In this document: positions 1-64,000 of the stretch, piece by piece
Position numbering within the stretch: position 1 is the first letter of the stretch
Layout: every line of letters starts with the position of its first letter
DNA from: Tissierellia bacterium
Lineage (GTDB): Bacteria > Bacillota > Clostridia > Tissierellales > Tepidimicrobiaceae
Direction: 5' to 3'
Length of the DNA stretch: 64,000 nt
Assembly (NCBI GenBank): GCA_036720245.1
Contig: DAIMNI010000001.1
Location: 33,053 to 97,052, forward strand
The notes under the pieces: model-generated
Seen by the model: the letters and a program-made list of their open reading frames with translations, nothing else
What the model was told of the DNA's origin: nothing
Database searches by the model: none
Position numbers and translations under genes: made by a program

Positions 1-503
1 GCTTCTGTTAATAAATAATCTTTACTTCCTAATTTGACATTTCCACCAATTTCATCTAATTTTCCACCTAATAATATTGTAGGATTTAAAATGGAACGGT
101 TTAATATAGTAGCAATCATACTAGTCGTCGTAGTTTTACCATGGGTACCAGATATGGCAATGGAATTTGTATAATTTTTCATTAATGCACCTAAAAAAGT
201 AGCCCTATCCACAGTAGGAATACCCTTATTTTGTGCCGCTTCCAATTCAACATTGTCCATAGAAATGGCATCTGTATATACTATTAAATCCGCATCCCCA
301 ATATTGGCCTCATTGTGATTTATGTATATATCAACTCCTAAGGATTTTAATCTTTCTACTATATGGCTATTGTTTGCATCTGAACCGGAAACCTTATAGC
401 CTTCTGTCAATAAAATTTCCGCTAAACCACTCATACTAATTCCCCCTATTCCTATAAAGTGAATATGTGAGTATTTATGGTCTTTTATGCAAAATGTAAA
501 CAT
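1..503 (-). CDS. murC: UDP-N-acetylmuramate--L-alanine ligase MurC, N-terminal part (C-terminus lies beyond the window edge)
   Basis: Own reverse-strand translation: ATG at 503-501 behind an aggaggt RBS, then [42 protein letters not shown] ... [16 protein letters not shown] (Mur-ligase Rossmann fold and GKT P-loop). The frame is open at the window edge, so it is absent from the ORF track. Confidence 0.85.
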
Positions 504-736
504 AAATTTACCTCCTAGATTTTTATTAAATAATTTCATTTCTATTATTACCAAATTATATATTTTATATTATCTTATTCTGGCTATATAATTTTGCCAC
601 TGTTTGATTATATCATATTATTTTTCTAATAAAAAGGCAATAAAAAAGGATAATTATATTATTAAGTAAAAATAATAGCATAAATGAAGTAAAATGGAAA
701 CAATCTTTAAAAAAGATAAAATATTTTTAAAAATAA

Positions 737-764
737 GAAGGACTTTATTGAAAGCATATAGAAT
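737..764 (+). promoter_or_regulatory. sigma-H-like promoter upstream of spoVG
   Basis: GAAGGACTT (737-745), 12-nt spacer, ATAGAAT (758-764). This fits my recollection of the sigma-H consensus RnAGGAwWW-N11-12-RnnGAAT. B. subtilis spoVG is a classical sigma-H gene. Confidence 0.4.
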
Positions 765-817
765 ACATTAAATATTCAGTACTTTTTTCAAATGACTTCT
801 AGGGAAGGTGGTGAATT

Positions 818-1090
818 TTGACCGTGAAGATAACTGACGTAAGAATTAGAAAAGTTCAAGAAGAAGGTAAAATGAAAGCTATTGTCTCTATAACTTTTGA
901 TAATGAGTTTGTGGTCCACGATATAAAAATAATTGATGGACAAAATGGTTTATTTGTAGCAATGCCTAGTAGAAAAATGGCAGATGGAGAATTTAGAGAT
1001 ATTGCCCATCCCATTAATGCAGAAACTAGGAAAAAGATTCAAGATGCAATTTTTGAAGAATATGACAAAGTATTATTATCAGTGGAATAA
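818..1090 (+). CDS. spoVG: septation/sporulation regulator SpoVG
   Basis: TTG start behind a [25 protein letters not shown]...[29 protein letters not shown] is the conserved SpoVG core. It sits in the conserved position before glmU-prs. Confidence 0.95.
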
Positions 1091-1116
1091 AGGGACTAAA
1101 AGTCCTTTTTTATTTT
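1089..1116 (+). terminator. intrinsic terminator after spoVG
   Basis: Hairpin aagggact-aaa-agtccttt followed by a T-run. Confidence 0.6.
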
Positions 1117-1217
1117 TAAAAAAAAGATTTTTTAAAAAAATTCCCTTTTATTGTAGACATATAGTTTAAATAGGTTAAAATATAATTTGGATAGAAAATT
1201 TAAAACGAGGTGTTAAT

Positions 1218-2606
1218 ATGAATATTTCCATTATATTGGCAGCAGGGGAAGGGATCAGAATGAGATCTGATACTCCTAAAGTATTACATAAAATATGTGG
1301 AAAACCTATTTTAGAATATGTAATAGATGCTAGTAGATTTGCCAATGTAGACAAAAGCTATGTAATAGTAGGTCATGGTGGGGAGGAAGTTAGGGAAAAT
1401 TTTAAGGATAAAGATATAGTATTTAAAACTCAATCTATAGGTGAAGAATTCCCCTATGGTACAGGCTATGCTGTGATGCAAGCTATAGACTATGTAGAAG
1501 ACGATGATAATGTAATTATACTATATGGGGATGCCCCACTAATAAGCCCTAAAACCATAGAAAATTTATTGAAATACCATAATGAGAATCAATATATGGG
1601 AACAGTATTAACTGCAATAGTAGAAGACCCTACAGGATATGGTAGAATTGTTAGGGGTGAAAATGGAGAAATTTTAAAAATTGTAGAACATAAGGATGCT
1701 ACAGAAGATGAGTTGAAAATTAAGGAAATAAATTCCGGCATATATTGTTTTAATGGGAAGAATTTAAAAGAAGCCTTAGCTAAAATTGATAATAATAATG
1801 CTCAGGGAGAGTACTATATTACTGATGTAATATCTATATTAAAGGATAAGGGAGAAAATGTAGGAGTATTTTTAATAGACAATCCAGATGAAATCTATGG
1901 GATAAATTCTAGAGTTCAATTGGCTTTTTGTGAAAAAATCATGAGAAACAGAATTAATCAAAAATATATGGATGAAGGCATTACTATTATAAATCCAGAA
2001 AATACCTATATAGAATTAGGTGCAAAAATAGGTAGGGATAGTATAATATATCCAGGAGCTATAATTACAAAGGGTACTATTATAGGAGAAGAATGCATTA
2101 TAGGGGAGAATTCCCGAATAGAAAATAGTAAAATTGGCAATAAAGTTCATATATATAGTTCTACTATTACAGATAGTATTGTAGAGGATAAATGTAGTAT
2201 AGGCCCTTATGCACATTTGAGGCCTAATAGCCATTTAAAAAACAATGTCCATATAGGCAATTTTGTAGAAGTTAAGAATTCTACAATTGGAGATAATTCT
2301 AAGGCAGGGCATTTAGCCTATATTGGAGATGCAAATGTAGGGAAAAATGTAAATATTGGTTGTGGTGTAATATTTGTAAATTATAATGGTCAGGAAAAAT
2401 TTAGAACTATAGTAGAGGACAATGCCTTTGTTGGGTCTAATGCTAATTTAGTTGCTCCAGTTGTAGTTAGAGAATGGGGCTATGTAGCAGCTGGTTCCAC
2501 CATTACTGATGAAGTAAAAGAAGGTAATTTATCTATCGCCAGAGCTCGTCAAGTCAATAAAGAGAATTGGGTAGATAAAAAAGGATATAGAACAGCTAAA
2601 GAATAA
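1218..2606 (+). CDS. glmU: bifunctional UDP-GlcNAc pyrophosphorylase / GlcN-1-P acetyltransferase GlmU
   Basis: N-terminal LAAGEGIRMRSDTPKVLH nucleotidyltransferase motif and a C-terminal left-handed beta-helix of hexapeptide repeats. 462 aa. Confidence 0.95.
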   Translation: MNISIILAAGEGIRMRSDTPKVLHKICGKPILEYVIDASRFANVDKSYVIVGHGGEEVRENFKDKDIVFKTQSIGEEFPYGTGYAVMQAIDYVEDDDNVIILYGDAPLISPKTIENLLKYHNENQYMGTVLTAIVEDPTGYGRIVRGENGEILKIVEHKDATEDELKIKEINSGIYCFNGKNLKEALAKIDNNNAQGEYYITDVISILKDKGENVGVFLIDNPDEIYGINSRVQLAFCEKIMRNRINQKYMDEGITIINPENTYIELGAKIGRDSIIYPGAIITKGTIIGEECIIGENSRIENSKIGNKVHIYSSTITDSIVEDKCSIGPYAHLRPNSHLKNNVHIGNFVEVKNSTIGDNSKAGHLAYIGDANVGKNVNIGCGVIFVNYNGQEKFRTIVEDNAFVGSNANLVAPVVVREWGYVAAGSTITDEVKEGNLSIARARQVNKENWVDKKGYRTAKE

Positions 2607-2624
2607 ATTTTAGGAGGATTTAAA

Positions 2625-3572
2625 ATGGACTTTATGAGGGGCAAAATTAAAATATTTTCAGGAAATGCAAATAAAAAATTAGCAGAGGATATATGTGAGG
2701 AGTTAGGGGTACCTCTTGGCTGTTGTGAAGTAGGGAAATTTAGTGATGGAGAAATCTTCGTAAATATAGACGAAACAGCAAGGGGCTCAGATGTGTTTAT
2801 CATTCAACCTACCTGTTCTCCAGTAAACGACAATTTAATGGAAGTGCTAATATTAGTAGATGCATTAAAAAGGGCATCAGTTGGTAGAATTAACGCTGTA
2901 ATTCCATATTATGGCTATGCAAGGCAAGATAGAAAGACAAAGGCAAGAGAACCTATTACTGCAAAACTTGTAGCGGATTTACTAACTGTGGCTGGTGTAG
3001 ACAGAGTTGTTGCAATGGACTTACATGCTGGTCAAATTCAAGGATACTTTAATATTCCAGTAGACCATTTATCTGGGGTGCCAATTTTAGCTCAGCATTT
3101 CAAAGGAATAGTAGATGAAGAAACTGTAATAGTATCTCCAGATTTAGGTGGAGTAACTAGGGCTAGAAATTTTGCAAATTTATTAGATTTGTCTATCGCA
3201 ATCATTGAAAAGAGAAGGCCTAAAGCAAACGTTTCAGAAGTTATGAATGTTATAGGGGATATTGAAGGGAAAAACGTAGTAATAGTAGATGATATAATAG
3301 ATACTGCTGGTACTATTACTAAAGCTGCAGAGGTATTAAAAAACTTTGGTGCTAAATCTGTTTATGCTTGTGCAACTCACCCTGTATTATCAGGACCTGC
3401 TGTTAGTAGAATAGAATCTTCTGTTATAGAGAGATTTATAATAACAGACACTATTCCTACAGTAAAAGAAAACAATGGTAGTAAAATAGAAGTAGTTAGT
3501 GTAGCACCTATATTTGCAGAAGCCATTAAGAGAATTCATGAAAATGAATCTGTAAGTATATTATTTAATTAG
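2625..3572 (+). CDS. prs: ribose-phosphate pyrophosphokinase
   Basis: AGGAGG RBS. KIFSGNANKKLAEDI, YYGYARQDRK and the PRPP loop VIVDDIIDTAGT. Confidence 0.95.
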   Translation: MDFMRGKIKIFSGNANKKLAEDICEELGVPLGCCEVGKFSDGEIFVNIDETARGSDVFIIQPTCSPVNDNLMEVLILVDALKRASVGRINAVIPYYGYARQDRKTKAREPITAKLVADLLTVAGVDRVVAMDLHAGQIQGYFNIPVDHLSGVPILAQHFKGIVDEETVIVSPDLGGVTRARNFANLLDLSIAIIEKRRPKANVSEVMNVIGDIEGKNVVIVDDIIDTAGTITKAAEVLKNFGAKSVYACATHPVLSGPAVSRIESSVIERFIITDTIPTVKENNGSKIEVVSVAPIFAEAIKRIHENESVSILFN

Positions 3573-3587
3573 TTGGAAGGTGATATA

Positions 3588-4145
3588 TTGATAGCTATTA
3601 TTGGGCTAGGGAATCCTGGTAGGGAATATAGAGATACCAGGCATAATATTGGCTTTAAAACTATAGATTTATTAGCCCATAGAAACAATATTAAAATAAA
3701 TAAAATAAAGTTTAAATCTGTATATGGAGAAGGATTTATAAATGGAGAAAAAGTATTATTTGTAAAACCTCAAACTTATATGAATAATAGTGGTATAGCA
3801 GTAATGGAATTATTTAATTTTTATAAAATCCCTATCCAAAATATAATTGTAATAGTAGACGATATAGATATAGAATTTGGAAGTATTAGAATTAAGAAAA
3901 AGGGAAGTGCAGGTACCCATAATGGCTTAAAGTCTATTATTTATCACTTGCAAGACGACAATTTTCCTAGAGTAAAAATTGGCATAGGAGAAAAAAGAGA
4001 AAGACAAGATTTAGCAGATTTTGTATTAAGTAAATTTTCAAAAGAAGAAAGTGAAAAAATAGAAACAGCAATACAAGATGCTGCATTAGCTGTAGAAACC
4101 ATAGTAAAAGATGGAATAGATATTGCTATGAATAAATTTAATTAA
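3588..4145 (+). CDS. pth: peptidyl-tRNA hydrolase
   Basis: LIAIIGLGNPG...TRHNIGF motif. I prefer the TTG at 3588 (GGAAGGTG RBS 3574-3581) over the track start at 3573. Confidence 0.9.
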   Translation: MIAIIGLGNPGREYRDTRHNIGFKTIDLLAHRNNIKINKIKFKSVYGEGFINGEKVLFVKPQTYMNNSGIAVMELFNFYKIPIQNIIVIVDDIDIEFGSIRIKKKGSAGTHNGLKSIIYHLQDDNFPRVKIGIGEKRERQDLADFVLSKFSKEESEKIETAIQDAALAVETIVKDGIDIAMNKFN

Positions 4146-4149
4146 AATA

Positions 4150-4181
4150 CCTTAAGCCTAGGACAAATCCTAGGCTTAAGG
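4150..4181 (+). terminator. perfect 14-bp stem hairpin between pth and mfd (weak U tract)
   Basis: ccttaagcctagga-caaa-tcctaggcttaagg. No clear T-run follows, so it may be a partial terminator or an RNA-processing/stability element. Confidence 0.35.
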
Positions 4182-4204
4182 GGATTTATCCTAGGAGTGA
4201 TAAT

Positions 4205-7200
4205 GTGGAAAATATGTTTATAGCCCCATTAAAAAATTTACTTCCCTATAAAAATTTATTAAAGGATATAGAAAACAATAAAACGCCTATTTCCACCCAT
4301 GGAATTATAGAAGAAGGTATAGGCCATATTGTCTATGCCTTAAATCAATGTACCAATAAGCAAATTTTATTAATTACTCATAATGAAAATAGGGCTAAAA
4401 AAATTTACGAGGATATAAAAACCTTTAATGGGGAAGAGGTAGAAATATTTCCTTCTAGGGAGATGCTTTTTTATAAAATTGATGCCATTAGTACTGATAG
4501 ACTTAATCAAAGATTAAAAGTGCTTTCTAGATTGGTTCAGGGAGAAAATATTATTTTAGTAGCATCTATAGAAGGGCTTTTAGATAGGCTAATGAATCCA
4601 GATTTATTTCAGGAAAATAGCATTGCTATAAATTTAGACAACAGTATTAATCTAGAAAAATTAGGAGATGCACTTATATATTGTGGTTATGAGAGGGAAA
4701 ACATGGTAGAAGGGATAGGACAATTTAGTATAAGGGGAGGAATAATCGATATATTTCCGCCCAATAATGATTATCCCTATAGAATTGAACTATTTGGCGA
4801 TGAAGTAGATTCCATTAGAACCTTTGATATAGAAAGTCAAAGGTCTTTGGAAAATCTTTCAGAGGTTTTCATATGTCCTTCCAAGGAGATTCTAATATTA
4901 AATGAATTTAGAAATGGAATTATAAAGAATTTAAAAGATGATTTGGGAAAAACCACAAAAAATTTAAAAAAAGGTTCTAAAACTAGAATGAATATGGAAG
5001 ATAAGTTTCAGGAAATTCTAGAGAAATTAGATGAAAAACTTTATATTTCCAATATAGATCTACTAATTCCCTATATGGCTAAAAATAGTTTATCTAATTT
5101 ATTAAATTATTTAAAAGAAGACAGTATAGTATTTATAGATGAACCCCAAAGAATTGAGGAAAAAAGTGATGTTCTAAAAGAAGAGTTTAACTATGAAATT
5201 GTAGACAAATTAGATGCTGGGGAAATCTTATCTTCTCACGGCAAAATAAAATTAGACTATATGGATATTTTAAAGGAGACCAAGAGAAAAATTACTATAG
5301 TAAATACAGAATTACTTAAACAAAGCTCATATTTTCAACCGCAATCTATATTGAACTTTTCCTCTAAATCCGTTCAGTCTTTTCATAATGATTTAGAATT
5401 TTTAAAAGAAGAATTAGAGTATCATAAATATAGAGGCTATAAAACCATAATCTTTTCTGGTACAGAAGATAGGGGTAAAAGATTGCAGGAGGCCTTAATG
5501 GATTTAAATCTAGAAACCCTATATGTAGAAGATAGTGCAAGGGAAATTAAATCCAGTGAAGTATTTATTACCCCAGGTAATATCAATGGGGGATTTGAAT
5601 ATCCTCATATCAAATTATTATTTATTTCTGATAAAGAAATATATGGCTCTAGCAAGGAAAGGCGTAGAAAAGAAAAAAGAAAAAAGCCTTCTACTATATC
5701 CTTTTCTGATTTAAATCCTGGAGATTTTGTAGTCCATGAAAACCATGGAATAGGGCAATACAAAGGTATAGAACAAATTGATATTCAAGGCATAAAAAAG
5801 GATTATCTCACTATTAATTATAAAGGTGGAGACAAATTATATGTGCCTACAGATCAAATGAATTTAATTCAAAAATATATAGGTTCGGACTCCATCAAAC
5901 CAAAAGTTAATAGACTTAGTAGCTCAGACTGGCTTAAAACCAAAACAAAGGCTAAAAAAGCAGTGGAAGACATGGCAGTAGATTTATTAGAATTATATGC
6001 TAAAAGAGAAAGTCTAAAAGGCTTTGCTTTTTCGCCAGATACCCCATGGCAAAATCAATTTGAAGATTTTTTCCCCTATGAAGAAACAGATGGCCAAATT
6101 AGATCGAGTATAGAAATTAAAGAGGATATGGAAAAACCTAAGCCTATGGATAGATTATTGTGTGGAGATGTAGGCTATGGGAAAACTGAAGTGGCCTTAA
6201 GGGCTGCATTTAAGGCAGTAATGGATGGAAAACAGGTGGCATTTTTAGTACCTACAACTATATTAGCACAACAGCATTATAATACTATGATAGAGAGATT
6301 TGAAAATTTCCCCATAGAAATAGGCATGTTAAGTAGATTTAGAACCCCTAAACAACAAAAAAACACCATAGATGGCTTAAGAATTGGCACTGTGGATATT
6401 GTCATAGGCACCCATAGATTATTATCTAAGGATGTGGTATTTAAAGATTTAGGGCTACTTATAGTAGATGAAGAGCAAAGATTTGGTGTTAAACATAAGG
6501 AAAGATTAAAACAATTAAAGGAAAATGTAGATGTATTAACCTTAACCGCTACCCCTATTCCTAGAACTCTTCATATGTCTTTAATTGGCATTAGGGATAT
6601 GTCTGTAATAGAAGACCCTCCAGAGGAAAGGTACCCTGTGCAAACCTATGTAGTAGAGTTTAACGAGCAAATCGTAAGAGAGGCTATATTAAAGGAAATA
6701 GAAAGGGGAGGGCAGGTATATTTTGTCTATAATAGGGTTGGTACTATAGATAAAATGGCTGCTGAATTAAAGGAATTAGTTCCAGAGGCAAGTATTGGTA
6801 TAGGTCATGGTCAGATGACTGAAAGAGAACTAGAAAATGTAATGTTAGACTTTATAGAAGGAGAATACAATGTATTAGTATGTACTACCATTATAGAAAC
6901 TGGTTTAGATATACAAAATGTAAATACCATAATCATATATAATGCCGACAAAATGGGATTGTCTCAGTTATATCAATTAAGAGGTAGAGTAGGTAGGACT
7001 AATAGATTAGCCTATGCTTATTTTACCTACGAAAAAGATAAAGTTTTAACAGAGGTTGCTGAAAAAAGACTTAGAGCAATTAAAGATTTTACCGAATTTG
7101 GTTCAGGCTTTAAAGTGGCTATGAGGGATTTAGAGATTAGAGGAGCAGGGAATCTCCTAGGAGTGGCACAACATGGTCATATTGAATCCATAGGATATGA

Positions 7201-7720
7201 TTTATATGTTAAATTTTTAAATGAAAGTATTAAAAGACTAAAAGGAGAACCTTTAGAGGAAAAAATTGAAACTACAATAGATTTAAATGTAGATGGGTAT
7301 ATTCCAAATTCATATATTGAAGATGGAAAACAAAAAATTGAAATATATAAAAAGATTGCAGCTATAGATAATTTAGAAAACTATGGGGAATTAGTAGATG
7401 AATTAATAGATAGATATGGAGATATACCAAAAGAGGTGGAAAATCTAATGGATATTTCCTATATTAAAAACAATGGAAGCAAAGCCTATATTAATAATAT
7501 ATATCAATTAGAAAATATATTAGTACTGGAATTTAGCTCTATAAATAAAATAGCTCCTGATTTAGTTCATTATTTATCAGAAAGCTATGGTAGAAAGATG
7601 AATTTTGACTTATCTAATTCTCCTAAATTTAAATATAGATATAATGGAAATATCCTTTTGGAATTAAAAGAAATAATTGAAAAAATAAACAGTTTTAATG
7701 ATAAGAAAAATCATATATAA
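4205..7720 (+). CDS. mfd: transcription-repair coupling factor Mfd
   Basis: 1171 aa. UvrB-homology N-terminus, CarD-like FVVHENHGIGQY, superfamily-2 helicase motifs (GDVGYGKTEVA, DEEQRFG, TATPIPRT) and a TRG motif region. Confidence 0.95.
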   Translation: MENMFIAPLKNLLPYKNLLKDIENNKTPISTHGIIEEGIGHIVYALNQCTNKQILLITHNENRAKKIYEDIKTFNGEEVEIFPSREMLFYKIDAISTDRLNQRLKVLSRLVQGENIILVASIEGLLDRLMNPDLFQENSIAINLDNSINLEKLGDALIYCGYERENMVEGIGQFSIRGGIIDIFPPNNDYPYRIELFGDEVDSIRTFDIESQRSLENLSEVFICPSKEILILNEFRNGIIKNLKDDLGKTTKNLKKGSKTRMNMEDKFQEILEKLDEKLYISNIDLLIPYMAKNSLSNLLNYLKEDSIVFIDEPQRIEEKSDVLKEEFNYEIVDKLDAGEILSSHGKIKLDYMDILKETKRKITIVNTELLKQSSYFQPQSILNFSSKSVQSFHNDLEFLKEELEYHKYRGYKTIIFSGTEDRGKRLQEALMDLNLETLYVEDSAREIKSSEVFITPGNINGGFEYPHIKLLFISDKEIYGSSKERRRKEKRKKPSTISFSDLNPGDFVVHENHGIGQYKGIEQIDIQGIKKDYLTINYKGGDKLYVPTDQMNLIQKYIGSDSIKPKVNRLSSSDWLKTKTKAKKAVEDMAVDLLELYAKRESLKGFAFSPDTPWQNQFEDFFPYEETDGQIRSSIEIKEDMEKPKPMDRLLCGDVGYGKTEVALRAAFKAVMDGKQVAFLVPTTILAQQHYNTMIERFENFPIEIGMLSRFRTPKQQKNTIDGLRIGTVDIVIGTHRLLSKDVVFKDLGLLIVDEEQRFGVKHKERLKQLKENVDVLTLTATPIPRTLHMSLIGIRDMSVIEDPPEERYPVQTYVVEFNEQIVREAILKEIERGGQVYFVYNRVGTIDKMAAELKELVPEASIGIGHGQMTERELENVMLDFIEGEYNVLVCTTIIETGLDIQNVNTIIIYNADKMGLSQLYQLRGRVGRTNRLAYAYFTYEKDKVLTEVAEKRLRAIKDFTEFGSGFKVAMRDLEIRGAGNLLGVAQHGHIESIGYDLYVKFLNESIKRLKGEPLEEKIETTIDLNVDGYIPNSYIEDGKQKIEIYKKIAAIDNLENYGELVDELIDRYGDIPKEVENLMDISYIKNNGSKAYINNIYQLENILVLEFSSINKIAPDLVHYLSESYGRKMNFDLSNSPKFKYRYNGNILLELKEIIEKINSFNDKKNHI

Positions 7721-7757
7721 TATAGTATAGATATACTTTATAGAGAGGATGTTTTAA

Positions 7758-8702
7758 TTGACAGTAAGAAATAAAAAACTCATATTTTTAATTGTAATAG
7801 TTAGCATAATATCCTTAACTATTTCTGCTTGTCAAGGTGAAAAAGAGGGCTTAGTAGCTAAAGTAAATGGAGAAGGAATAACTGAGGAGGATTTTGAAAG
7901 GGAACTTAATATAGTTAAGGAATCGAAAAAGATGGAATATGGAGAGGATATATTCTCCGAATCCTCTGAGGGGGATGAAATTTTAGAAGAGCTTAAAAAA
8001 AATGTATTAAACAAATTAATTATTGAAAAGTTAATACTAGAAGAAGCAAAAGAAATGAATATCTCAGTTTCTAATGAGGAAATAGATGAAGAAATTAAAA
8101 ACTATAAAGAAGAACTAGGTGGAGAAAAGCAATATCAGGCCTTTATGGAGAAAAACAATTTTTCTGAAGAATTTTTAAGAGAGTATTTTAAAAAACAATT
8201 AATGTTTGAAAAACATAGGGAAAATTTCTTAGATAAAACTACTATATCTGAAGAAGAATCTAGAAAATACTTTGAAGATCATAAGGAAAATTTTATGGAA
8301 GTTAAGGCAAGCCATATATTAGTTAAAACAGAAGCTGAAGGTAAAGAAATATTAAAAAGACTTAAGAATGGTGAGGATTTTGGAAATTTAGCCAAAGAAA
8401 AATCCCTAGACAATGCTACTGCATATAAGGGCGGAGATTTAGGCTATTTTACTAAAGAAGGAGAGATGGCTTTAGCAGATCAATATAAAATACTTAGTGA
8501 TACAGCTTTTGCTTTAGATAAAGGTGAAATAAGCGATGTATTAGAAACTGTTTTAGGCTATCATATTATTTTAGTAGAAGACAAAAAGGATAGTTATGAA
8601 GCATTAAAAGATAAAGTAGAATTAGCTTTGAAGAAGGAAAAGCATGATGAAGAGATTTCTAGACTATGGTCAGAGGCAAAAATAAAAATTTATGTAGATT
8701 AA
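7758..8702 (+). CDS. PrsA-like parvulin peptidyl-prolyl isomerase lipoprotein
   Basis: Signal peptide with lipobox LTISAC, a SurA-N-like helical region, and the PpiC rotamase block ASHILVK...GGDLGYF...GYHII. Confidence 0.8.
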   Translation: MTVRNKKLIFLIVIVSIISLTISACQGEKEGLVAKVNGEGITEEDFERELNIVKESKKMEYGEDIFSESSEGDEILEELKKNVLNKLIIEKLILEEAKEMNISVSNEEIDEEIKNYKEELGGEKQYQAFMEKNNFSEEFLREYFKKQLMFEKHRENFLDKTTISEEESRKYFEDHKENFMEVKASHILVKTEAEGKEILKRLKNGEDFGNLAKEKSLDNATAYKGGDLGYFTKEGEMALADQYKILSDTAFALDKGEISDVLETVLGYHIILVEDKKDSYEALKDKVELALKKEKHDEEISRLWSEAKIKIYVD

Positions 8703-8797
8703 TGTAAATACTTTAAGTTAAACTTACCATAAATGTATAAAAAATTCCTATTAGTAAAATAATAATGGCACAACAAATTTTCTTAAGGAGGGAAGAA

Positions 8798-9349
8798 ATG
8801 AAGGCTACTGGAATAGTCAGACGTATAGATGACTTAGGTCGAGTTGTAATACCTAAAGAAATTAGAAGGACCTTGAGAATAAGAGAAGGAGATCCATTAG
8901 AAATTTTTACTGATAGAGAAGGTGAAGTAATATTAAAAAAATACTCTCCTATTGGAGAACTCACAGAATTCGCCAATGAATTTTGTGAATCCTTGTATGA
9001 AACTACAAATTATGTAGCTATTATTTCCGATAGGGATAGAATAATTGCAATAGCAGGGGGTTCTAAAAAGGAATATTTAGAAAAGAGAATAAGTCCTGAA
9101 TTAGAAAAAATAATGGAATCTAGAAATACTTATATTGCAAAAGACGATATGAAACCTATGAAAGTGTTTTATGAGGATACAAATAATGAAGAGTATACAG
9201 CACAAATAATAGCACCAATAATTATGCAAGGTGATCCTATAGGTACTGTAATTTTAGTTTCAAAGGATAGTGATGCTATTATGGGAGAAAGTGAAGTTAA
9301 AGTAACAGAGATTGCAGCAGGATTTTTAGCGAAACAAATGGAGAACTAA
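8798..9349 (+). CDS. spoVT: stage V sporulation transcription factor SpoVT (AbrB-type)
   Basis: MKATGIVRRIDDLGRVVIPKEIRRTLRIREGDPLEIF swapped-hairpin AbrB domain plus a GAF-like C-domain. I prefer the ATG at 8798 (GGAGGGAAG RBS) over the track start at 8765. Confidence 0.9.
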   Translation: MKATGIVRRIDDLGRVVIPKEIRRTLRIREGDPLEIFTDREGEVILKKYSPIGELTEFANEFCESLYETTNYVAIISDRDRIIAIAGGSKKEYLEKRISPELEKIMESRNTYIAKDDMKPMKVFYEDTNNEEYTAQIIAPIIMQGDPIGTVILVSKDSDAIMGESEVKVTEIAAGFLAKQMEN

Positions 9350-9354
9350 AATTA

Positions 9355-9397
9355 AGCCTACCAAATTTGGTAACAATTTGGTAGGCTGTATTGTTTT
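9355..9397 (+). terminator. intrinsic terminator after spoVT
   Basis: 13-bp stem agcctaccaaatt / aatttggtaggct, then a T-rich tail. Confidence 0.6.
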
Positions 9398-9548
9398 AAG
9401 TGAAAGGTATGATATAATGTTTTTTTGTAAATAAAAATCTACTTTTTAAGAATAATAATATAAAATAATAAATTAGATTGCCAATTTATCTGTTTTGAGT
9501 GATTTATTTTGGTATAATAGTTTTAATTAATCTTTAGGGGGAAAAAGA

Positions 9549-11156
9549 ATGAGTAAAGATAATTTTTTAAAAGGGGCAGCTATTTTAGGAATTGCAGGTG
9601 CCATTGTAAAGATACTTGGAGCTTTTTATAGGATACCCCTTAACAATATATTGGGGAGTGAAGGAATAGGATATTATCAAACAGCCTATCCCCTATATGT
9701 ATTGTTATTAACCATATCTACTGCAGGTTTTCCAGTGGCTATTGCAAAATTAGTTTCAGAAAAAAGGGCCATAGGAAACCATAAAGCTGCTCACAAGGCC
9801 TTTAAAGTGGCTTTTTTAGGAATGTTAATTGCAGGAATCTTGACTTCCATTTTTGTATTTACTAATGCAAAAAATATAGTTACTAAATGGGAAAATCCAG
9901 ATGCATATTATGCTTTAATAGCTTTAGTACCAGCATTATTTTTTGTACCAATTATGTCTGCCTTTAGAGGATATTTTCAGGGAAGGCAAACTATGACACC
10001 CACAGCACTATCCCAAATTATAGAACAGCTTTTTAGGGTCATAGCAGGCCTAATGCTAACTTATTATCTATTAGACATGGGTTTGCCTATTGCAGCAGGA
10101 GGAGCATCATTTGGTGGCTCTATAGGGGCTTTTGCAGGGGCATTGGCTATGACAATAATATATTTCTCTAAAAGGGGAGAAATAAAAAAGGAAGTAGAAA
10201 CTAGCATTGGAGAAGAAGAAAGTGTAGAAAAGATAGTAAAAGATTTGTTAATTATAGCAATTCCCATAACCATAGGTGCTGCCATTGTACCCATAATGAA
10301 CTCTATAGATGCATTTTTAGTATTTAGAAGATTAGAAAGTGTAGGTTTTAGCAAAACCGAGGCTAATTCCTTATTTGGTCAATTAACAGGTCATGCTCAA
10401 ACTTTAATAAATTTACCCTTAATTTTCTCTACGGCATTATCCATATCTTTAGTACCTACCATATCCATGGCCCATACTAAAAAGAACTATGGAGAGATAA
10501 GAGAGGCTGCATCTTCAAGTATGAGAATAACTTTGCTTATAGGATTACCAGCTGCCTTTGGATTATTTATATTAGCAGAGCCAATTATAGGATTATTATA
10601 TTATAAACTTAGTCCAGCAGAAATAATAAATACAGGGAAAATACTTTCAATATTATCTTTTGGAGTAATATTTTTAACCTTAGTTCAATCTCTAACTGCT
10701 ACACTACAAGGTCTAGGTAGGCCAGTAGTCCCTGTAGCCAATTTAGCCGTAGGGGCTTTCGTCAAAGTAGTTTTAACTTATATTTTAACAGGCATTAGAA
10801 GTGTTAATGTAAAAGGTGCAGCTTTATCCACAGTAGTAGCATATTTTATAGCTGCAATACTTGACTTAATAGCTGTTAAAAAGTATACTAGAGTAAAATT
10901 AAACAAAATTGAGGTCTTTATCAAGCCTCTAATTTCTGCCCTTGGGATGGCCTTAGCTGCTAAATTTCTTTATTTAGGTTTATTGGGTATAGTTGGAAGC
11001 AAATTGGCTACAGTAATAGCTATAATCATAGCTGCAATAGTTTATTTTATACTTCTTTTATTAACCGGTTCACTAAACTATGAAGATGTGGTTTTATTGA
11101 CTAATGGAGAAAAAATAGCTAAGAAATTAAATAAACTTGGTATACTTAAAAAGTAA
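9549..11156 (+). CDS. spoVB: MOP/MurJ-superfamily flippase, SpoVB-like
   Basis: 535 aa and about 14 TM segments. N-terminal FLKGAAILGIAGAIVKILGAFYRIPL is typical of SpoVB/polysaccharide-biosynthesis flippases. Conserved position after spoVT. Confidence 0.75.
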   Translation: MSKDNFLKGAAILGIAGAIVKILGAFYRIPLNNILGSEGIGYYQTAYPLYVLLLTISTAGFPVAIAKLVSEKRAIGNHKAAHKAFKVAFLGMLIAGILTSIFVFTNAKNIVTKWENPDAYYALIALVPALFFVPIMSAFRGYFQGRQTMTPTALSQIIEQLFRVIAGLMLTYYLLDMGLPIAAGGASFGGSIGAFAGALAMTIIYFSKRGEIKKEVETSIGEEESVEKIVKDLLIIAIPITIGAAIVPIMNSIDAFLVFRRLESVGFSKTEANSLFGQLTGHAQTLINLPLIFSTALSISLVPTISMAHTKKNYGEIREAASSSMRITLLIGLPAAFGLFILAEPIIGLLYYKLSPAEIINTGKILSILSFGVIFLTLVQSLTATLQGLGRPVVPVANLAVGAFVKVVLTYILTGIRSVNVKGAALSTVVAYFIAAILDLIAVKKYTRVKLNKIEVFIKPLISALGMALAAKFLYLGLLGIVGSKLATVIAIIIAAIVYFILLLLTGSLNYEDVVLLTNGEKIAKKLNKLGILKK

Positions 11157-11181
11157 TTTTAAACATAAGGAGTTAATATAT

Positions 11182-12651
11182 ATGGGAAAAATTCATATTT
11201 TAGGTTTAGGTCCAGGGAATCTAGATTCCTTAACTTTAGGCGTAGTAGATAGGATTAAATCGGGAGATAGAAATTATTTAAGAACCAAAAATCATCCTAC
11301 AGTAAAATACCTAATAGAAAACAATATAGATTTTGGGTCATACGACTATGCCTATGAAAGAGAAGAGGATTTTGAAAAAGTATATAAATATATAGTAGAA
11401 GACTTAATTAAAAAATCAAAGGAATATAAAAGTATCAATTATCTAGTGCCAGGTAATCCTATGGTGGCAGAAAAAACTGTAGAACTACTATTAAATGCAG
11501 AAAATGAAGATTTAGAAATAGAATTGTTCACAGGAATATCTTTTATAGAGCCTATCATTGAACTAGTAGGCATAGATCCAGTTTACGGCTTAAAGATAGC
11601 AGATGGAATAGAATTTAAAATGAAAGATATAGATATAAACCTTGATTGTATCATCACTCAAGTGTATAATGATAAAGTTGCCTCTGATATAAAGCTAATA
11701 CTATCCCAGGTTTATGGAGATGAGTACGAAATATATTTAATTAATAATGCAGGTATAATTGGCGAAGAGGAAATTTATAAAATTCCTATATATAAATTAG
11801 ATAGAATCCATAAGATAGGCAATTTGACAAGTATATATATACCTAAAGTGGATAAAATAGATAAAAAAATATACGATATAGCCGATATAATAGATATAGT
11901 AGAAATATTAAGATCAGATAAAGGTTGCCCTTGGGATAGAAAGCAAAGCCATAAATCCCTTAGAGAATGTCTAATTGAAGAGGCCTATGAGGTGGTAGAT
12001 GCTATTGATAATGAGGATATAGATGGATTAGTCGAAGAATTAGGGGATCTTCTATTTCAGATAGTGTTTCATAGCCAAATAGGTCTAGAGACGGGAGATT
12101 TTAATTTCTATAATATAACCACAGAATTAAATAAAAAAATGATTTTTCGACATCCTCATGTATTTGGCAAAAAAAAGGTAGAAAAATCTGAGGAAGTAGT
12201 ATATAATTGGAACAAACTGAAATTTAAGGATAAGGGCATTCTTACTTATACCGATACTTTAAGGGATGTACCAAGGATTTCTTCCTTACTTCGTAGTTAT
12301 AAGGTTCAAAAAAGAGCTAGGGATATTGGATTTGATTGGAATAGTGTAGACGGTGCATTGGATAAAGTAAAAGAAGAATACTATGAAGTTATTGAAGCAA
12401 TAAGTAATTTTGAAGGTGGTGATGTGTGGAAAATAGAAGAAGAACTAGGTGATTTACTATTTTCAGTAGTTAATGTATGCAGATTTTTAGATGTGAATCC
12501 AGAAATAGCACTAAATAAAACTGTAGATAAATTCATTAAAAGATTTGAAATAATGGAATTAAAAGCTGAAAAACTAGGCATAAAATTGGAAAATATGACT
12601 CTTGAAGAAATGGATGAACTCTGGAATGAAGCAAAACTACATAGAAATTAG
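11182..12651 (+). CDS. mazG: YabN-type fusion: tetrapyrrole-methylase-like domain + MazG NTP pyrophosphohydrolase
   Basis: The ATG at 11182 follows an AAGGAG RBS. The C-terminal half has two MazG repeats (EEAYEVVDAIDN...ELGDLLFQ and EEYYEVIEAISN...ELGDLLFS). Confidence 0.85.
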   Translation: MGKIHILGLGPGNLDSLTLGVVDRIKSGDRNYLRTKNHPTVKYLIENNIDFGSYDYAYEREEDFEKVYKYIVEDLIKKSKEYKSINYLVPGNPMVAEKTVELLLNAENEDLEIELFTGISFIEPIIELVGIDPVYGLKIADGIEFKMKDIDINLDCIITQVYNDKVASDIKLILSQVYGDEYEIYLINNAGIIGEEEIYKIPIYKLDRIHKIGNLTSIYIPKVDKIDKKIYDIADIIDIVEILRSDKGCPWDRKQSHKSLRECLIEEAYEVVDAIDNEDIDGLVEELGDLLFQIVFHSQIGLETGDFNFYNITTELNKKMIFRHPHVFGKKKVEKSEEVVYNWNKLKFKDKGILTYTDTLRDVPRISSLLRSYKVQKRARDIGFDWNSVDGALDKVKEEYYEVIEAISNFEGGDVWKIEEELGDLLFSVVNVCRFLDVNPEIALNKTVDKFIKRFEIMELKAEKLGIKLENMTLEEMDELWNEAKLHRN

Positions 12652-12754
12652 AAATTTGGCAAAAAATATAATAATGTTTAAAAGGATTTTTTAAAACAAT
12701 ATAGAAATAAGAAGTAAAGAGAAATTAACTATTTTATTTAAGGAGGAAAATATA

Positions 12755-13033
12755 ATGAATAAAGCTGAATTAGTTACTAGCATGGCAGAGGCAAGTAATT
12801 TGACAAAAAAGGATACAGAGGCTGCATTAAATGCATTTATGAAGGTGGTACAAGACACATTAGCATCTGGAGACAAAGTGCAATTAGTAGGATTTGGGAC
12901 TTTTGAAGTAAGAGACAGAAAAGAAAGACAAGGAAGAAACCCAAGAAACCCAGAAGAAGTTATTCAAATTCCAGCTTCAAAAGCACCTGTATTTAAAGCA
13001 GGTAAATCTTTAAAAGAAGCTGTAAATAAGTAA
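12755..13033 (+). CDS. hup: DNA-binding protein HU
   Basis: MNKAELV...GFGTFEVRDRKERQGRNPRNPEE..IPA...PVFKAGK, the canonical HU/IHF fold signature. Confidence 0.95.
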   Translation: MNKAELVTSMAEASNLTKKDTEAALNAFMKVVQDTLASGDKVQLVGFGTFEVRDRKERQGRNPRNPEEVIQIPASKAPVFKAGKSLKEAVNK

Positions 13034-13065
13034 AAAAATCAGGTCTTAGACCTGATTTTTATTTT
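13033..13065 (+). terminator. intrinsic terminator after hup
   Basis: aaaaatcaggtc-tta-gacctgattttt followed by a T-run. Confidence 0.8.
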
Positions 13066-13077
13066 ATAGGCTACTAT

Positions 13078-13148
13078 GTCATCCTGAACGTAAGTGAAGG
13101 ATCTAGATTTTCTACTGTTTAGAGATCCTTCACTACGCTCAGGATGAC
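13078..13148. repeat. REP-like palindromic element (two inverted arms of the GTCATCCTGA..GTGAAGGATCT unit)
   Basis: Left arm gtcatcctgaacgtaagtgaaggatct (13078-13104) and right arm agatccttcactacgctcaggatgac (13123-13148). A third arm occurs at 25395-25422. Confidence 0.75.
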
Positions 13149-13182
13149 AGCATTATATAATAGCAGAAAGGGGTTTGATATT

Positions 13183-13425
13183 TTGAGAATAGATAAGTAT
13201 TTAAAAAATTCTAGAATAATAAAAAGAAGACCTATAGCCAAAGAGGCCTGTGAAAAAGGTAGGGTATTTATAAATGAAAGACAAGCTAAACCAGGGGATG
13301 AAGTAAAGACAGGGGATATAGTTGAAGTAAATTTTGGTAACTCTACTATGAAAATAGAAGTATTAGAAACCTTAGACAATGTAAAAAAGGAAGATGCAAT
13401 AAAATTATATAATATTATTGATTAA
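13183..13425 (+). CDS. yabO: S4-domain RNA-binding protein (YabO/Hsp15-like)
   Basis: LRIDKYLKNSRIIKRRPIAKEACEKGRVFINERQAKPGDEV S4 motif. I prefer the TTG at 13183 behind AGAAAGGGG; the track ATG at 13144 lies inside the palindromic repeat. Confidence 0.8.
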   Translation: MRIDKYLKNSRIIKRRPIAKEACEKGRVFINERQAKPGDEVKTGDIVEVNFGNSTMKIEVLETLDNVKKEDAIKLYNIID

Positions 13426-13452
13426 AGGCTTTTGTAATAAAAGCCTTTTTTT
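13424..13452 (+). terminator. intrinsic terminator after yabO
   Basis: aaaggctttt-gtaat-aaaagccttt followed by a T-run. Confidence 0.75.
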
Positions 13453-13503
13453 GTTCATAAATATAATAAGAACGTATTTTGTCAATTTGAAAGGGGGATA
13501 AAA

Positions 13504-13785
13504 GTGGCTGATGGGAAGATGGATTTTAAAAACCAAAATATATTAGTTGAAAATAGGTCTAAAGTAACAATTACAGGTGTAGAGCAGGTGGAGAGCTTTA
13601 ATGAAAATACAATAGTTCTAATAACTGCTAAGGGAGGCATGATTATCAAAGGAGAAGGCCTTAATGTGGGGAAATTAAACATAGACGATGGAAATGTGAG
13701 AATAGAGGGTATTATCAACGGAATTACCTATAGCGACAAGGATTTATCCCAAAAAGGTAATATTATCGGAAAATTATTTAAATAA
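13504..13785 (+). CDS. yabP: sporulation protein YabP
   Basis: 93 aa. NILVENRSKVTITGVEQVESFNENTIVL...GEGLNVGKLNIDDG matches the YabP family pattern. Conserved yabP-yabQ-divIC order. Confidence 0.85.
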   Translation: MADGKMDFKNQNILVENRSKVTITGVEQVESFNENTIVLITAKGGMIIKGEGLNVGKLNIDDGNVRIEGIINGITYSDKDLSQKGNIIGKLFK

Positions 13786-13797
13786 TATGGAGAGAAT

Positions 13798-14289
13798 ATG
13801 ATGGATACCACTACAAAGATTCAATTTTATATTTTTCTAACTTCTATTTATGGGGGCTTGATAGCAGGGCTGGCTTATGATATATATAGAATAAGCAGAC
13901 TTTGTTTTAAGCCTAATAAACTAGCCACCTTAATAGAGGACTTTCTATTTTGGATAGGTATTGGGGTAATTTTCTTTTATCTACTAAATAAAAACAATTG
14001 GGTGGAGTTGAGGGCTTATATATTTATAGGTTTTTTTGGGGGAGGCATATTATATTTAAAAGTATTAAGCAGATTTTTATCACCTTTATTATTAAAAATT
14101 TTTAATGGAATTATTCATATTTTTAAATTTACCAAGAATTTTATAAGCCTTCCCTTTAGAAAAGTTAGAAAAACTCTAAATCCTAAGATAATTAAGCTTA
14201 AAAGGCTTAAAAGGGTTCCTAAAGAAGCTGCCTCAGAAATAAAAAAATATAGTAAAGTTATTTTTAAAAAAAAGAAGAAGAAAAAATAG
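13798..14289 (+). CDS. yabQ: spore cortex biosynthesis protein YabQ
   Basis: Small multi-TM protein (GGLIAGLAYDIYR) immediately after yabP, with a basic C-tail. Confidence 0.75.
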   Translation: MMDTTTKIQFYIFLTSIYGGLIAGLAYDIYRISRLCFKPNKLATLIEDFLFWIGIGVIFFYLLNKNNWVELRAYIFIGFFGGGILYLKVLSRFLSPLLLKIFNGIIHIFKFTKNFISLPFRKVRKTLNPKIIKLKRLKRVPKEAASEIKKYSKVIFKKKKKKK

Positions 14290-14334
14290 AGGATTATTAA
14301 CTTTTATGGAGAATATATATGGTAGGTGATATAT

Positions 14335-14643
14335 ATGAAAAAGAAAAAAGGTTTTAGACTAAAACATTTATTATTATTTTTATTTGTATTTTGGCTTGGG
14401 AAATCTCTGATAAGTCAGAAAACCACTATAAAAAGCACAGAAAAGGAAATACTACAAAAAAAAGAAGAAATTACAAAAATAGAAAAGGAAATAGAAGAAT
14501 TAAATAAAGAAATAGAAGAAAAAGACTCTTTAGATTTTGTGGAGAAGGTGGCAAGGGAAGAGTTTAAAATGGTAAAGCCTAGGGAGATAATGTATATAGA
14601 TAAAAATAAAGACAAGGCACCTTTTGTAAACTCTAGAAAATAG
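14335..14643 (+). CDS. divIC: septum formation initiator (FtsB/DivIC family)
   Basis: N-terminal TM followed by a coiled coil (EKEILQKKEEITKIEKEIEELNKEIEE) and ...VEKVAREEFKMVKPREI. The ATG at 14335 follows a GGTAGGTG RBS. Confidence 0.8.
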   Translation: MKKKKGFRLKHLLLFLFVFWLGKSLISQKTTIKSTEKEILQKKEEITKIEKEIEELNKEIEEKDSLDFVEKVAREEFKMVKPREIMYIDKNKDKAPFVNSRK

Positions 14644-14720
14644 TAGTATTATTTGACAATTTGGGTATTCTAATATATACTAAAAGGAGAATATATTTTA
14701 TAAGGAGGAATTGTTTATTT

Positions 14721-15134
14721 ATGCCCATAACTGTTGGTAAAGTAGTTGAGGGCACTGTCACAGGTATTACAAACTTTGGCGCATTTATTCAATTGCCAGG
14801 TGGGGATAGTGGATTAGTCCATATTTCGGAAATATCTGATGACTATGTGGAAAAAGTAACCGACTACTTGAAAAAAGATCAAAAAGTAAAAGTGAAAGTT
14901 TTATCAATATCTAAGGATGGCAAAATAAGTCTCTCTATTAGACAAGCTAAGCCTAAGACTACTAATCCTATTGAAATTGATTGGGATAAAACAGATGAGC
15001 AGCAGAAAAGTATGTCCTTTGAAGATAAGCTTTCTAAATTCCTAAAGGATAGTAATGAAAAGCAAGATCAACTAAAAAGTAGAGAAAGCAGAAGAGGGCC
15101 TGGGCAAAGATTTAAAGGATCAACTAATTTTTAG
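14721..15134 (+). CDS. yabR: S1-domain RNA-binding protein (YabR-like)
   Basis: The ATG at 14721 follows AAGGAGG (14702-14708). GKVVEGTVTGITNFGAFIQLPGGDSGLVHISE is an S1 OB-fold. Confidence 0.85.
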   Translation: MPITVGKVVEGTVTGITNFGAFIQLPGGDSGLVHISEISDDYVEKVTDYLKKDQKVKVKVLSISKDGKISLSIRQAKPKTTNPIEIDWDKTDEQQKSMSFEDKLSKFLKDSNEKQDQLKSRESRRGPGQRFKGSTNF

Positions 15135-15197
15135 TACCTAGGGCTAATATTTGTTGATTAACAATTTAGTATCTTTAAAAATTCAAGCATGGAATTA

Positions 15198-15223
15198 TAA
15201 AACCGGATTTCTCCGGTTTTTTT
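15198..15223 (+). terminator. intrinsic terminator after yabR
   Basis: aaaaccgga-tttc-tccggtttt followed by a T-run. Confidence 0.8.
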
Positions 15224-15431
15224 AATGTAAAAATATACTTTATATTAATCTTAGATTAACATAAAGTTCATAAAACGTAAAAACAAGCAATTAGGCCAGT
15301 TTCAAAATAAAAGACAAAATTATACAATATGTAAAAAATAAGTGTTTTATAGTGCTAAGCCTCATAAAACCTAGATTATAGCCTTAATCCTCTATTACAT
15401 TACATAAGGAAATAATGGGTAAAATGAATTG

Positions 15432-15501
15432 TTTTTGTCAATAAATTCTTATTTTCAAAGGATAGATATTGACAAAAAAATCCTTCTTCATTTGCTACTA
15501 T
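15432..15501 (+). promoter_or_regulatory. candidate spoIIE promoter with long spacer and flanking 11-bp inverted repeat
   Basis: TTTTTGTCAAT (15432-15442) and ATTGACAAAAA (15468-15478) form an inverted repeat. TTGACA (15469-15474), 21-nt spacer, TACTAT (15496-15501). Confidence 0.35.
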
Positions 15502-15532
15502 AGATATAAATATATTATATGGGGGGATGGCA

Positions 15533-17875
15533 ATGTTTAAGGCAGAATTTATTTTACCTAAAAATAAAAGGTTTAACAAAATGTTAGAATTGAACAGCTC
15601 CTATTTTCTAACTATTATATTAGCCTTCTTTATTGGTAGAGCAAATATAATGGACAAACTGACACCTTTTGGCATTGCATTTATTTCGGCTTATATTATT
15701 ACAGGCAAGTTTAATTTATATCTATTTTTATCTACAATGCTAGGAATGTTTACATTCCAAGGACTAGGCGGATTAGAATATCTTTTAGCCATGAGTCTAA
15801 TTTTCATTTCATACAATAGATATGAAAAGTTAGCAAAAACTACCCTAATCAAATCCTCATTGATGGTAGGCATTGTATTTACATTTACAAGAGCTTTTAT
15901 TTTATTATTATTCAGAAATGTATTTTTATATGATATTTTTGTTATTTTTTTTGAAGGGCTAACGGTTTTCACTTTAAGCTATATATTTTCCTACAGCATA
16001 TCTACAGAATCAGTAAATAAGGCCTATACTAATGAAAAAATAATCTGTTCTTTTATTGTGGTATCTTTAATAATTTCTGGCATAGGAGATTTAAATATAT
16101 TAGGCATGTCCATTAAAAATATTATAAACACAGTGCTAATTCTTTATTTTGCCTATTCAGAAGGTGCCCTTATAGGTGGGGCAATAGGTATATCATTAGG
16201 ACTGACAAATTACATTTCCCAAACAGAAATGCCATTTATACTGTCTATTTATGCCCTTGGAGGATTATTGTCCGGTGTCTTTAGAGAATTGGGGAAAATT
16301 GGTTCTATACTAGGCTTTTTAGTAGGGACAAGTATTATAAGTTTTTATATTAATGGCTATATAATTAGTTTTATTAATTTAAAAGAGATAATACTATCTA
16401 TTATTATTTTCTACATTATCTACAAGCCTTTAAATCAGTGTATTTCTAATTATATAGATATAGCAGTAGGAAGGGATAAGGAACAAAATTATTTTCGAAG
16501 AAAAGAACAATTAATCGTAGATAGATTAAAAGAAGCATCTAATTTATTTAAAGATTTAGGAAAAAATTTTAGAAATTCTACAGAAATGGACTTTACCATT
16601 GACCCTAAGGAAGTCTATGGGCTAGTAGATGATGTGGCCAATTCTATTTGTGCTAAATGCGGTATGAGGAGATTTTGCTGGGAGGAGGGATTTTACACCA
16701 CTTATTATGCCATATTTAACATGGTATCCCTATTAGAAGAGAAAAAATCCCTAACAGAAAACAATATACCTGTATCTATTAGGGATTATTGTATTAATAA
16801 AGAAAAATTAATAGAAGAAATAAATAGGCATTTTGCCACTTTTAAAACAAATCATATATGGAAGAAGAAAATTTTTGAAAATAGAATTTTAGTATCAGAT
16901 CAATTACAAGAGGTATCAAATATTATTGAAAATATGTCCAAGGATATATATGTAAATCCTATTTTCAAAGAGGATATTGAGGAAGTAATATTTGCCAATT
17001 TAAAAAACAACAAAGTGGATGTAAGAAGTGTAACAGTAATAGAATTGGAGGAAAAGAACTTTGAAATTTATATAGATGTAGATAAGGCCTATAAAAGAAT
17101 AAATTCAGGGGAAAACATAAAAAAAATAGTGTCAGATTCTATTAATACTTCTTTAAAATTATGTATAGTCCATGGTAAAACTGAGGGGGAGGCGGCAAAA
17201 TATAAACTTATTAAAAATAATAGATACAATGCTTTAACTAGGGTAATATCAGAGCCCAACGGTATTAATAATGTTTCTGGAGATAATTATACCTTTGGGG
17301 AAGAGGAAAATGACTATTTTGTTGCACTATCTGATGGTATGGGGGTAGGGAGCAGGGCAAATGCTGAAAGTAGTATTGCCATCAATTTATTGGAATCCTT
17401 CCTAGAAGCTAAATTTGATAAGTCACTAGCCTTAAGGACTATTAATTCTATATTAAGATTAAAATCTAATGATGAAATTTTTGCAACTTTAGATATATCC
17501 CTATTAGATTTATGTACGGGAAAATTACAAATAATAAAATCTGGCTCCTCGGCTACCTTTATTAAGAAAAAAGACAAAGTAAAAACAATCAATCCCAATT
17601 CATTACCAGTAGGAATATTAAAGGATGTGGATTTTAATATATATGAAGAGTATTTAGAAGATGGGGATATTGTAATTATGATGTCAGATGGGGTATTAGA
17701 AGCCAATGAAGGCATTTTAAATAAGGAAAAATGGATTAAAAATATAATAGAAGATATAGATAGTTTAAATCCAAACATCATAGCAGAGACCATATTAAAT
17801 AAGGCCAAAGAACATTCTAATAGTAAAAAGGATGATATGACTATTTTAGTTACGAAAATTTGGAAAACAGTATAA
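15533..17875 (+). CDS. spoIIE: stage II sporulation protein E (membrane PP2C phosphatase)
   Basis: About 10 N-terminal TM helices, a central regulatory region, and a C-terminal PP2C domain (FVALSDGMGVGSRA ... IVIMMSDGVLE ... DDMTILV). The ATG at 15533 has better RBS spacing than 15527. Confidence 0.9.
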   Translation: MFKAEFILPKNKRFNKMLELNSSYFLTIILAFFIGRANIMDKLTPFGIAFISAYIITGKFNLYLFLSTMLGMFTFQGLGGLEYLLAMSLIFISYNRYEKLAKTTLIKSSLMVGIVFTFTRAFILLLFRNVFLYDIFVIFFEGLTVFTLSYIFSYSISTESVNKAYTNEKIICSFIVVSLIISGIGDLNILGMSIKNIINTVLILYFAYSEGALIGGAIGISLGLTNYISQTEMPFILSIYALGGLLSGVFRELGKIGSILGFLVGTSIISFYINGYIISFINLKEIILSIIIFYIIYKPLNQCISNYIDIAVGRDKEQNYFRRKEQLIVDRLKEASNLFKDLGKNFRNSTEMDFTIDPKEVYGLVDDVANSICAKCGMRRFCWEEGFYTTYYAIFNMVSLLEEKKSLTENNIPVSIRDYCINKEKLIEEINRHFATFKTNHIWKKKIFENRILVSDQLQEVSNIIENMSKDIYVNPIFKEDIEEVIFANLKNNKVDVRSVTVIELEEKNFEIYIDVDKAYKRINSGENIKKIVSDSINTSLKLCIVHGKTEGEAAKYKLIKNNRYNALTRVISEPNGINNVSGDNYTFGEEENDYFVALSDGMGVGSRANAESSIAINLLESFLEAKFDKSLALRTINSILRLKSNDEIFATLDISLLDLCTGKLQIIKSGSSATFIKKKDKVKTINPNSLPVGILKDVDFNIYEEYLEDGDIVIMMSDGVLEANEGILNKEKWIKNIIEDIDSLNPNIIAETILNKAKEHSNSKKDDMTILVTKIWKTV

Positions 17876-17923
17876 ATTTTATAACTTAGTCAATAATCTT
17901 TAAAAACTATAGGAGGGAGTTTA

Positions 17924-18613
17924 ATGCTAAAACAGATAATAATCATTTCTGATGGGCAGTCTAATATGGGTCCAAATCCCGTAGATGTAGCTGCATTAGC
18001 TTTTGATAATTCTATTATGGTAAACACTATAGGGATTATTGACAATGAGAAAAACACATTAGCAATTTTTGAATTAGAAAGTATTGCAGAACATGGAGGT
18101 GGAATATGCGAATTAAGCAATATAAACAATCTTTCAGAAGCCTTGAGTAGGATAACGGTAAAATCTATTTATAATACTGTAGAGGAAATGGTAAGTCAAG
18201 AATTAAAAGAAATACTAGATTTGAATATAGAGGAAATCAATCCTAAAGAAAGGCATAAATTTGTAAGGCTTATAGATAAAATTGGAGATGAAATTGATTT
18301 AAGATGTTTAATATTATTGGACATTAGTGGCAGCATGAGAAATAAAATAGAAATAGCAAAGAAAAGTATATTTGAATTATTGCTTTTTTTAGAAGAGAGA
18401 ATAGGAGAGAATCACATAGGAGTTATGGTATTTCCATATAAAAATAGTAATTGTAAATTATTATGTGATTTTACACAGGATATAGATGTTTTAAAAAAAG
18501 AAATTGAAATAGTTGAAACAGGCGGAAATACTCCCACAGGTTTTGCTATTGAAGAGGCTATAAAGATATTTGTCAAGGACGAGGAGTATTCAATATATAA
18601 TGATATAATTTAG
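17924..18613 (+). CDS. yabS: YabS-like vWA-domain protein
   Basis: IIIISDGQSN and LILLDISGSM (MIDAS-type DxSxS) blocks in the order I recall for B. subtilis YabS. Conserved spoIIE-yabS-yabT-tilS synteny. Confidence 0.7.
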   Translation: MLKQIIIISDGQSNMGPNPVDVAALAFDNSIMVNTIGIIDNEKNTLAIFELESIAEHGGGICELSNINNLSEALSRITVKSIYNTVEEMVSQELKEILDLNIEEINPKERHKFVRLIDKIGDEIDLRCLILLDISGSMRNKIEIAKKSIFELLLFLEERIGENHIGVMVFPYKNSNCKLLCDFTQDIDVLKKEIEIVETGGNTPTGFAIEEAIKIFVKDEEYSIYNDII

Positions 18614-18620
18614 GTGAATT

Positions 18621-19538
18621 ATGAATATAGTAGGGAAATGGAATAAAAACAAATATAAAATTATTAAAGCCATTGGCAGAGGAAATTTTGGGAAAGTTTA
18701 TAAGGGACAAGACCTTATGGGAAATATTGTGGCTATTAAAATATCCAAAGAATTATTGTCATTAACTAATGAACACAATGGATTATTAAAATTCAAAAAT
18801 ATGGATTTTGTACCCACAATTTATGATTTTGATGATTGGGAATGCAATGGGGAAATATATCATTTTGTTGTAATGGATTATATTTTGGGGAAAACTTTAA
18901 AGGAAATAGGTAAAAGCAATCAGTTAAATACTAGGCATATATTTAAAATTGGTCTAAGACTTTTAGATATAATGAAAAAAATAGATAATTTAGGATATAA
19001 ATATACTGATATAAAATTAGAAAATATTATATTAACTCAATCTGGAGATATATATTTAATTGATTATGGTTCCTTAGTGGAAAAAGATAAACCTACTAAG
19101 GAATATACTCAAGTTTATAATATTAATTCTTGGAATGTAAAATATAAATATAATTTAGAAAAAAGCATATTATTTAGTATAAATATGATACTAATAAATT
19201 TGATTGGAAATTTTGAGTATAATCCTATACAATATAGTTTGGAAAATTTAATAAATAGGGTTTATAAATTCCATATAAGTAGGGCGGAAAAAGAATTTCT
19301 TGTAAAAGGGCTAAAAGGTAAATTTAATAGTTTTAGTGAATATGAAAATTCTTTAAAAAAACTATTAAATAAGGGAAAATCTAATAGAAATTTAAGCAAA
19401 ATTGACTATATTTTAATTTTTTCCATAGTCAGTTTTGTTTTTGTGTTTTTAATAGGCTTAAAAAGAATTTTTTATTTTATATTAATTGTAAATTTGTTGA
19501 AATTCTATGGGGATTCATATAAGATTAAGAGGGAATAA
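18621..19538 (+). CDS. yabT: YabT-like membrane-anchored Ser/Thr protein kinase
   Basis: Hanks kinase motifs GRGNFGKVYKG, VAIK, YTDIKLENIIL (non-RD) and LIDYGS. One C-terminal TM (ILIFSIVSFVFVFLIGL) and no extracellular domain. Confidence 0.75.
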   Translation: MNIVGKWNKNKYKIIKAIGRGNFGKVYKGQDLMGNIVAIKISKELLSLTNEHNGLLKFKNMDFVPTIYDFDDWECNGEIYHFVVMDYILGKTLKEIGKSNQLNTRHIFKIGLRLLDIMKKIDNLGYKYTDIKLENIILTQSGDIYLIDYGSLVEKDKPTKEYTQVYNINSWNVKYKYNLEKSILFSINMILINLIGNFEYNPIQYSLENLINRVYKFHISRAEKEFLVKGLKGKFNSFSEYENSLKKLLNKGKSNRNLSKIDYILIFSIVSFVFVFLIGLKRIFYFILIVNLLKFYGDSYKIKRE

Positions 19539-19558
19539 TCTATTTGTAGGTGATATTA

Positions 19559-20947
19559 ATGAAAGAAAGGGTATTAAAAAATATTAGAGAATACAATTTA
19601 ATCGAAGATGGAGATAATGTGGTAATAGGCCTTTCAGGAGGGCCAGATTCTATGGCACTTCTCTATGTATTATTAGAAATAGTAGAAATAGACTTTAATA
19701 TTTATATAGCTCATGTAAACCATGGGGTAAGAGGAGAAGAAGCTTTAGCTGATGAAATCTTTGTAGAAAATTTAGCTAAGAAATTAAATCTACCCTATTA
19801 TTCAACTCAGGTAAATATGAATGAATATGCTAAAGCAAAAGGGATTTCTTCTGAAGAGGCTGGGCGAGAATTACGCTATGGTTTTTTTCGTAAAATTTTA
19901 AATGAAATTGGTGGGGGAAAAATTGCAGTAGCCCATAATAAAAATGATCAGGCAGAAACTTTATTAATGAGAATCTTTAGAGGAACAGGAATAGATGGAC
20001 TTAGAGGAATGGATTTTATTTCTAGAGATATAATTAGACCAATTTTAAATATTGAAAGAGCTGAAATAGAAAAATATTTAGAGGATAAAGATATAGAAAC
20101 TAGATTAGACAAAACTAATTTAGAGAATATATATAGTAGAAATAAAATAAGATTAGAATTAATTCCCTATATTGAAGAAAATTTTAATCCAAATATTATA
20201 GATACACTGTGGAGAACATCTAGAATTGCTACTATCGATAGTGATTTTTTAGAAAAACATACGGAAAAAATCTATAATAATATGATGAAAAAAAGGGGAA
20301 AACATAGTATAATTTTAGATAGGAAGCTTTTTTTAGAAGAAGGGCGAAGTATTCAGCAAAGAATAATTAGAAATAGCATAATAGATATAAATGGTAGTGT
20401 TCAAGGAATTACAGAAAAACATATAGCCTATATATTAAATTTATTTATAGACGGAGATACTGGCAAAAGCATAGATATAATAGATAATTTAATAGCTAAG
20501 ACAAGCTATGAAGAATTAATTATTGAAAAAAAGAGGAAAGTCAAAAAAAAGGACTATTTATATGAGATACCTATTGAGGATACTATATATATCGGGGATT
20601 TGGGATTAAAAGTGAATACAGAATTGACTACTGTAGATAATATAGACTTTAATAGTATAGATAGCTTCACTAAGTATTTTGATTTTAATAAAATAAATGG
20701 TAAATTATATATTAGAAATAGGAAAAATGGAGATCGTTTCTTCCCCTACGGAATGGAAGGAAGCAAAAAAATTAAAGATTATTTTATAGATGAAAAAATT
20801 CCAAAAGATAAAAGGGACGAAATTCCAATTTTAATTGATAATGAAAATATTATTTGGATAGTAGGTTATAGAATTAGCAATTTATACAAAATAACAGAAT
20901 GTACAGAGAAGGTATTAAAAATATCTTTTAATAATATTCAGATTTGA
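19559..20947 (+). CDS. tilS: tRNA(Ile)-lysidine synthase
   Basis: PP-loop GLSGGPDSMAL, AHVNHGVRGEE, and a C-terminal TilS substrate domain. ATG at 19559 (track GTG at 19550 is possible). Confidence 0.9.
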   Translation: MKERVLKNIREYNLIEDGDNVVIGLSGGPDSMALLYVLLEIVEIDFNIYIAHVNHGVRGEEALADEIFVENLAKKLNLPYYSTQVNMNEYAKAKGISSEEAGRELRYGFFRKILNEIGGGKIAVAHNKNDQAETLLMRIFRGTGIDGLRGMDFISRDIIRPILNIERAEIEKYLEDKDIETRLDKTNLENIYSRNKIRLELIPYIEENFNPNIIDTLWRTSRIATIDSDFLEKHTEKIYNNMMKKRGKHSIILDRKLFLEEGRSIQQRIIRNSIIDINGSVQGITEKHIAYILNLFIDGDTGKSIDIIDNLIAKTSYEELIIEKKRKVKKKDYLYEIPIEDTIYIGDLGLKVNTELTTVDNIDFNSIDSFTKYFDFNKINGKLYIRNRKNGDRFFPYGMEGSKKIKDYFIDEKIPKDKRDEIPILIDNENIIWIVGYRISNLYKITECTEKVLKISFNNIQI

Positions 20948-20958
20948 GGAGGGGTAAG

Positions 20959-21495
20959 ATGGAAGACTTTATAAAAGAAGTACTTGTAACAACTGACGAA
21001 ATTGAGGCAAAGGTTAAAGAATTAGGCAAACAAATAACTGAAGACTATCAGGGAGAGGAATTAATATTAATTGGCATATTAAAAGGTGCTGTAATATTTA
21101 TGGGAGATTTGGCTAGAAATATTCAGATGCCAGTAGAAATGGATTTTATGGCTGTATCCAGTTATGGCTTATCTTCTACTTCTACTGGTGTAGTCAGATT
21201 GTTGAAGGATTTAGATTGTAGTATAGAAGGGAAACATGTTTTAATAGTAGAAGATATCATAGATACAGGTCTTACATTGTCATATTTAATGGATAATCTA
21301 AATAAAAGAGGGGCAAAATCAGTTAAAGCATGTACTCTTTTAGACAAGCCAGATAGGAGAAAAACTGATGTTCCAGTAGCCTATAGGGGGTTTGAAATTC
21401 CCGATGAGTTTGTAGTGGGCTATGGAATAGACTATGCTCAAAAGTATAGAAATTTACCTTATGTGGCAGCTTTAAAAGAGGAAGTTTATAGCTAA
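20959..21495 (+). CDS. hpt: hypoxanthine phosphoribosyltransferase
   Basis: PRPP motif VLIVEDIIDTGLTL plus FVVGYGIDYAQKYRNLPY. The ATG at 20959 follows GAGGAGGGG. Confidence 0.95.
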   Translation: MEDFIKEVLVTTDEIEAKVKELGKQITEDYQGEELILIGILKGAVIFMGDLARNIQMPVEMDFMAVSSYGLSSTSTGVVRLLKDLDCSIEGKHVLIVEDIIDTGLTLSYLMDNLNKRGAKSVKACTLLDKPDRRKTDVPVAYRGFEIPDEFVVGYGIDYAQKYRNLPYVAALKEEVYS

Positions 21496-21573
21496 AAATT
21501 TATTGTGCTTTAAGATTAGTTATGCTATAATAGGAAAATATAAGTTAATTTTAGACAGAAGGGAGGACTAGGA

Positions 21574-23394
21574 TTGAGAAAGTTTTTTAGAGGCAGTAGC
21601 TTTTATTTGCTTCTATTTATTATAATAATTTTTGCAGTATCTACATTTAGTAAAGATGTAGAGCCCGCAAGAGAAATGGATGTAATTGAGTTTCTAGACA
21701 ATTTAGATAAAAATAATATACAAAGTATTAATACTCAGGGAGATGTACTAAAGGGTAAGCTTAAAGATGGAACCCAATATGAATTAATAATTCCTGAGCA
21801 TATGAAGAGCACTTTTTACAAGGATTATTTACAAGATAAAATTGATTCTAAAGAAATTAAATCTTATAAAGGCGTAGCTGAGCCTACTGTTCCTTGGATT
21901 GTAAGTATATTACCTACAATATTTGTGATTTTAATGTTTGTGGTATTTTGGTTTATGCTTATGCAACAATCCCAAGGTGGGGGCAATAAGGTCATGTCCT
22001 TTGGGAAAAGTAAGGCTAAAATGCATAAGGAAGATGATAAAGATTTAGTTACATTTTCTGATGTGGCAGGTTTAGAAGAAGAAAAAGAAGAATTAGAAGA
22101 GATTGTAGATTTTCTCAAAAATCCAAGAAAATATTTAGAAATAGGTGCTAGAATTCCAAAGGGAGTATTATTAGTAGGCCCTCCAGGTACAGGTAAAACA
22201 TATTTATCTAAAGCAGTAGCTGGAGAAGCAGGAGTGCCATTTTTTAGTATTTCAGGTTCAGATTTTGTGGAAATGTTTGTAGGAGTTGGAGCTAGCAGGG
22301 TAAGGGATTTATTTGAACAGGCAAAGAAAAATGCACCTTGTATAATCTTTATAGATGAAATAGATGCAGTAGGAAGACAAAGAGGTGCAGGCCTAGGTGG
22401 AGGTCATGATGAAAGGGAACAAACCTTAAATCAATTATTAGTTGAAATGGATGGCTTTGGTACCAATGAAGGTATTATAGTAATGGCAGCTACTAATAGA
22501 CCTGATATATTAGACCCAGCACTTTTAAGGCCTGGTAGATTTGATAGACAAATCTATGTAGGACTTCCTGATATAAAGGCTAGGGAAGAGATATTGAAGG
22601 TTCACACTAGGAATAAACCTCTAGATGATGATGTAGACTTAAAGGTAGTAGCCAAAAGAACTCCAGGATTTTCTCCTGCTGATTTGGAAAACCTAACAAA
22701 TGAAGCTGCATTGTTATCTGCAAGACACGATCGTAAAACAATAAATATGGAAACAATAAATGAGGCTTCCATTAAAGTAGTAGCAGGTCCTGAAAAGAAA
22801 TCTAAAGTTATTAGCGAAGAAGAAAGAAAGCTTACTGCCTATCATGAAGCAGGCCATGCAATTACCTCTAGACTACTTCCAGATCAAGATTCAGTTCATA
22901 TGGTTACGATTATTCCAAGGGGAATGGCTGGTGGATTTACGGCCTATTTACCAGAGGAAGATAGATATTATATGACTAAAAAGGAAATGGAAGGCGAATT
23001 GGTTAGTTTATTAGGTGGTAGAGTAGCAGAGGCATTAGTATTAGGGGATATATCCACAGGTGCCCAAAATGATATAGAAAGAGCCACAAAAGTTGCTAGA
23101 AGAATGGTAACCCACTATGGTATGAGCAGTAATTTAGGTCCTATGACCTATGGAACTGATGATGAAGAAGTTTTTATGGGTAGGGACTTTGGTAGATCTA
23201 GAAATTACAGTGAAGAAGTAGCAGCAGCCATAGACAGAGAAATGAGAGGCTTAATAGATATGGCTTATAATAAAGCGGAATCTTTATTAAAAGAAAATAT
23301 AAATATACTTCATAGAGTAGCCGAAGCATTACTTGAAAGAGAAACTCTAGATGGAAAAGAATTTGAAGAAATATTTATAGGAGCAAGTGCTTAG
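21574..23394 (+). CDS. ftsH: ATP-dependent zinc metalloprotease FtsH
   Basis: Two TM segments, AAA+ Walker A GPPGTGKT, Walker B IIFIDEID, an SRH region and the HEAGH zinc site. Confidence 0.97.
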
Positions 23395-23449
23395 TACAAT
23401 TGACAGTTGACAATGGACAGTTGGCAATGGACAATTGACAATTTATAAT
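23395..23449 (+). repeat. tandem heptanucleotide array (KGRCART)n starting directly after the ftsH stop codon
   Basis: tacaat|tgacagt|tgacaat|ggacagt|tggcaat|ggacaat|tgacaat|ttataat, strict 7-nt register. A related array lies at 25314-25347. Confidence 0.85.
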
Positions 23450-23454
23450 TGTAG

Positions 23455-23500
23455 GGGCAGCTTCCTTGTTTGGTTTTCAAACAGGGAGCTGCCCTTTTTT
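23455..23500 (+). terminator. long-stem intrinsic terminator after ftsH
   Basis: gggcagcttccttgttt-ggttttc-aaacagggagctgccc followed by tttttt. Confidence 0.8.
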
Positions 23501-23633
23501 ATATTTATTCAACAAAAAATGCTAAATTTTTTGCAACAAATACTTCATTTTAAAATTTTCTTGAAATATATGTTGCAAAATTTATTGTCTTATTACATAA
23601 TATAGATGGAGAGAGTTAAAGGAGGTCAGGAAA

Positions 23634-25313
23634 ATGTTTGATGAAAAAAAATTAGAGGAAATTAAAAGTGGAAAAAAGCAATGGACTGAAGGTCCAGTGG
23701 AAAAGGCCATTAGTAGATTTCCAGAAAGAAAAGAAAAATTTACTACAGGATCTAATATGGAGGTAGAAAGGCTTTATACTCCAGAAGAAGTAGAGGATTT
23801 TGACTATAATGAAAAGCTAGGCTATCCAGGAGAATATCCCTATACTAGAGGTGTTCAACCTACAATGTATAGAGGTAGACTTTGGACTATGAGACAATAT
23901 GCAGGTTTTGCTACTGCTGAAGAATCCAATCAAAGATATAAATACTTATTAGAACAAGGACAGACAGGACTTTCTGTTGCCTTTGATTTGCCTACTCAAA
24001 TAGGTTATGATTCTGACCATGGCTTATCTGAAGGAGAAGTTGGGAAAGTAGGAGTTGCTATAGATTCCCTAAAAGATATGGAAATATTATTTGATGGAAT
24101 ACCATTAGACAAAGTGAGTACTTCCATGACTATAAATGCACCAGCTAGTGTATTATTAGCCATGTATATTGCTGTGGCAGAAAAGCAGGGAGTATCTAGG
24201 GATAAGTTAAGAGGAACTATTCAAAACGATATTCTAAAGGAATACATAGCTAGGGGGACATATATATTTCCACCAAAGCCTAGTATGAGATTAATAACCA
24301 ATATATTTGAATATTGTTCTAAAGAAGTTCCTCAATGGAACACCATTAGTATTAGTGGCTATCATATAAGAGAAGCAGGGTCTACAGCAGCTCAAGAAGT
24401 AGCATTTACATTGGCAGATGGTATTGCTTATGTAGAAGCAGCCATTGAAGCAGGGCTAGATGTAGATGATTTTGCACCAAGGCTATCCTTTTTCTTTAAT
24501 GCCCACAATGATTTATTAGAAGAAGTTTCAAAATATAGAGCAGCTAGAAGGCTTTGGGCAAAAATTATGAAGGAAAGATTCAATGCCAAAAATCCAAAAT
24601 CTATGATGTTAAAATTCCATACTCAAACAGCAGGTTCCACACTAACAGCACAACAACCAGATAACAATATAATTAGAGTAACTATTCAAACCTTAGCAGC
24701 AGTTTTAGGAGGAACTCAATCCTTGCATACTAATTCTAGGGATGAGGCTTTAGCACTACCTACAGAGGAAGCAGTTATGATTGCCCTTAGAACTCAACAA
24801 ATAGTGGCTTATGAATCTGGGGTAACAGAAACCATAGATCCTTTAGCAGGTTCCTATTATATAGAAAGCCTAACAGATAAAATAGAGGCAGAAGCTATAA
24901 AATATATTGAAAAAATAGATGAATTAGGTGGCGCACCACATGCCATAGAAAATGGCTATATACAACAAGAAATTCAAAATTCTGCCTATAGATACCAAAT
25001 GGAAATAGAAAATCAAGAAAGAATAGTAGTAGGTATGAATAAATTCCACATAGATGAAGAAGCCCATAAGGATTTATTAAAAGTGGATCCAGAGGTAGAA
25101 AGACTTCAAAAAGAAAAATTAAGAAAATTAAAATCTGAAAGAAATAATGAAGATGTAGAAAATAGATTAAAGGAATTAGAAAATGCAGCAAAAACTGATG
25201 CCAACTTAATGCCTTATATATTAGAAGCAGTAAAAGTATATGGTACATTGGGAGAAATCTGTGATGTACTCCGTGGAGTATTTGGTGAATATGAACAATC
25301 AGTAATACTTTAA
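23634..25313 (+). CDS. methylmalonyl-CoA mutase, large (catalytic TIM-barrel) subunit, split form
   Basis: Collinear with my recollection of P. shermanii Mut[69 protein letters not shown]. It lacks the B12 domain, which is encoded separately. Confidence 0.9.
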
Positions 25314-25347
25314 TACAATGGACAATGGACAATGGATAATTGACAAT
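25314..25347 (+). repeat. second heptanucleotide array, starting directly after the mutase large-subunit stop codon
   Basis: tacaat|ggacaat|ggacaat|ggataat|tgacaat. It has the same TA(A/G)|TACAAT junction as the array at 23395. Confidence 0.85.
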
Positions 25348-25465
25348 TAAAAGACTATAAACAAAAGGGATAGTCTCTAATATTTGGTTTTCATGTCATC
25401 CTGAGCCGAAGGTGAAGGATCTTAGACCCAAAAGATAGACCCAGATAATTGTTAATTGTCAATTA
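25337..25465. mobile_element. MITE/REP-like insertion with 13-bp terminal inverted repeats inside the mutase operon
   Basis: TAATTGACAATTA (25337-25349) and its exact reverse complement TAATTGTCAATTA (25453-25465). They flank about 103 bp containing the hairpin agactat..atagtct and one GTCATCCTGAGC..GTGAAGGATCT arm (25395-25422). No ORF. Confidence 0.55.
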
Positions 25466-25501
25466 AAAACTATCAATTGAATAAATTTGGAGGGAGAAAA
25501 T

Positions 25502-25897
25502 ATGGATAGACCTATTAGAGTTTTGGTAGCAAAGCCTGGTCTTGATGGCCATGATAGAGGTGCTAAAGTAATCGCCAGATCTTTAAGGGATGCTGGTATG
25601 GAGGTAATATATACAGGACTTAGACAAACACCAGAACAAATTGTGGCAGCTGCCATTCAAGAGGACGTAGATGTAGTAGCTATGAGCATATTATCTGGAG
25701 CACATAATCATCTTTTTCCTAAAGTAGTAAATTTACTTAAAGAAGAAGGAGTAGATGATGTATTAATTATTGGTGGAGGAGTTATACCTGATGAGGACAT
25801 ACCTGGCCTAAAAGAAGCAGGTGTAGAGGCAATCTTTACTCCGGGCACCTCTACTAAAGATGTGGTAAAATATATTGAAGATAATCTTAAAAGATAA
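25502..25897 (+). CDS. methylmalonyl-CoA mutase, small cobalamin-binding subunit
   Basis: [20 protein letters not shown] carries the DxHxxG B12-binding motif, with SILSGAH and GGGVIP. The ATG at 25502 follows GGAGGGAG. Confidence 0.9.
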
Positions 25898-25901
25898 TTA
25901 G

Positions 25902-26849
25902 GTGGTGCTTTTATTGAATATAGAAGAAAGGCTACTAAAGGGAGATAAGAGAGCCTGTGCCAGAATGATTACCATGCTAGAAAATAACGACGAAGAGGCA
26001 ATAGAAATAATTAAAAAATTATATAAGCACACAGGAGGGGCCTATGTAATTGGTATCACAGGACCACCTGGTTCAGGTAAATCTACTTTAACAGATAGAC
26101 TTACTAAAGAAATCTTAAAAATGAATAAAAAAGTAGGTATAATTGCTATAGACCCTACTAGCCCTTTTACAGGTGGGGCAATACTTGGAGACAGAATTCG
26201 TATGAACGACTTGGCCTTGGAGAAAAATGTATTTATTAGAAGTATGGGAACTAGGGGTTCTCTAGGGGGCATGAGCAAGGCAACCTGGGGAGCTATAAAA
26301 GTATTAGATATTTATGGTTGTGATTATATAATTGTAGAAACTGTAGGAGTAGGCCAATCAGAAGTAGATATAGTCAAAACAGCAGATACAGTGCTTATGG
26401 TAATGGTACCTAATTTAGGGGATGATATACAGGCAATAAAGGCGGGAATAATGGAAATTGCAGATGTCTTCGCTATTAATAAATCGGATTTAGATGGAGC
26501 AGATAGGACTAAATTGGAAATAGAAATGAATTTAGATTTAAATCTTAGAGAGGAATATAGACCAGCTGTGTTAAAGGTCTCTGCAAGTAAAGGAGATAAT
26601 ATAGAAAAATTACTAGAGGAAATAATAGCCCACAGAAAATACTTAGAGGACACAGGAGAATTAATATTAAGAAGAGAGAAAAATGCTGAAATTGAAATAC
26701 TAAAATTAGTAGAAGAGGAATTAATGAAATTAATTATGGATAAATCCTTAGAAAAAAACATACTAGAAAAGCTATCAAAAGAAATAGTAGAAAAAGAAAT
26801 AGACCCTTATTCTGCCAAAGATAAAATTTTAAATATTATAAGAGGATAG
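25902..26849 (+). CDS. meaB: MeaB/ArgK-type G-protein chaperone of methylmalonyl-CoA mutase
   Basis: P-loop [48 protein letters not shown]. The start is ambiguous (GTG 25902 or TTG 25914). Confidence 0.9.
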
Positions 26850-26859
26850 GAGGAATACC

Positions 26860-27261
26860 ATGGTAAAAAAAGTTGATCATATAGGCATAGCTGTGAAAAA
26901 TTTAGAGGAAGCCTTAGAATTTTATGAAAATACTCTAGGGATTAAATGTCTAGAAACAGAAGTGGTAGAGGAACAAAAGGTAAAAGTAGCTTTTTTACCT
27001 ATAGGTGATACAGAGGTAGAATTATTAGAATCCACCGAAGAAGATGGACCCATAGCTAAATTTATAGAAAAAAGAGGAGAAGGCATCCAACATATTGCCT
27101 ATAAAGTGGATAATATAGAAAAAGCAATTGAAGAATTTCAAGCTAAGGGAATTAGAATGATAGATGAAAAGCCAAGATATGGAGCAGGAGGAGCTAAAAT
27201 TGCCTTTTTACATCCAAAATCTACTTTTGGAGTTTTAATAGAATTATGTGAAAGAGATTAA
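26860..27261 (+). CDS. mce: methylmalonyl-CoA epimerase (VOC/glyoxalase fold)
   Basis: 133 aa. [19 protein letters not shown]...[11 protein letters not shown]...[14 protein letters not shown]. Lies between meaB and mmdA. Confidence 0.85.
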
Positions 27262-27282
27262 ACAAGGAGAAGGAGGACTAAA

Positions 27283-28827
27283 ATGAAGGAAAAAATTGAA
27301 AGACTCCTAAAAACTAGAGAAGGTATTGAACTAGGTGGCGGAGAAAAAAGAATTGCAAAACAGCATGAAAGGGGGAAATTGACAGCTAGGGAAAGAATCA
27401 ATCTACTATTAGACGAAGATAGTTTTATAGAAATTGATGCTTTTGTAAAACACAGATGCACTAATTTTGAAATGAGAGATGCAGAAGCGGCATCAGATGG
27501 AGTTGTTACAGGTTATGGTACAGTAGATGGTAGACTTGTATTTGTTTATGCCCAAGATTTTACGGTATTAGGGGGTTCTCTAGGTGAAATGCATGCGGCA
27601 AAAATAAACAAAGTACAAGATATGGCGTTAAAAATGGGTGCACCAATAGTAGGGATAAATGACTCAGGTGGAGCCAGGATACAAGAAGGTGTAGATGCCC
27701 TATCAGGTTATGGAAAAATATTTTATAGAAATACCATATCCTCTGGTGTAATACCTCAAATATCAGCTATAATGGGGCCATCAGCCGGTGGAGCAGTATA
27801 TTCTCCAGCCTTAACAGATTTTATATTTATGGTGGAAAAAACAAGCCAAATGTTTATTACAGGACCTCAAGTAATCAAATCTGTTACAGGAGAAGATGTA
27901 AGTCAAGAAGAATTAGGAGGGGCCAATACTCATAATTCTATATCTGGAGTGGCACATTTTAAAGATAATACAGAAAAGGAAAGTATAGAAAGAATAAGAA
28001 CATTACTTAGTTATTTGCCATCAAATAATTTAGAAGCACCACCAGTATATGAAGTGACAGATGATATAAATAGAGTTGAAGAAACTTTAAATGAACTAGT
28101 ACCAGTTAATCCAAATAAACCTTATGATATGAAAGAAATCATAAAGTTATTAGCCGACAATGGAGAATTATTTGAGATACAAGAGTATTTTGCACAAAAT
28201 ATTATAACTGGATTTATCAGACTTAATGGGAAAACCATTGGGGTAGTGGCAAATCAACCAAAAGTATTAGCAGGATGTTTGGATATAAATGCTTCAGATA
28301 AAGCAGGCAGATTTATTAGAACCTGTGATGCCTTTAATATTCCATTATTAAATTTAGTAGATGTACCAGGATTTTTACCAGGAACAGATCAGGAATATGG
28401 TGGGATAATTCGTCATGGGGCTAAAATGTTATATGCATATAGTGAAGCTACAGTGCCAAAAGTAACTTTAATAGTAAGAAAGGCATATGGTGGAGCTTAT
28501 TTAGCTATGTGTAGTAAAGATTTAGGAGCAGATCAAGTATTTGCTTGGCCTAATGCAGAAATAGCAGTAATGGGACCAGATGGAGCAGCCAATATAATAT
28601 TTAAACACGATATAGCCGATTCAGATGATCCAATAGCAACACGTAAGGAAAAGATTGAAGAATATAGAGATACAGTAGCTAATCCATATATAGCAGCAGA
28701 AAGAGGCTTTGTGGATGATGTAATAGTACCAAGTATTACTAGACCAAGGATTATCTCTGCCTTTGATATGCTAGAAAGCAAAAGAGAATCTAATCCAGCT
28801 AAGAAACATGGTAATTTACCAGTATAG
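27283..28827 (+). CDS. mmdA: methylmalonyl-CoA decarboxylase alpha subunit (carboxyltransferase)
   Basis: 514-aa acyl-CoA carboxyltransferase with LTARERINLLLDEDSF, GGSLGEMHAAKI and two crotonase-like halves. Followed by mmdD/C/B-type genes. Confidence 0.85.
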   Translation: MKEKIERLLKTREGIELGGGEKRIAKQHERGKLTARERINLLLDEDSFIEIDAFVKHRCTNFEMRDAEAASDGVVTGYGTVDGRLVFVYAQDFTVLGGSLGEMHAAKINKVQDMALKMGAPIVGINDSGGARIQEGVDALSGYGKIFYRNTISSGVIPQISAIMGPSAGGAVYSPALTDFIFMVEKTSQMFITGPQVIKSVTGEDVSQEELGGANTHNSISGVAHFKDNTEKESIERIRTLLSYLPSNNLEAPPVYEVTDDINRVEETLNELVPVNPNKPYDMKEIIKLLADNGELFEIQEYFAQNIITGFIRLNGKTIGVVANQPKVLAGCLDINASDKAGRFIRTCDAFNIPLLNLVDVPGFLPGTDQEYGGIIRHGAKMLYAYSEATVPKVTLIVRKAYGGAYLAMCSKDLGADQVFAWPNAEIAVMGPDGAANIIFKHDIADSDDPIATRKEKIEEYRDTVANPYIAAERGFVDDVIVPSITRPRIISAFDMLESKRESNPAKKHGNLPV

Positions 28828-28832
28828 GAAGG

Positions 28833-29198
28833 GTGATAAATTTGGGTGAATATATTACCATTGGAGATAGTTTAATAATTACAGTATTTAGTATGATTGT
28901 AGTATTTATAGTCTTAATAGGCATATCCTATTTAATAGATTTATTGAGAGTTACCACTAATGGTAAGGAAGAAGAGGCTAAAAATACAGTAGTTAAAGAA
29001 AACAAAACTTTAAAAGAAGTTCCAATAGATGCAAATTTAGACGATAAGGAATTAGTAGCAGTAATAGCTGCCGCCGTTGCAGCCAGTATGGGAGTAGGGA
29101 TTACAGATATAAATATTAAAAGTATTAATAGAATATCTCCTTTCGAGCCTATATGGGCTGAAACTGGTAGGAGAGAATATATATCAGGGAAATTATAA
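28833..29198 (+). CDS. mmdD: OadG-like small membrane subunit (MmdD-type)
   Basis: Single N-terminal TM (IITVFSMIVVFIVLIGISYLI), an AVIAAAVAA segment, and a position between the carboxyltransferase and the biotin carrier. The exact start is uncertain. Confidence 0.65.
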   Translation: MINLGEYITIGDSLIITVFSMIVVFIVLIGISYLIDLLRVTTNGKEEEAKNTVVKENKTLKEVPIDANLDDKELVAVIAAAVAASMGVGITDINIKSINRISPFEPIWAETGRREYISGKL

Positions 29199-29226
29199 AA
29201 TATGAAAATAAACGGGAGGTAAAGGC

Positions 29227-29613
29227 ATGAGAAAGTTTTTAATAAATGTAAATGGAAATGAATATGAAGTTGATGTAGAAGAAATAGCAGATGGAAAGTC
29301 AGCACCTACTGCAGCTAAACCAGCATCAGCAGCACCAAAAGCACCAAAGACTGCACCAAAAGTAGCAGAAGAAAAGAAAGAAGTAGTAGTAAATGAAGGT
29401 TCTGAAGTAGTATCTGCACCAATGCCAGGAACTATACTCAGTGTAAATGTAAATGAGGGAGACGAAGTTAAGGCAGGAGATATTTTACTTATATTAGAAG
29501 CTATGAAAATGGAAAATGAAATCTTAGCCCCAAGAGACGGGAAAATATCAAGTATTGGAACTTCAAAGGGTGCATCTGTAAATACTGGAGATAAATTAGT
29601 AGTAATAGACTAA
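29227..29613 (+). CDS. mmdC: biotin carboxyl carrier subunit (MmdC-type)
   Basis: Ala/Pro-rich linker (AAKPASAAPKAPKTAPK) followed by a biotinyl domain with the EAMKMENEI biotinylation motif. Confidence 0.9.
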   Translation: MRKFLINVNGNEYEVDVEEIADGKSAPTAAKPASAAPKAPKTAPKVAEEKKEVVVNEGSEVVSAPMPGTILSVNVNEGDEVKAGDILLILEAMKMENEILAPRDGKISSIGTSKGASVNTGDKLVVID

Positions 29614-29637
29614 GTAAAGGAAAGGAAGGTAGATTAA

Positions 29638-30819
29638 ATGCTTATAGAAATATTAAAGGATTTTTTACAGAGCACAGGATTTGCAGCAATTACACCCGGA
29701 CAGATCATAATGCTTTTAATATCCTTTGTCCTTCTTTACCTAGCTATTAAAAAGGATTTTGAACCCCTTTTATTAATACCTATAGCTTTTGGTATGCTTT
29801 TGGCAAATTTGCCATTGGCAGGTCTTATGGCAGAACCAACGAAGGAATTTGTAATAAATCCATATACTAGGGAAATTGCCTATGAAACTACGGAGGTAGG
29901 AGGATTACTATATTATTTATATCAAGGTGTAAAACTTGGAATATATCCACCTTTGATCTTTTTAGGAGTAGGAGCCATGACAGATTTTGGTCCATTAATA
30001 GCTAATCCAAGATCTATATTATTAGGAGCAGCAGCTCAGTTTGGGATATTCTTTACTTTTATTGGAGCAACAATACTAGGTTTTTCAGGACCACAGGCAG
30101 CAAGTATTGGTATCATAGGTGGAGCAGACGGGCCTACAGCTCTTTATTTAACATCTAAATTGGCACCTGAACTATTAGGGCCTATAGCAGTAGCAGCCTA
30201 TTCTTATATGGCATTAGTACCTATAATACAACCGCCAATAATGAAGGCTCTAACTACGGAAGAAGAAAGAAAAATAGTAATGGAACAATTAAGACCAGTA
30301 TCTAAAAAGGAAAAGATTATATTTCCAATAATGATCACAGTACTTGTTACATTATTATTACCTTCAGCAGGGCCATTAATAGGAATGTTAATGCTAGGTA
30401 ATTTAATGAGAGAATCAGGAGTAGTAGGAAGATTAAGCGAAACAGCACAAAATGAATTGATGAATATAGTAACAATATTTTTAGGTATAACAGTTGGAGC
30501 CACTGCCAATGCAGAAACATTTCTTTCTCCAGACACTATAAAAATAATAGTATTAGGTTTAATAGCCTTCTCCATAGGAACGGCAGCAGGAGTTTTATTT
30601 GGGAAAATCATGTGTAAAACATCAGGTGGCAAAGTAAATCCACTAATAGGTTCAGCAGGAGTATCTGCAGTACCAATGGCAGCTAGAGTATCTCAGAAGG
30701 TAGGACAAGAGGCTAATCCAGCTAATTTCCTATTAATGCATGCCATGGGACCAAATGTGGCAGGAGTTATAGGTTCTGCAGTAGCAGCAGGATTGTTATT
30801 GATGTTTTTCGGTGGATAA
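29638..30819 (+). CDS. mmdB: Na+-translocating decarboxylase beta subunit (MmdB/OadB/GcdB family)
   Basis: 393-aa polytopic membrane protein with [16 protein letters not shown] and [14 protein letters not shown] blocks typical of the family. Confidence 0.85.
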
Positions 30820-30929
30820 TATATAATATTTATAAAGTTGGCTGGCATCTTTTTTTAAAGAGCTGGACAGAATAAATAGAACAAAAAATAACGACTGGTA
30901 TCCGAAAGGAACTAGAGCGGAGGGATAAT

Positions 30930-31685
30930 ATGATTAAAGAAGGAAAGAAATTATCTGTAAGAAAAATGGCTGTTGTAGGTGTATTAGGTGGCCTATCCAT
31001 AGCCTTAGGCTTGACACCTTTGGCTTTTATTCCTGTAGGCCCTACTAGAGCAACTATAATGCATATACCTGTAATTATAGGTGCAATATTAGAAGGACCT
31101 ATAGTAGGAGGATTAATAGGTTTAATATTTGGGTTATCTAGCATGTTTCAGGCAGCTACTAACCCAACTCCTGTATCCTTTATATTTTTAAATCCATTAG
31201 TATCAGTATTACCTAGAGTATTAATTGGAATTGTAGCCCATTATGTATATAAGGGGGCTAAAGATTTAGGTGAAAATAAAATTCTATGGATATTTAGATT
31301 ATTATGGATAGGAATGATTTCTTATTTATTCTATGGAATATATAATGGAATTAAATTAAATAATGGAATGGGAACAATATTTATAAATATTATTTTAATA
31401 GCTTTAACTTTAGCATTTGGAATTTATGGTCAGAAAAAATTAAAAGGCAAAGCTATTCCAGTAACCATAGCAGCAATTTTAGGAACTCTAACTAATACAA
31501 TAGGAGTTTTATCTATGGTGTACTTCTTATATGCAGAAAAATTTGTTGAAAGCCTTGGGCAAAATCCAGATATGGCAGGGAAGATTATATTTGGAATTGG
31601 AATAACAAATGGAATTCCAGAAATTATAATAGGAACTATAATAGTTACCAATGTAGTAGCTGCATTAAATAATAGAGTAAAATAG
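30930..31685 (+). CDS. ECF-transporter substrate-specific (S) component, pantothenate-type suggested by context only
   Basis: Six-TM small membrane protein ([20 protein letters not shown]...[17 protein letters not shown]). It lies immediately upstream of coaX. Confidence 0.6.
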
Positions 31686-31695
31686 AGGTGGTAAA

Positions 31696-32469
31696 ATGTT
31701 ATTAGTAATAGATGTAGGTAATACTAATATAGTATTTGGAGTATATGAAAAGGATAAATTATTATATGACTGGAGAATAGCTACAGAAAAAAATAAAACT
31801 TCTGATGAATATGGACTACTATTTGAACAAATATTTAAATACCATGGCATCTGTCCTAAAGATGTAAAAGATGTAATAATGTCATCAGTAGTGCCTACAT
31901 TGATGCATACATTTTCCGCCATGTGTATTAAATATTTTGAAAAAGAACCTATAATCGTAGGTCCAGGAGTAAAAACTGGAATGAATATTAAATATGACAA
32001 TCCAAAAGAAGTGGGAGCAGATAGAATAGTCAATGCAGTAGCAGCCTATGAAAAATATGGAGGGCCTATAATAATTGTAGATTTTGGCACTGCCATTACC
32101 TTCTGTGCTGTATCCAAAAATGGGGAATATTTAGGAGGTGCTATAGCACCGGGAATTCAAATTTCTAGTGAAGCCTTATTTATGAGGACGGCAAAACTTC
32201 CTAAAGTAGAACTAACAAAGCCCGATACAGTTATTTCAAAAAACACAGTAAATAGTATTCAATCTGGTTTAATCTATGGATATATAGGATTAGTAGATTA
32301 TATTGTAGAAAAAATGATGGAAGAATTAAAAGACGAAGGGGAAGTTAAAACTGTAATTGGAACGGGCGGATTTTCTTCCCTAATAGGAAGTGAATCCAAA
32401 TATATAAATAAAATTGACAAATTACTAACCTTTGATGGACTTAGGATTATATATGAAAGAAACAAGTAG
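31696..32469 (+). CDS. coaX: type III pantothenate kinase
   Basis: [17 protein letters not shown]..., [22 protein letters not shown]. Confidence 0.95.
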
Positions 32470-32506
32470 CCATTTGGCTACTTGTTTCCTAATATGAGGT
32501 GAAAAA

Positions 32507-33448
32507 ATGCAAATAGGCAATGTGGAAATTAAAAATAATATTTTCTTGGCACCTATGGCAGGGGTTACAGATAGTAGTTATAGAATAATAGCAAGGGAAA
32601 TGGGAGCAGGCTTAGTAACTACAGAAATGATAAGTGCCAAGGGATTATATTATAAAGATGAGAACACCAAAAAATTAACTACTATAGATCCTAGAGAAAA
32701 TCCAATTGCCCTACAAATATTTGGTTCAGACCCCAAAATTATGGCAATAGTTACAGAAAAATATATTAATCCTAGAAAAGATATAGATATAATAGATATA
32801 AATATGGGCTGCCCTGCACCTAAAATTGTCAAAAATGGAGAGGGCTCAGCTTTAATGAAAAACCCTTCTCTAATAAGGGATATATTAAGGGAAATGGTAA
32901 AGGCATCTAATAAACCAATTACATTAAAAATACGTATGGGATGGGATCATGATAATATTAATGGAATAGAAATAGGAAAAATTGCAGAAGAAGAGGGTGT
33001 ATCCGCATTAACTATTCACGGACGAACTAGGGATATGTTTTATTCAGGAGTTGCTGATTGGGACTATATTAAAAGTGTAAAGGAAAACCTTAGTATTCCC
33101 ATTATAGGAAATGGGGATATATTCAAGCCAATAGATGCTATAAGAATGATGGAATACACAAATTGTGATGGGGTAGCCATAGGTAGAGGGGCTATGGGAA
33201 ATCCTTGGATATTTAAAGGTACAAATCCAAGCCCAGAAGAAAAAATAGATATGGCCATAAGGCATTTAGATTTATTATGCAATATGAAGGGAGAATATAT
33301 TGGAGTAAAGGAAATGAGAAAACATATTTCTTGGTACTTAAAGGGACTTAAGAATTCTAATACAATAAAAAATGAAATAAATACTATAAATGAAAAAACT
33401 AAAATGGTAAATACTTTATTAGAATATAAATTACAGCTAAATCAGTAA
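32507..33448 (+). CDS. dusB: tRNA-dihydrouridine synthase
   Basis: FLAPMAGVTDSSYR, DINMGCPAPKIV, LTIHGRT, GNGDI. Confidence 0.9.
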   Translation: MQIGNVEIKNNIFLAPMAGVTDSSYRIIAREMGAGLVTTEMISAKGLYYKDENTKKLTTIDPRENPIALQIFGSDPKIMAIVTEKYINPRKDIDIIDINMGCPAPKIVKNGEGSALMKNPSLIRDILREMVKASNKPITLKIRMGWDHDNINGIEIGKIAEEEGVSALTIHGRTRDMFYSGVADWDYIKSVKENLSIPIIGNGDIFKPIDAIRMMEYTNCDGVAIGRGAMGNPWIFKGTNPSPEEKIDMAIRHLDLLCNMKGEYIGVKEMRKHISWYLKGLKNSNTIKNEINTINEKTKMVNTLLEYKLQLNQ

Positions 33449-33711
33449 TACCTAAAGAATATTTCTCATATAATACATTACCAAATAGGTAAAGGGGTGG
33501 TTTTATTGGGTTTTTATATATTGTAGAGGAGGGGAACACAAACACTTTCCAAAAATTAATCCAAAAATTAAAGCCAAGAATTGTAGATATTATCTATGAT
33601 AATGAGGAAAACAAAATAGGTATAATTAGCAAATTTAATTTAGAGGACAGGGAAGATACTGAAAAATTAATTAAAAAGATAAATAAAGTAAAAGAAAAAG
33701 ATACAAAATAT

Positions 33712-34383
33712 TTGCTTATAGAGAATATAAATCTATTTAGTAGGGAAAACATCAATAGAATTGAAAATGAAACTAATTTAAAAGTCCTAGATGGAATAAA
33801 TATAAAATCTCATTATCTTCCAATAGTTTTAAAAAAATTGTATATATTATTAGATGAAAGTTTAGAAGAAAAAGAAATATTGCTTTTTTGTGGAGATAAA
33901 AAAATAACAGAGAATTTTATATTAGCTTTATGTAAGGATGCAAAATTTATTACCCTAGCGGGAGATAATGAAAAAATAATAGAAGACATATCCAAAAGCA
34001 TATTAGAAAACACAGGATTATCTATTTTTTACTCTAAAAACATAGATAGAATTTTAAAAAATTATTCTATCATAATTAATTTAAATGAAAATACAGAAAT
34101 TAATATGGCTAAGGTTAGAAAAGGAGCTATAATTTTTGATTTTAGTTTTGAAAAGGTTTTAAAGGATTCAGAAAGCTATGGAATTATAGGGGATTTTATA
34201 TTTAAAACAGATGGATTAAATATTAAGAAGAATCCATATATAGAAAATAATATATCCTCTCATATATATGAATATTTTAACAGGGCAAGAATAGAGGATT
34301 TAAAAGGATTATTAATAGGAAAACAGGAATATAGCCCTGAAAATTTCATAGATGTTAAAATTAGACAAAATAGAAGACTATAA
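33712..34383 (+). CDS. hypothetical protein; true 5' end unresolved (frame open back to 33493)
   Basis: The track start is a TTG without a convincing RBS. The same frame has no stop for 73 codons upstream but also no ATG/GTG/TTG there. No family recognised. Confidence 0.45.
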   Translation: MLIENINLFSRENINRIENETNLKVLDGINIKSHYLPIVLKKLYILLDESLEEKEILLFCGDKKITENFILALCKDAKFITLAGDNEKIIEDISKSILENTGLSIFYSKNIDRILKNYSIIINLNENTEINMAKVRKGAIIFDFSFEKVLKDSESYGIIGDFIFKTDGLNIKKNPYIENNISSHIYEYFNRARIEDLKGLLIGKQEYSPENFIDVKIRQNRRL

Positions 34384-34489
34384 TAACTTGACAATAGGCA
34401 TTAGCTTGTTTATAATATTTTTCATATATGTATATAATAAATTCGTTTAAAAGGCAAATTGACCAAATTATGGAAAAGGAGAGAGTTAG

Positions 34490-34966
34490 ATGGCTGAAAA
34501 AGCTGTATTTTTGACTGAAGAGGGGCTAAACAAATTAGAAAATGAATTAGATGAATTAAAAACTATCAAAAGAAGGGAAATTGCAGAAAAGATAAAACAA
34601 GCCTTGGCTTTTGGGGATATATCTGAGAATTCCGAGTACGATCAAGCAAAGAACGAGCAGGCCCAATTAGAAGAAAGAATAGCAAAATTAGAAATGATAC
34701 TTAGAAATGCAAAATTAATAGATGATGAGGACATCACTACAGATGTAGTAAGCGTAGGTTCTAAAGTTATGGTAAAGGATTTAGAATACGATGAGGAAAT
34801 GGAATATATTATAGTAGGTTCCGCAGAAGCAGATCCATATGAAGGAAAGATTTCCAACGAATCCCCAGTAGGCTCTGCCTTACTTGGCAAAAAACAAGAA
34901 GAAATTGTAGAGGTACATGTACCGGATGGAATTATAAAATACCAAATCCTAAGTATCACTAGATAA
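34490..34966 (+). CDS. greA: transcription elongation factor GreA
   Basis: [17 protein letters not shown]...[18 protein letters not shown] coiled-coil with acidic tip, and a C-terminal FKBP-like domain. Confidence 0.95.
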
Positions 34967-34983
34967 AAGGAGGTTAAAATTTA

Positions 34984-36456
34984 GTGTCAGAAGACAATCT
35001 TAATGAAATGCTTATGATGAGAAGGGAAAAATTAGAAGAGTTAAAGGAAATGGGGGAAAACCCCTTTCTAATAGAAAAGTACGATTGTACTCATCATAGT
35101 AGCACAATAAAGGAAAATTTTGAAGAATTAGAAGGAAAAACTGTATCAGTTGCAGGGAGGATAATGTCTAGAAGAGGTCATGGTAAAGTTAATTTTATGG
35201 ATCTTCAAGACAGTCAAGGAAAAATTCAATTATTTGTTCAAATGAATGCACTAGGAGAAGAAGCCTATAATAAATTACATTTATTAGATTTAGGAGATAT
35301 TGTAGGGGCAAAGGGAGAAGTATTTAGAACTAAAACAGGCGAAGTATCTATAAGGGTAAAAGAATTAAAATTACTTACAAAATCCTTACAAATATTACCT
35401 GAAAAGTTCCATGGTTTGAAGGATCAAGATTTAAGATATAGGCAAAGATATGTAGATTTAATAGTAAATCCAGAAGTAAAAGAAACTTTTATACTTAGAT
35501 CTAAAATAATAAAAGCTATAAGGGAATATCTAGATAATAGAGGTTTTCTAGAAGTAGACACACCAATATTAAACACTATATCAGGTGGAGCTACTGCTAG
35601 ACCATTTATCACTCATCACAATACGCTAGACATTGATATGTACTTACGTATAGCTAATGAATTGTACTTAAAAAGGCTAATAGTAGGTGGTTTTGATAAG
35701 GTATATGAAATGGGTAGAATGTTTAGAAATGAAGGTATGAGTCCTAAACATAATCCAGAATTTACTAACATTGAGCTATATCAAGCCTATGCAAATTATG
35801 AAGATATGATGGAGCTTACAGAAGAACTAGTAGCTTATGTAGCGGAAGAAACACTAGGTTCACCAAAAATAGAATATCAAGGAACTGAAATAGACCTAAC
35901 TCCACCTTGGAGAAGGATCACTATGATAGATTTAGTAAAAGAATATACTGGAGTAGATTTTAACACTATAGATTCTGACGAAGAAGCTAGGGAAATTGCT
36001 AAGGCCAAAGGCTTAGAAATAGACGCAGGAATGAAAAGGGGCAATATAATTAATGAAATGTTTGAAGAATTTTGTGAAGTTCATTTAATTCAGCCAACTT
36101 TTGTAACCCATTATCCTGTAGAAGTTTCTCCATTAGCAAAAAGAAATGCTAAAGACCCAAGATTAACCAATAGGTTTGAAGCTTTTATGAATTCTTGGGA
36201 AATAGCCAATGCATATAGTGAATTAAATGACCCAATAGATCAAAAAGAAAGATTTAAAGAACAAGAAGCACAAAGGGAAGCAGGAGACAGCGAAGCCCAT
36301 ATGATGGACTTAGACTTTGTAAATGCACTAGAAGTAGGCCTACCACCTACAGGAGGCTTAGGAATAGGTATAGATAGATTAATAATACTTTTAACAAATC
36401 AACCAAGTATTAGAGATGTACTTCTATTCCCAACTATGAAACCAGTAGAAGAATAG
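34984..36456 (+). CDS. lysS: lysine--tRNA ligase (class II)
   Basis: GTG start. OB anticodon-binding domain and class II motifs ([34 protein letters not shown]). Confidence 0.95.
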
Positions 36457-36458
36457 AT

Positions 36459-36504
36459 TTAAAAAGATGGCAAGGGGACGTTTTGATTGCCATCTTTTTT
36501 TAAA
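36459..36504 (+). terminator. lysS intrinsic terminator = copy 1 of a 46-bp perfect direct repeat
   Basis: ttaaaaagatggcaaggggacgttttgattgccatctttttttaaa. Stem agatggcaa/ttgccatct plus T7. An identical copy lies at 42807-42852. Confidence 0.85.
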
Positions 36505-36559
36505 TTGTACAAACTCTAAAAGTAAGTAAAACACACAAATTGAAATAGTTTAACTTCAT

Positions 36560-36587
36560 AAAAACGGGCTTTAAATAGCCCGTTTTT
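36560..36587. terminator. bidirectional-looking hairpin terminator
   Basis: aaaaacgggct-ttaaat-agcccgttttt. Confidence 0.55.
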
Positions 36588-36799
36588 GTATTGGGGCTTA
36601 ATCATAAATAGTTCAATATTTCCAGTTTAATTCGAATGGAAAAAACTTAAAGGAAAAGGTTTTTTAAAAATAATGTGTTATAATTATATTTAAGAAATAC
36701 AGGAAGTTCAATAAAAAGTTATTATAATTGAGTAAAGAATAATAAGGTTAGAAAATTGGAATAGTTCATTATTTCAATTTTGACCAAGGAGGAAATTCT

Positions 36800-38908
36800 A
36801 TGCAGCTCGATAAAAGATGTATAGCAATTTTGCAATATTTAAGAGAAAAAAAGGATTTTGTCAATATAGAAACTCTAGCAGAAACTTATTCTGTTGTTGA
36901 TAGAACCATTAGATATGATATTGATAAAATTGAAAAGTTTCTTGTAAAGAATGGATTTGATTATTTAGATAGGGAATATGGGAAAGGCGTAAGATTAAAA
37001 AATAGTAAAGGTTTAGAAGAGTTCATAGATAAATTTGTAAATACAGAGACCCCTTATAGATATAACTATTCTAAGGAGGAAAGACAAAAGATAATTATTC
37101 TGCAATTGCTTCAATCTAATGAAGCCATGCAGATATCTAATTTTGAGAAGAGGTTAAATATATCCAGGAATACAGTACTTAAGGAGCTGGATATAGTAGG
37201 AAAATGGCTAGAAGAAAAAGAATTACGACTTATAAGAAAACCAAGAATTGGATTATATATTGAAGGAAGTGAAATAAAAAAGAGAAAGGCAATAGCAGAT
37301 ATTGTTTCTAAAACTATAGATACTGAAGAAATAATTAATTATTTGGGCAATAAGATTGCTATAAATAAAATCAATAATTTTCAGCTTGAAACTCTTTTTT
37401 CAGAAATAGATTTAGAATTTCTCAATACTTTAATAAATTATGCAGAAAATGAATTAAATAGAAGGTTTAGCGATGAGGCATATACCAATTTAATAACCCA
37501 TATTTCAATAATGATAAAAAGGATACAATTAGGTAAAAAAATATATATTCCCGATACCAACTATGAATATATTCAAAATACAGAAGAGTATACGATATCT
37601 AAAGAAATGGTAGAAAGAATTGAGAAAAAGTTCAGTATAGCTGTGCCTGAAGAAGAAGTAGAGTATATTGCTCTTCATCTACTAGGAGCAAAATCATTAG
37701 AATTCAGAGATGTAGAAAAAGACGATCTTTATAATGTTGTTGAAACCATGACCTTAGAAATAGAAGATATATATAATGTAGTATTTACAAATAGGGAGAG
37801 GATAATAGAGGATCTGGTAGTTCACTTAAGGCCTACTATATATAGAATAAAGTTTGATTTAAAACTATATAATCCCTTATACGATAGCATAGTGGAAAAC
37901 TATAAAGAATTATTTGATAATACGAAGTTTGTTTTAAGACATTTAGAAAGATATATAGGAAAAGAAATAGGAGAACATGAAATATCTTATGTTACTTTGC
38001 ATTTTGGGGCAGCATTAAAAAATTCTTCCAATAGGGAAAAGACAAGGCCAAAGGTAATAGTGGTTTGTAGTACTGGTATAGGTACTTCAAAGATGGTAGC
38101 TACACAGATTAGTGAAAGATATGATATGGAGATAGTAGATACATTGTCTCTTAGGAGTTTGAAAAATTACACTGGAGACTATGACTATATAATTAGCACT
38201 ATAGATATACCTGATTTAGAGCCTTCAGAGTATATAAAGGTCAGTTCATTAATGTTAAAGAAAGATTTTGATGAGCTAGAGAAACATTTTAATCCAATAT
38301 ATGCTGAACCTAGTAAAAATGATGATACTTTAGTTATTAAACTAATGAATATTATAGATAAATATACCATTATAAAGGATAGGGAAAGACTAGAATATGA
38401 ACTTCTATACGAGATAAAAGAACATAGGAAGCCTATGCTTTATGAAAGGAGAACTTATATGTTAAAGGATTTGCTTAAAAGAGATGTAATTGAATTGAAT
38501 GTTGAATGTAAAGATTGGAAAGAAGCCATATTGAAAGGGAGTCAAATCTTAATTACTAAAGGATTTATTGAAGAAAGCTATACTAAAGCAATATTTAAAA
38601 GTTTCGAGGAAAATGGTCCCTATATGGTAATAGCACCTGGTATTGTCCTTGCTCATTCTAGACCTGAAGATGGAGTTAATAGAGTATGTATGAGTTTGAT
38701 TACTTTAAAAGAGGGAATAAACTTTGGCAATGAAAGTAACGACCCAGTAAGGCTGATAGTTACCTTTGGTGCAATAGATAGCAAAAGTCATTTAAAAGCT
38801 TTATCACAATTGGTGGAATTATTTATGAATGATAAGGATATTAATAAAATCATATCTTCAACCACTAAAGATGATGTGCTAGATGTAATTTATAAATATT
38901 CAAAGTAA
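36800..38908 (+). CDS. PRD-containing PTS regulator (MtlR/LicR architecture: HTH-PRD-PRD-EIIB-like-EIIA)
   Basis: 702 aa. N-terminal wHTH domains and two PRD regions (LITHISIMIKR.., VVHLRPTIYR..). An EIIB-like block KVIVVCSTGIGTSKM. A C-terminal domain collinear with my recollection of E. coli UlaC (GPYMVIAPGIVLAHSRPEDGV ... NDPVRLIVTFGAID). Confidence 0.8.
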   Translation: MQLDKRCIAILQYLREKKDFVNIETLAETYSVVDRTIRYDIDKIEKFLVKNGFDYLDREYGKGVRLKNSKGLEEFIDKFVNTETPYRYNYSKEERQKIIILQLLQSNEAMQISNFEKRLNISRNTVLKELDIVGKWLEEKELRLIRKPRIGLYIEGSEIKKRKAIADIVSKTIDTEEIINYLGNKIAINKINNFQLETLFSEIDLEFLNTLINYAENELNRRFSDEAYTNLITHISIMIKRIQLGKKIYIPDTNYEYIQNTEEYTISKEMVERIEKKFSIAVPEEEVEYIALHLLGAKSLEFRDVEKDDLYNVVETMTLEIEDIYNVVFTNRERIIEDLVVHLRPTIYRIKFDLKLYNPLYDSIVENYKELFDNTKFVLRHLERYIGKEIGEHEISYVTLHFGAALKNSSNREKTRPKVIVVCSTGIGTSKMVATQISERYDMEIVDTLSLRSLKNYTGDYDYIISTIDIPDLEPSEYIKVSSLMLKKDFDELEKHFNPIYAEPSKNDDTLVIKLMNIIDKYTIIKDRERLEYELLYEIKEHRKPMLYERRTYMLKDLLKRDVIELNVECKDWKEAILKGSQILITKGFIEESYTKAIFKSFEENGPYMVIAPGIVLAHSRPEDGVNRVCMSLITLKEGINFGNESNDPVRLIVTFGAIDSKSHLKALSQLVELFMNDKDINKIISSTTKDDVLDVIYKYSK

Positions 38909-38951
38909 GAGATTTGGTAGTATTAAGTAGCATTTTTAAGGAGGGGATTTA

Positions 38952-39953
38952 ATGAAGAAGATTGCTTTAATTATAAGTGGAGGTGATGGAGCAGGAATAA
39001 ATTGTACAATAGGGGCAATTGCAGAAAGTAAAAAATATGAATTAATGGGATTTAACGATTCATTCGATGGAATAATAAGTAACGATAGTATAAGGCTTAA
39101 ATCTAGTTTCATGGAAAATAAGTATCTAGATGGAAAACAAGTAATAAGGACTTCTAGGAGTAAGCTTCCACGTACTCAAAAAGGAATTGATAAAATTAAA
39201 GAGTCATTACACAGCAAAGATATTGATGCTTTAATAATATGTGGAGGCAATGGTTCTTTGGTATCAGCTAAAAAGCTATTTGATAATGGAATCAATACTA
39301 TATATGTACCTATGACAATAGATAATGATGTAAATTATTCTTCATATTCCATAGGATATGATACAGCATTAAATAATATCTTAAATACAATTAAAGGATT
39401 AGAAGATACCTCAGCTAATATGCCTGGTAGGATATTTATGGTTGAGGTATTAGGAGGAAATAGTGGTCATCTTGCTTTAGAAAGTGGCTTAGCAGGGTTT
39501 GCTGATTTAATTATTATTCCAGAATTTTCTACAGACTATGATGATATAGCAAATGCTGTAACAAATAAATTAAAAAATAAGAACTCGCTTATAATTATTT
39601 GTTCAGAATCAGCATATGAAGAAAAAAACTATGAAATAGGTAATCAAGGTATATCCTTGGCTATAGGGAAAATAATACAATCTAAAACAGGCATAAGAGT
39701 AAGGCATACTATTATGGGATTTAATATAAGATCTGGCAGACCTACAGAGAGAGATGCATTAATTGCAACATTAATGGGTCATAAGTGCAAAACTATGATA
39801 GAAAATGATGAATATGGTGAAATGATCTCTTATAAAAATGGGAAAATAGAAGGTATAGATTTCGAAATAATTGAGCCTTCGCAAATAAAAAAGTTGGATG
39901 AAACTCAATTGCTAGTTGCCAAAGATAGAAAAATGATAATAGGAGGAATATAA
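38952..39953 (+). CDS. PfkA-family ATP-dependent sugar-phosphate kinase (6-phosphofructokinase-like)
   Basis: IISGGDGAGIN, ICGGNGS, PMTIDNDV, VEVLGGNSGHLAL. The substrate is not assignable from sequence. Confidence 0.7.
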   Translation: MKKIALIISGGDGAGINCTIGAIAESKKYELMGFNDSFDGIISNDSIRLKSSFMENKYLDGKQVIRTSRSKLPRTQKGIDKIKESLHSKDIDALIICGGNGSLVSAKKLFDNGINTIYVPMTIDNDVNYSSYSIGYDTALNNILNTIKGLEDTSANMPGRIFMVEVLGGNSGHLALESGLAGFADLIIIPEFSTDYDDIANAVTNKLKNKNSLIIICSESAYEEKNYEIGNQGISLAIGKIIQSKTGIRVRHTIMGFNIRSGRPTERDALIATLMGHKCKTMIENDEYGEMISYKNGKIEGIDFEIIEPSQIKKLDETQLLVAKDRKMIIGGI

Positions 39954-40244
39954 ATGTTAAAAATTTTAGTTGTATGTGGGGCTGGATTAGGTAGTAGTTT
40001 TGCATGCCAGATGACCGTAGAAAGTGTACTAAAGGATTTAAATGTTGAAGCAAAGGTTGACCATAGTGATATTTCATCCGCAGCAGGAACAAAGGCTGAT
40101 ATAGTTATGGCTGCCAGTAATTTTGAAAAGCAGTTCGAAAGATATGATATGAAGGCAAAAACCATATTTTTAAAACGTTTAGTAGATAAGAATGAAATAA
40201 AGGAAAAACTTACCCCAGTGCTAAAAGAAATGGGAGAAATTTAA
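39954..40244 (+). CDS. PTS EIIB component (ascorbate/galactitol-type)
   Basis: MLKILVVCGAGLGSSF active-site Cys loop. 96 aa. Confidence 0.85.
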   Translation: MLKILVVCGAGLGSSFACQMTVESVLKDLNVEAKVDHSDISSAAGTKADIVMAASNFEKQFERYDMKAKTIFLKRLVDKNEIKEKLTPVLKEMGEI

Positions 40245-40266
40245 AAAATAGAAAGGATGGGACAAG

Positions 40267-41547
40267 ATGAAAGCTGTTAATTTTATTATAAATAATATAC
40301 TCACACAAGCCTCTATTACTATAGCATTAATAGCGATGCTAGGATTGATGTTACAAAAGAAAAAGTTTGGTGAAGTTTTGTCGGGCACATTTAAAACTTT
40401 GCTAGGTTTTATGGTATTATCCGCTGGATCAGGTATTATAGTTGAGTCCTTAGTATACTTTGGAGAAATATTTACTACTGGATTTGGTATGCAAGGTATA
40501 ATTCCTTCTATAGAAGCAATAAATGGTCAAGCTATGAATGAATTAGGACTAGGTAATGCCATAGCATTAACATTTTTAGCTATTTTTGTAGTAAATATAA
40601 TTATTGCTAGATTTACTAGGTTCAAATATATCTTTCTAACAGGGCAAGCTATCTTATGGATGGCTACTATGACAACTATATTTGGAAGTTTTGCTGGATT
40701 AGAAGGGGCAACATTAATTATTGTAGGTGGTATTATAGGTGGTATATTTGCAGTAGCAATGCCAGCTATAGCTCAACCTATAGTTAGAAAAATTACTGGC
40801 TCAGATGATATTGCATTGGGACACTTTTGTACTATAGGATATATGTTTACAGCTTTTATATCAAAATTAGTTGGCGATAGTTCTAAATCAACAGAAGATA
40901 TTAATTTGCCTAAAGGATTTGAATTTTTACAAGACACATATCTTTCAGTTGGAATAGTAATGATAATATTATTTATGGTTACTGCAGCTTTTGCAGGTGC
41001 AGAACCAGTAGCTGAGATGGCAGGTAATACAAATTATATGGTATATGCATTTTTAAAGGCAATGCAGTTTGTAGTTGGAACATATGTATTATTATCAGGC
41101 GTAAGATTATTACTTGCAGAAATAGTTCCTGCATTTAGAGGAATAGCTTTAAAGGTTATACCTAATGCTAAACCTGCATTGGACTGTCCTGTATTATTCC
41201 CATATGCACCTAATGCTGTTACAATTGGATTTATTACAACAACAATTGGTTCAGTAATAGCAATGATTGTGCTACCATTTTTTTCACTACCTATGTTATT
41301 ACCAGGTATGCTGTCTAACTTCTTTGCAGGGGGTACAGCTGGGATATTCGGTAATGCAACTGGAGGTAGGAGAGGTGCTGTAATTTCTGGTATAGCACAT
41401 GGATTTTTTATAACATTATTACCTGCACTTTTGGTAAATGTTTTTAATAGTATGGGATTTGTTAATGCAACAGCAACAGATGTCGATACGGTTGTAGTAG
41501 CATTGATATATGCTTGGATATTAACTCCAATATTAAAAAGAAGTTAA
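40267..41547 (+). CDS. PTS EIIC component, UlaA/SgaT (ascorbate) family
   Basis: 426-aa polytopic protein. N-terminal FIINNILTQASITIALIAMLGL and overall layout fit the SgaT/UlaA family. Adjacent to the matching EIIB. Confidence 0.8.
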   Translation: MKAVNFIINNILTQASITIALIAMLGLMLQKKKFGEVLSGTFKTLLGFMVLSAGSGIIVESLVYFGEIFTTGFGMQGIIPSIEAINGQAMNELGLGNAIALTFLAIFVVNIIIARFTRFKYIFLTGQAILWMATMTTIFGSFAGLEGATLIIVGGIIGGIFAVAMPAIAQPIVRKITGSDDIALGHFCTIGYMFTAFISKLVGDSSKSTEDINLPKGFEFLQDTYLSVGIVMIILFMVTAAFAGAEPVAEMAGNTNYMVYAFLKAMQFVVGTYVLLSGVRLLLAEIVPAFRGIALKVIPNAKPALDCPVLFPYAPNAVTIGFITTTIGSVIAMIVLPFFSLPMLLPGMLSNFFAGGTAGIFGNATGGRRGAVISGIAHGFFITLLPALLVNVFNSMGFVNATATDVDTVVVALIYAWILTPILKRS

Positions 41548-41566
41548 TTAGGGAGATGGTGATAAT

Positions 41567-41947
41567 ATGTCCTTCTTAAATAAAATATTTAAATTTAATA
41601 AGAAGACAAATGATAGTATAGTTAATACGAAGGATATTTATGTTAATAAGGAAAATGATACTGCAGATTCCTTAGTTGATGATGTTAAGATAGATTTAGA
41701 TTCAATTCTTGATAGTGCTAAAAAGTTTGAAAATGATGGAGACATTGAAAAGGCTATAGAGGAATATGAGAAATATGTATTAAATGCAAAACAATTAGGC
41801 CCTGTGTATGGGAAGTTGATGAATTTATATAATGCTAAATTAAAAGAAGCAAGAGAAAGCGGCAATGATGAAGAAATACAGTATTATTTAAATAAAATTG
41901 ACGCATTGATGCAGAGATCCAAGGATCTTCTTAGGGGTAGAATATAG
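41567..41947 (+). CDS. hypothetical soluble acidic/helical protein inside the PTS operon
   Basis: 126 aa with a good RBS (GGGAGATGG). No recognised motif beyond one TPR-like helix pair (GDIEKAIEEYEKYVLNAKQLG). Confidence 0.5.
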   Translation: MSFLNKIFKFNKKTNDSIVNTKDIYVNKENDTADSLVDDVKIDLDSILDSAKKFENDGDIEKAIEEYEKYVLNAKQLGPVYGKLMNLYNAKLKEARESGNDEEIQYYLNKIDALMQRSKDLLRGRI

Positions 41948-41962
41948 GAGGTATTAGATATT

Positions 41963-42802
41963 ATGTATACTAATTTAATTCAATTATTTAACAAGTATAG
42001 GGGAAAAACAGGAATAGGTGCATTTAACTTGCATTGTATGGAAATGTTGCCTTACATGATAAAAGGTGCAAAAAAAGCAGATAGTCCCATAATCATACAA
42101 ACTTCACAAGGTACAGCTGAATATGTAGGTTTAGAATGGTTAGTTAACAGTGTTAAACTGTATAGTGAATTATATGATATGGATATATGTTTACACTTGG
42201 ATCATTGTAAGGATATAGATTTTATTAAATGTGCTATTGATAAGGGCTATACTTCTGTAATGTACGATGGCTCAAACCTTCCAATAGAAGAAAACATTGA
42301 GAATACCAAAAAGGTTATTGCATATGCACATAGTAAAAATGTTTCTGTTGAAGGGGAAATAGGAAATATAGGTGGCTCAGAAGATGGAGTAGTAAGTAAA
42401 GATAATATTGGAAGCTATACTAGACTAGAAGATGCAATAAGATTTACCAATGAGACAAAAGTAGATGCATTAGCCATAGCTATTGGAACAGTACATGGTC
42501 AATATAGATCTAAAGCTAATATAAACTATGATCTATTAGATAGTATAGTAGACAATATCAGCGATATTGGATTGGTATTGCATGGAGGGACTGGAGTTTC
42601 CAATACTGATTTTAAAAAATGTGCTGAAAAAGGTATGATGAAATTTAATGTTGGGACTGAATTGAATAAAGGATATATAGATGAGATTACCGGATCACTC
42701 TCTACGGCAACACCTACAACATCCCTAAGAAAGTTATTTTCTCCAGCAAATGAAAAGATAGAAAATATAGTATTTGAAAGATGCAATCTATTAAAGATAT
42801 AA
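41963..42802 (+). CDS. class II ketose-bisphosphate aldolase (FBA/tagatose-bisphosphate aldolase family)
   Basis: GAFNLHCMEM, CLHLDHC (Zn His), GEIGNIGG, AIGTVHG, LVLHGGTG. Confidence 0.85.
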   Translation: MYTNLIQLFNKYRGKTGIGAFNLHCMEMLPYMIKGAKKADSPIIIQTSQGTAEYVGLEWLVNSVKLYSELYDMDICLHLDHCKDIDFIKCAIDKGYTSVMYDGSNLPIEENIENTKKVIAYAHSKNVSVEGEIGNIGGSEDGVVSKDNIGSYTRLEDAIRFTNETKVDALAIAIGTVHGQYRSKANINYDLLDSIVDNISDIGLVLHGGTGVSNTDFKKCAEKGMMKFNVGTELNKGYIDEITGSLSTATPTTSLRKLFSPANEKIENIVFERCNLLKI

Positions 42803-42806
42803 AACA

Positions 42807-42852
42807 TTAAAAAGATGGCAAGGGGACGTTTTGATTGCCATCTTTTTTTAAA
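42807..42852 (+). terminator. copy 2 of the 46-bp terminator repeat
   Basis: Identical 46/46 to 36459-36504. It begins 5 nt after the aldolase stop codon. Confidence 0.85.
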
Positions 42853-42859
42853 AAAAGAC

Positions 42860-42888
42860 TTGAAAAAAGTAAATTATAGTGGTATACT
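42860..42888 (+). promoter_or_regulatory. sigma-A promoter for the pyrP leader
   Basis: TTGAAA (42860-42865), 17 nt, TATACT (42883-42888), with TGg just upstream of the -10. Confidence 0.6.
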
Positions 42889-42910
42889 ATTTTAGAAAAT
42901 AATAAGGAAT

Positions 42911-43075
42911 CTTTAAATCAGTCCAGAGAGGCTGGCAAGATTGTGGGAATAATTATACTGATTATGTATAAAACTTCTTGCTGTCTGCAAGAAGTTTTTT
43001 TATGCAATCACAGCTTGCCTTTAAATCAGTCCAGAGAGGCTGAAAAGGAGATAGGACTCTCCTTAAATAAAAGGA
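42911..43075 (+). promoter_or_regulatory. two tandem PyrR-binding attenuator elements
   Basis: The 24-nt unit ctttaaatcagtccagagaggctg occurs at 42911-42934 and 43019-43042. It contains the PyrR loop consensus ARUCCAGAGAGGYU. The first is followed by the terminator aaacttcttgc-tgtc-tgcaagaagttt+T7 (42971-43001), the second by the hairpin aaggag-ataggact-ctcctt. Confidence 0.8.
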
Positions 43076-43084
43076 GGTTTTTTT

Positions 43085-44329
43085 ATGACAGAAAATATTA
43101 TGAAAAATAACACAGAAACTAGATTATTGGAAGGTTCAAAAAAGACTATATTGGCACTTCAACATTTAATAGCCATGTTTGGTGCTACAGTATTGGTACC
43201 TATACTAACAGGCTTTGATCCTTCAGTAGCATTGTTTACAGCAGGACTTGGCACATTAATTTTTCATCTATGCACTAAAGGTAAAGTACCAGTTTTCTTA
43301 GGCTCATCCTTTGCCTTTATACCAGTGATTTTAAAGGTAAGTGAAATTTATGGCGGAGATTTAGCCTATGCTCAAGGTGGAATGGTAGTAGCAGGTTTAA
43401 TATATATACTTTTTTCCTTTATCATTAAAAAAGTAGGCGTAGAGAAAATCCAAAAATATCTTTCACCTCAAGTAATAGGGCCAATGATAATAGTAATAGG
43501 AATGAATTTAATACCTACAGCTTTTGGCATGGCCAGTGGAAACTTTATAATAGCAGGAATTACTTTAGGAGTTACACTTTTGGTAAACTTCAAGGCCAAG
43601 GGATTTTTCAAACAATTATCCATTTTGACAGGTGTTATAGTAGGATATTTAATCTCCTTGAAAATGGGGATGGTAGGCACAGCAGCAATAAAAGCAGCAC
43701 CAATTTTAGCAATACCAGCCTTTAGATTACCAAAGTTTGATATAGGAGCAATTGCAATTATAGCACCAGTAGTATTAGCAGTATTTATGGAGCATTTAGG
43801 AGATATAACTACAAATGGACAAGTAGTAGGGAAAAACTTTATAGAAGACCCAGGCTTAAATAGAACTTTATTAGGGGACGGATTGGCAACCACTGTAGCA
43901 GCATTTTTAGGAGGACCTGCCAATACAACCTATGGAGAAAATACAGGAGTATTGGCCCTAACCAAAAACTACGATCCCTCTATATTAAGACTTGCAGCAG
44001 TATTTGCCATAGCACTAGGTTTTGTATCTAAAGTAGGTACAGTATTAACCACTATACCAGCCCCAGTTATGGGTGGCATAAGTTTAATGCTATTTAGTAT
44101 GATTTCCTTAATAGGTGTAAAAACCATAAAGACAAGTAAAGTTAAGTTTAACTGGAGAAATATAATTATTATGGGTAGTATATTATTAATAGGCCTAGGT
44201 AGCGGAATAATTGAAAGTAAATATGGTATAACAATAGGAATTCCAGTAAATGAAACAGTTAAAATATCAGGATTAAGTTTAGCGGCCATAGTGGGAATAG
44301 TTTTAAATGCAGTATTGAATAGAGAATAA
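43085..44329 (+). CDS. pyrP: uracil permease (NCS2 family)
   Basis: ALQHLIAMFGATVLVPILTGF..., 12-14 TM segments, NTTYGENTGVLALT motif. PyrR-controlled leader upstream. Confidence 0.9.
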   Translation: MTENIMKNNTETRLLEGSKKTILALQHLIAMFGATVLVPILTGFDPSVALFTAGLGTLIFHLCTKGKVPVFLGSSFAFIPVILKVSEIYGGDLAYAQGGMVVAGLIYILFSFIIKKVGVEKIQKYLSPQVIGPMIIVIGMNLIPTAFGMASGNFIIAGITLGVTLLVNFKAKGFFKQLSILTGVIVGYLISLKMGMVGTAAIKAAPILAIPAFRLPKFDIGAIAIIAPVVLAVFMEHLGDITTNGQVVGKNFIEDPGLNRTLLGDGLATTVAAFLGGPANTTYGENTGVLALTKNYDPSILRLAAVFAIALGFVSKVGTVLTTIPAPVMGGISLMLFSMISLIGVKTIKTSKVKFNWRNIIIMGSILLIGLGSGIIESKYGITIGIPVNETVKISGLSLAAIVGIVLNAVLNRE

Positions 44330-44388
44330 GATTTAGGTTTAATATCTGAAAATACGTGAAACTAAACTGCATATGAATTAATTATTAT

Positions 44389-44416
44389 AAAGATAGCCTT
44401 TAAGAGCTATCTTTTA
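44389..44416 (+). terminator. intrinsic terminator after pyrP
   Basis: aaagatagc-ctttaaga-gctatcttt followed by T. Confidence 0.6.
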
Positions 44417-44544
44417 ATATAAATATAATAATGGGGGGCAATATATTATTTTAACCTTTGCTGATACATAGACAAAAAGAAATTATTAAGATATTATATA
44501 ATTAAAAGAATATCTTATGATTAATATTTAGGATGGTGATGTCT

Positions 44545-45327
44545 ATGGATAATAAGGTGAAATCTTTTAAAAGGTGCAAAATTTTCAATGAGGACTGTAT
44601 AAATATACTTAAAACGATACCAGACAATACTATTGATTTAATTCTCGCAGATCCTCCATATAATATTAGCAAATATTCTACTGGAAATATCTCATTACCA
44701 AATAGGACACCATTAAATAATGATATTGCAAATTGGGATGACGTGGAAATAGATCCTTTTGATTTTATTGAAGATTTTAAACGAATATTAAAGCCTACAG
44801 GTAATATTTTCATTTTTACTAGTTATAATCAAATTGGAAAATGGCATGAGGCTTTTGATAGCGAATTTGATACTTTTCAATTTATGATTTGGCATAAAAC
44901 TAATCCTCCACCTAAAATTTACAAAAATGGCTTTTTAAATAGTTGTGAATTAATTATTTGTATGTGGAATAGGGGGCATACTTGGAATTTTACCTCCCAA
45001 AAAGAAATGCATAACTTTATAGAAACCCCTATATGTATGGGAAAGGAAAGGCTTAGGGATCCTAAGCATCCTACACAAAAACCTCTGAAGGTATTAGAGC
45101 ATATAATTAAAATAGCATCAAATGAAAATGATTTAGTATTTGATCCGTTTATGGGTGTTTGCTCAACAGGAATAGCGTCATTAAAATTAAATAGACTTTT
45201 TGCTGGTTGCGAAATTGATAAAAAGTATTTTGATGCTTCTGCAAAAAGGATTGAAAATTTTTATTTTTCTAAAGGACTAAATAACATAGTAAAGGAAGTA
45301 AATGAAGAATATAAATTAAATTGGTAA
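44545..45327 (+). CDS. beta-class DNA N6-adenine (or N4-cytosine) methyltransferase, M1 of the R-M block
   Basis: Motif IV ILADPPYNI lies near the N-terminus, and the AdoMet motif HPTQKPLKVLEHII...VFDPFMGVCSTG near the C-terminus (beta permutation, HinfI/CcrM-like). The start could be 44533, 44539 or 44545. Confidence 0.85.
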   Translation: MDNKVKSFKRCKIFNEDCINILKTIPDNTIDLILADPPYNISKYSTGNISLPNRTPLNNDIANWDDVEIDPFDFIEDFKRILKPTGNIFIFTSYNQIGKWHEAFDSEFDTFQFMIWHKTNPPPKIYKNGFLNSCELIICMWNRGHTWNFTSQKEMHNFIETPICMGKERLRDPKHPTQKPLKVLEHIIKIASNENDLVFDPFMGVCSTGIASLKLNRLFAGCEIDKKYFDASAKRIENFYFSKGLNNIVKEVNEEYKLNW

Positions 45328-45372
45328 TAATAAACAACCTAGCCCTTGTTAAGAGGCCAAGTTGTTTATTAT
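45327..45372. terminator. bidirectional hairpin between convergent M1 and R genes
   Basis: 12-bp stem ataataaacaac / gttgtttattat overlapping both stop codons. Confidence 0.55.
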
Positions 45373-47150
45373 ACTGCTTTTATTTGTTTCCAGCTACCTA
45401 TCATAGAATCTATATTTTTCTCCCATTCAGTAAATGTTTTATAATTGAAACTCGCATTATGGATACATTCTATAAGATCCTTAAAATCGTCAATATTTAA
45501 ATTATTGTCATAAATATATTGAATTATATTTATATACTGCTCTATAGTTATTGGAACTACAGGGACTGGTTTTCCAATCCAAGATTCCCTATTTAATATA
45601 AAAAATTGCCATATTGTTCTTACGTTCATTCTAGAGGATATAAAAATGCCTAGCACCTGTTTATCTTCATTTTTTTCTATAAATTTATAAACATGATCTA
45701 TTACAGATGAACCTTCGTGTTCCCATTGTCTAACCCCGGTCATTAATGATACCTCTGGTATTAAAATATAGCTATTTTTATATAATTCCATATCGGGAGT
45801 ATTTCCCCTTCCTGGTGCAAATGCCCTTGGGGTCAAATCATCTTCAATTTTAAAATTGCGTTTTACATGGTGTTCCCCATCTATAGCTACAAGGGATTTC
45901 CAAGTATTACATTCTAGCCATAAAGCAGCCATATCTTCATTACCAGCTAAAATATCTTGAAATTTTTCAATTATCCCGTTCCTTTCTTCACTTGTTTTTG
46001 AATAATGCTTAATAAATAATTCTTCATTTAACGATAATATTTTATCAGATATATCCATATCTAATTTCATTAAACTTTCCTTTTCGGCAATATCTAAAGT
46101 GCTCAATTTATTTAATTGATTTAAATGTTCAGTTGAGAGTAATTCTAAATCTTTCTTGTTGACTTTATCAATTTTATTTTTATATAAATTTAATTTATTA
46201 TTAACTATAAATTGAAGGTTATCCATGTTATCCCATGGTAATTCTAAATTATAGGGATTGCCATACCATTCCATGTATTGAATAAAATCTTTTTCTGTAT
46301 TGGGAACGAATTTATACTTATCTTGTAGAAGTTCTACTTTTAATTTTGCATGTTCAGGAATGAATATTTTGGTATAGTAGCCTCGACCTTTTTGGCTAAA
46401 TAAACTGGTATATTCTAGAGTTCTAAACAGGGAATCGGAATAGTCCCTATAATAGGTTTCGGGTTTATTTTTTATTTCGGGGAAATTTTTATTCATTATA
46501 TCTGTAAATATATAGGTAACTTTTTTGGTATTTAACTTATTATCTAGTTTTTCATATCTTTTTCGAAATTCATTTATTGAATCAACTGCTATATCTAATT
46601 TATCTATATGGTTACACATAAATAGGTATCCTATCTCATATTTGTTTAAGGTATCAAAATGTTTAAATATATTTAATATTAATTCCATAGGGAATACATA
46701 TATATTGCTGTTTTGATATTTTTTCGTTACAGCTGGGGATGGAAATTGCATCTTCAACAATATTTTTATAAGTAGATTTTCATCCATCTTATTATTTTTA
46801 ACTAACTCCCCTGTCTCTGTAATATTAATTTTACCACACTTATCTACATATCCTAGACCATAGAATTCGTATGTAGTTTTATCATTTCTGCCTGCTGATT
46901 CTGTCTCATTTATATCATTTTTACCTGATAAATAATCTTCGTAAGAAAAGTATTTTTCCTCTAATTCTTCCCAATGGGAATTATAGATGTACTTTCTTCT
47001 TATAGGATAAATAGTTTTATTATTAAAACTACTTATCTTATCTTCCGATTTATAATTCCAATTATGCCCTTCTAATTCAGCAAAATAGGGAAACCATTCA
47101 AAGGTTCTCAAAATACTCCTAGGCTTTGTTCGAAACCACCAAGAATTCAT
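45369..47150 (-). CDS. AlwI/BstNBI/PleI/MlyI-family type IIS restriction (or nicking) endonuclease
   Basis: 593 aa. It shares blocks with my recollection of N.BstNBI. N-terminal W..S/T..PRS....EG: here SWWFRTKPRSILRTFEWFPYFAELEG. Central LLKMQFPSP...LNKYEIGYLFMC. C-terminal catalytic block GNTPDMELYKNSYILIPEVSLMTGVRQWEHEGSSVIDH versus GNQPDMEIIYEDFIVLGEVTTSKGATQFKMESEPVTRH. Co-oriented just downstream of a methyltransferase. Confidence 0.7.
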   Translation of the reverse strand: MNSWWFRTKPRSILRTFEWFPYFAELEGHNWNYKSEDKISSFNNKTIYPIRRKYIYNSHWEELEEKYFSYEDYLSGKNDINETESAGRNDKTTYEFYGLGYVDKCGKINITETGELVKNNKMDENLLIKILLKMQFPSPAVTKKYQNSNIYVFPMELILNIFKHFDTLNKYEIGYLFMCNHIDKLDIAVDSINEFRKRYEKLDNKLNTKKVTYIFTDIMNKNFPEIKNKPETYYRDYSDSLFRTLEYTSLFSQKGRGYYTKIFIPEHAKLKVELLQDKYKFVPNTEKDFIQYMEWYGNPYNLELPWDNMDNLQFIVNNKLNLYKNKIDKVNKKDLELLSTEHLNQLNKLSTLDIAEKESLMKLDMDISDKILSLNEELFIKHYSKTSEERNGIIEKFQDILAGNEDMAALWLECNTWKSLVAIDGEHHVKRNFKIEDDLTPRAFAPGRGNTPDMELYKNSYILIPEVSLMTGVRQWEHEGSSVIDHVYKFIEKNEDKQVLGIFISSRMNVRTIWQFFILNRESWIGKPVPVVPITIEQYINIIQYIYDNNLNIDDFKDLIECIHNASFNYKTFTEWEKNIDSMIGSWKQIKAV

Positions 47151-47173
47151 AAGTATACCACCTTTCTCTAGTA

Positions 47174-48298
47174 TTAATAATTGGTAATTAATAAATGTTC
47201 AGTAGATCTATTATTTCGATTTTGGAAACTTACTAAATATTTTTTATCAAAAGCCAATACATTGAAACCTTTATTTAAATACAGTTCTCTAATTAGTTTT
47301 GTGCTTTTTATTACTAGCATGAATTTGGCTCCTGTATTATATAAATAGTTTGCAAGTCTCATTTGATCACTAGGGGTAAAGGACATTCCTACATAATCAG
47401 AAAACTCACTATCATATGGCGGATCTAGGAATATAAAATCATCTTTACTAGGATTTATAGTTTCAAAAAAATCTTCGAAATCTAGATTGTATATTTCTGT
47501 TTTTTGTAAATGTTGTACTAAACCAGGGCTTTTTAAATAATCAATTTTTTTGCCAAAGTCCTTTCTATTATAGGACATTCCCCCATATGGCACATTAAAT
47601 TTCCCCTGCTTATTATATCGAAACATACTAGCGTAACAGTATTCCCTAATGAAATAAAAAATAGCTGTATGAAAAGGCAAGCTTATATTATACTTTTCTG
47701 CATTATTATATAAATGTCTAAAGTGCATATAATAGGCTGACTTGAATGCTGTCTCAATATTATTAACTACATCTTCATCTGGTAGTTTTCCTCGCTCCTG
47801 CTCAATTTTTTTCATTCTTCCAGTTCTTCTAATTAAATTTTTCTTTATTTCTTTTATAAAATTTTCTATATTAATATTAAATGATGTAGATAGAACACCA
47901 TTAAATTCATGAGCATTATTTAAAATAAATTCTACGATAAAATCATCTAATTCAGATTTATTTATTTTATCACAGGAATAATGCTTATATTTATCCACAA
48001 ATAGTTGAGAATGTTTTTCCACAATTTTCTCTAAGGCCTTCCAATTATAATATATGGCATCGATTTTATCATAAAATTCTTGATTTCCTTCTTGTAACAT
48101 TTTATATAAATTAATTAATTCCTCAGATTTATCATTAATAATTATATCCTTATTTTCTATAGAAAGGTATACTGCTCCCCCACCTACAAAAGGCTCTAGA
48201 TATCTATTATAGTTTTCTGGCACATTTGGGAGTATGTGAACTAATTCTTGCTCCTTTCCACCAGCCCATTTAATAAAAGGGGTTAATCTATCTTGCAT
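47174..48298 (-). CDS. alpha-class (Dam/D12-type) DNA N6-adenine methyltransferase, M2 of the R-M block
   Basis: TPFIKWAGGKEQEL, EPFVGGGAVY (FxGxG) and FIFLDPPYDSEF (motif IV). 374 aa, longer than Dam, with a central insertion. Confidence 0.85.
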   Translation of the reverse strand: MQDRLTPFIKWAGGKEQELVHILPNVPENYNRYLEPFVGGGAVYLSIENKDIIINDKSEELINLYKMLQEGNQEFYDKIDAIYYNWKALEKIVEKHSQLFVDKYKHYSCDKINKSELDDFIVEFILNNAHEFNGVLSTSFNINIENFIKEIKKNLIRRTGRMKKIEQERGKLPDEDVVNNIETAFKSAYYMHFRHLYNNAEKYNISLPFHTAIFYFIREYCYASMFRYNKQGKFNVPYGGMSYNRKDFGKKIDYLKSPGLVQHLQKTEIYNLDFEDFFETINPSKDDFIFLDPPYDSEFSDYVGMSFTPSDQMRLANYLYNTGAKFMLVIKSTKLIRELYLNKGFNVLAFDKKYLVSFQNRNNRSTEHLLITNY

Positions 48299-48527
48299 AT
48301 TTTCACTCCTTATTTTTTATAATTAAATTATAACATAGAGATTGAAATACACAAAATAATTATATTAACTGGGTCTTATAGATAATATGGTAAACTAGTG
48401 AAGACTAAAGTAAAACTTGAGGGAAAAAATCACTAACTCAACTATCACTTGCTTGAAAATAAAATAATAAATCTGCTATTATAAGATTATAGGAGACCCT
48501 AAAAATTATATGAAAGGGAGAATGCAG

Positions 48528-49157
48528 ATGTTCGATACGCAGAAGGTGGGAAGGAAAATAGCAAAGATGCGAAAAGCTAAAAATATGACTCAAATGGAAT
48601 TGGCAGATACTATGAGTGTTAGTTATCAAGCAATTAGTAATTGGGAAAGGGGAAATTCTATGCCAGATATTTCAAAGTTACCAGATCTTGTTGAGATATT
48701 TGGTTGCAGTATAGATGAACTTCTCTCTAGTAGCGAAGAGACAGAACTATTAAATAATATAATTTTAGGAAACACGGAGGAATATATAAAAGATAATCCA
48801 GTGGCTATAGACACTGTATCTAATGCAGCACCTATACTTAAACCAAAACAAACAGAGGAGGTTGTGGAAATGGTATTAAATGAAAATACAATAAGTATAT
48901 ATGAACTAATGGAAATAGCCCCCTTTGTAGGGGAAGAATATTTGGATAAATTAGTGGAAAAGGTTGAGATCGTAGAAGATATATATGAATTATCAGCATT
49001 GATGCCATTTCTAAGTGAGGAAGCCTTAGGGAAATTGGCAAAACGTGTAGAACACATAGAAGATATAAATGATATAATGGTTTTAGCCCCTTTTTTAAGT
49101 GAGGAAACTTTAGCTGAATTGGCAATGAATATAGGAAAGGGGAAAAAAGAAAAATAG
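48528..49157 (+). CDS. XRE-family HTH regulator with triplicated about 28-aa C-terminal repeat
   Basis: HTH KMRKAKNMTQMELADTMSVSYQAISNWERGNSMPDISKLPDLVEIFGCSIDELL. This is followed by repeats ..IYELMEIAPFVGEEYLDKLVEKVE / IEDIYELSALMPFLSEEALGKLAKRVE / IEDINDIMVLAPFLSEETLAELAMNI. The ATG at 48528 has the best RBS spacing. Confidence 0.8.
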   Translation: MFDTQKVGRKIAKMRKAKNMTQMELADTMSVSYQAISNWERGNSMPDISKLPDLVEIFGCSIDELLSSSEETELLNNIILGNTEEYIKDNPVAIDTVSNAAPILKPKQTEEVVEMVLNENTISIYELMEIAPFVGEEYLDKLVEKVEIVEDIYELSALMPFLSEEALGKLAKRVEHIEDINDIMVLAPFLSEETLAELAMNIGKGKKEK

Positions 49158-49239
49158 AACTCTGTGATAAAGGGTATTTTAGAGATTACAACGGATGTAT
49201 TAGCACCATTTTTGTAAAAAAATTTATGAATAAAAAGGT

Positions 49240-49268
49240 TTGACATAATTTTACTATAATTGTATAAT
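49240..49268 (+). promoter_or_regulatory. consensus sigma-A promoter driving the repeat array and toxN
   Basis: TTGACA (49240-49245), 17 nt, TATAAT (49263-49268), with a TG extended -10 at 49261-49262. Confidence 0.75.
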
Positions 49269-49297
49269 AATATTAAGGATAGGAAACTATCAAATAA

Positions 49298-49377
49298 AAA
49301 GAGGAGACCCCATGCCTTAAGTTGGGATTATTTAAAGAGGAGACCCCATGCCTTAAGTTGGGATTTGAAAAAGAGGA
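49298..49377 (+). ncRNA. ToxI-like type III antitoxin RNA: 2.2 tandem 36-nt repeats
   Basis: Unit aaagaggagaccccatgccttaagttgggatt+4 nt starts at 49298 and 49334 (32/36 identical). A third unit starts at 49370 (aaagagga) and runs into the terminator stem. The period is exactly 36 nt. Confidence 0.7.
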
Positions 49378-49409
49378 TGAGGTAGTTTTACTACCTCATC
49401 TAGTCTTTT
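49376..49409 (+). terminator. hairpin (leaky terminator) between antitoxin repeats and toxin ORF
   Basis: Perfect 10-bp stem gatgaggtag-tttta-ctacctcatc, then tagtctttta (weak U tract). Confidence 0.65.
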
Positions 49410-49423
49410 AAAGGGTGATAAAT

Positions 49424-49843
49424 ATGGACAAAATTAGGTTTTTTAGAATAGATTTAGATTACATAAAATATCTTTGGAATTATGATAATAGAGTGCAGTA
49501 CAATATAAATGAATCTAATTCTTATAATAAAAGGAGACCATATATAGGGATTGTATTTAGGATAGGCAGTTTTAAATATTTTGCCCCATTAGAACATCCT
49601 AGAAAAAGCCATTTAAAATTAAAAAGCAACCCTCACATTTTGAAAATAAATAATGGGCGATATGGTTTAATTGCTTTTAACAATATGATACCAGTAAATG
49701 ATTCTGAACTAATAAGCTTTAATTTTAAAGATGAGGATTTAGCTTACCAAAAGATATTAATAAACCAATTTATTTTTTGTGATAATAACAAAAAACATAT
49801 TAGTTACCAAGCACAGAATACATATAACAAGGTTACGGTGTAA
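49424..49843 (+). CDS. toxN: ToxN/AbiQ-family type III toxin endoribonuclease (interrupted by in-frame TAA; frame continues to 49975)
   Basis: MDKIRFFRIDLDYIKYLWNYDNRV...RRPYIGIVFRIGSFKYFAPLEHPRKSH...YGLIAFNNMIPV...LINQFIF parallels my recollection of ToxN (FYTISSKYIEYLKEFDDKV...KAFIGIVLEIQGHKYLAPLTSPKKWH...LGLINLKFMIPI...LYKQLQFI). Confidence 0.75.
   Translation: MDKIRFFRIDLDYIKYLWNYDNRVQYNINESNSYNKRRPYIGIVFRIGSFKYFAPLEHPRKSHLKLKSNPHILKINNGRYGLIAFNNMIPVNDSELISFNFKDEDLAYQKILINQFIFCDNNKKHISYQAQNTYNKVTV

Positions 49844-64000: not shown

Follow-up and report, generated by a model that had tools for sequence, protein, structure and literature searches.

Positions 36459-42852 of the 64-kb window (the whole stretch of DNA that was analysed) are, on a modest balance of the evidence, lineage-specific cargo in a lysS-pyrP hotspot, bounded by two copies of a 46-bp hairpin (T46), having its origin in host recombination and with T46 duplicated on insertion. 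Judged from the comparison with other genomes, the cassette is an insertion into the lysS-pyrP interval because related species keep lysS and pyrP adjacent without it.

A repeat search of the 64-kb window recovered T46, TTAAAAAGATGGCAAGGGGACGTTTTGATTGCCATCTTTTTTTAAA, as two copies on the same strand that are identical at all 46 positions; these were the only matches in the window when up to 3 mismatches were allowed, and none arose by chance in 100 shuffles, so the earlier report of two identical 46-bp copies flanking the cassette holds. The repeat is exactly 46 bp long, the neighbouring bases differ between the copies, and its limits are those of an extended palindrome. Copy 1 follows the lysS stop codon (TAG, 36454-36456) after 2 nt, and copy 2 follows the aldolase stop codon (TAA, 42800-42802) after 4 nt. 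As RNA, T46 folds into a 13-bp stem with a 13-nt loop and a U7 tail (-15.4 kcal/mol, z = -4.7). Having a G+C-containing stem-loop followed by a U-tract, downstream of a stop codon, T46 is a predicted intrinsic (Rho-independent) terminator, although its 13-nt loop is long for the class; a simple terminator scan missed it, the loop being over the limit of that scan. Likeness to known intrinsic terminators therefore lies in a stable hairpin with an A-tract 5' and U7 3', placed immediately 3' of a stop codon in each case, and the differences lie in the unusual loop length and in the verbatim reuse of one terminator at two adjacent operon ends. The region of T46 and of the second hairpin, T2, gave no Rfam match near the gathering score.

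Searches with Pfam and NCBIfam profiles confirmed the regulator-kinase-EIIB-EIIC-ORF-aldolase content that the first-pass annotation had described between the copies (Table 1). An EIIC of the SgaT/UlaA family, an EIIB, a PRD regulator, a kinase and an aldolase are the components of a Gat/Asc-family PTS operon; there is no separate EIIA gene, and the sole EIIA domain is the C-terminus of the regulator. The kinase scored 252.7 against NF002872, just under the cutoff of 253. The small protein orf126 has just one other cluster among 5.8 billion proteins, and the C-terminal half of this protein shares 42% identity with a 'TPR' protein encoded at the same operon position on an Enterococcus raffinosus megaplasmid; as far as sequence and gene order can tell, orf126 is a member of this PTS operon type. 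On the left, the dus-hyp-greA-lysS synteny is kept in ~80 relatives. Hairpin T2 is bidirectional and stronger than T46 by fold, and nothing in relatives or in the homologous L104 cassette matches the 102-bp spacer that contains it. On the right, the pyrP promoter directly follows the second copy, as had been noted, and the pyrP leader contains two PyrR boxes (42911-42939 and 43019-43047; repeat family D8).

Table 1. Features of the lysS-pyrP interval and its flanks (window coordinates).
Feature	Position	Strand	Evidence and remarks
lysS (lysine-tRNA ligase)	34984..36456	+	Conserved left flank; NF001756, 738 bits
T46 copy 1	36459..36504	+	Palindromic terminator hairpin (predicted); exact repeat, fold; unlike the conserved lysS terminator of relatives
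Spacer of 102 bp with terminator hairpin T2 (~36560-36587)	36505..36606	+	Fold, -19.9 kcal/mol
Cassette's own upstream region	36607..36799	+	Nucleotide homology to L104 cassette from 36607; 69% identity, 194 nt
Conserved extended -10, TGTTATAAT	36676-36684	+	Within cassette upstream region
PRD-type regulator (HTH-Mga-PRD-PRD-EIIB-EIIA)	36800..38908	+	Pfam PRD, PTS_EIIA_2, HTH_11, Mga, PTS_IIB
PfkA-family sugar-phosphate kinase	38952..39953	+	PF00365, 233 bits
PTS EIIB	39954..40244	+	PF02302
PTS EIIC, SgaT/UlaA (EIIC-GAT) family	40267..41547	+	NF009551, 709.6 bits (cutoff 657)
orf126, small protein	41567..41947	+	No Pfam or NCBIfam match
Class II ketose-bisphosphate aldolase	41963..42802	+	PF01116, 283 bits; TIGR00167, 228 bits (cutoff 215.6)
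T46 copy 2	42807..42852	+	Predicted terminator of cassette operon; exact repeat, fold
pyrP promoter, TTGAAA-17-TATACT with extended TG	42860..42888	+	8 nt after T46 copy 2; starts conserved right flank
PyrR-controlled leader	42906..43084	+	RF00515, 63.8 bits (42906-43003); in all relatives
pyrP (uracil permease)	43085..44329	+	Conserved right flank; TIGR00801, 314.7 bits (cutoff 291.8)

Comparison of the interval across relatives revealed three different cargoes between the same flanking genes. In one set (L112-L114 and L237), lysS and pyrP lie 230-430 bp apart, with only a tRNA-Ile(GAT) gene between them; in a third species (L100 with L238, which are 97.6% identical over cpsD-cpsB), tRNA-Ile is accompanied in the interval by a peptidase and a ~10-kb capsule locus; and in the window the interval holds the PTS cassette. 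The pyrP promoter of the window is homologous, from 42859, to the one found 3' of the capsule locus in L238-L240. On the left, homology to relatives breaks off at ~36457 (36453-36465), and it returns at 42859; both T46 copies therefore fall within lineage-specific DNA. The sequence after lysS in relatives also ruled out T46 as the native or ancestral lysS terminator, since another hairpin, TGAGTCAGAGG...CTTTGACTCA, is common to four relatives (L003, L098/L099, L100/L101 and L237), and a third one occurs in L112-L114. Thus, of the proposal that the cassette was inserted at, or duplicated with, the lysS terminator, the insertion between lysS and pyrP stands, given the relatives that have no cassette, but T46 is not the lysS terminator of this lineage. 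The comparison of relatives that had been suggested as a check did yield cassette-free sites, but these carry tRNA-Ile and not a single 46-mer, and an empty site with one T46 between lysS and pyrP was not found in any relative or strain.

Within the species, one allele (L088/L089) could be compared on the right side only: it matches the window perfectly from 42985 onwards, pyrP included, shows ~85% identity over 42889-42984 and is unrelated further upstream, a pattern resembling a recombination breakpoint within the right flank. Another contig, L093, begins within T46 copy 1 and departs from the window sequence at 42957; neither L093 nor the 154 nt upstream in L088 had a match anywhere that was searched.

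The host is an uncultured Tissierellia bacterium that lives in biogas and fermenter metagenomes, and all of its strain-level contigs carry the cassette, with no excised site among them. The lysS-T46-regulator junction is present in L001, L002 and L236, and the aldolase-T46-pyrP junction in L084-L087, L091, L092, L095 and L096; L097 has the aldolase-T46 junction too but stops at 42880, short of the pyrP leader. Both junctions recur in several independent assemblies, with contigs that span both copies, and the T46 duplication is therefore not an assembly artefact. A lysS-T46-pyrP junction was absent from the LysS, PyrP and aldolase contigs that were read (4, 10 and 13, respectively; 17 distinct places). 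One contig, L094, contains the permuted aldolase-T46-regulator junction that a circle or a tandem copy would give. This contig was set aside as proof of either, as it is multiply chimeric (an inverted fold-back at position 1963 and unrelated DNA at both ends) and has only 2.5x coverage.

Just one other instance of the cassette is known (L104-L111), 78.4% identical at the nucleotide level over 36607-42804. Its locus is an unrelated one, with ypeB on one side and lysine-fermentation genes on the other. An additional deoC comes after its aldolase, and then a different terminator; T46 is lacking, and no flanking repeats could be found around this copy. Homology that spans 36607-42804 only leaves T46 unsupported as a part of the ancestral cassette. 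Firmicutes have PRD-regulated Gat/Asc-family PTS operons that include a class II aldolase, and one of these, more distantly related, is the regulator-IIB-IIC-'TPR'-aldolase-kinase operon of the E. raffinosus megaplasmid (NZ_CP081847.1), which shares the regulator architecture, the EIIB, an SgaT-type EIIC, a small helical protein and a class II aldolase in the same order. It differs in that its kinase is of the AAA_33 type and follows the aldolase, whereas the kinase in the window is of the PfkA family and lies upstream of EIIB, and in that nucleotide identity is only ~68%, over IIC and aldolase. Among plasmids and phages, similarity was limited to distant EIIC and aldolase matches.

In agreement with the first-pass annotation, no recombinase is encoded in the unit or in the whole 64-kb window; profile searches of the window also found no transposase and no tRNA, and no integrase, relaxase, excisionase, mobile-element remnant, IS200/IS605 or RAYT gene was found in the unit or the window. 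The comparison of GC content and codon usage with the flanks, another check that had been proposed, placed the cassette within the core-gene range for GC, GC3 and codon usage, which rules out a foreign composition. A transposon or IS composite was rejected on the lack of a transposase and, on direct reading, of inverted repeats at the ends of the unit; in addition, target-site duplications from known transposases are, to our knowledge, much shorter than 46 bp. An integron cassette was likewise rejected, there being no IntI and, by direct reading, no RYYYAAC or GTTRRRY attC core motif in T46.

These features led us to the proposal that the cargo is a complete, self-regulated PTS/kinase/aldolase operon with its own promoter and with T46 at both sides, which would not be an autonomous mobile element but would have been placed by host recombination and swapped by recombination in or beside the lysS and pyrP flanks. 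From sequence and predicted fold, T46 copy 1, backed by T2, would halt lysS transcription ahead of the regulator, and copy 2 would halt transcription of the operon 8 nt before the -35 element of the PyrR-controlled pyrP promoter; with this arrangement, transcription of the insert would be insulated from both of its neighbours. In an unsampled ancestor, lysS and the pyrP promoter may have been separated by one T46, at which the operon inserted. Such an event could have copied the hairpin in full, for instance if staggered or cruciform-type breaks at the palindrome base were then filled in. No single-T46 lysS-pyrP arrangement was found in relatives or strains, so this pre-insertion state is hypothetical. 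It also weighs against the proposal that we know of no standard bacterial insertion pathway for which a 46-bp target duplication comprising a whole hairpin is documented, that chance would have to place the right-hand edge of the insert 4 nt past the aldolase stop codon, and that a 13-nt loop is long for an intrinsic terminator. Once formed, the 46-bp identity would suffice for rare RecA-dependent deletion, leaving lysS-T46-pyrP promoter, or for tandem amplification, and the earlier prediction that recombination between the repeats would excise the cassette precisely is one with which we agree, the expected remainder being a terminator and the pyrP promoter. No trustworthy product of deletion or amplification was seen among the contigs.

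Hotspots that are free of mobile elements, and whose content is turned over by recombination in the adjoining core genes, have been described (PMC5635113), and the related concept of a minimal mobile element appears in a further paper (PMC3787668, citing Saunders & Snyder, 2002). The lysS-pyrP interval resembles such loci in its conserved flanks with different cargo in relatives (three in all), in its lack of mobility genes and in a within-species allele with an apparent breakpoint in the flank; it differs in that two identical 46-bp hairpins edge the cargo, long perfect direct repeats not being normal at these sites. One example of hotspot cargo is the pneumococcal cps locus, which lies between dexB and aliA.

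Other histories for the unit were weighed against the same observations. It is rather unlikely, for example, that another, unsampled lineage built the entire T46-cassette-T46 block, which then arrived in one piece through homologous recombination in lysS and pyrP. The behaviour of the interval as an exchangeable hotspot with three cargoes in three species, the allele with an apparent breakpoint in the pyrP leader and a window pyrP promoter of the type beside the capsule locus in L238 all fit this possibility, but it merely shifts the origin of the duplication elsewhere, and no T46-bearing donor was found in any collection searched. Import of the block is compatible with host recombination and duplication of T46 on insertion, and not exclusive of it. 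The notion that the lysS-pyrP interval carried the cassette ancestrally, and that relatives have since lost it, draws on a composition indistinguishable from that of the host, and is highly improbable: the tRNA-Ile arrangement and an older type of lysS terminator are common to three lineages of relatives, the only homologous cassette is at a different locus, and orf126 comprises just two clusters in the protein collection.

Perfect direct repeats of att length, together with outer edges of the unit that are the edges of novel DNA, would also be expected of a decayed or non-autonomous (CIME-like) integrative element, in which T46 would be the attL/attR core, the attP of the circle would overlap the operon terminator, and the integrase would have been lost or would act in trans. 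Streptococcal ICEs are known to target the lysS 3' end, with direct repeats of 12-54 bp (PMC4701971), and a CIME is defined as retaining attL and attR after loss of the integration genes (PMC5704250). The unit resembles these elements in being discrete, in lying by the lysS 3' end, in having perfect repeats in that size range and in lacking an integrase, and L094 has a junction of the circle type. This origin is nevertheless improbable, since T46 starts after the lysS stop codon, excludes the conserved lysS 3' end and is not conserved in relatives, making it a poor site-specific target, and since the unit is one metabolic operon with no integration or transfer remnants and no reliable circle, L094 being the chimeric contig noted above. 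Core sites of tyrosine recombinases typically have spacers of 6-8 bp, as against 13 nt in the T46 palindrome.

We regard it as quite doubtful that T46 is a dispersed REP-like palindromic terminator, of host or donor, in which case recombination between copies, or hairpin-directed mobilization of the HUH/RAYT type, would have moved the cassette. REP-type elements often begin shortly after stop codons, as both T46 copies do (2-4 nt, on the same strand), and the coincidence of repeat and palindrome limits is in keeping with such an element. Against it, the window holds two copies only, even at loose thresholds, and no T46 was found in 1.13 Mb of relatives' loci; the exact 29-nt hairpin had 0 matches in viral_contigs and 0 in the searchable subset of metagenome_contigs, a collection that is evidently without this organism because a JGI contig, L091, contains the sequence. 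A stem-only pattern with a free loop gave at least 120 matches, all of them unrelated hairpins with other loops and other GC contents, and the window has no IS200/IS605 or RAYT gene. Dispersal of the 46-mer at many loci, which had been named as grounds for abandoning the original reading, was thus not borne out in the window, the relatives' loci or the two public collections. A neighbouring R-M/ToxIN island has a different, 38-nt repeat, and no T46-like terminator duplication was found around it. A more speculative thought, to which we give little credence, is that T46, besides being a terminator, is a cis-acting site for a recombinase encoded elsewhere (att-like, or a hairpin that an HUH or tyrosine enzyme recognizes), which would make the PTS operon a non-autonomous, hairpin-bounded cassette with its own insulators, or that it is the relic of a cruciform-resolution insertion that copied the terminator palindrome.

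The six-gene sugar-uptake operon is in itself an ordinary accessory-gene islet, and the exact duplication of its terminator alone is unusual. If placement by host recombination with duplication of T46 is correct, this locus would be a further case of accessory metabolic genes entering a core-gene hotspot without mobile-element machinery, and one in which the same terminator insulates both sides, so that lysS and the PyrR-controlled pyrP are left undisturbed. Because of the perfect 46-bp repeats, the PTS operon is also a candidate in this bacterium for loss or amplification that can be reversed. The finding would carry greater weight only if T46 were a recombination site or the product of an insertion mechanism that duplicates hairpins.

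Two copies of the 46-bp sequence TTAAAAAGATGGCAAGGGGACGTTTTGATTGCCATCTTTTTTTAAA (T46) bracket the six-gene PTS sugar operon, or cassette, and the identity ascribed to them in the first-pass annotation was confirmed at 46 of 46 positions, with different neighbouring bases on each side. Even with three mismatches allowed, the window holds no third match; 100 dinucleotide-preserving shuffles of the window yielded none, and a loose blastn search of it found no additional related copy. The RNA hairpin of T46 (-15.4 kcal/mol, z = -4.7) has 13 bp in its stem and 13 nt in its loop, and seven U follow it; the reverse strand forms an equally good fold. T46 is thus a plausible intrinsic terminator, possibly a bidirectional one, its loop being unusually long. 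Hairpins that have nothing but the stems in common with T46 are unrelated to it.

Features of the lysS-pyrP interval and neighbouring DNA (window coordinates)
Feature	Position	Description
lysS stop	36454-36456	TAG
T46 copy 1	36459-36504	begins 2 nt beyond lysS stop
Spacer		102 bp, between T46 copy 1 and cassette; holds T2
T2	about 36560-36587	terminator hairpin, -19.9 kcal/mol, stronger than T46
Cassette promoter region	36607-36799	extended -10 TGTTATAAT conserved
Regulator		702 aa; HTH-Mga-PRD-PRD-EIIB-EIIA
Kinase		PfkA-family
EIIB		PTS component
EIIC		SgaT/UlaA-type; NF009551, 709.6 bits vs cutoff 657
orf126	41567-41947	126 aa; in no known family
Aldolase		class II ketose-bisphosphate aldolase
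Aldolase stop	42800-42802	TAA
T46 copy 2	42807-42852	begins 4 nt beyond aldolase stop
pyrP promoter	42860-42888	TTGAAA-17-TATACT + extended TG; 7 nt from T46 copy 2
PyrR leader		RF00515; 3' of pyrP promoter, then pyrP
Second PyrR box + hairpin	43019-43084	hairpin overlaps pyrP ribosome-binding site; downstream of Rfam-called PyrR element
Defence island	44338-50132	directly after pyrP; N6/N4 methylase, AlwI-type restriction enzyme, Dam-like methylase, HTH protein, ToxN + ToxI repeats
38-nt direct repeats	48258-48295, 50120-50157	92% identical; bracket HTH-ToxIN module
ToxI array	49298-49369	two 36-nt repeats

Profile matches bore out the gene content previously described between the T46 copies; the operon has no stand-alone EIIA. 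The comparison of composition with the flanks that had been proposed gave no contrast, as the cassette genes (GC 0.28-0.34, GC3 0.16-0.25, codon-usage distances 0.10-0.25) fall within the range of core genes in the window, a pattern consistent with either a compositionally similar donor or a long-resident cassette. Otherwise the window consists of a conserved Firmicute region, glmU-prs-pth-mfd...spoIIE-tilS-hpt-ftsH...dus-greA-lysS. In six relatives (L005 5626-5710, L007, L009, L010, L012 and L015) a pan motif RNA (RF01749) was called upstream of ECF transporter-coaX genes, at a position that, judged from gene order alone, would fall at about 30830-30930 in the window, where none was reported at the gathering threshold.

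The window comes from an uncultured Tissierellia bacterium of biogas and fermenter metagenomes, whose near-clonal population differs at a handful of SNPs across >10 kb. Its public contigs stem from several samples and assemblers. The lysS-T46-regulator junction occurs in three of them (L001, L002 and L236) and the aldolase-T46-pyrP junction in L084-L087, L091, L092, L095 and L096; in L097 the sequence continues from the aldolase-T46 junction as far as 42880, short of the pyrP leader. Several of these public contigs also have inverted fold-backs or unrelated ends (L094 1919-2026, the ends of L236, L093 6492-6628), and junctions in low-coverage contigs of these metagenome datasets should not be trusted without reads.

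The dus-hyp-greA-lysS order is kept in about 80 relatives (nearest LysS, 94% and 91% identical), none of which has the cassette 3' of lysS, and at nucleotide level the homology of the window to each relative ends at 36453-36465, at the lysS stop. The DNA after lysS differs between relatives: more distant ones have an rRNA operon, L003 a membrane protein gene on the reverse strand, L098/L099 a capsule locus, and L100 tRNA-Ile(GAT), a peptidase and a capsule locus. A lysS terminator of the type TGAGTCAGAGG...CTTTGACTCA is common to four relatives (L003, L098/L099, L100/L101, L237), L112-L114 have a third type, and none of these resembles T46; therefore, T46 was rejected as the ancestral lysS terminator of the lineage. 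Three relatives (L100 11589-11665, L112 4192-4268, L237 about 155-232) have a tRNA-Ile(GAT) gene directly after lysS, with a strong promoter of its own; the window lacks this gene.

Downstream, the nearest PyrP homologues are 92-93% identical. In L112-L114 and L237, lysS and pyrP are adjacent, 230-430 bp apart, and the gap, which contains a terminator, a promoter and tRNA-Ile(GAT), runs directly into the PyrR leader. The earlier proposal that the cassette was inserted at, or duplicated with, the lysS terminator is thus upheld as to insertion between lysS and pyrP and contradicted as to the ancestral terminator as insertion point; the expected empty site with a single T46 copy was found in no relative. 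In these tRNA-only alleles the pyrP leader begins 10-45 nt after tRNA-Ile, so pyrP may be co-transcribed with it. In L238-L240, cpsD-cpsB precede a promoter homologous to that of pyrP in the window, then pyrP, and homology to the window begins at 42859, 7 nt past T46 copy 2. Since the end of L100 matches L238 at 97.6% identity, this species has the order lysS-T-tRNA-Ile-peptidase-capsule locus-pyrP promoter-pyrP. The lineage-specific DNA of the window is 36458-42858, exactly T46-spacer-cassette-T46. The lysS...pyrP interval is thus a conserved slot whose contents are replaceable, and each of three species fills it with a different cargo.

The second PyrR box and its hairpin suggest tandem control of pyrP, by attenuation and then a second checkpoint, and are conserved in all relatives aligned. 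An alternative within-species allele (L088 1-300 and L089), seen from the right side only, matches the window without a difference from 42985 through pyrP, falls to about 85% identity over 42889-42984 and is unrelated further upstream, a pattern resembling a recombination breakpoint on the right flank; its pyrP coding sequence is identical, its first PyrR attenuator has diverged and its promoter region is unrelated. The defence island is absent from another strain of the species (L086/L087), where pyrP is joined to 50133 via 38 nt missing from the window; in L238/L239, pyrP is followed only by the HTH and ToxIN-like part. Each copy of the direct repeat that brackets the HTH-ToxIN module contains the Dam-like methylase gene's first 12 nt (ATGGGCTGGTGG, minus strand) and upstream region, suggesting another duplication made in island assembly. 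The ToxI array has three repeats in L084, L085, L091 and L092 (a 36-nt insertion at 49352), which is copy-number variation in a nearly clonal population.

A homologous cassette is known at one other locus, on the contigs that encode the only other orf126 cluster (L104-L111), with all six genes in unchanged order (proteins 60% to 88% identical) and an additional deoC-type gene after the aldolase; it lies between ypeB and racemase and lysine-fermentation genes. Nucleotide identity is 78.4% across window 36607-42804, with neither T46 nor a flanking direct repeat found there, so the ancestral unit would include the promoter region and exclude both T46 copies and the spacer. With a single other 90% cluster among 5.8 billion proteins (P0122, 60% identity), orf126 is nearly an orphan. 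A more distant likeness is the regulator-IIB-IIC-'TPR'-aldolase-kinase operon of an Enterococcus raffinosus megaplasmid, in which a small helical protein annotated TPR, which shares 42% identity with orf126's C-terminal half, likewise sits between EIIC and aldolase. The operon type is recurrent and uncharacterised, and orf126 may be an uncharacterised component of it.

The best-supported reading is that the cassette is cargo in a lysS-pyrP hotspot turning over by host recombination, a described phenomenon (PMC5635113) akin to the minimal mobile element concept (PMC3787668). On this reading, T46 would terminate on both sides of the new operon, so lysS, this operon and PyrR-controlled pyrP would stay transcriptionally separate. 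In the simplest model, lysS and the pyrP promoter of some unsampled ancestor would have flanked a single T46, insertion would have occurred there and the entire palindrome would have been duplicated, because repeat boundaries equal palindrome boundaries. A rival is that the cassette is a CIME-like remnant (PMC5704250) of a site-specific element, as lysS 3' ends in streptococci are ICE targets with 12-54 bp repeats (PMC4701971); the reported lack of a recombinase holds for the cassette and the entire 64-kb window, with no integrase, transposase or tRNA gene anywhere in it. One contig, L094, has the aldolase-T46-spacer-regulator junction expected of a circle or tandem copy, a weak sign given its 2.5x coverage, an inverted fold-back of 45 nt at position 1963, and ends that both consist of unrelated DNA, and a lysS-T46-pyrP junction was seen in none of the contigs read for LysS, PyrP and the aldolase. 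Defining features of integrative elements (an integrase, and a repeat overlapping the 3' end of the target gene), transposons and integron cassettes were sought and not found.

T46 might instead be a dispersed REP-like element; it is absent from 1.13 Mb of relatives' loci, from IMG/VR and from the searchable metagenome subset, which does not include this organism, and plasmid and phage collections hold nothing close. Alternatively, T46-cassette-T46 could be a pre-formed block imported from an unsampled lineage. On the best-supported reading, the cassette is an accessory operon islet in a hotspot, of a known kind, whose peculiarity is uncommon but small.

Follow-up and report, generated by a model that had tools for sequence, protein, structure and literature searches.

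A predicted AlwI/BstNBI-family restriction-modification cassette with two adenine methylases in a Tissierellia bacterium

Three adjacent genes in the window (the whole stretch of 64,000 nucleotides of Tissierellia bacterium DNA analysed here) appear to encode a DNA-cutting enzyme and two adenine methylases of different classes. The question that they raise is which methylase protects the host against the cutter and at which site, and whether that site is nicked or cut on both strands. We refer to the endonuclease as R, to its Dam-like neighbour as M-alpha and to the beta-class methylase as M-beta. From its sequence, the locus is predicted to be a real but ordinary bacterial anti-phage restriction-modification (R-M) cassette, composed of an AlwI/BstNBI-family DNA cutter and two adenine methylases. 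This cassette probably constitutes a functional, horizontally acquired Type IIS R-M system of the AlwI/MlyI/PleI/BstNBI family.

The cassette and its place in the genome

The three ORFs were found at the coordinates given in the preliminary description (44533-48298). Its assignments of an AlwI/BstNBI-family endonuclease, an upstream Dam/D12 methylase and a convergent beta-class DPPY methylase were upheld by profile matches (Table 1). All three genes lie inside one indel relative to a genome of the same genus, G002, which lacks the R-M block and has 39 nt at the cassette position (a comparison with this one congener). The uracil-permease gene of G002, which shares 88% identity with the window up to 44337, directly abuts an XRE/toxIN region that is 82% identical to the window from 48406 on. 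The same three-gene set was also seen in three other genomic contexts, at 67-91% identity. Because the genes form a single 4,068-bp indel against the congener and the trio recurs in these other contexts, we conclude that M-beta, R and M-alpha are one mobile unit, which moved as a single 4.07-kb block.

Beyond the XRE/toxIN module stands a fossil of the M-alpha gene, consisting of 41 nt that are near-identical to 48258-48298 and are missing in G002. This suggests an earlier visit of a similar cassette to the same spot. The XRE gene (215 aa) was considered as a controller (C) protein and was ruled out, as it is located outside the indel and is present in G002 without the R-M block.

M-alpha and R are probably co-transcribed. 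A translational coupling of R behind M-alpha had been proposed; the co-directional order was confirmed, but the two genes do not overlap, and R follows after a gap of 23 nt with its own Shine-Dalgarno sequence, AGAAAGGTGG. The ATG of M-alpha is preceded by AAGGAG. A promoter scan of the cassette upstream region yielded 31 sites versus 31.4 expected, no better than shuffles of this AT-rich DNA. A probable bidirectional terminator lies between M-beta and R: a hairpin with a folding energy of -18.3 kcal/mol (z -3.9) when read on the + strand and of -24.9 kcal/mol (z -6.4) on the - strand, values that no shuffled sequence reached (200 shuffles).

Table 1. Features of the cassette and its surroundings (window coordinates)
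Feature	Position	Strand	Basis
Whole R-M cassette	44338..48405	.	4,068-bp block here versus 39 nt in same-genus genome G002
M-beta, beta-class N6-adenine DNA methyltransferase, CcrM/HinfI-methylase type, 264 aa	44533..45327	+	PF01555
Hairpin between the two convergent stop codons	45326..45375	.	Folding energies
R, AlwI-family Type IIS-like endonuclease, 593 aa	45369..47150	-	PF09491 RE_AlwI and fold match
Spacer between M-alpha and R, 23 nt, with R ribosome-binding site AGAAAGGTGG	47151..47173	-	Read from sequence
M-alpha, enlarged Dam/D12-class N6-adenine methyltransferase, 374 aa	47174..48298	-	PF02086, TIGR00571
Non-coding stretch of the cassette upstream of M-alpha, presumably with the promoter of the M-alpha/R operon	48299..48405	-	Inside indel
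M-alpha gene fossil, first ~14 codons	50120..50160	-	Beyond XRE/toxIN module

The endonuclease and its mode of cleavage

The AlwI-type family match expected for R was obtained in a profile search (PF09491, RE_AlwI; E 3.8e-35; score 122 bits, cut-off 23.1), spanning profile positions 13-441 of 441. Residues 89-588 of R also match the chains of Nt.BspD6I (E 4e-24). An AF2 model of R (pLDDT 86) found 2ewf as its best Foldseek match (TM 0.69, E 2e-21). The C-domain resembles ss.BspD6I (2p14; TMt 0.82), and the N-domain is similar to the recognition domain of BpuJI. As modelled, R is built in two parts like Nt.BspD6I, the N-terminal domain for recognition and the C-terminal one, of the PD-(D/E)XK type, for cleavage.

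The PDME...EVS block noticed earlier is present, with D453 and E466-V467-S468 of R aligning with D456 and E469-V470-T471 of Nt.BspD6I. E413 of R aligns to E418 of Nt.BspD6I after shifting a 3-residue gap, and residues E413, D453, E466, E479 and H486 are invariant across 24 homologues. In Nt.BspD6I, D456A and E418A are each inactivating (PMC6261011). By this alignment, the catalytic centre E413/D453/E466 of R is predicted to be intact.

The cassette belongs to the known AlwI-family R-M type as a further member. With the MlyI/PleI/BstNBI-BspD6I group (GAGTC, PF09491), R shares the full-length fold (TM 0.69 to Nt.BspD6I), the common E...PD...E-V-(T/S) centre, a comparable length (593 versus 604 aa) and, as predicted here, m6A protection. 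However, R is only ~19% identical to BspD6I, has no small subunit and is accompanied by an enlarged Dam-like partner and an extra beta-class methylase, and its site is putative. AlwI, EacI and GmeI (GGATC) have the endonuclease family and adjacent adenine methylation in common with R, but there one fused protein carries two methylase domains, one per strand (PMC3526280), whereas M-alpha is a single-domain Dam-like protein. The SfaNI-like systems (GCATC) of Caldicellulosiruptor and S. xylosus likewise use an AlwI-family endonuclease (PMC9799307, PMC10030836), although one of ~700 aa that is accompanied by two or fused methylases, unlike the cassette described here.

In the mechanism that we propose, R as a monomer would bind a short asymmetric word via its N-terminal domain, and the C-terminal PD-(D/E)XK domain would cut a few bases to one side of that word. 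A second R molecule would be recruited transiently and would cut the other strand, as AlwI and MlyI do. It seems distinctly unlikely that R is instead a natural nickase, restricted to one strand in the way of isolated Nt.BstNBI/Nt.BspD6I. Although the best structural match of R is a nickase and each chain has a single catalytic centre, the nicking by BspD6I/BstNBI reflects a missing small subunit (~186 aa) encoded next door, which is absent here and in 61 relatives, and the dimerising enzymes AlwI and MlyI cut both strands (PMC3017599). The wide conservation of the R-M pair also argues for a double-strand barrier. A tblastn search with residues 400-593 of R returned R alone in the genome, and no conserved third ORF was found beside R in the loci of the 61 relatives. 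As there is no small-subunit gene, heterodimeric nicking of the BspD6I type is unlikely.

The two methylases and the protection of the host

M-alpha was assigned to the Dam/D12 class by PF02086 (E 2.8e-37) and by TIGR00571 'dam' (171 bits, cut-off 115), and its motifs stand in the alpha order, FxGxG (FVGGG) at residues 37-41 and DPPY at 292-295. Its alignment to DpnM is split: residues 5-83 and 189-374 match, and ~100 additional residues separate these two blocks. The host genome also encodes a canonical DpnM-like methylase elsewhere. An M-alpha homologue adjoins R in 53 loci, and R and M-alpha occur as fused single proteins in L015, L025 and P0113. M-alpha is the conserved partner of R.

M-beta matches PF01555 N6_N4_Mtase (E 7.8e-34, 118 bits). 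Its best NCBIfam match is CcrM (E 1e-39), with a score of 136 that is far under the equivalog cut-off of 830, and its best PDB matches are 5hek (E 9e-30) and CcrM 6pbd (E 7e-29). It carries DPPY near the N-terminus together with HPTQKP. In motif I, M-beta has FMGVC instead of the FMG[VI]G seen in 73 of 82 relatives, and this substitution of Cys for the second Gly makes its activity uncertain. The M-beta residue aligned with R44 of CcrM is a Leu, which is not decisive for specificity.

The relatives of M-beta mostly accompany a different nuclease. A PF09520 (TdeIII/HinfI-family) endonuclease of ~275 aa is found near an M-beta homologue in 55 of 80 loci, and M-beta is 62-74% identical to methylases adjoining PF09520 endonucleases in metagenome loci. 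The methylase is thus similar to that of the HinfI-type systems, which combine a CcrM/HinfI-family beta methylase with a PF09520 endonuclease, whereas no such endonuclease stands beside M-beta in the window. The only PF09520 endonuclease of this genome, a strong member of the family, is located on another contig, where its partner is an SPPY methylase. No named relative of the PF09520-like endonucleases emerged from searches of NCBIfam and the PDB, and in a plasmid search with M-beta the best match was 41% identical, with uninformative neighbours. In the tree, the AlwI-linked M-betas fall in two separate well-supported clades, from which M-beta appears to have joined AlwI-type cassettes at least twice. 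It is an add-on that occurs in two independent groups, the clade of the window and a clade of Bacteroidota.

M-alpha and M-beta also meet around other nucleases. Their homologues adjoin each other in 22 of 80 loci, and the two methylase lineages occur together in at least four separate lineages. In loci L071-L085 the frame is as in the window, but an HNH protein and a PF09520 endonuclease fill the nuclease slot and R is missing. The operon at L219 consists of a PF09520 endonuclease, M-alpha (57% identical), an Mrr_N protein and M-beta (65% identical).

The presence of two methylase classes had been taken to mean that, at an asymmetric site, each strand has its own methylase; this was not supported, as most relatives have M-alpha only. 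When methylases within 4.5 kb of R were counted in 61 genome loci, an M-alpha homologue was the only one in 47 of them, in either gene order, so that a second methylase is not a constant part of the system. A close M-beta homologue was not found anywhere in the whole carrier genomes checked (5 of 5). The one-per-strand reading is unsupported because M-alpha is so often the sole methylase, because R-M-alpha fusions occur and because M-beta usually goes with PF09520. We consider it highly unlikely that the two methylases divide an asymmetric site between them, M-alpha taking the top and M-beta the bottom strand, with both needed, as in MhoVII or FokI-type systems. The trio is intact in four contexts of the window's clade (67-91% identity), and the MhoVII system (GATG/CATC) of Mycoplasma hominis does combine an AlwI-related endonuclease with methylases of the beta class (YhdJ-type) and the D12 class (PMC12898733). 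However, the MhoVII methylases are fused, each for one strand, whereas those in the window are separate and convergent. In many loci, moreover, the M-beta family stands alone with a small endonuclease, and the pair-only loci L001 and L038 share the well-supported clade of the window's trio in the M-alpha tree.

M-alpha alone probably protects the host; it would then have to methylate adenines on both strands, and the likeliest route would be a degenerate palindrome with R's word inside it (GASTC, GAWTC or GANTC). M-beta would then be a second protective methylase, borrowed from the small PF09520-endonuclease systems; reading the same or an overlapping palindrome, it would provide redundant protection. 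M-beta might otherwise be functionally unrelated to R, a leftover orphan methylase of a PF09520-type system that has its own site and merely travels in linkage. This is suggested by its convergent and separate transcription, the probable terminator hairpin lying between the two genes, by the other nuclease that its family normally serves and by the altered motif I of its clade. We judge it unlikely, as M-beta was kept intact while R diverged to 67%, was joined to AlwI-type cassettes twice independently and shares with M-alpha the repeated co-occurrence described above.

The recognition site

The preliminary description held that the specificity is not readable from the sequence, and we agree: GANTC-type, GGATC and other words all remain candidates. 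Judged from the evidence below, R more likely than not reads a GANTC-type core, most likely a subset of GANTC that would be GAGTC by precedent, or GAATC. A word that is neither GANTC-type nor GGATC has a modest chance, and GGATC itself a slight one.

The precedent is BspD6I, the closest solved relative of R, which reads GAGTC (PMC3017599). Two further leads point to GANTC, namely that CcrM is the best family match of M-beta and that a newer Pfam table names PF09520 'HinfI'; counting against them, PF09520 covers more than one specificity. Homology has misled in the AlwI family, where GASTC was predicted and GCATC was found (PMC9799307), and the sites of the SfaNI-like systems cannot be read from homology (PMC9799307, PMC10030836). 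GCATC is not depleted in the carriers (0.98-1.01). A Moorella 'DNA adenine methylase' had a REBASE prediction of GASTC and a measured site of GAWTC (PMC6700114). A link between M-alpha and the Moorella methylase Moth_0026 (measured site GAWTC) is a tentative lead; no Moorella was present among the best 120 protein matches.

Of all 5-mers, GAATC/GATTC shows the strongest depletion in each of the three carrier sets (0.76, 0.72 and 0.41). In Lachnospiraceae, the median for GAATC was 0.65 in carrier flanks versus 1.03 in non-carriers (Mann-Whitney p 0.001, a value that overstates the case, as relatedness makes the genomes non-independent). In the window's own clade, GAATC stands at 0.69 and GACTC at 0.70. 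Distant regions of three carrier genomes showed little or no depletion of GAATC (G032 1.21, G033 0.86, G035 0.88), and the value of the window's own genome (0.86) is close to that of non-carrier relatives (0.89). GAATC/GATTC is not among the published AlwI-family sites that we found (GGATC, GAGTC, GCATC, GATG). We offer only tentatively, as a doubtful possibility, that R reads GAATC/GATTC, that M-alpha and M-beta are both GAWTC methylases and that the M-alpha...M-beta frame is a docking bay for exchanged nucleases.

It is also improbable that the cassette is a GATC-core system, in which M-alpha and M-beta would be a DpnM/DpnA-like pair methylating GATC and R would read GGATC like AlwI. Trios of an alpha methylase, a beta methylase and an endonuclease are classic for the GATC systems DpnII, MboI and LlaDCHI. 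The best solved match of M-alpha is DpnM (E 3e-29), and its nearest solved relatives (DpnM and Dam) are GATC methylases; M-alpha keeps K10, Y, M, R and P of their DNA-contact hairpin, which would fit GGATC. AlwI does read GGATC, but the AlwI-type GGATC systems have a fused double methylase and not one enlarged Dam (PMC3526280). GATC systems of the DpnII/MboI type, moreover, need a DpnII-family endonuclease, whereas R belongs to PF09491 and the partner endonuclease of M-beta elsewhere is PF09520; the host, too, already has its canonical DpnM-like methylase. Nor do the word counts favour GATC: GGATC is without depletion beyond that of GATC (1.04-1.10), non-carriers from the order of the window show a GATC depletion just as strong (0.53), and in Lachnospiraceae this depletion fails to separate carriers from non-carriers (p 0.13). 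Avoidance of GATC/GGATC was for these reasons rejected as a clue to specificity.

AlwI-family enzymes are the source of commercial nicking enzymes, and a member with a new word, for which GAATC is a candidate, would be a useful reagent. The sub-family that combines a single enlarged Dam with an AlwI-like endonuclease is large, with hundreds of endonuclease and thousands of M-alpha homologues. Because of this size, and as no measured site for the sub-family was found in the literature searched, one methylome would annotate many gut and digester genomes. As M-alpha and M-beta are found together repeatedly with differing nucleases, they provide a small example, open to testing, of nuclease exchange in R-M systems. 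If the GAATC reading is true, the docking bay would swap nucleases for the same core word, an AlwI-like Type IIS enzyme here and PF09520 with HNH elsewhere.

Family and cutting mode of the endonuclease

All three ORFs of the preliminary description are present in the window, and its assignment of the minus-strand protein R (593 aa) to the AlwI/BstNBI family was borne out by a profile search, in which R spans the entire PF09491 RE_AlwI profile (E 3.8e-35). Residues 89-588 match Nt.BspD6I chains (E 4e-24), and the BspD6I small subunit gives an additional match to the C-terminal third. The AlphaFold model of R (24 homologues as input; mean pLDDT 86) has Nt.BspD6I entries throughout as its top Foldseek matches (TM 0.69, E 2e-21), followed by the small subunit, on the C-domain, and then by the recognition domain of BpuJI, on the N-terminal part. 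The PDME...EV[ST] block noticed earlier is in place: D453 and E466-V-S pair with D456 and E469-V-T of Nt.BspD6I, and E413 equals its E418 after a 3-residue gap is moved, E-x-x-T-W being common to both. E413, D453 and E466-V-S are unchanged in 24/24 R homologues. The D456A and E418A mutants of Nt.BspD6I show no catalysis (PMC6261011).

BspD6I and BstNBI nick because the second strand falls to a separate small subunit, encoded next door (PMC3017599). No gene of that sort was found at the locus, in the own genome or in relatives. More probably, R would act as a homodimer and cut both strands, in the manner of AlwI and MlyI.

Coordinates of the cassette genes, neighbouring features and other loci of interest (G000, own genome; G002, same-genus genome without the cassette)
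Feature	Position	Details
M-beta	window 44533-45327 (+)	264 aa
R	window 45369-47150 (-)	593 aa
M-alpha	window 47174-48298 (-)	374 aa
ToxN-family gene	window 49296-49843	PF13958, E 3e-35
M-alpha start fossil	window 50120-50160	41 nt
DagR/LevR-type sigma-54 activator remnant	window 50194-50883	229 aa; full-length models ~940 aa
Decayed short M-beta-like pieces	L149 (G002:C8:20500-23500), positions 1118-1337	65-87% identical over 14-40 residues
R-M-like pair	G000 C64 8509-10618	canonical DpnM-like methylase; DUF6996/DUF6997/DUF7226 protein
R-M-like pair	G000 C118 11912-13599	256-aa protein; 321-aa beta-class methylase
R-M-like pair	G000 C40 4155-6798	530-aa SPPY methylase; PF09520 endonuclease (218 bits)

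Anatomy and mobility of the cassette

M-alpha, upstream of R, is a D12/Dam-class methylase whose AdoMet-binding N-terminal block is separated from the DNA-contact hairpin by ~100 extra residues. The convergent M-beta is a beta-class N6-adenine methylase with CcrM as its closest family. M-alpha and R are co-directional without overlap, since 23 nt separate them and a ribosome-binding site of its own precedes R. The convergent stop codons of R and M-beta flank a strong hairpin (z -3.9 on one strand, -6.4 on the other). In M-beta, AdoMet motif I is FMGVC for the window's clade (L062, L151, L154, L156), FMGVA for a sister clade (L063-L066) and FMG[VI]G for 73/82 relatives; every complete locus with an altered motif also has an M-alpha gene.

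A DNA search of 30 relatives recovered the flanks and none of the R-M genes. In G002, 39 nt stand between the uracil-permease gene and the XRE/toxIN region. The indel break points lie at window 44337 and 48406, and the R-M block is therefore a clean 4,068-bp indel. As this block alone is the indel, with the XRE/toxIN region present in G002, the XRE gene was rejected as controller of the cassette. M-alpha followed by R, with convergent M-beta, recurs as the same trio in three further, unrelated genomic contexts (67-91% protein identity); the cassette moves as one mobile unit. The M-alpha start fossil suggests repeated visits to the same spot. The sigma-54 activator remnant lies just past it, and 2.3 copies of a 36-nt repeat precede the ToxN-family gene, giving a type III toxin-antitoxin locus. 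The M-beta-like pieces of G002 adjoin a different beta-class methylase.

Methylase partners and possible nuclease exchange

The preliminary rationale for two methylases, an asymmetric recognition site, is not supported, as a scheme with one of them per strand does not fit the relatives. An M-alpha homologue, encoded on the strand of R and either before or after it, is the sole methylase in 47/61 genome loci encoding an R homologue (no other [DNS]PP[YFW] ORF of methylase size within 4.5 kb); R and M-alpha are fused in L015, L025 and P0113; and a close M-beta is absent from 5/5 carrier genomes searched whole. Because of these loci, fusions and carriers, M-alpha by itself would evidently suffice to protect against R, judging from gene content. 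In L005, L023, L043 and L052 the M-alpha homologue is broken into two frames at ~residue 40, with R intact. The R homologues of L008, L019 and L028, all on long contigs, lack an M-alpha within 4.5 kb, as well as any other recognisable methylase; R is there either solitary or protected by a methylase encoded elsewhere.

M-beta is a neighbour of R in the window's own clade and, by an independent association, in the Bacteroidota loci L033 and L045, and nowhere else. The R-linked copies fall into two separate well-supported clades of the M-beta tree, nested among M-betas partnering a different enzyme. A ~275-aa endonuclease matching PF09520 adjoins the M-beta homologue (62-80% identity) in 55/80 metagenome loci, and 22 of the 80 also encode an M-alpha homologue (38-52% identical). 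L071-L085 share the window's frame, M-beta, then convergent genes, M-alpha last, with the R slot filled by an Mrr_N-HNH protein and a PF09520 endonuclease; M-alpha copies of this type are nested within the AlwI-partner copies in the M-alpha tree. One Sulfurovum operon (L219) holds the PF09520 endonuclease (121 bits), M-alpha (57% identical), the Mrr_N protein and M-beta (65% identical). With >6,000 matches at E < 1e-20, M-alpha belongs to a very large family, some members of which are solitary and some accompanied by other nucleases. In L071-L085 and L219, M-alpha and the PF09520 endonuclease repeatedly enclose a 245-300-aa protein with an Mrr_N winged helix, to which an HNH nuclease motif is added in L073; this protein may be a second nuclease using M-alpha as its methylase.

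Recognition word

Words known for the AlwI family are GGATC, served by a fused double methylase (PMC3526280), GAGTC (PMC3017599), GCATC (PMC9799307, PMC10030836) and GATG/CATC (PMC12898733), and homology-based site predictions have failed before (PMC9799307, PMC6700114). Since either methylase is sufficient for the nuclease that it serves, the core that each one reads is probably palindromic or degenerate-palindromic and methylated on both strands, and we infer that two cores fit the family, GATC (inside GGATC) and GANTC (containing GAGTC).

We favour, with some reserve, a subset of GANTC as the word of R. CcrM is nearest to M-beta, whose usual nuclease partner family is labelled 'HinfI' in the newer precomputed Pfam table, and among solved relatives of R the nearest one has GAGTC as its word. 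A caveat is that PF09520 covers more than one specificity, and its strong member on C40 pairs with an SPPY methylase. For a Moorella 'DNA adenine methylase' GASTC was predicted and GAWTC measured (PMC6700114), so Dam-annotated enzymes of such specificity exist; this one is a candidate homologue of M-alpha, with no Moorella entry among the top 120 matches of the protein searches. In 3/3 carrier sets, GAATC/GATTC heads the list of under-represented 5-mers (0.76, 0.72, 0.41). In Lachnospiraceae, GAATC stands at 0.68 (rank 1) in carriers versus 0.98 (rank 199) in 16 non-carrier genomes, and in the flanks only at medians of 0.65 versus 1.03 (Mann-Whitney p 0.001, the related genomes not being independent). 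The window's clade gives 0.69 for GAATC and 0.70 for GACTC. Far from the locus, GAATC is depleted in two carriers (0.73, 0.66) and not in three (1.21, 0.86, 0.88). The own genome resembles its non-carrier kin. A GATC core, with R reading GGATC, appears improbable. In its favour, DpnM and Dam are the nearest solved relatives of M-alpha, which retains their hairpin residues; GATC depletion is uninformative because non-carriers of the window's order show it as strongly as carriers. A word other than GGATC or a GANTC subset has a small but real chance.

Across the whole of the own genome, the hexamer with the strongest under-representation is GATATC (0.23); GTCAC (0.37), GTTAAC (0.35) and GGATG/CATCC (0.74; rank 1 in relatives too) are also avoided, an indication of systems, present or past, that target these words. 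The cassette itself belongs to an already known kind of system.
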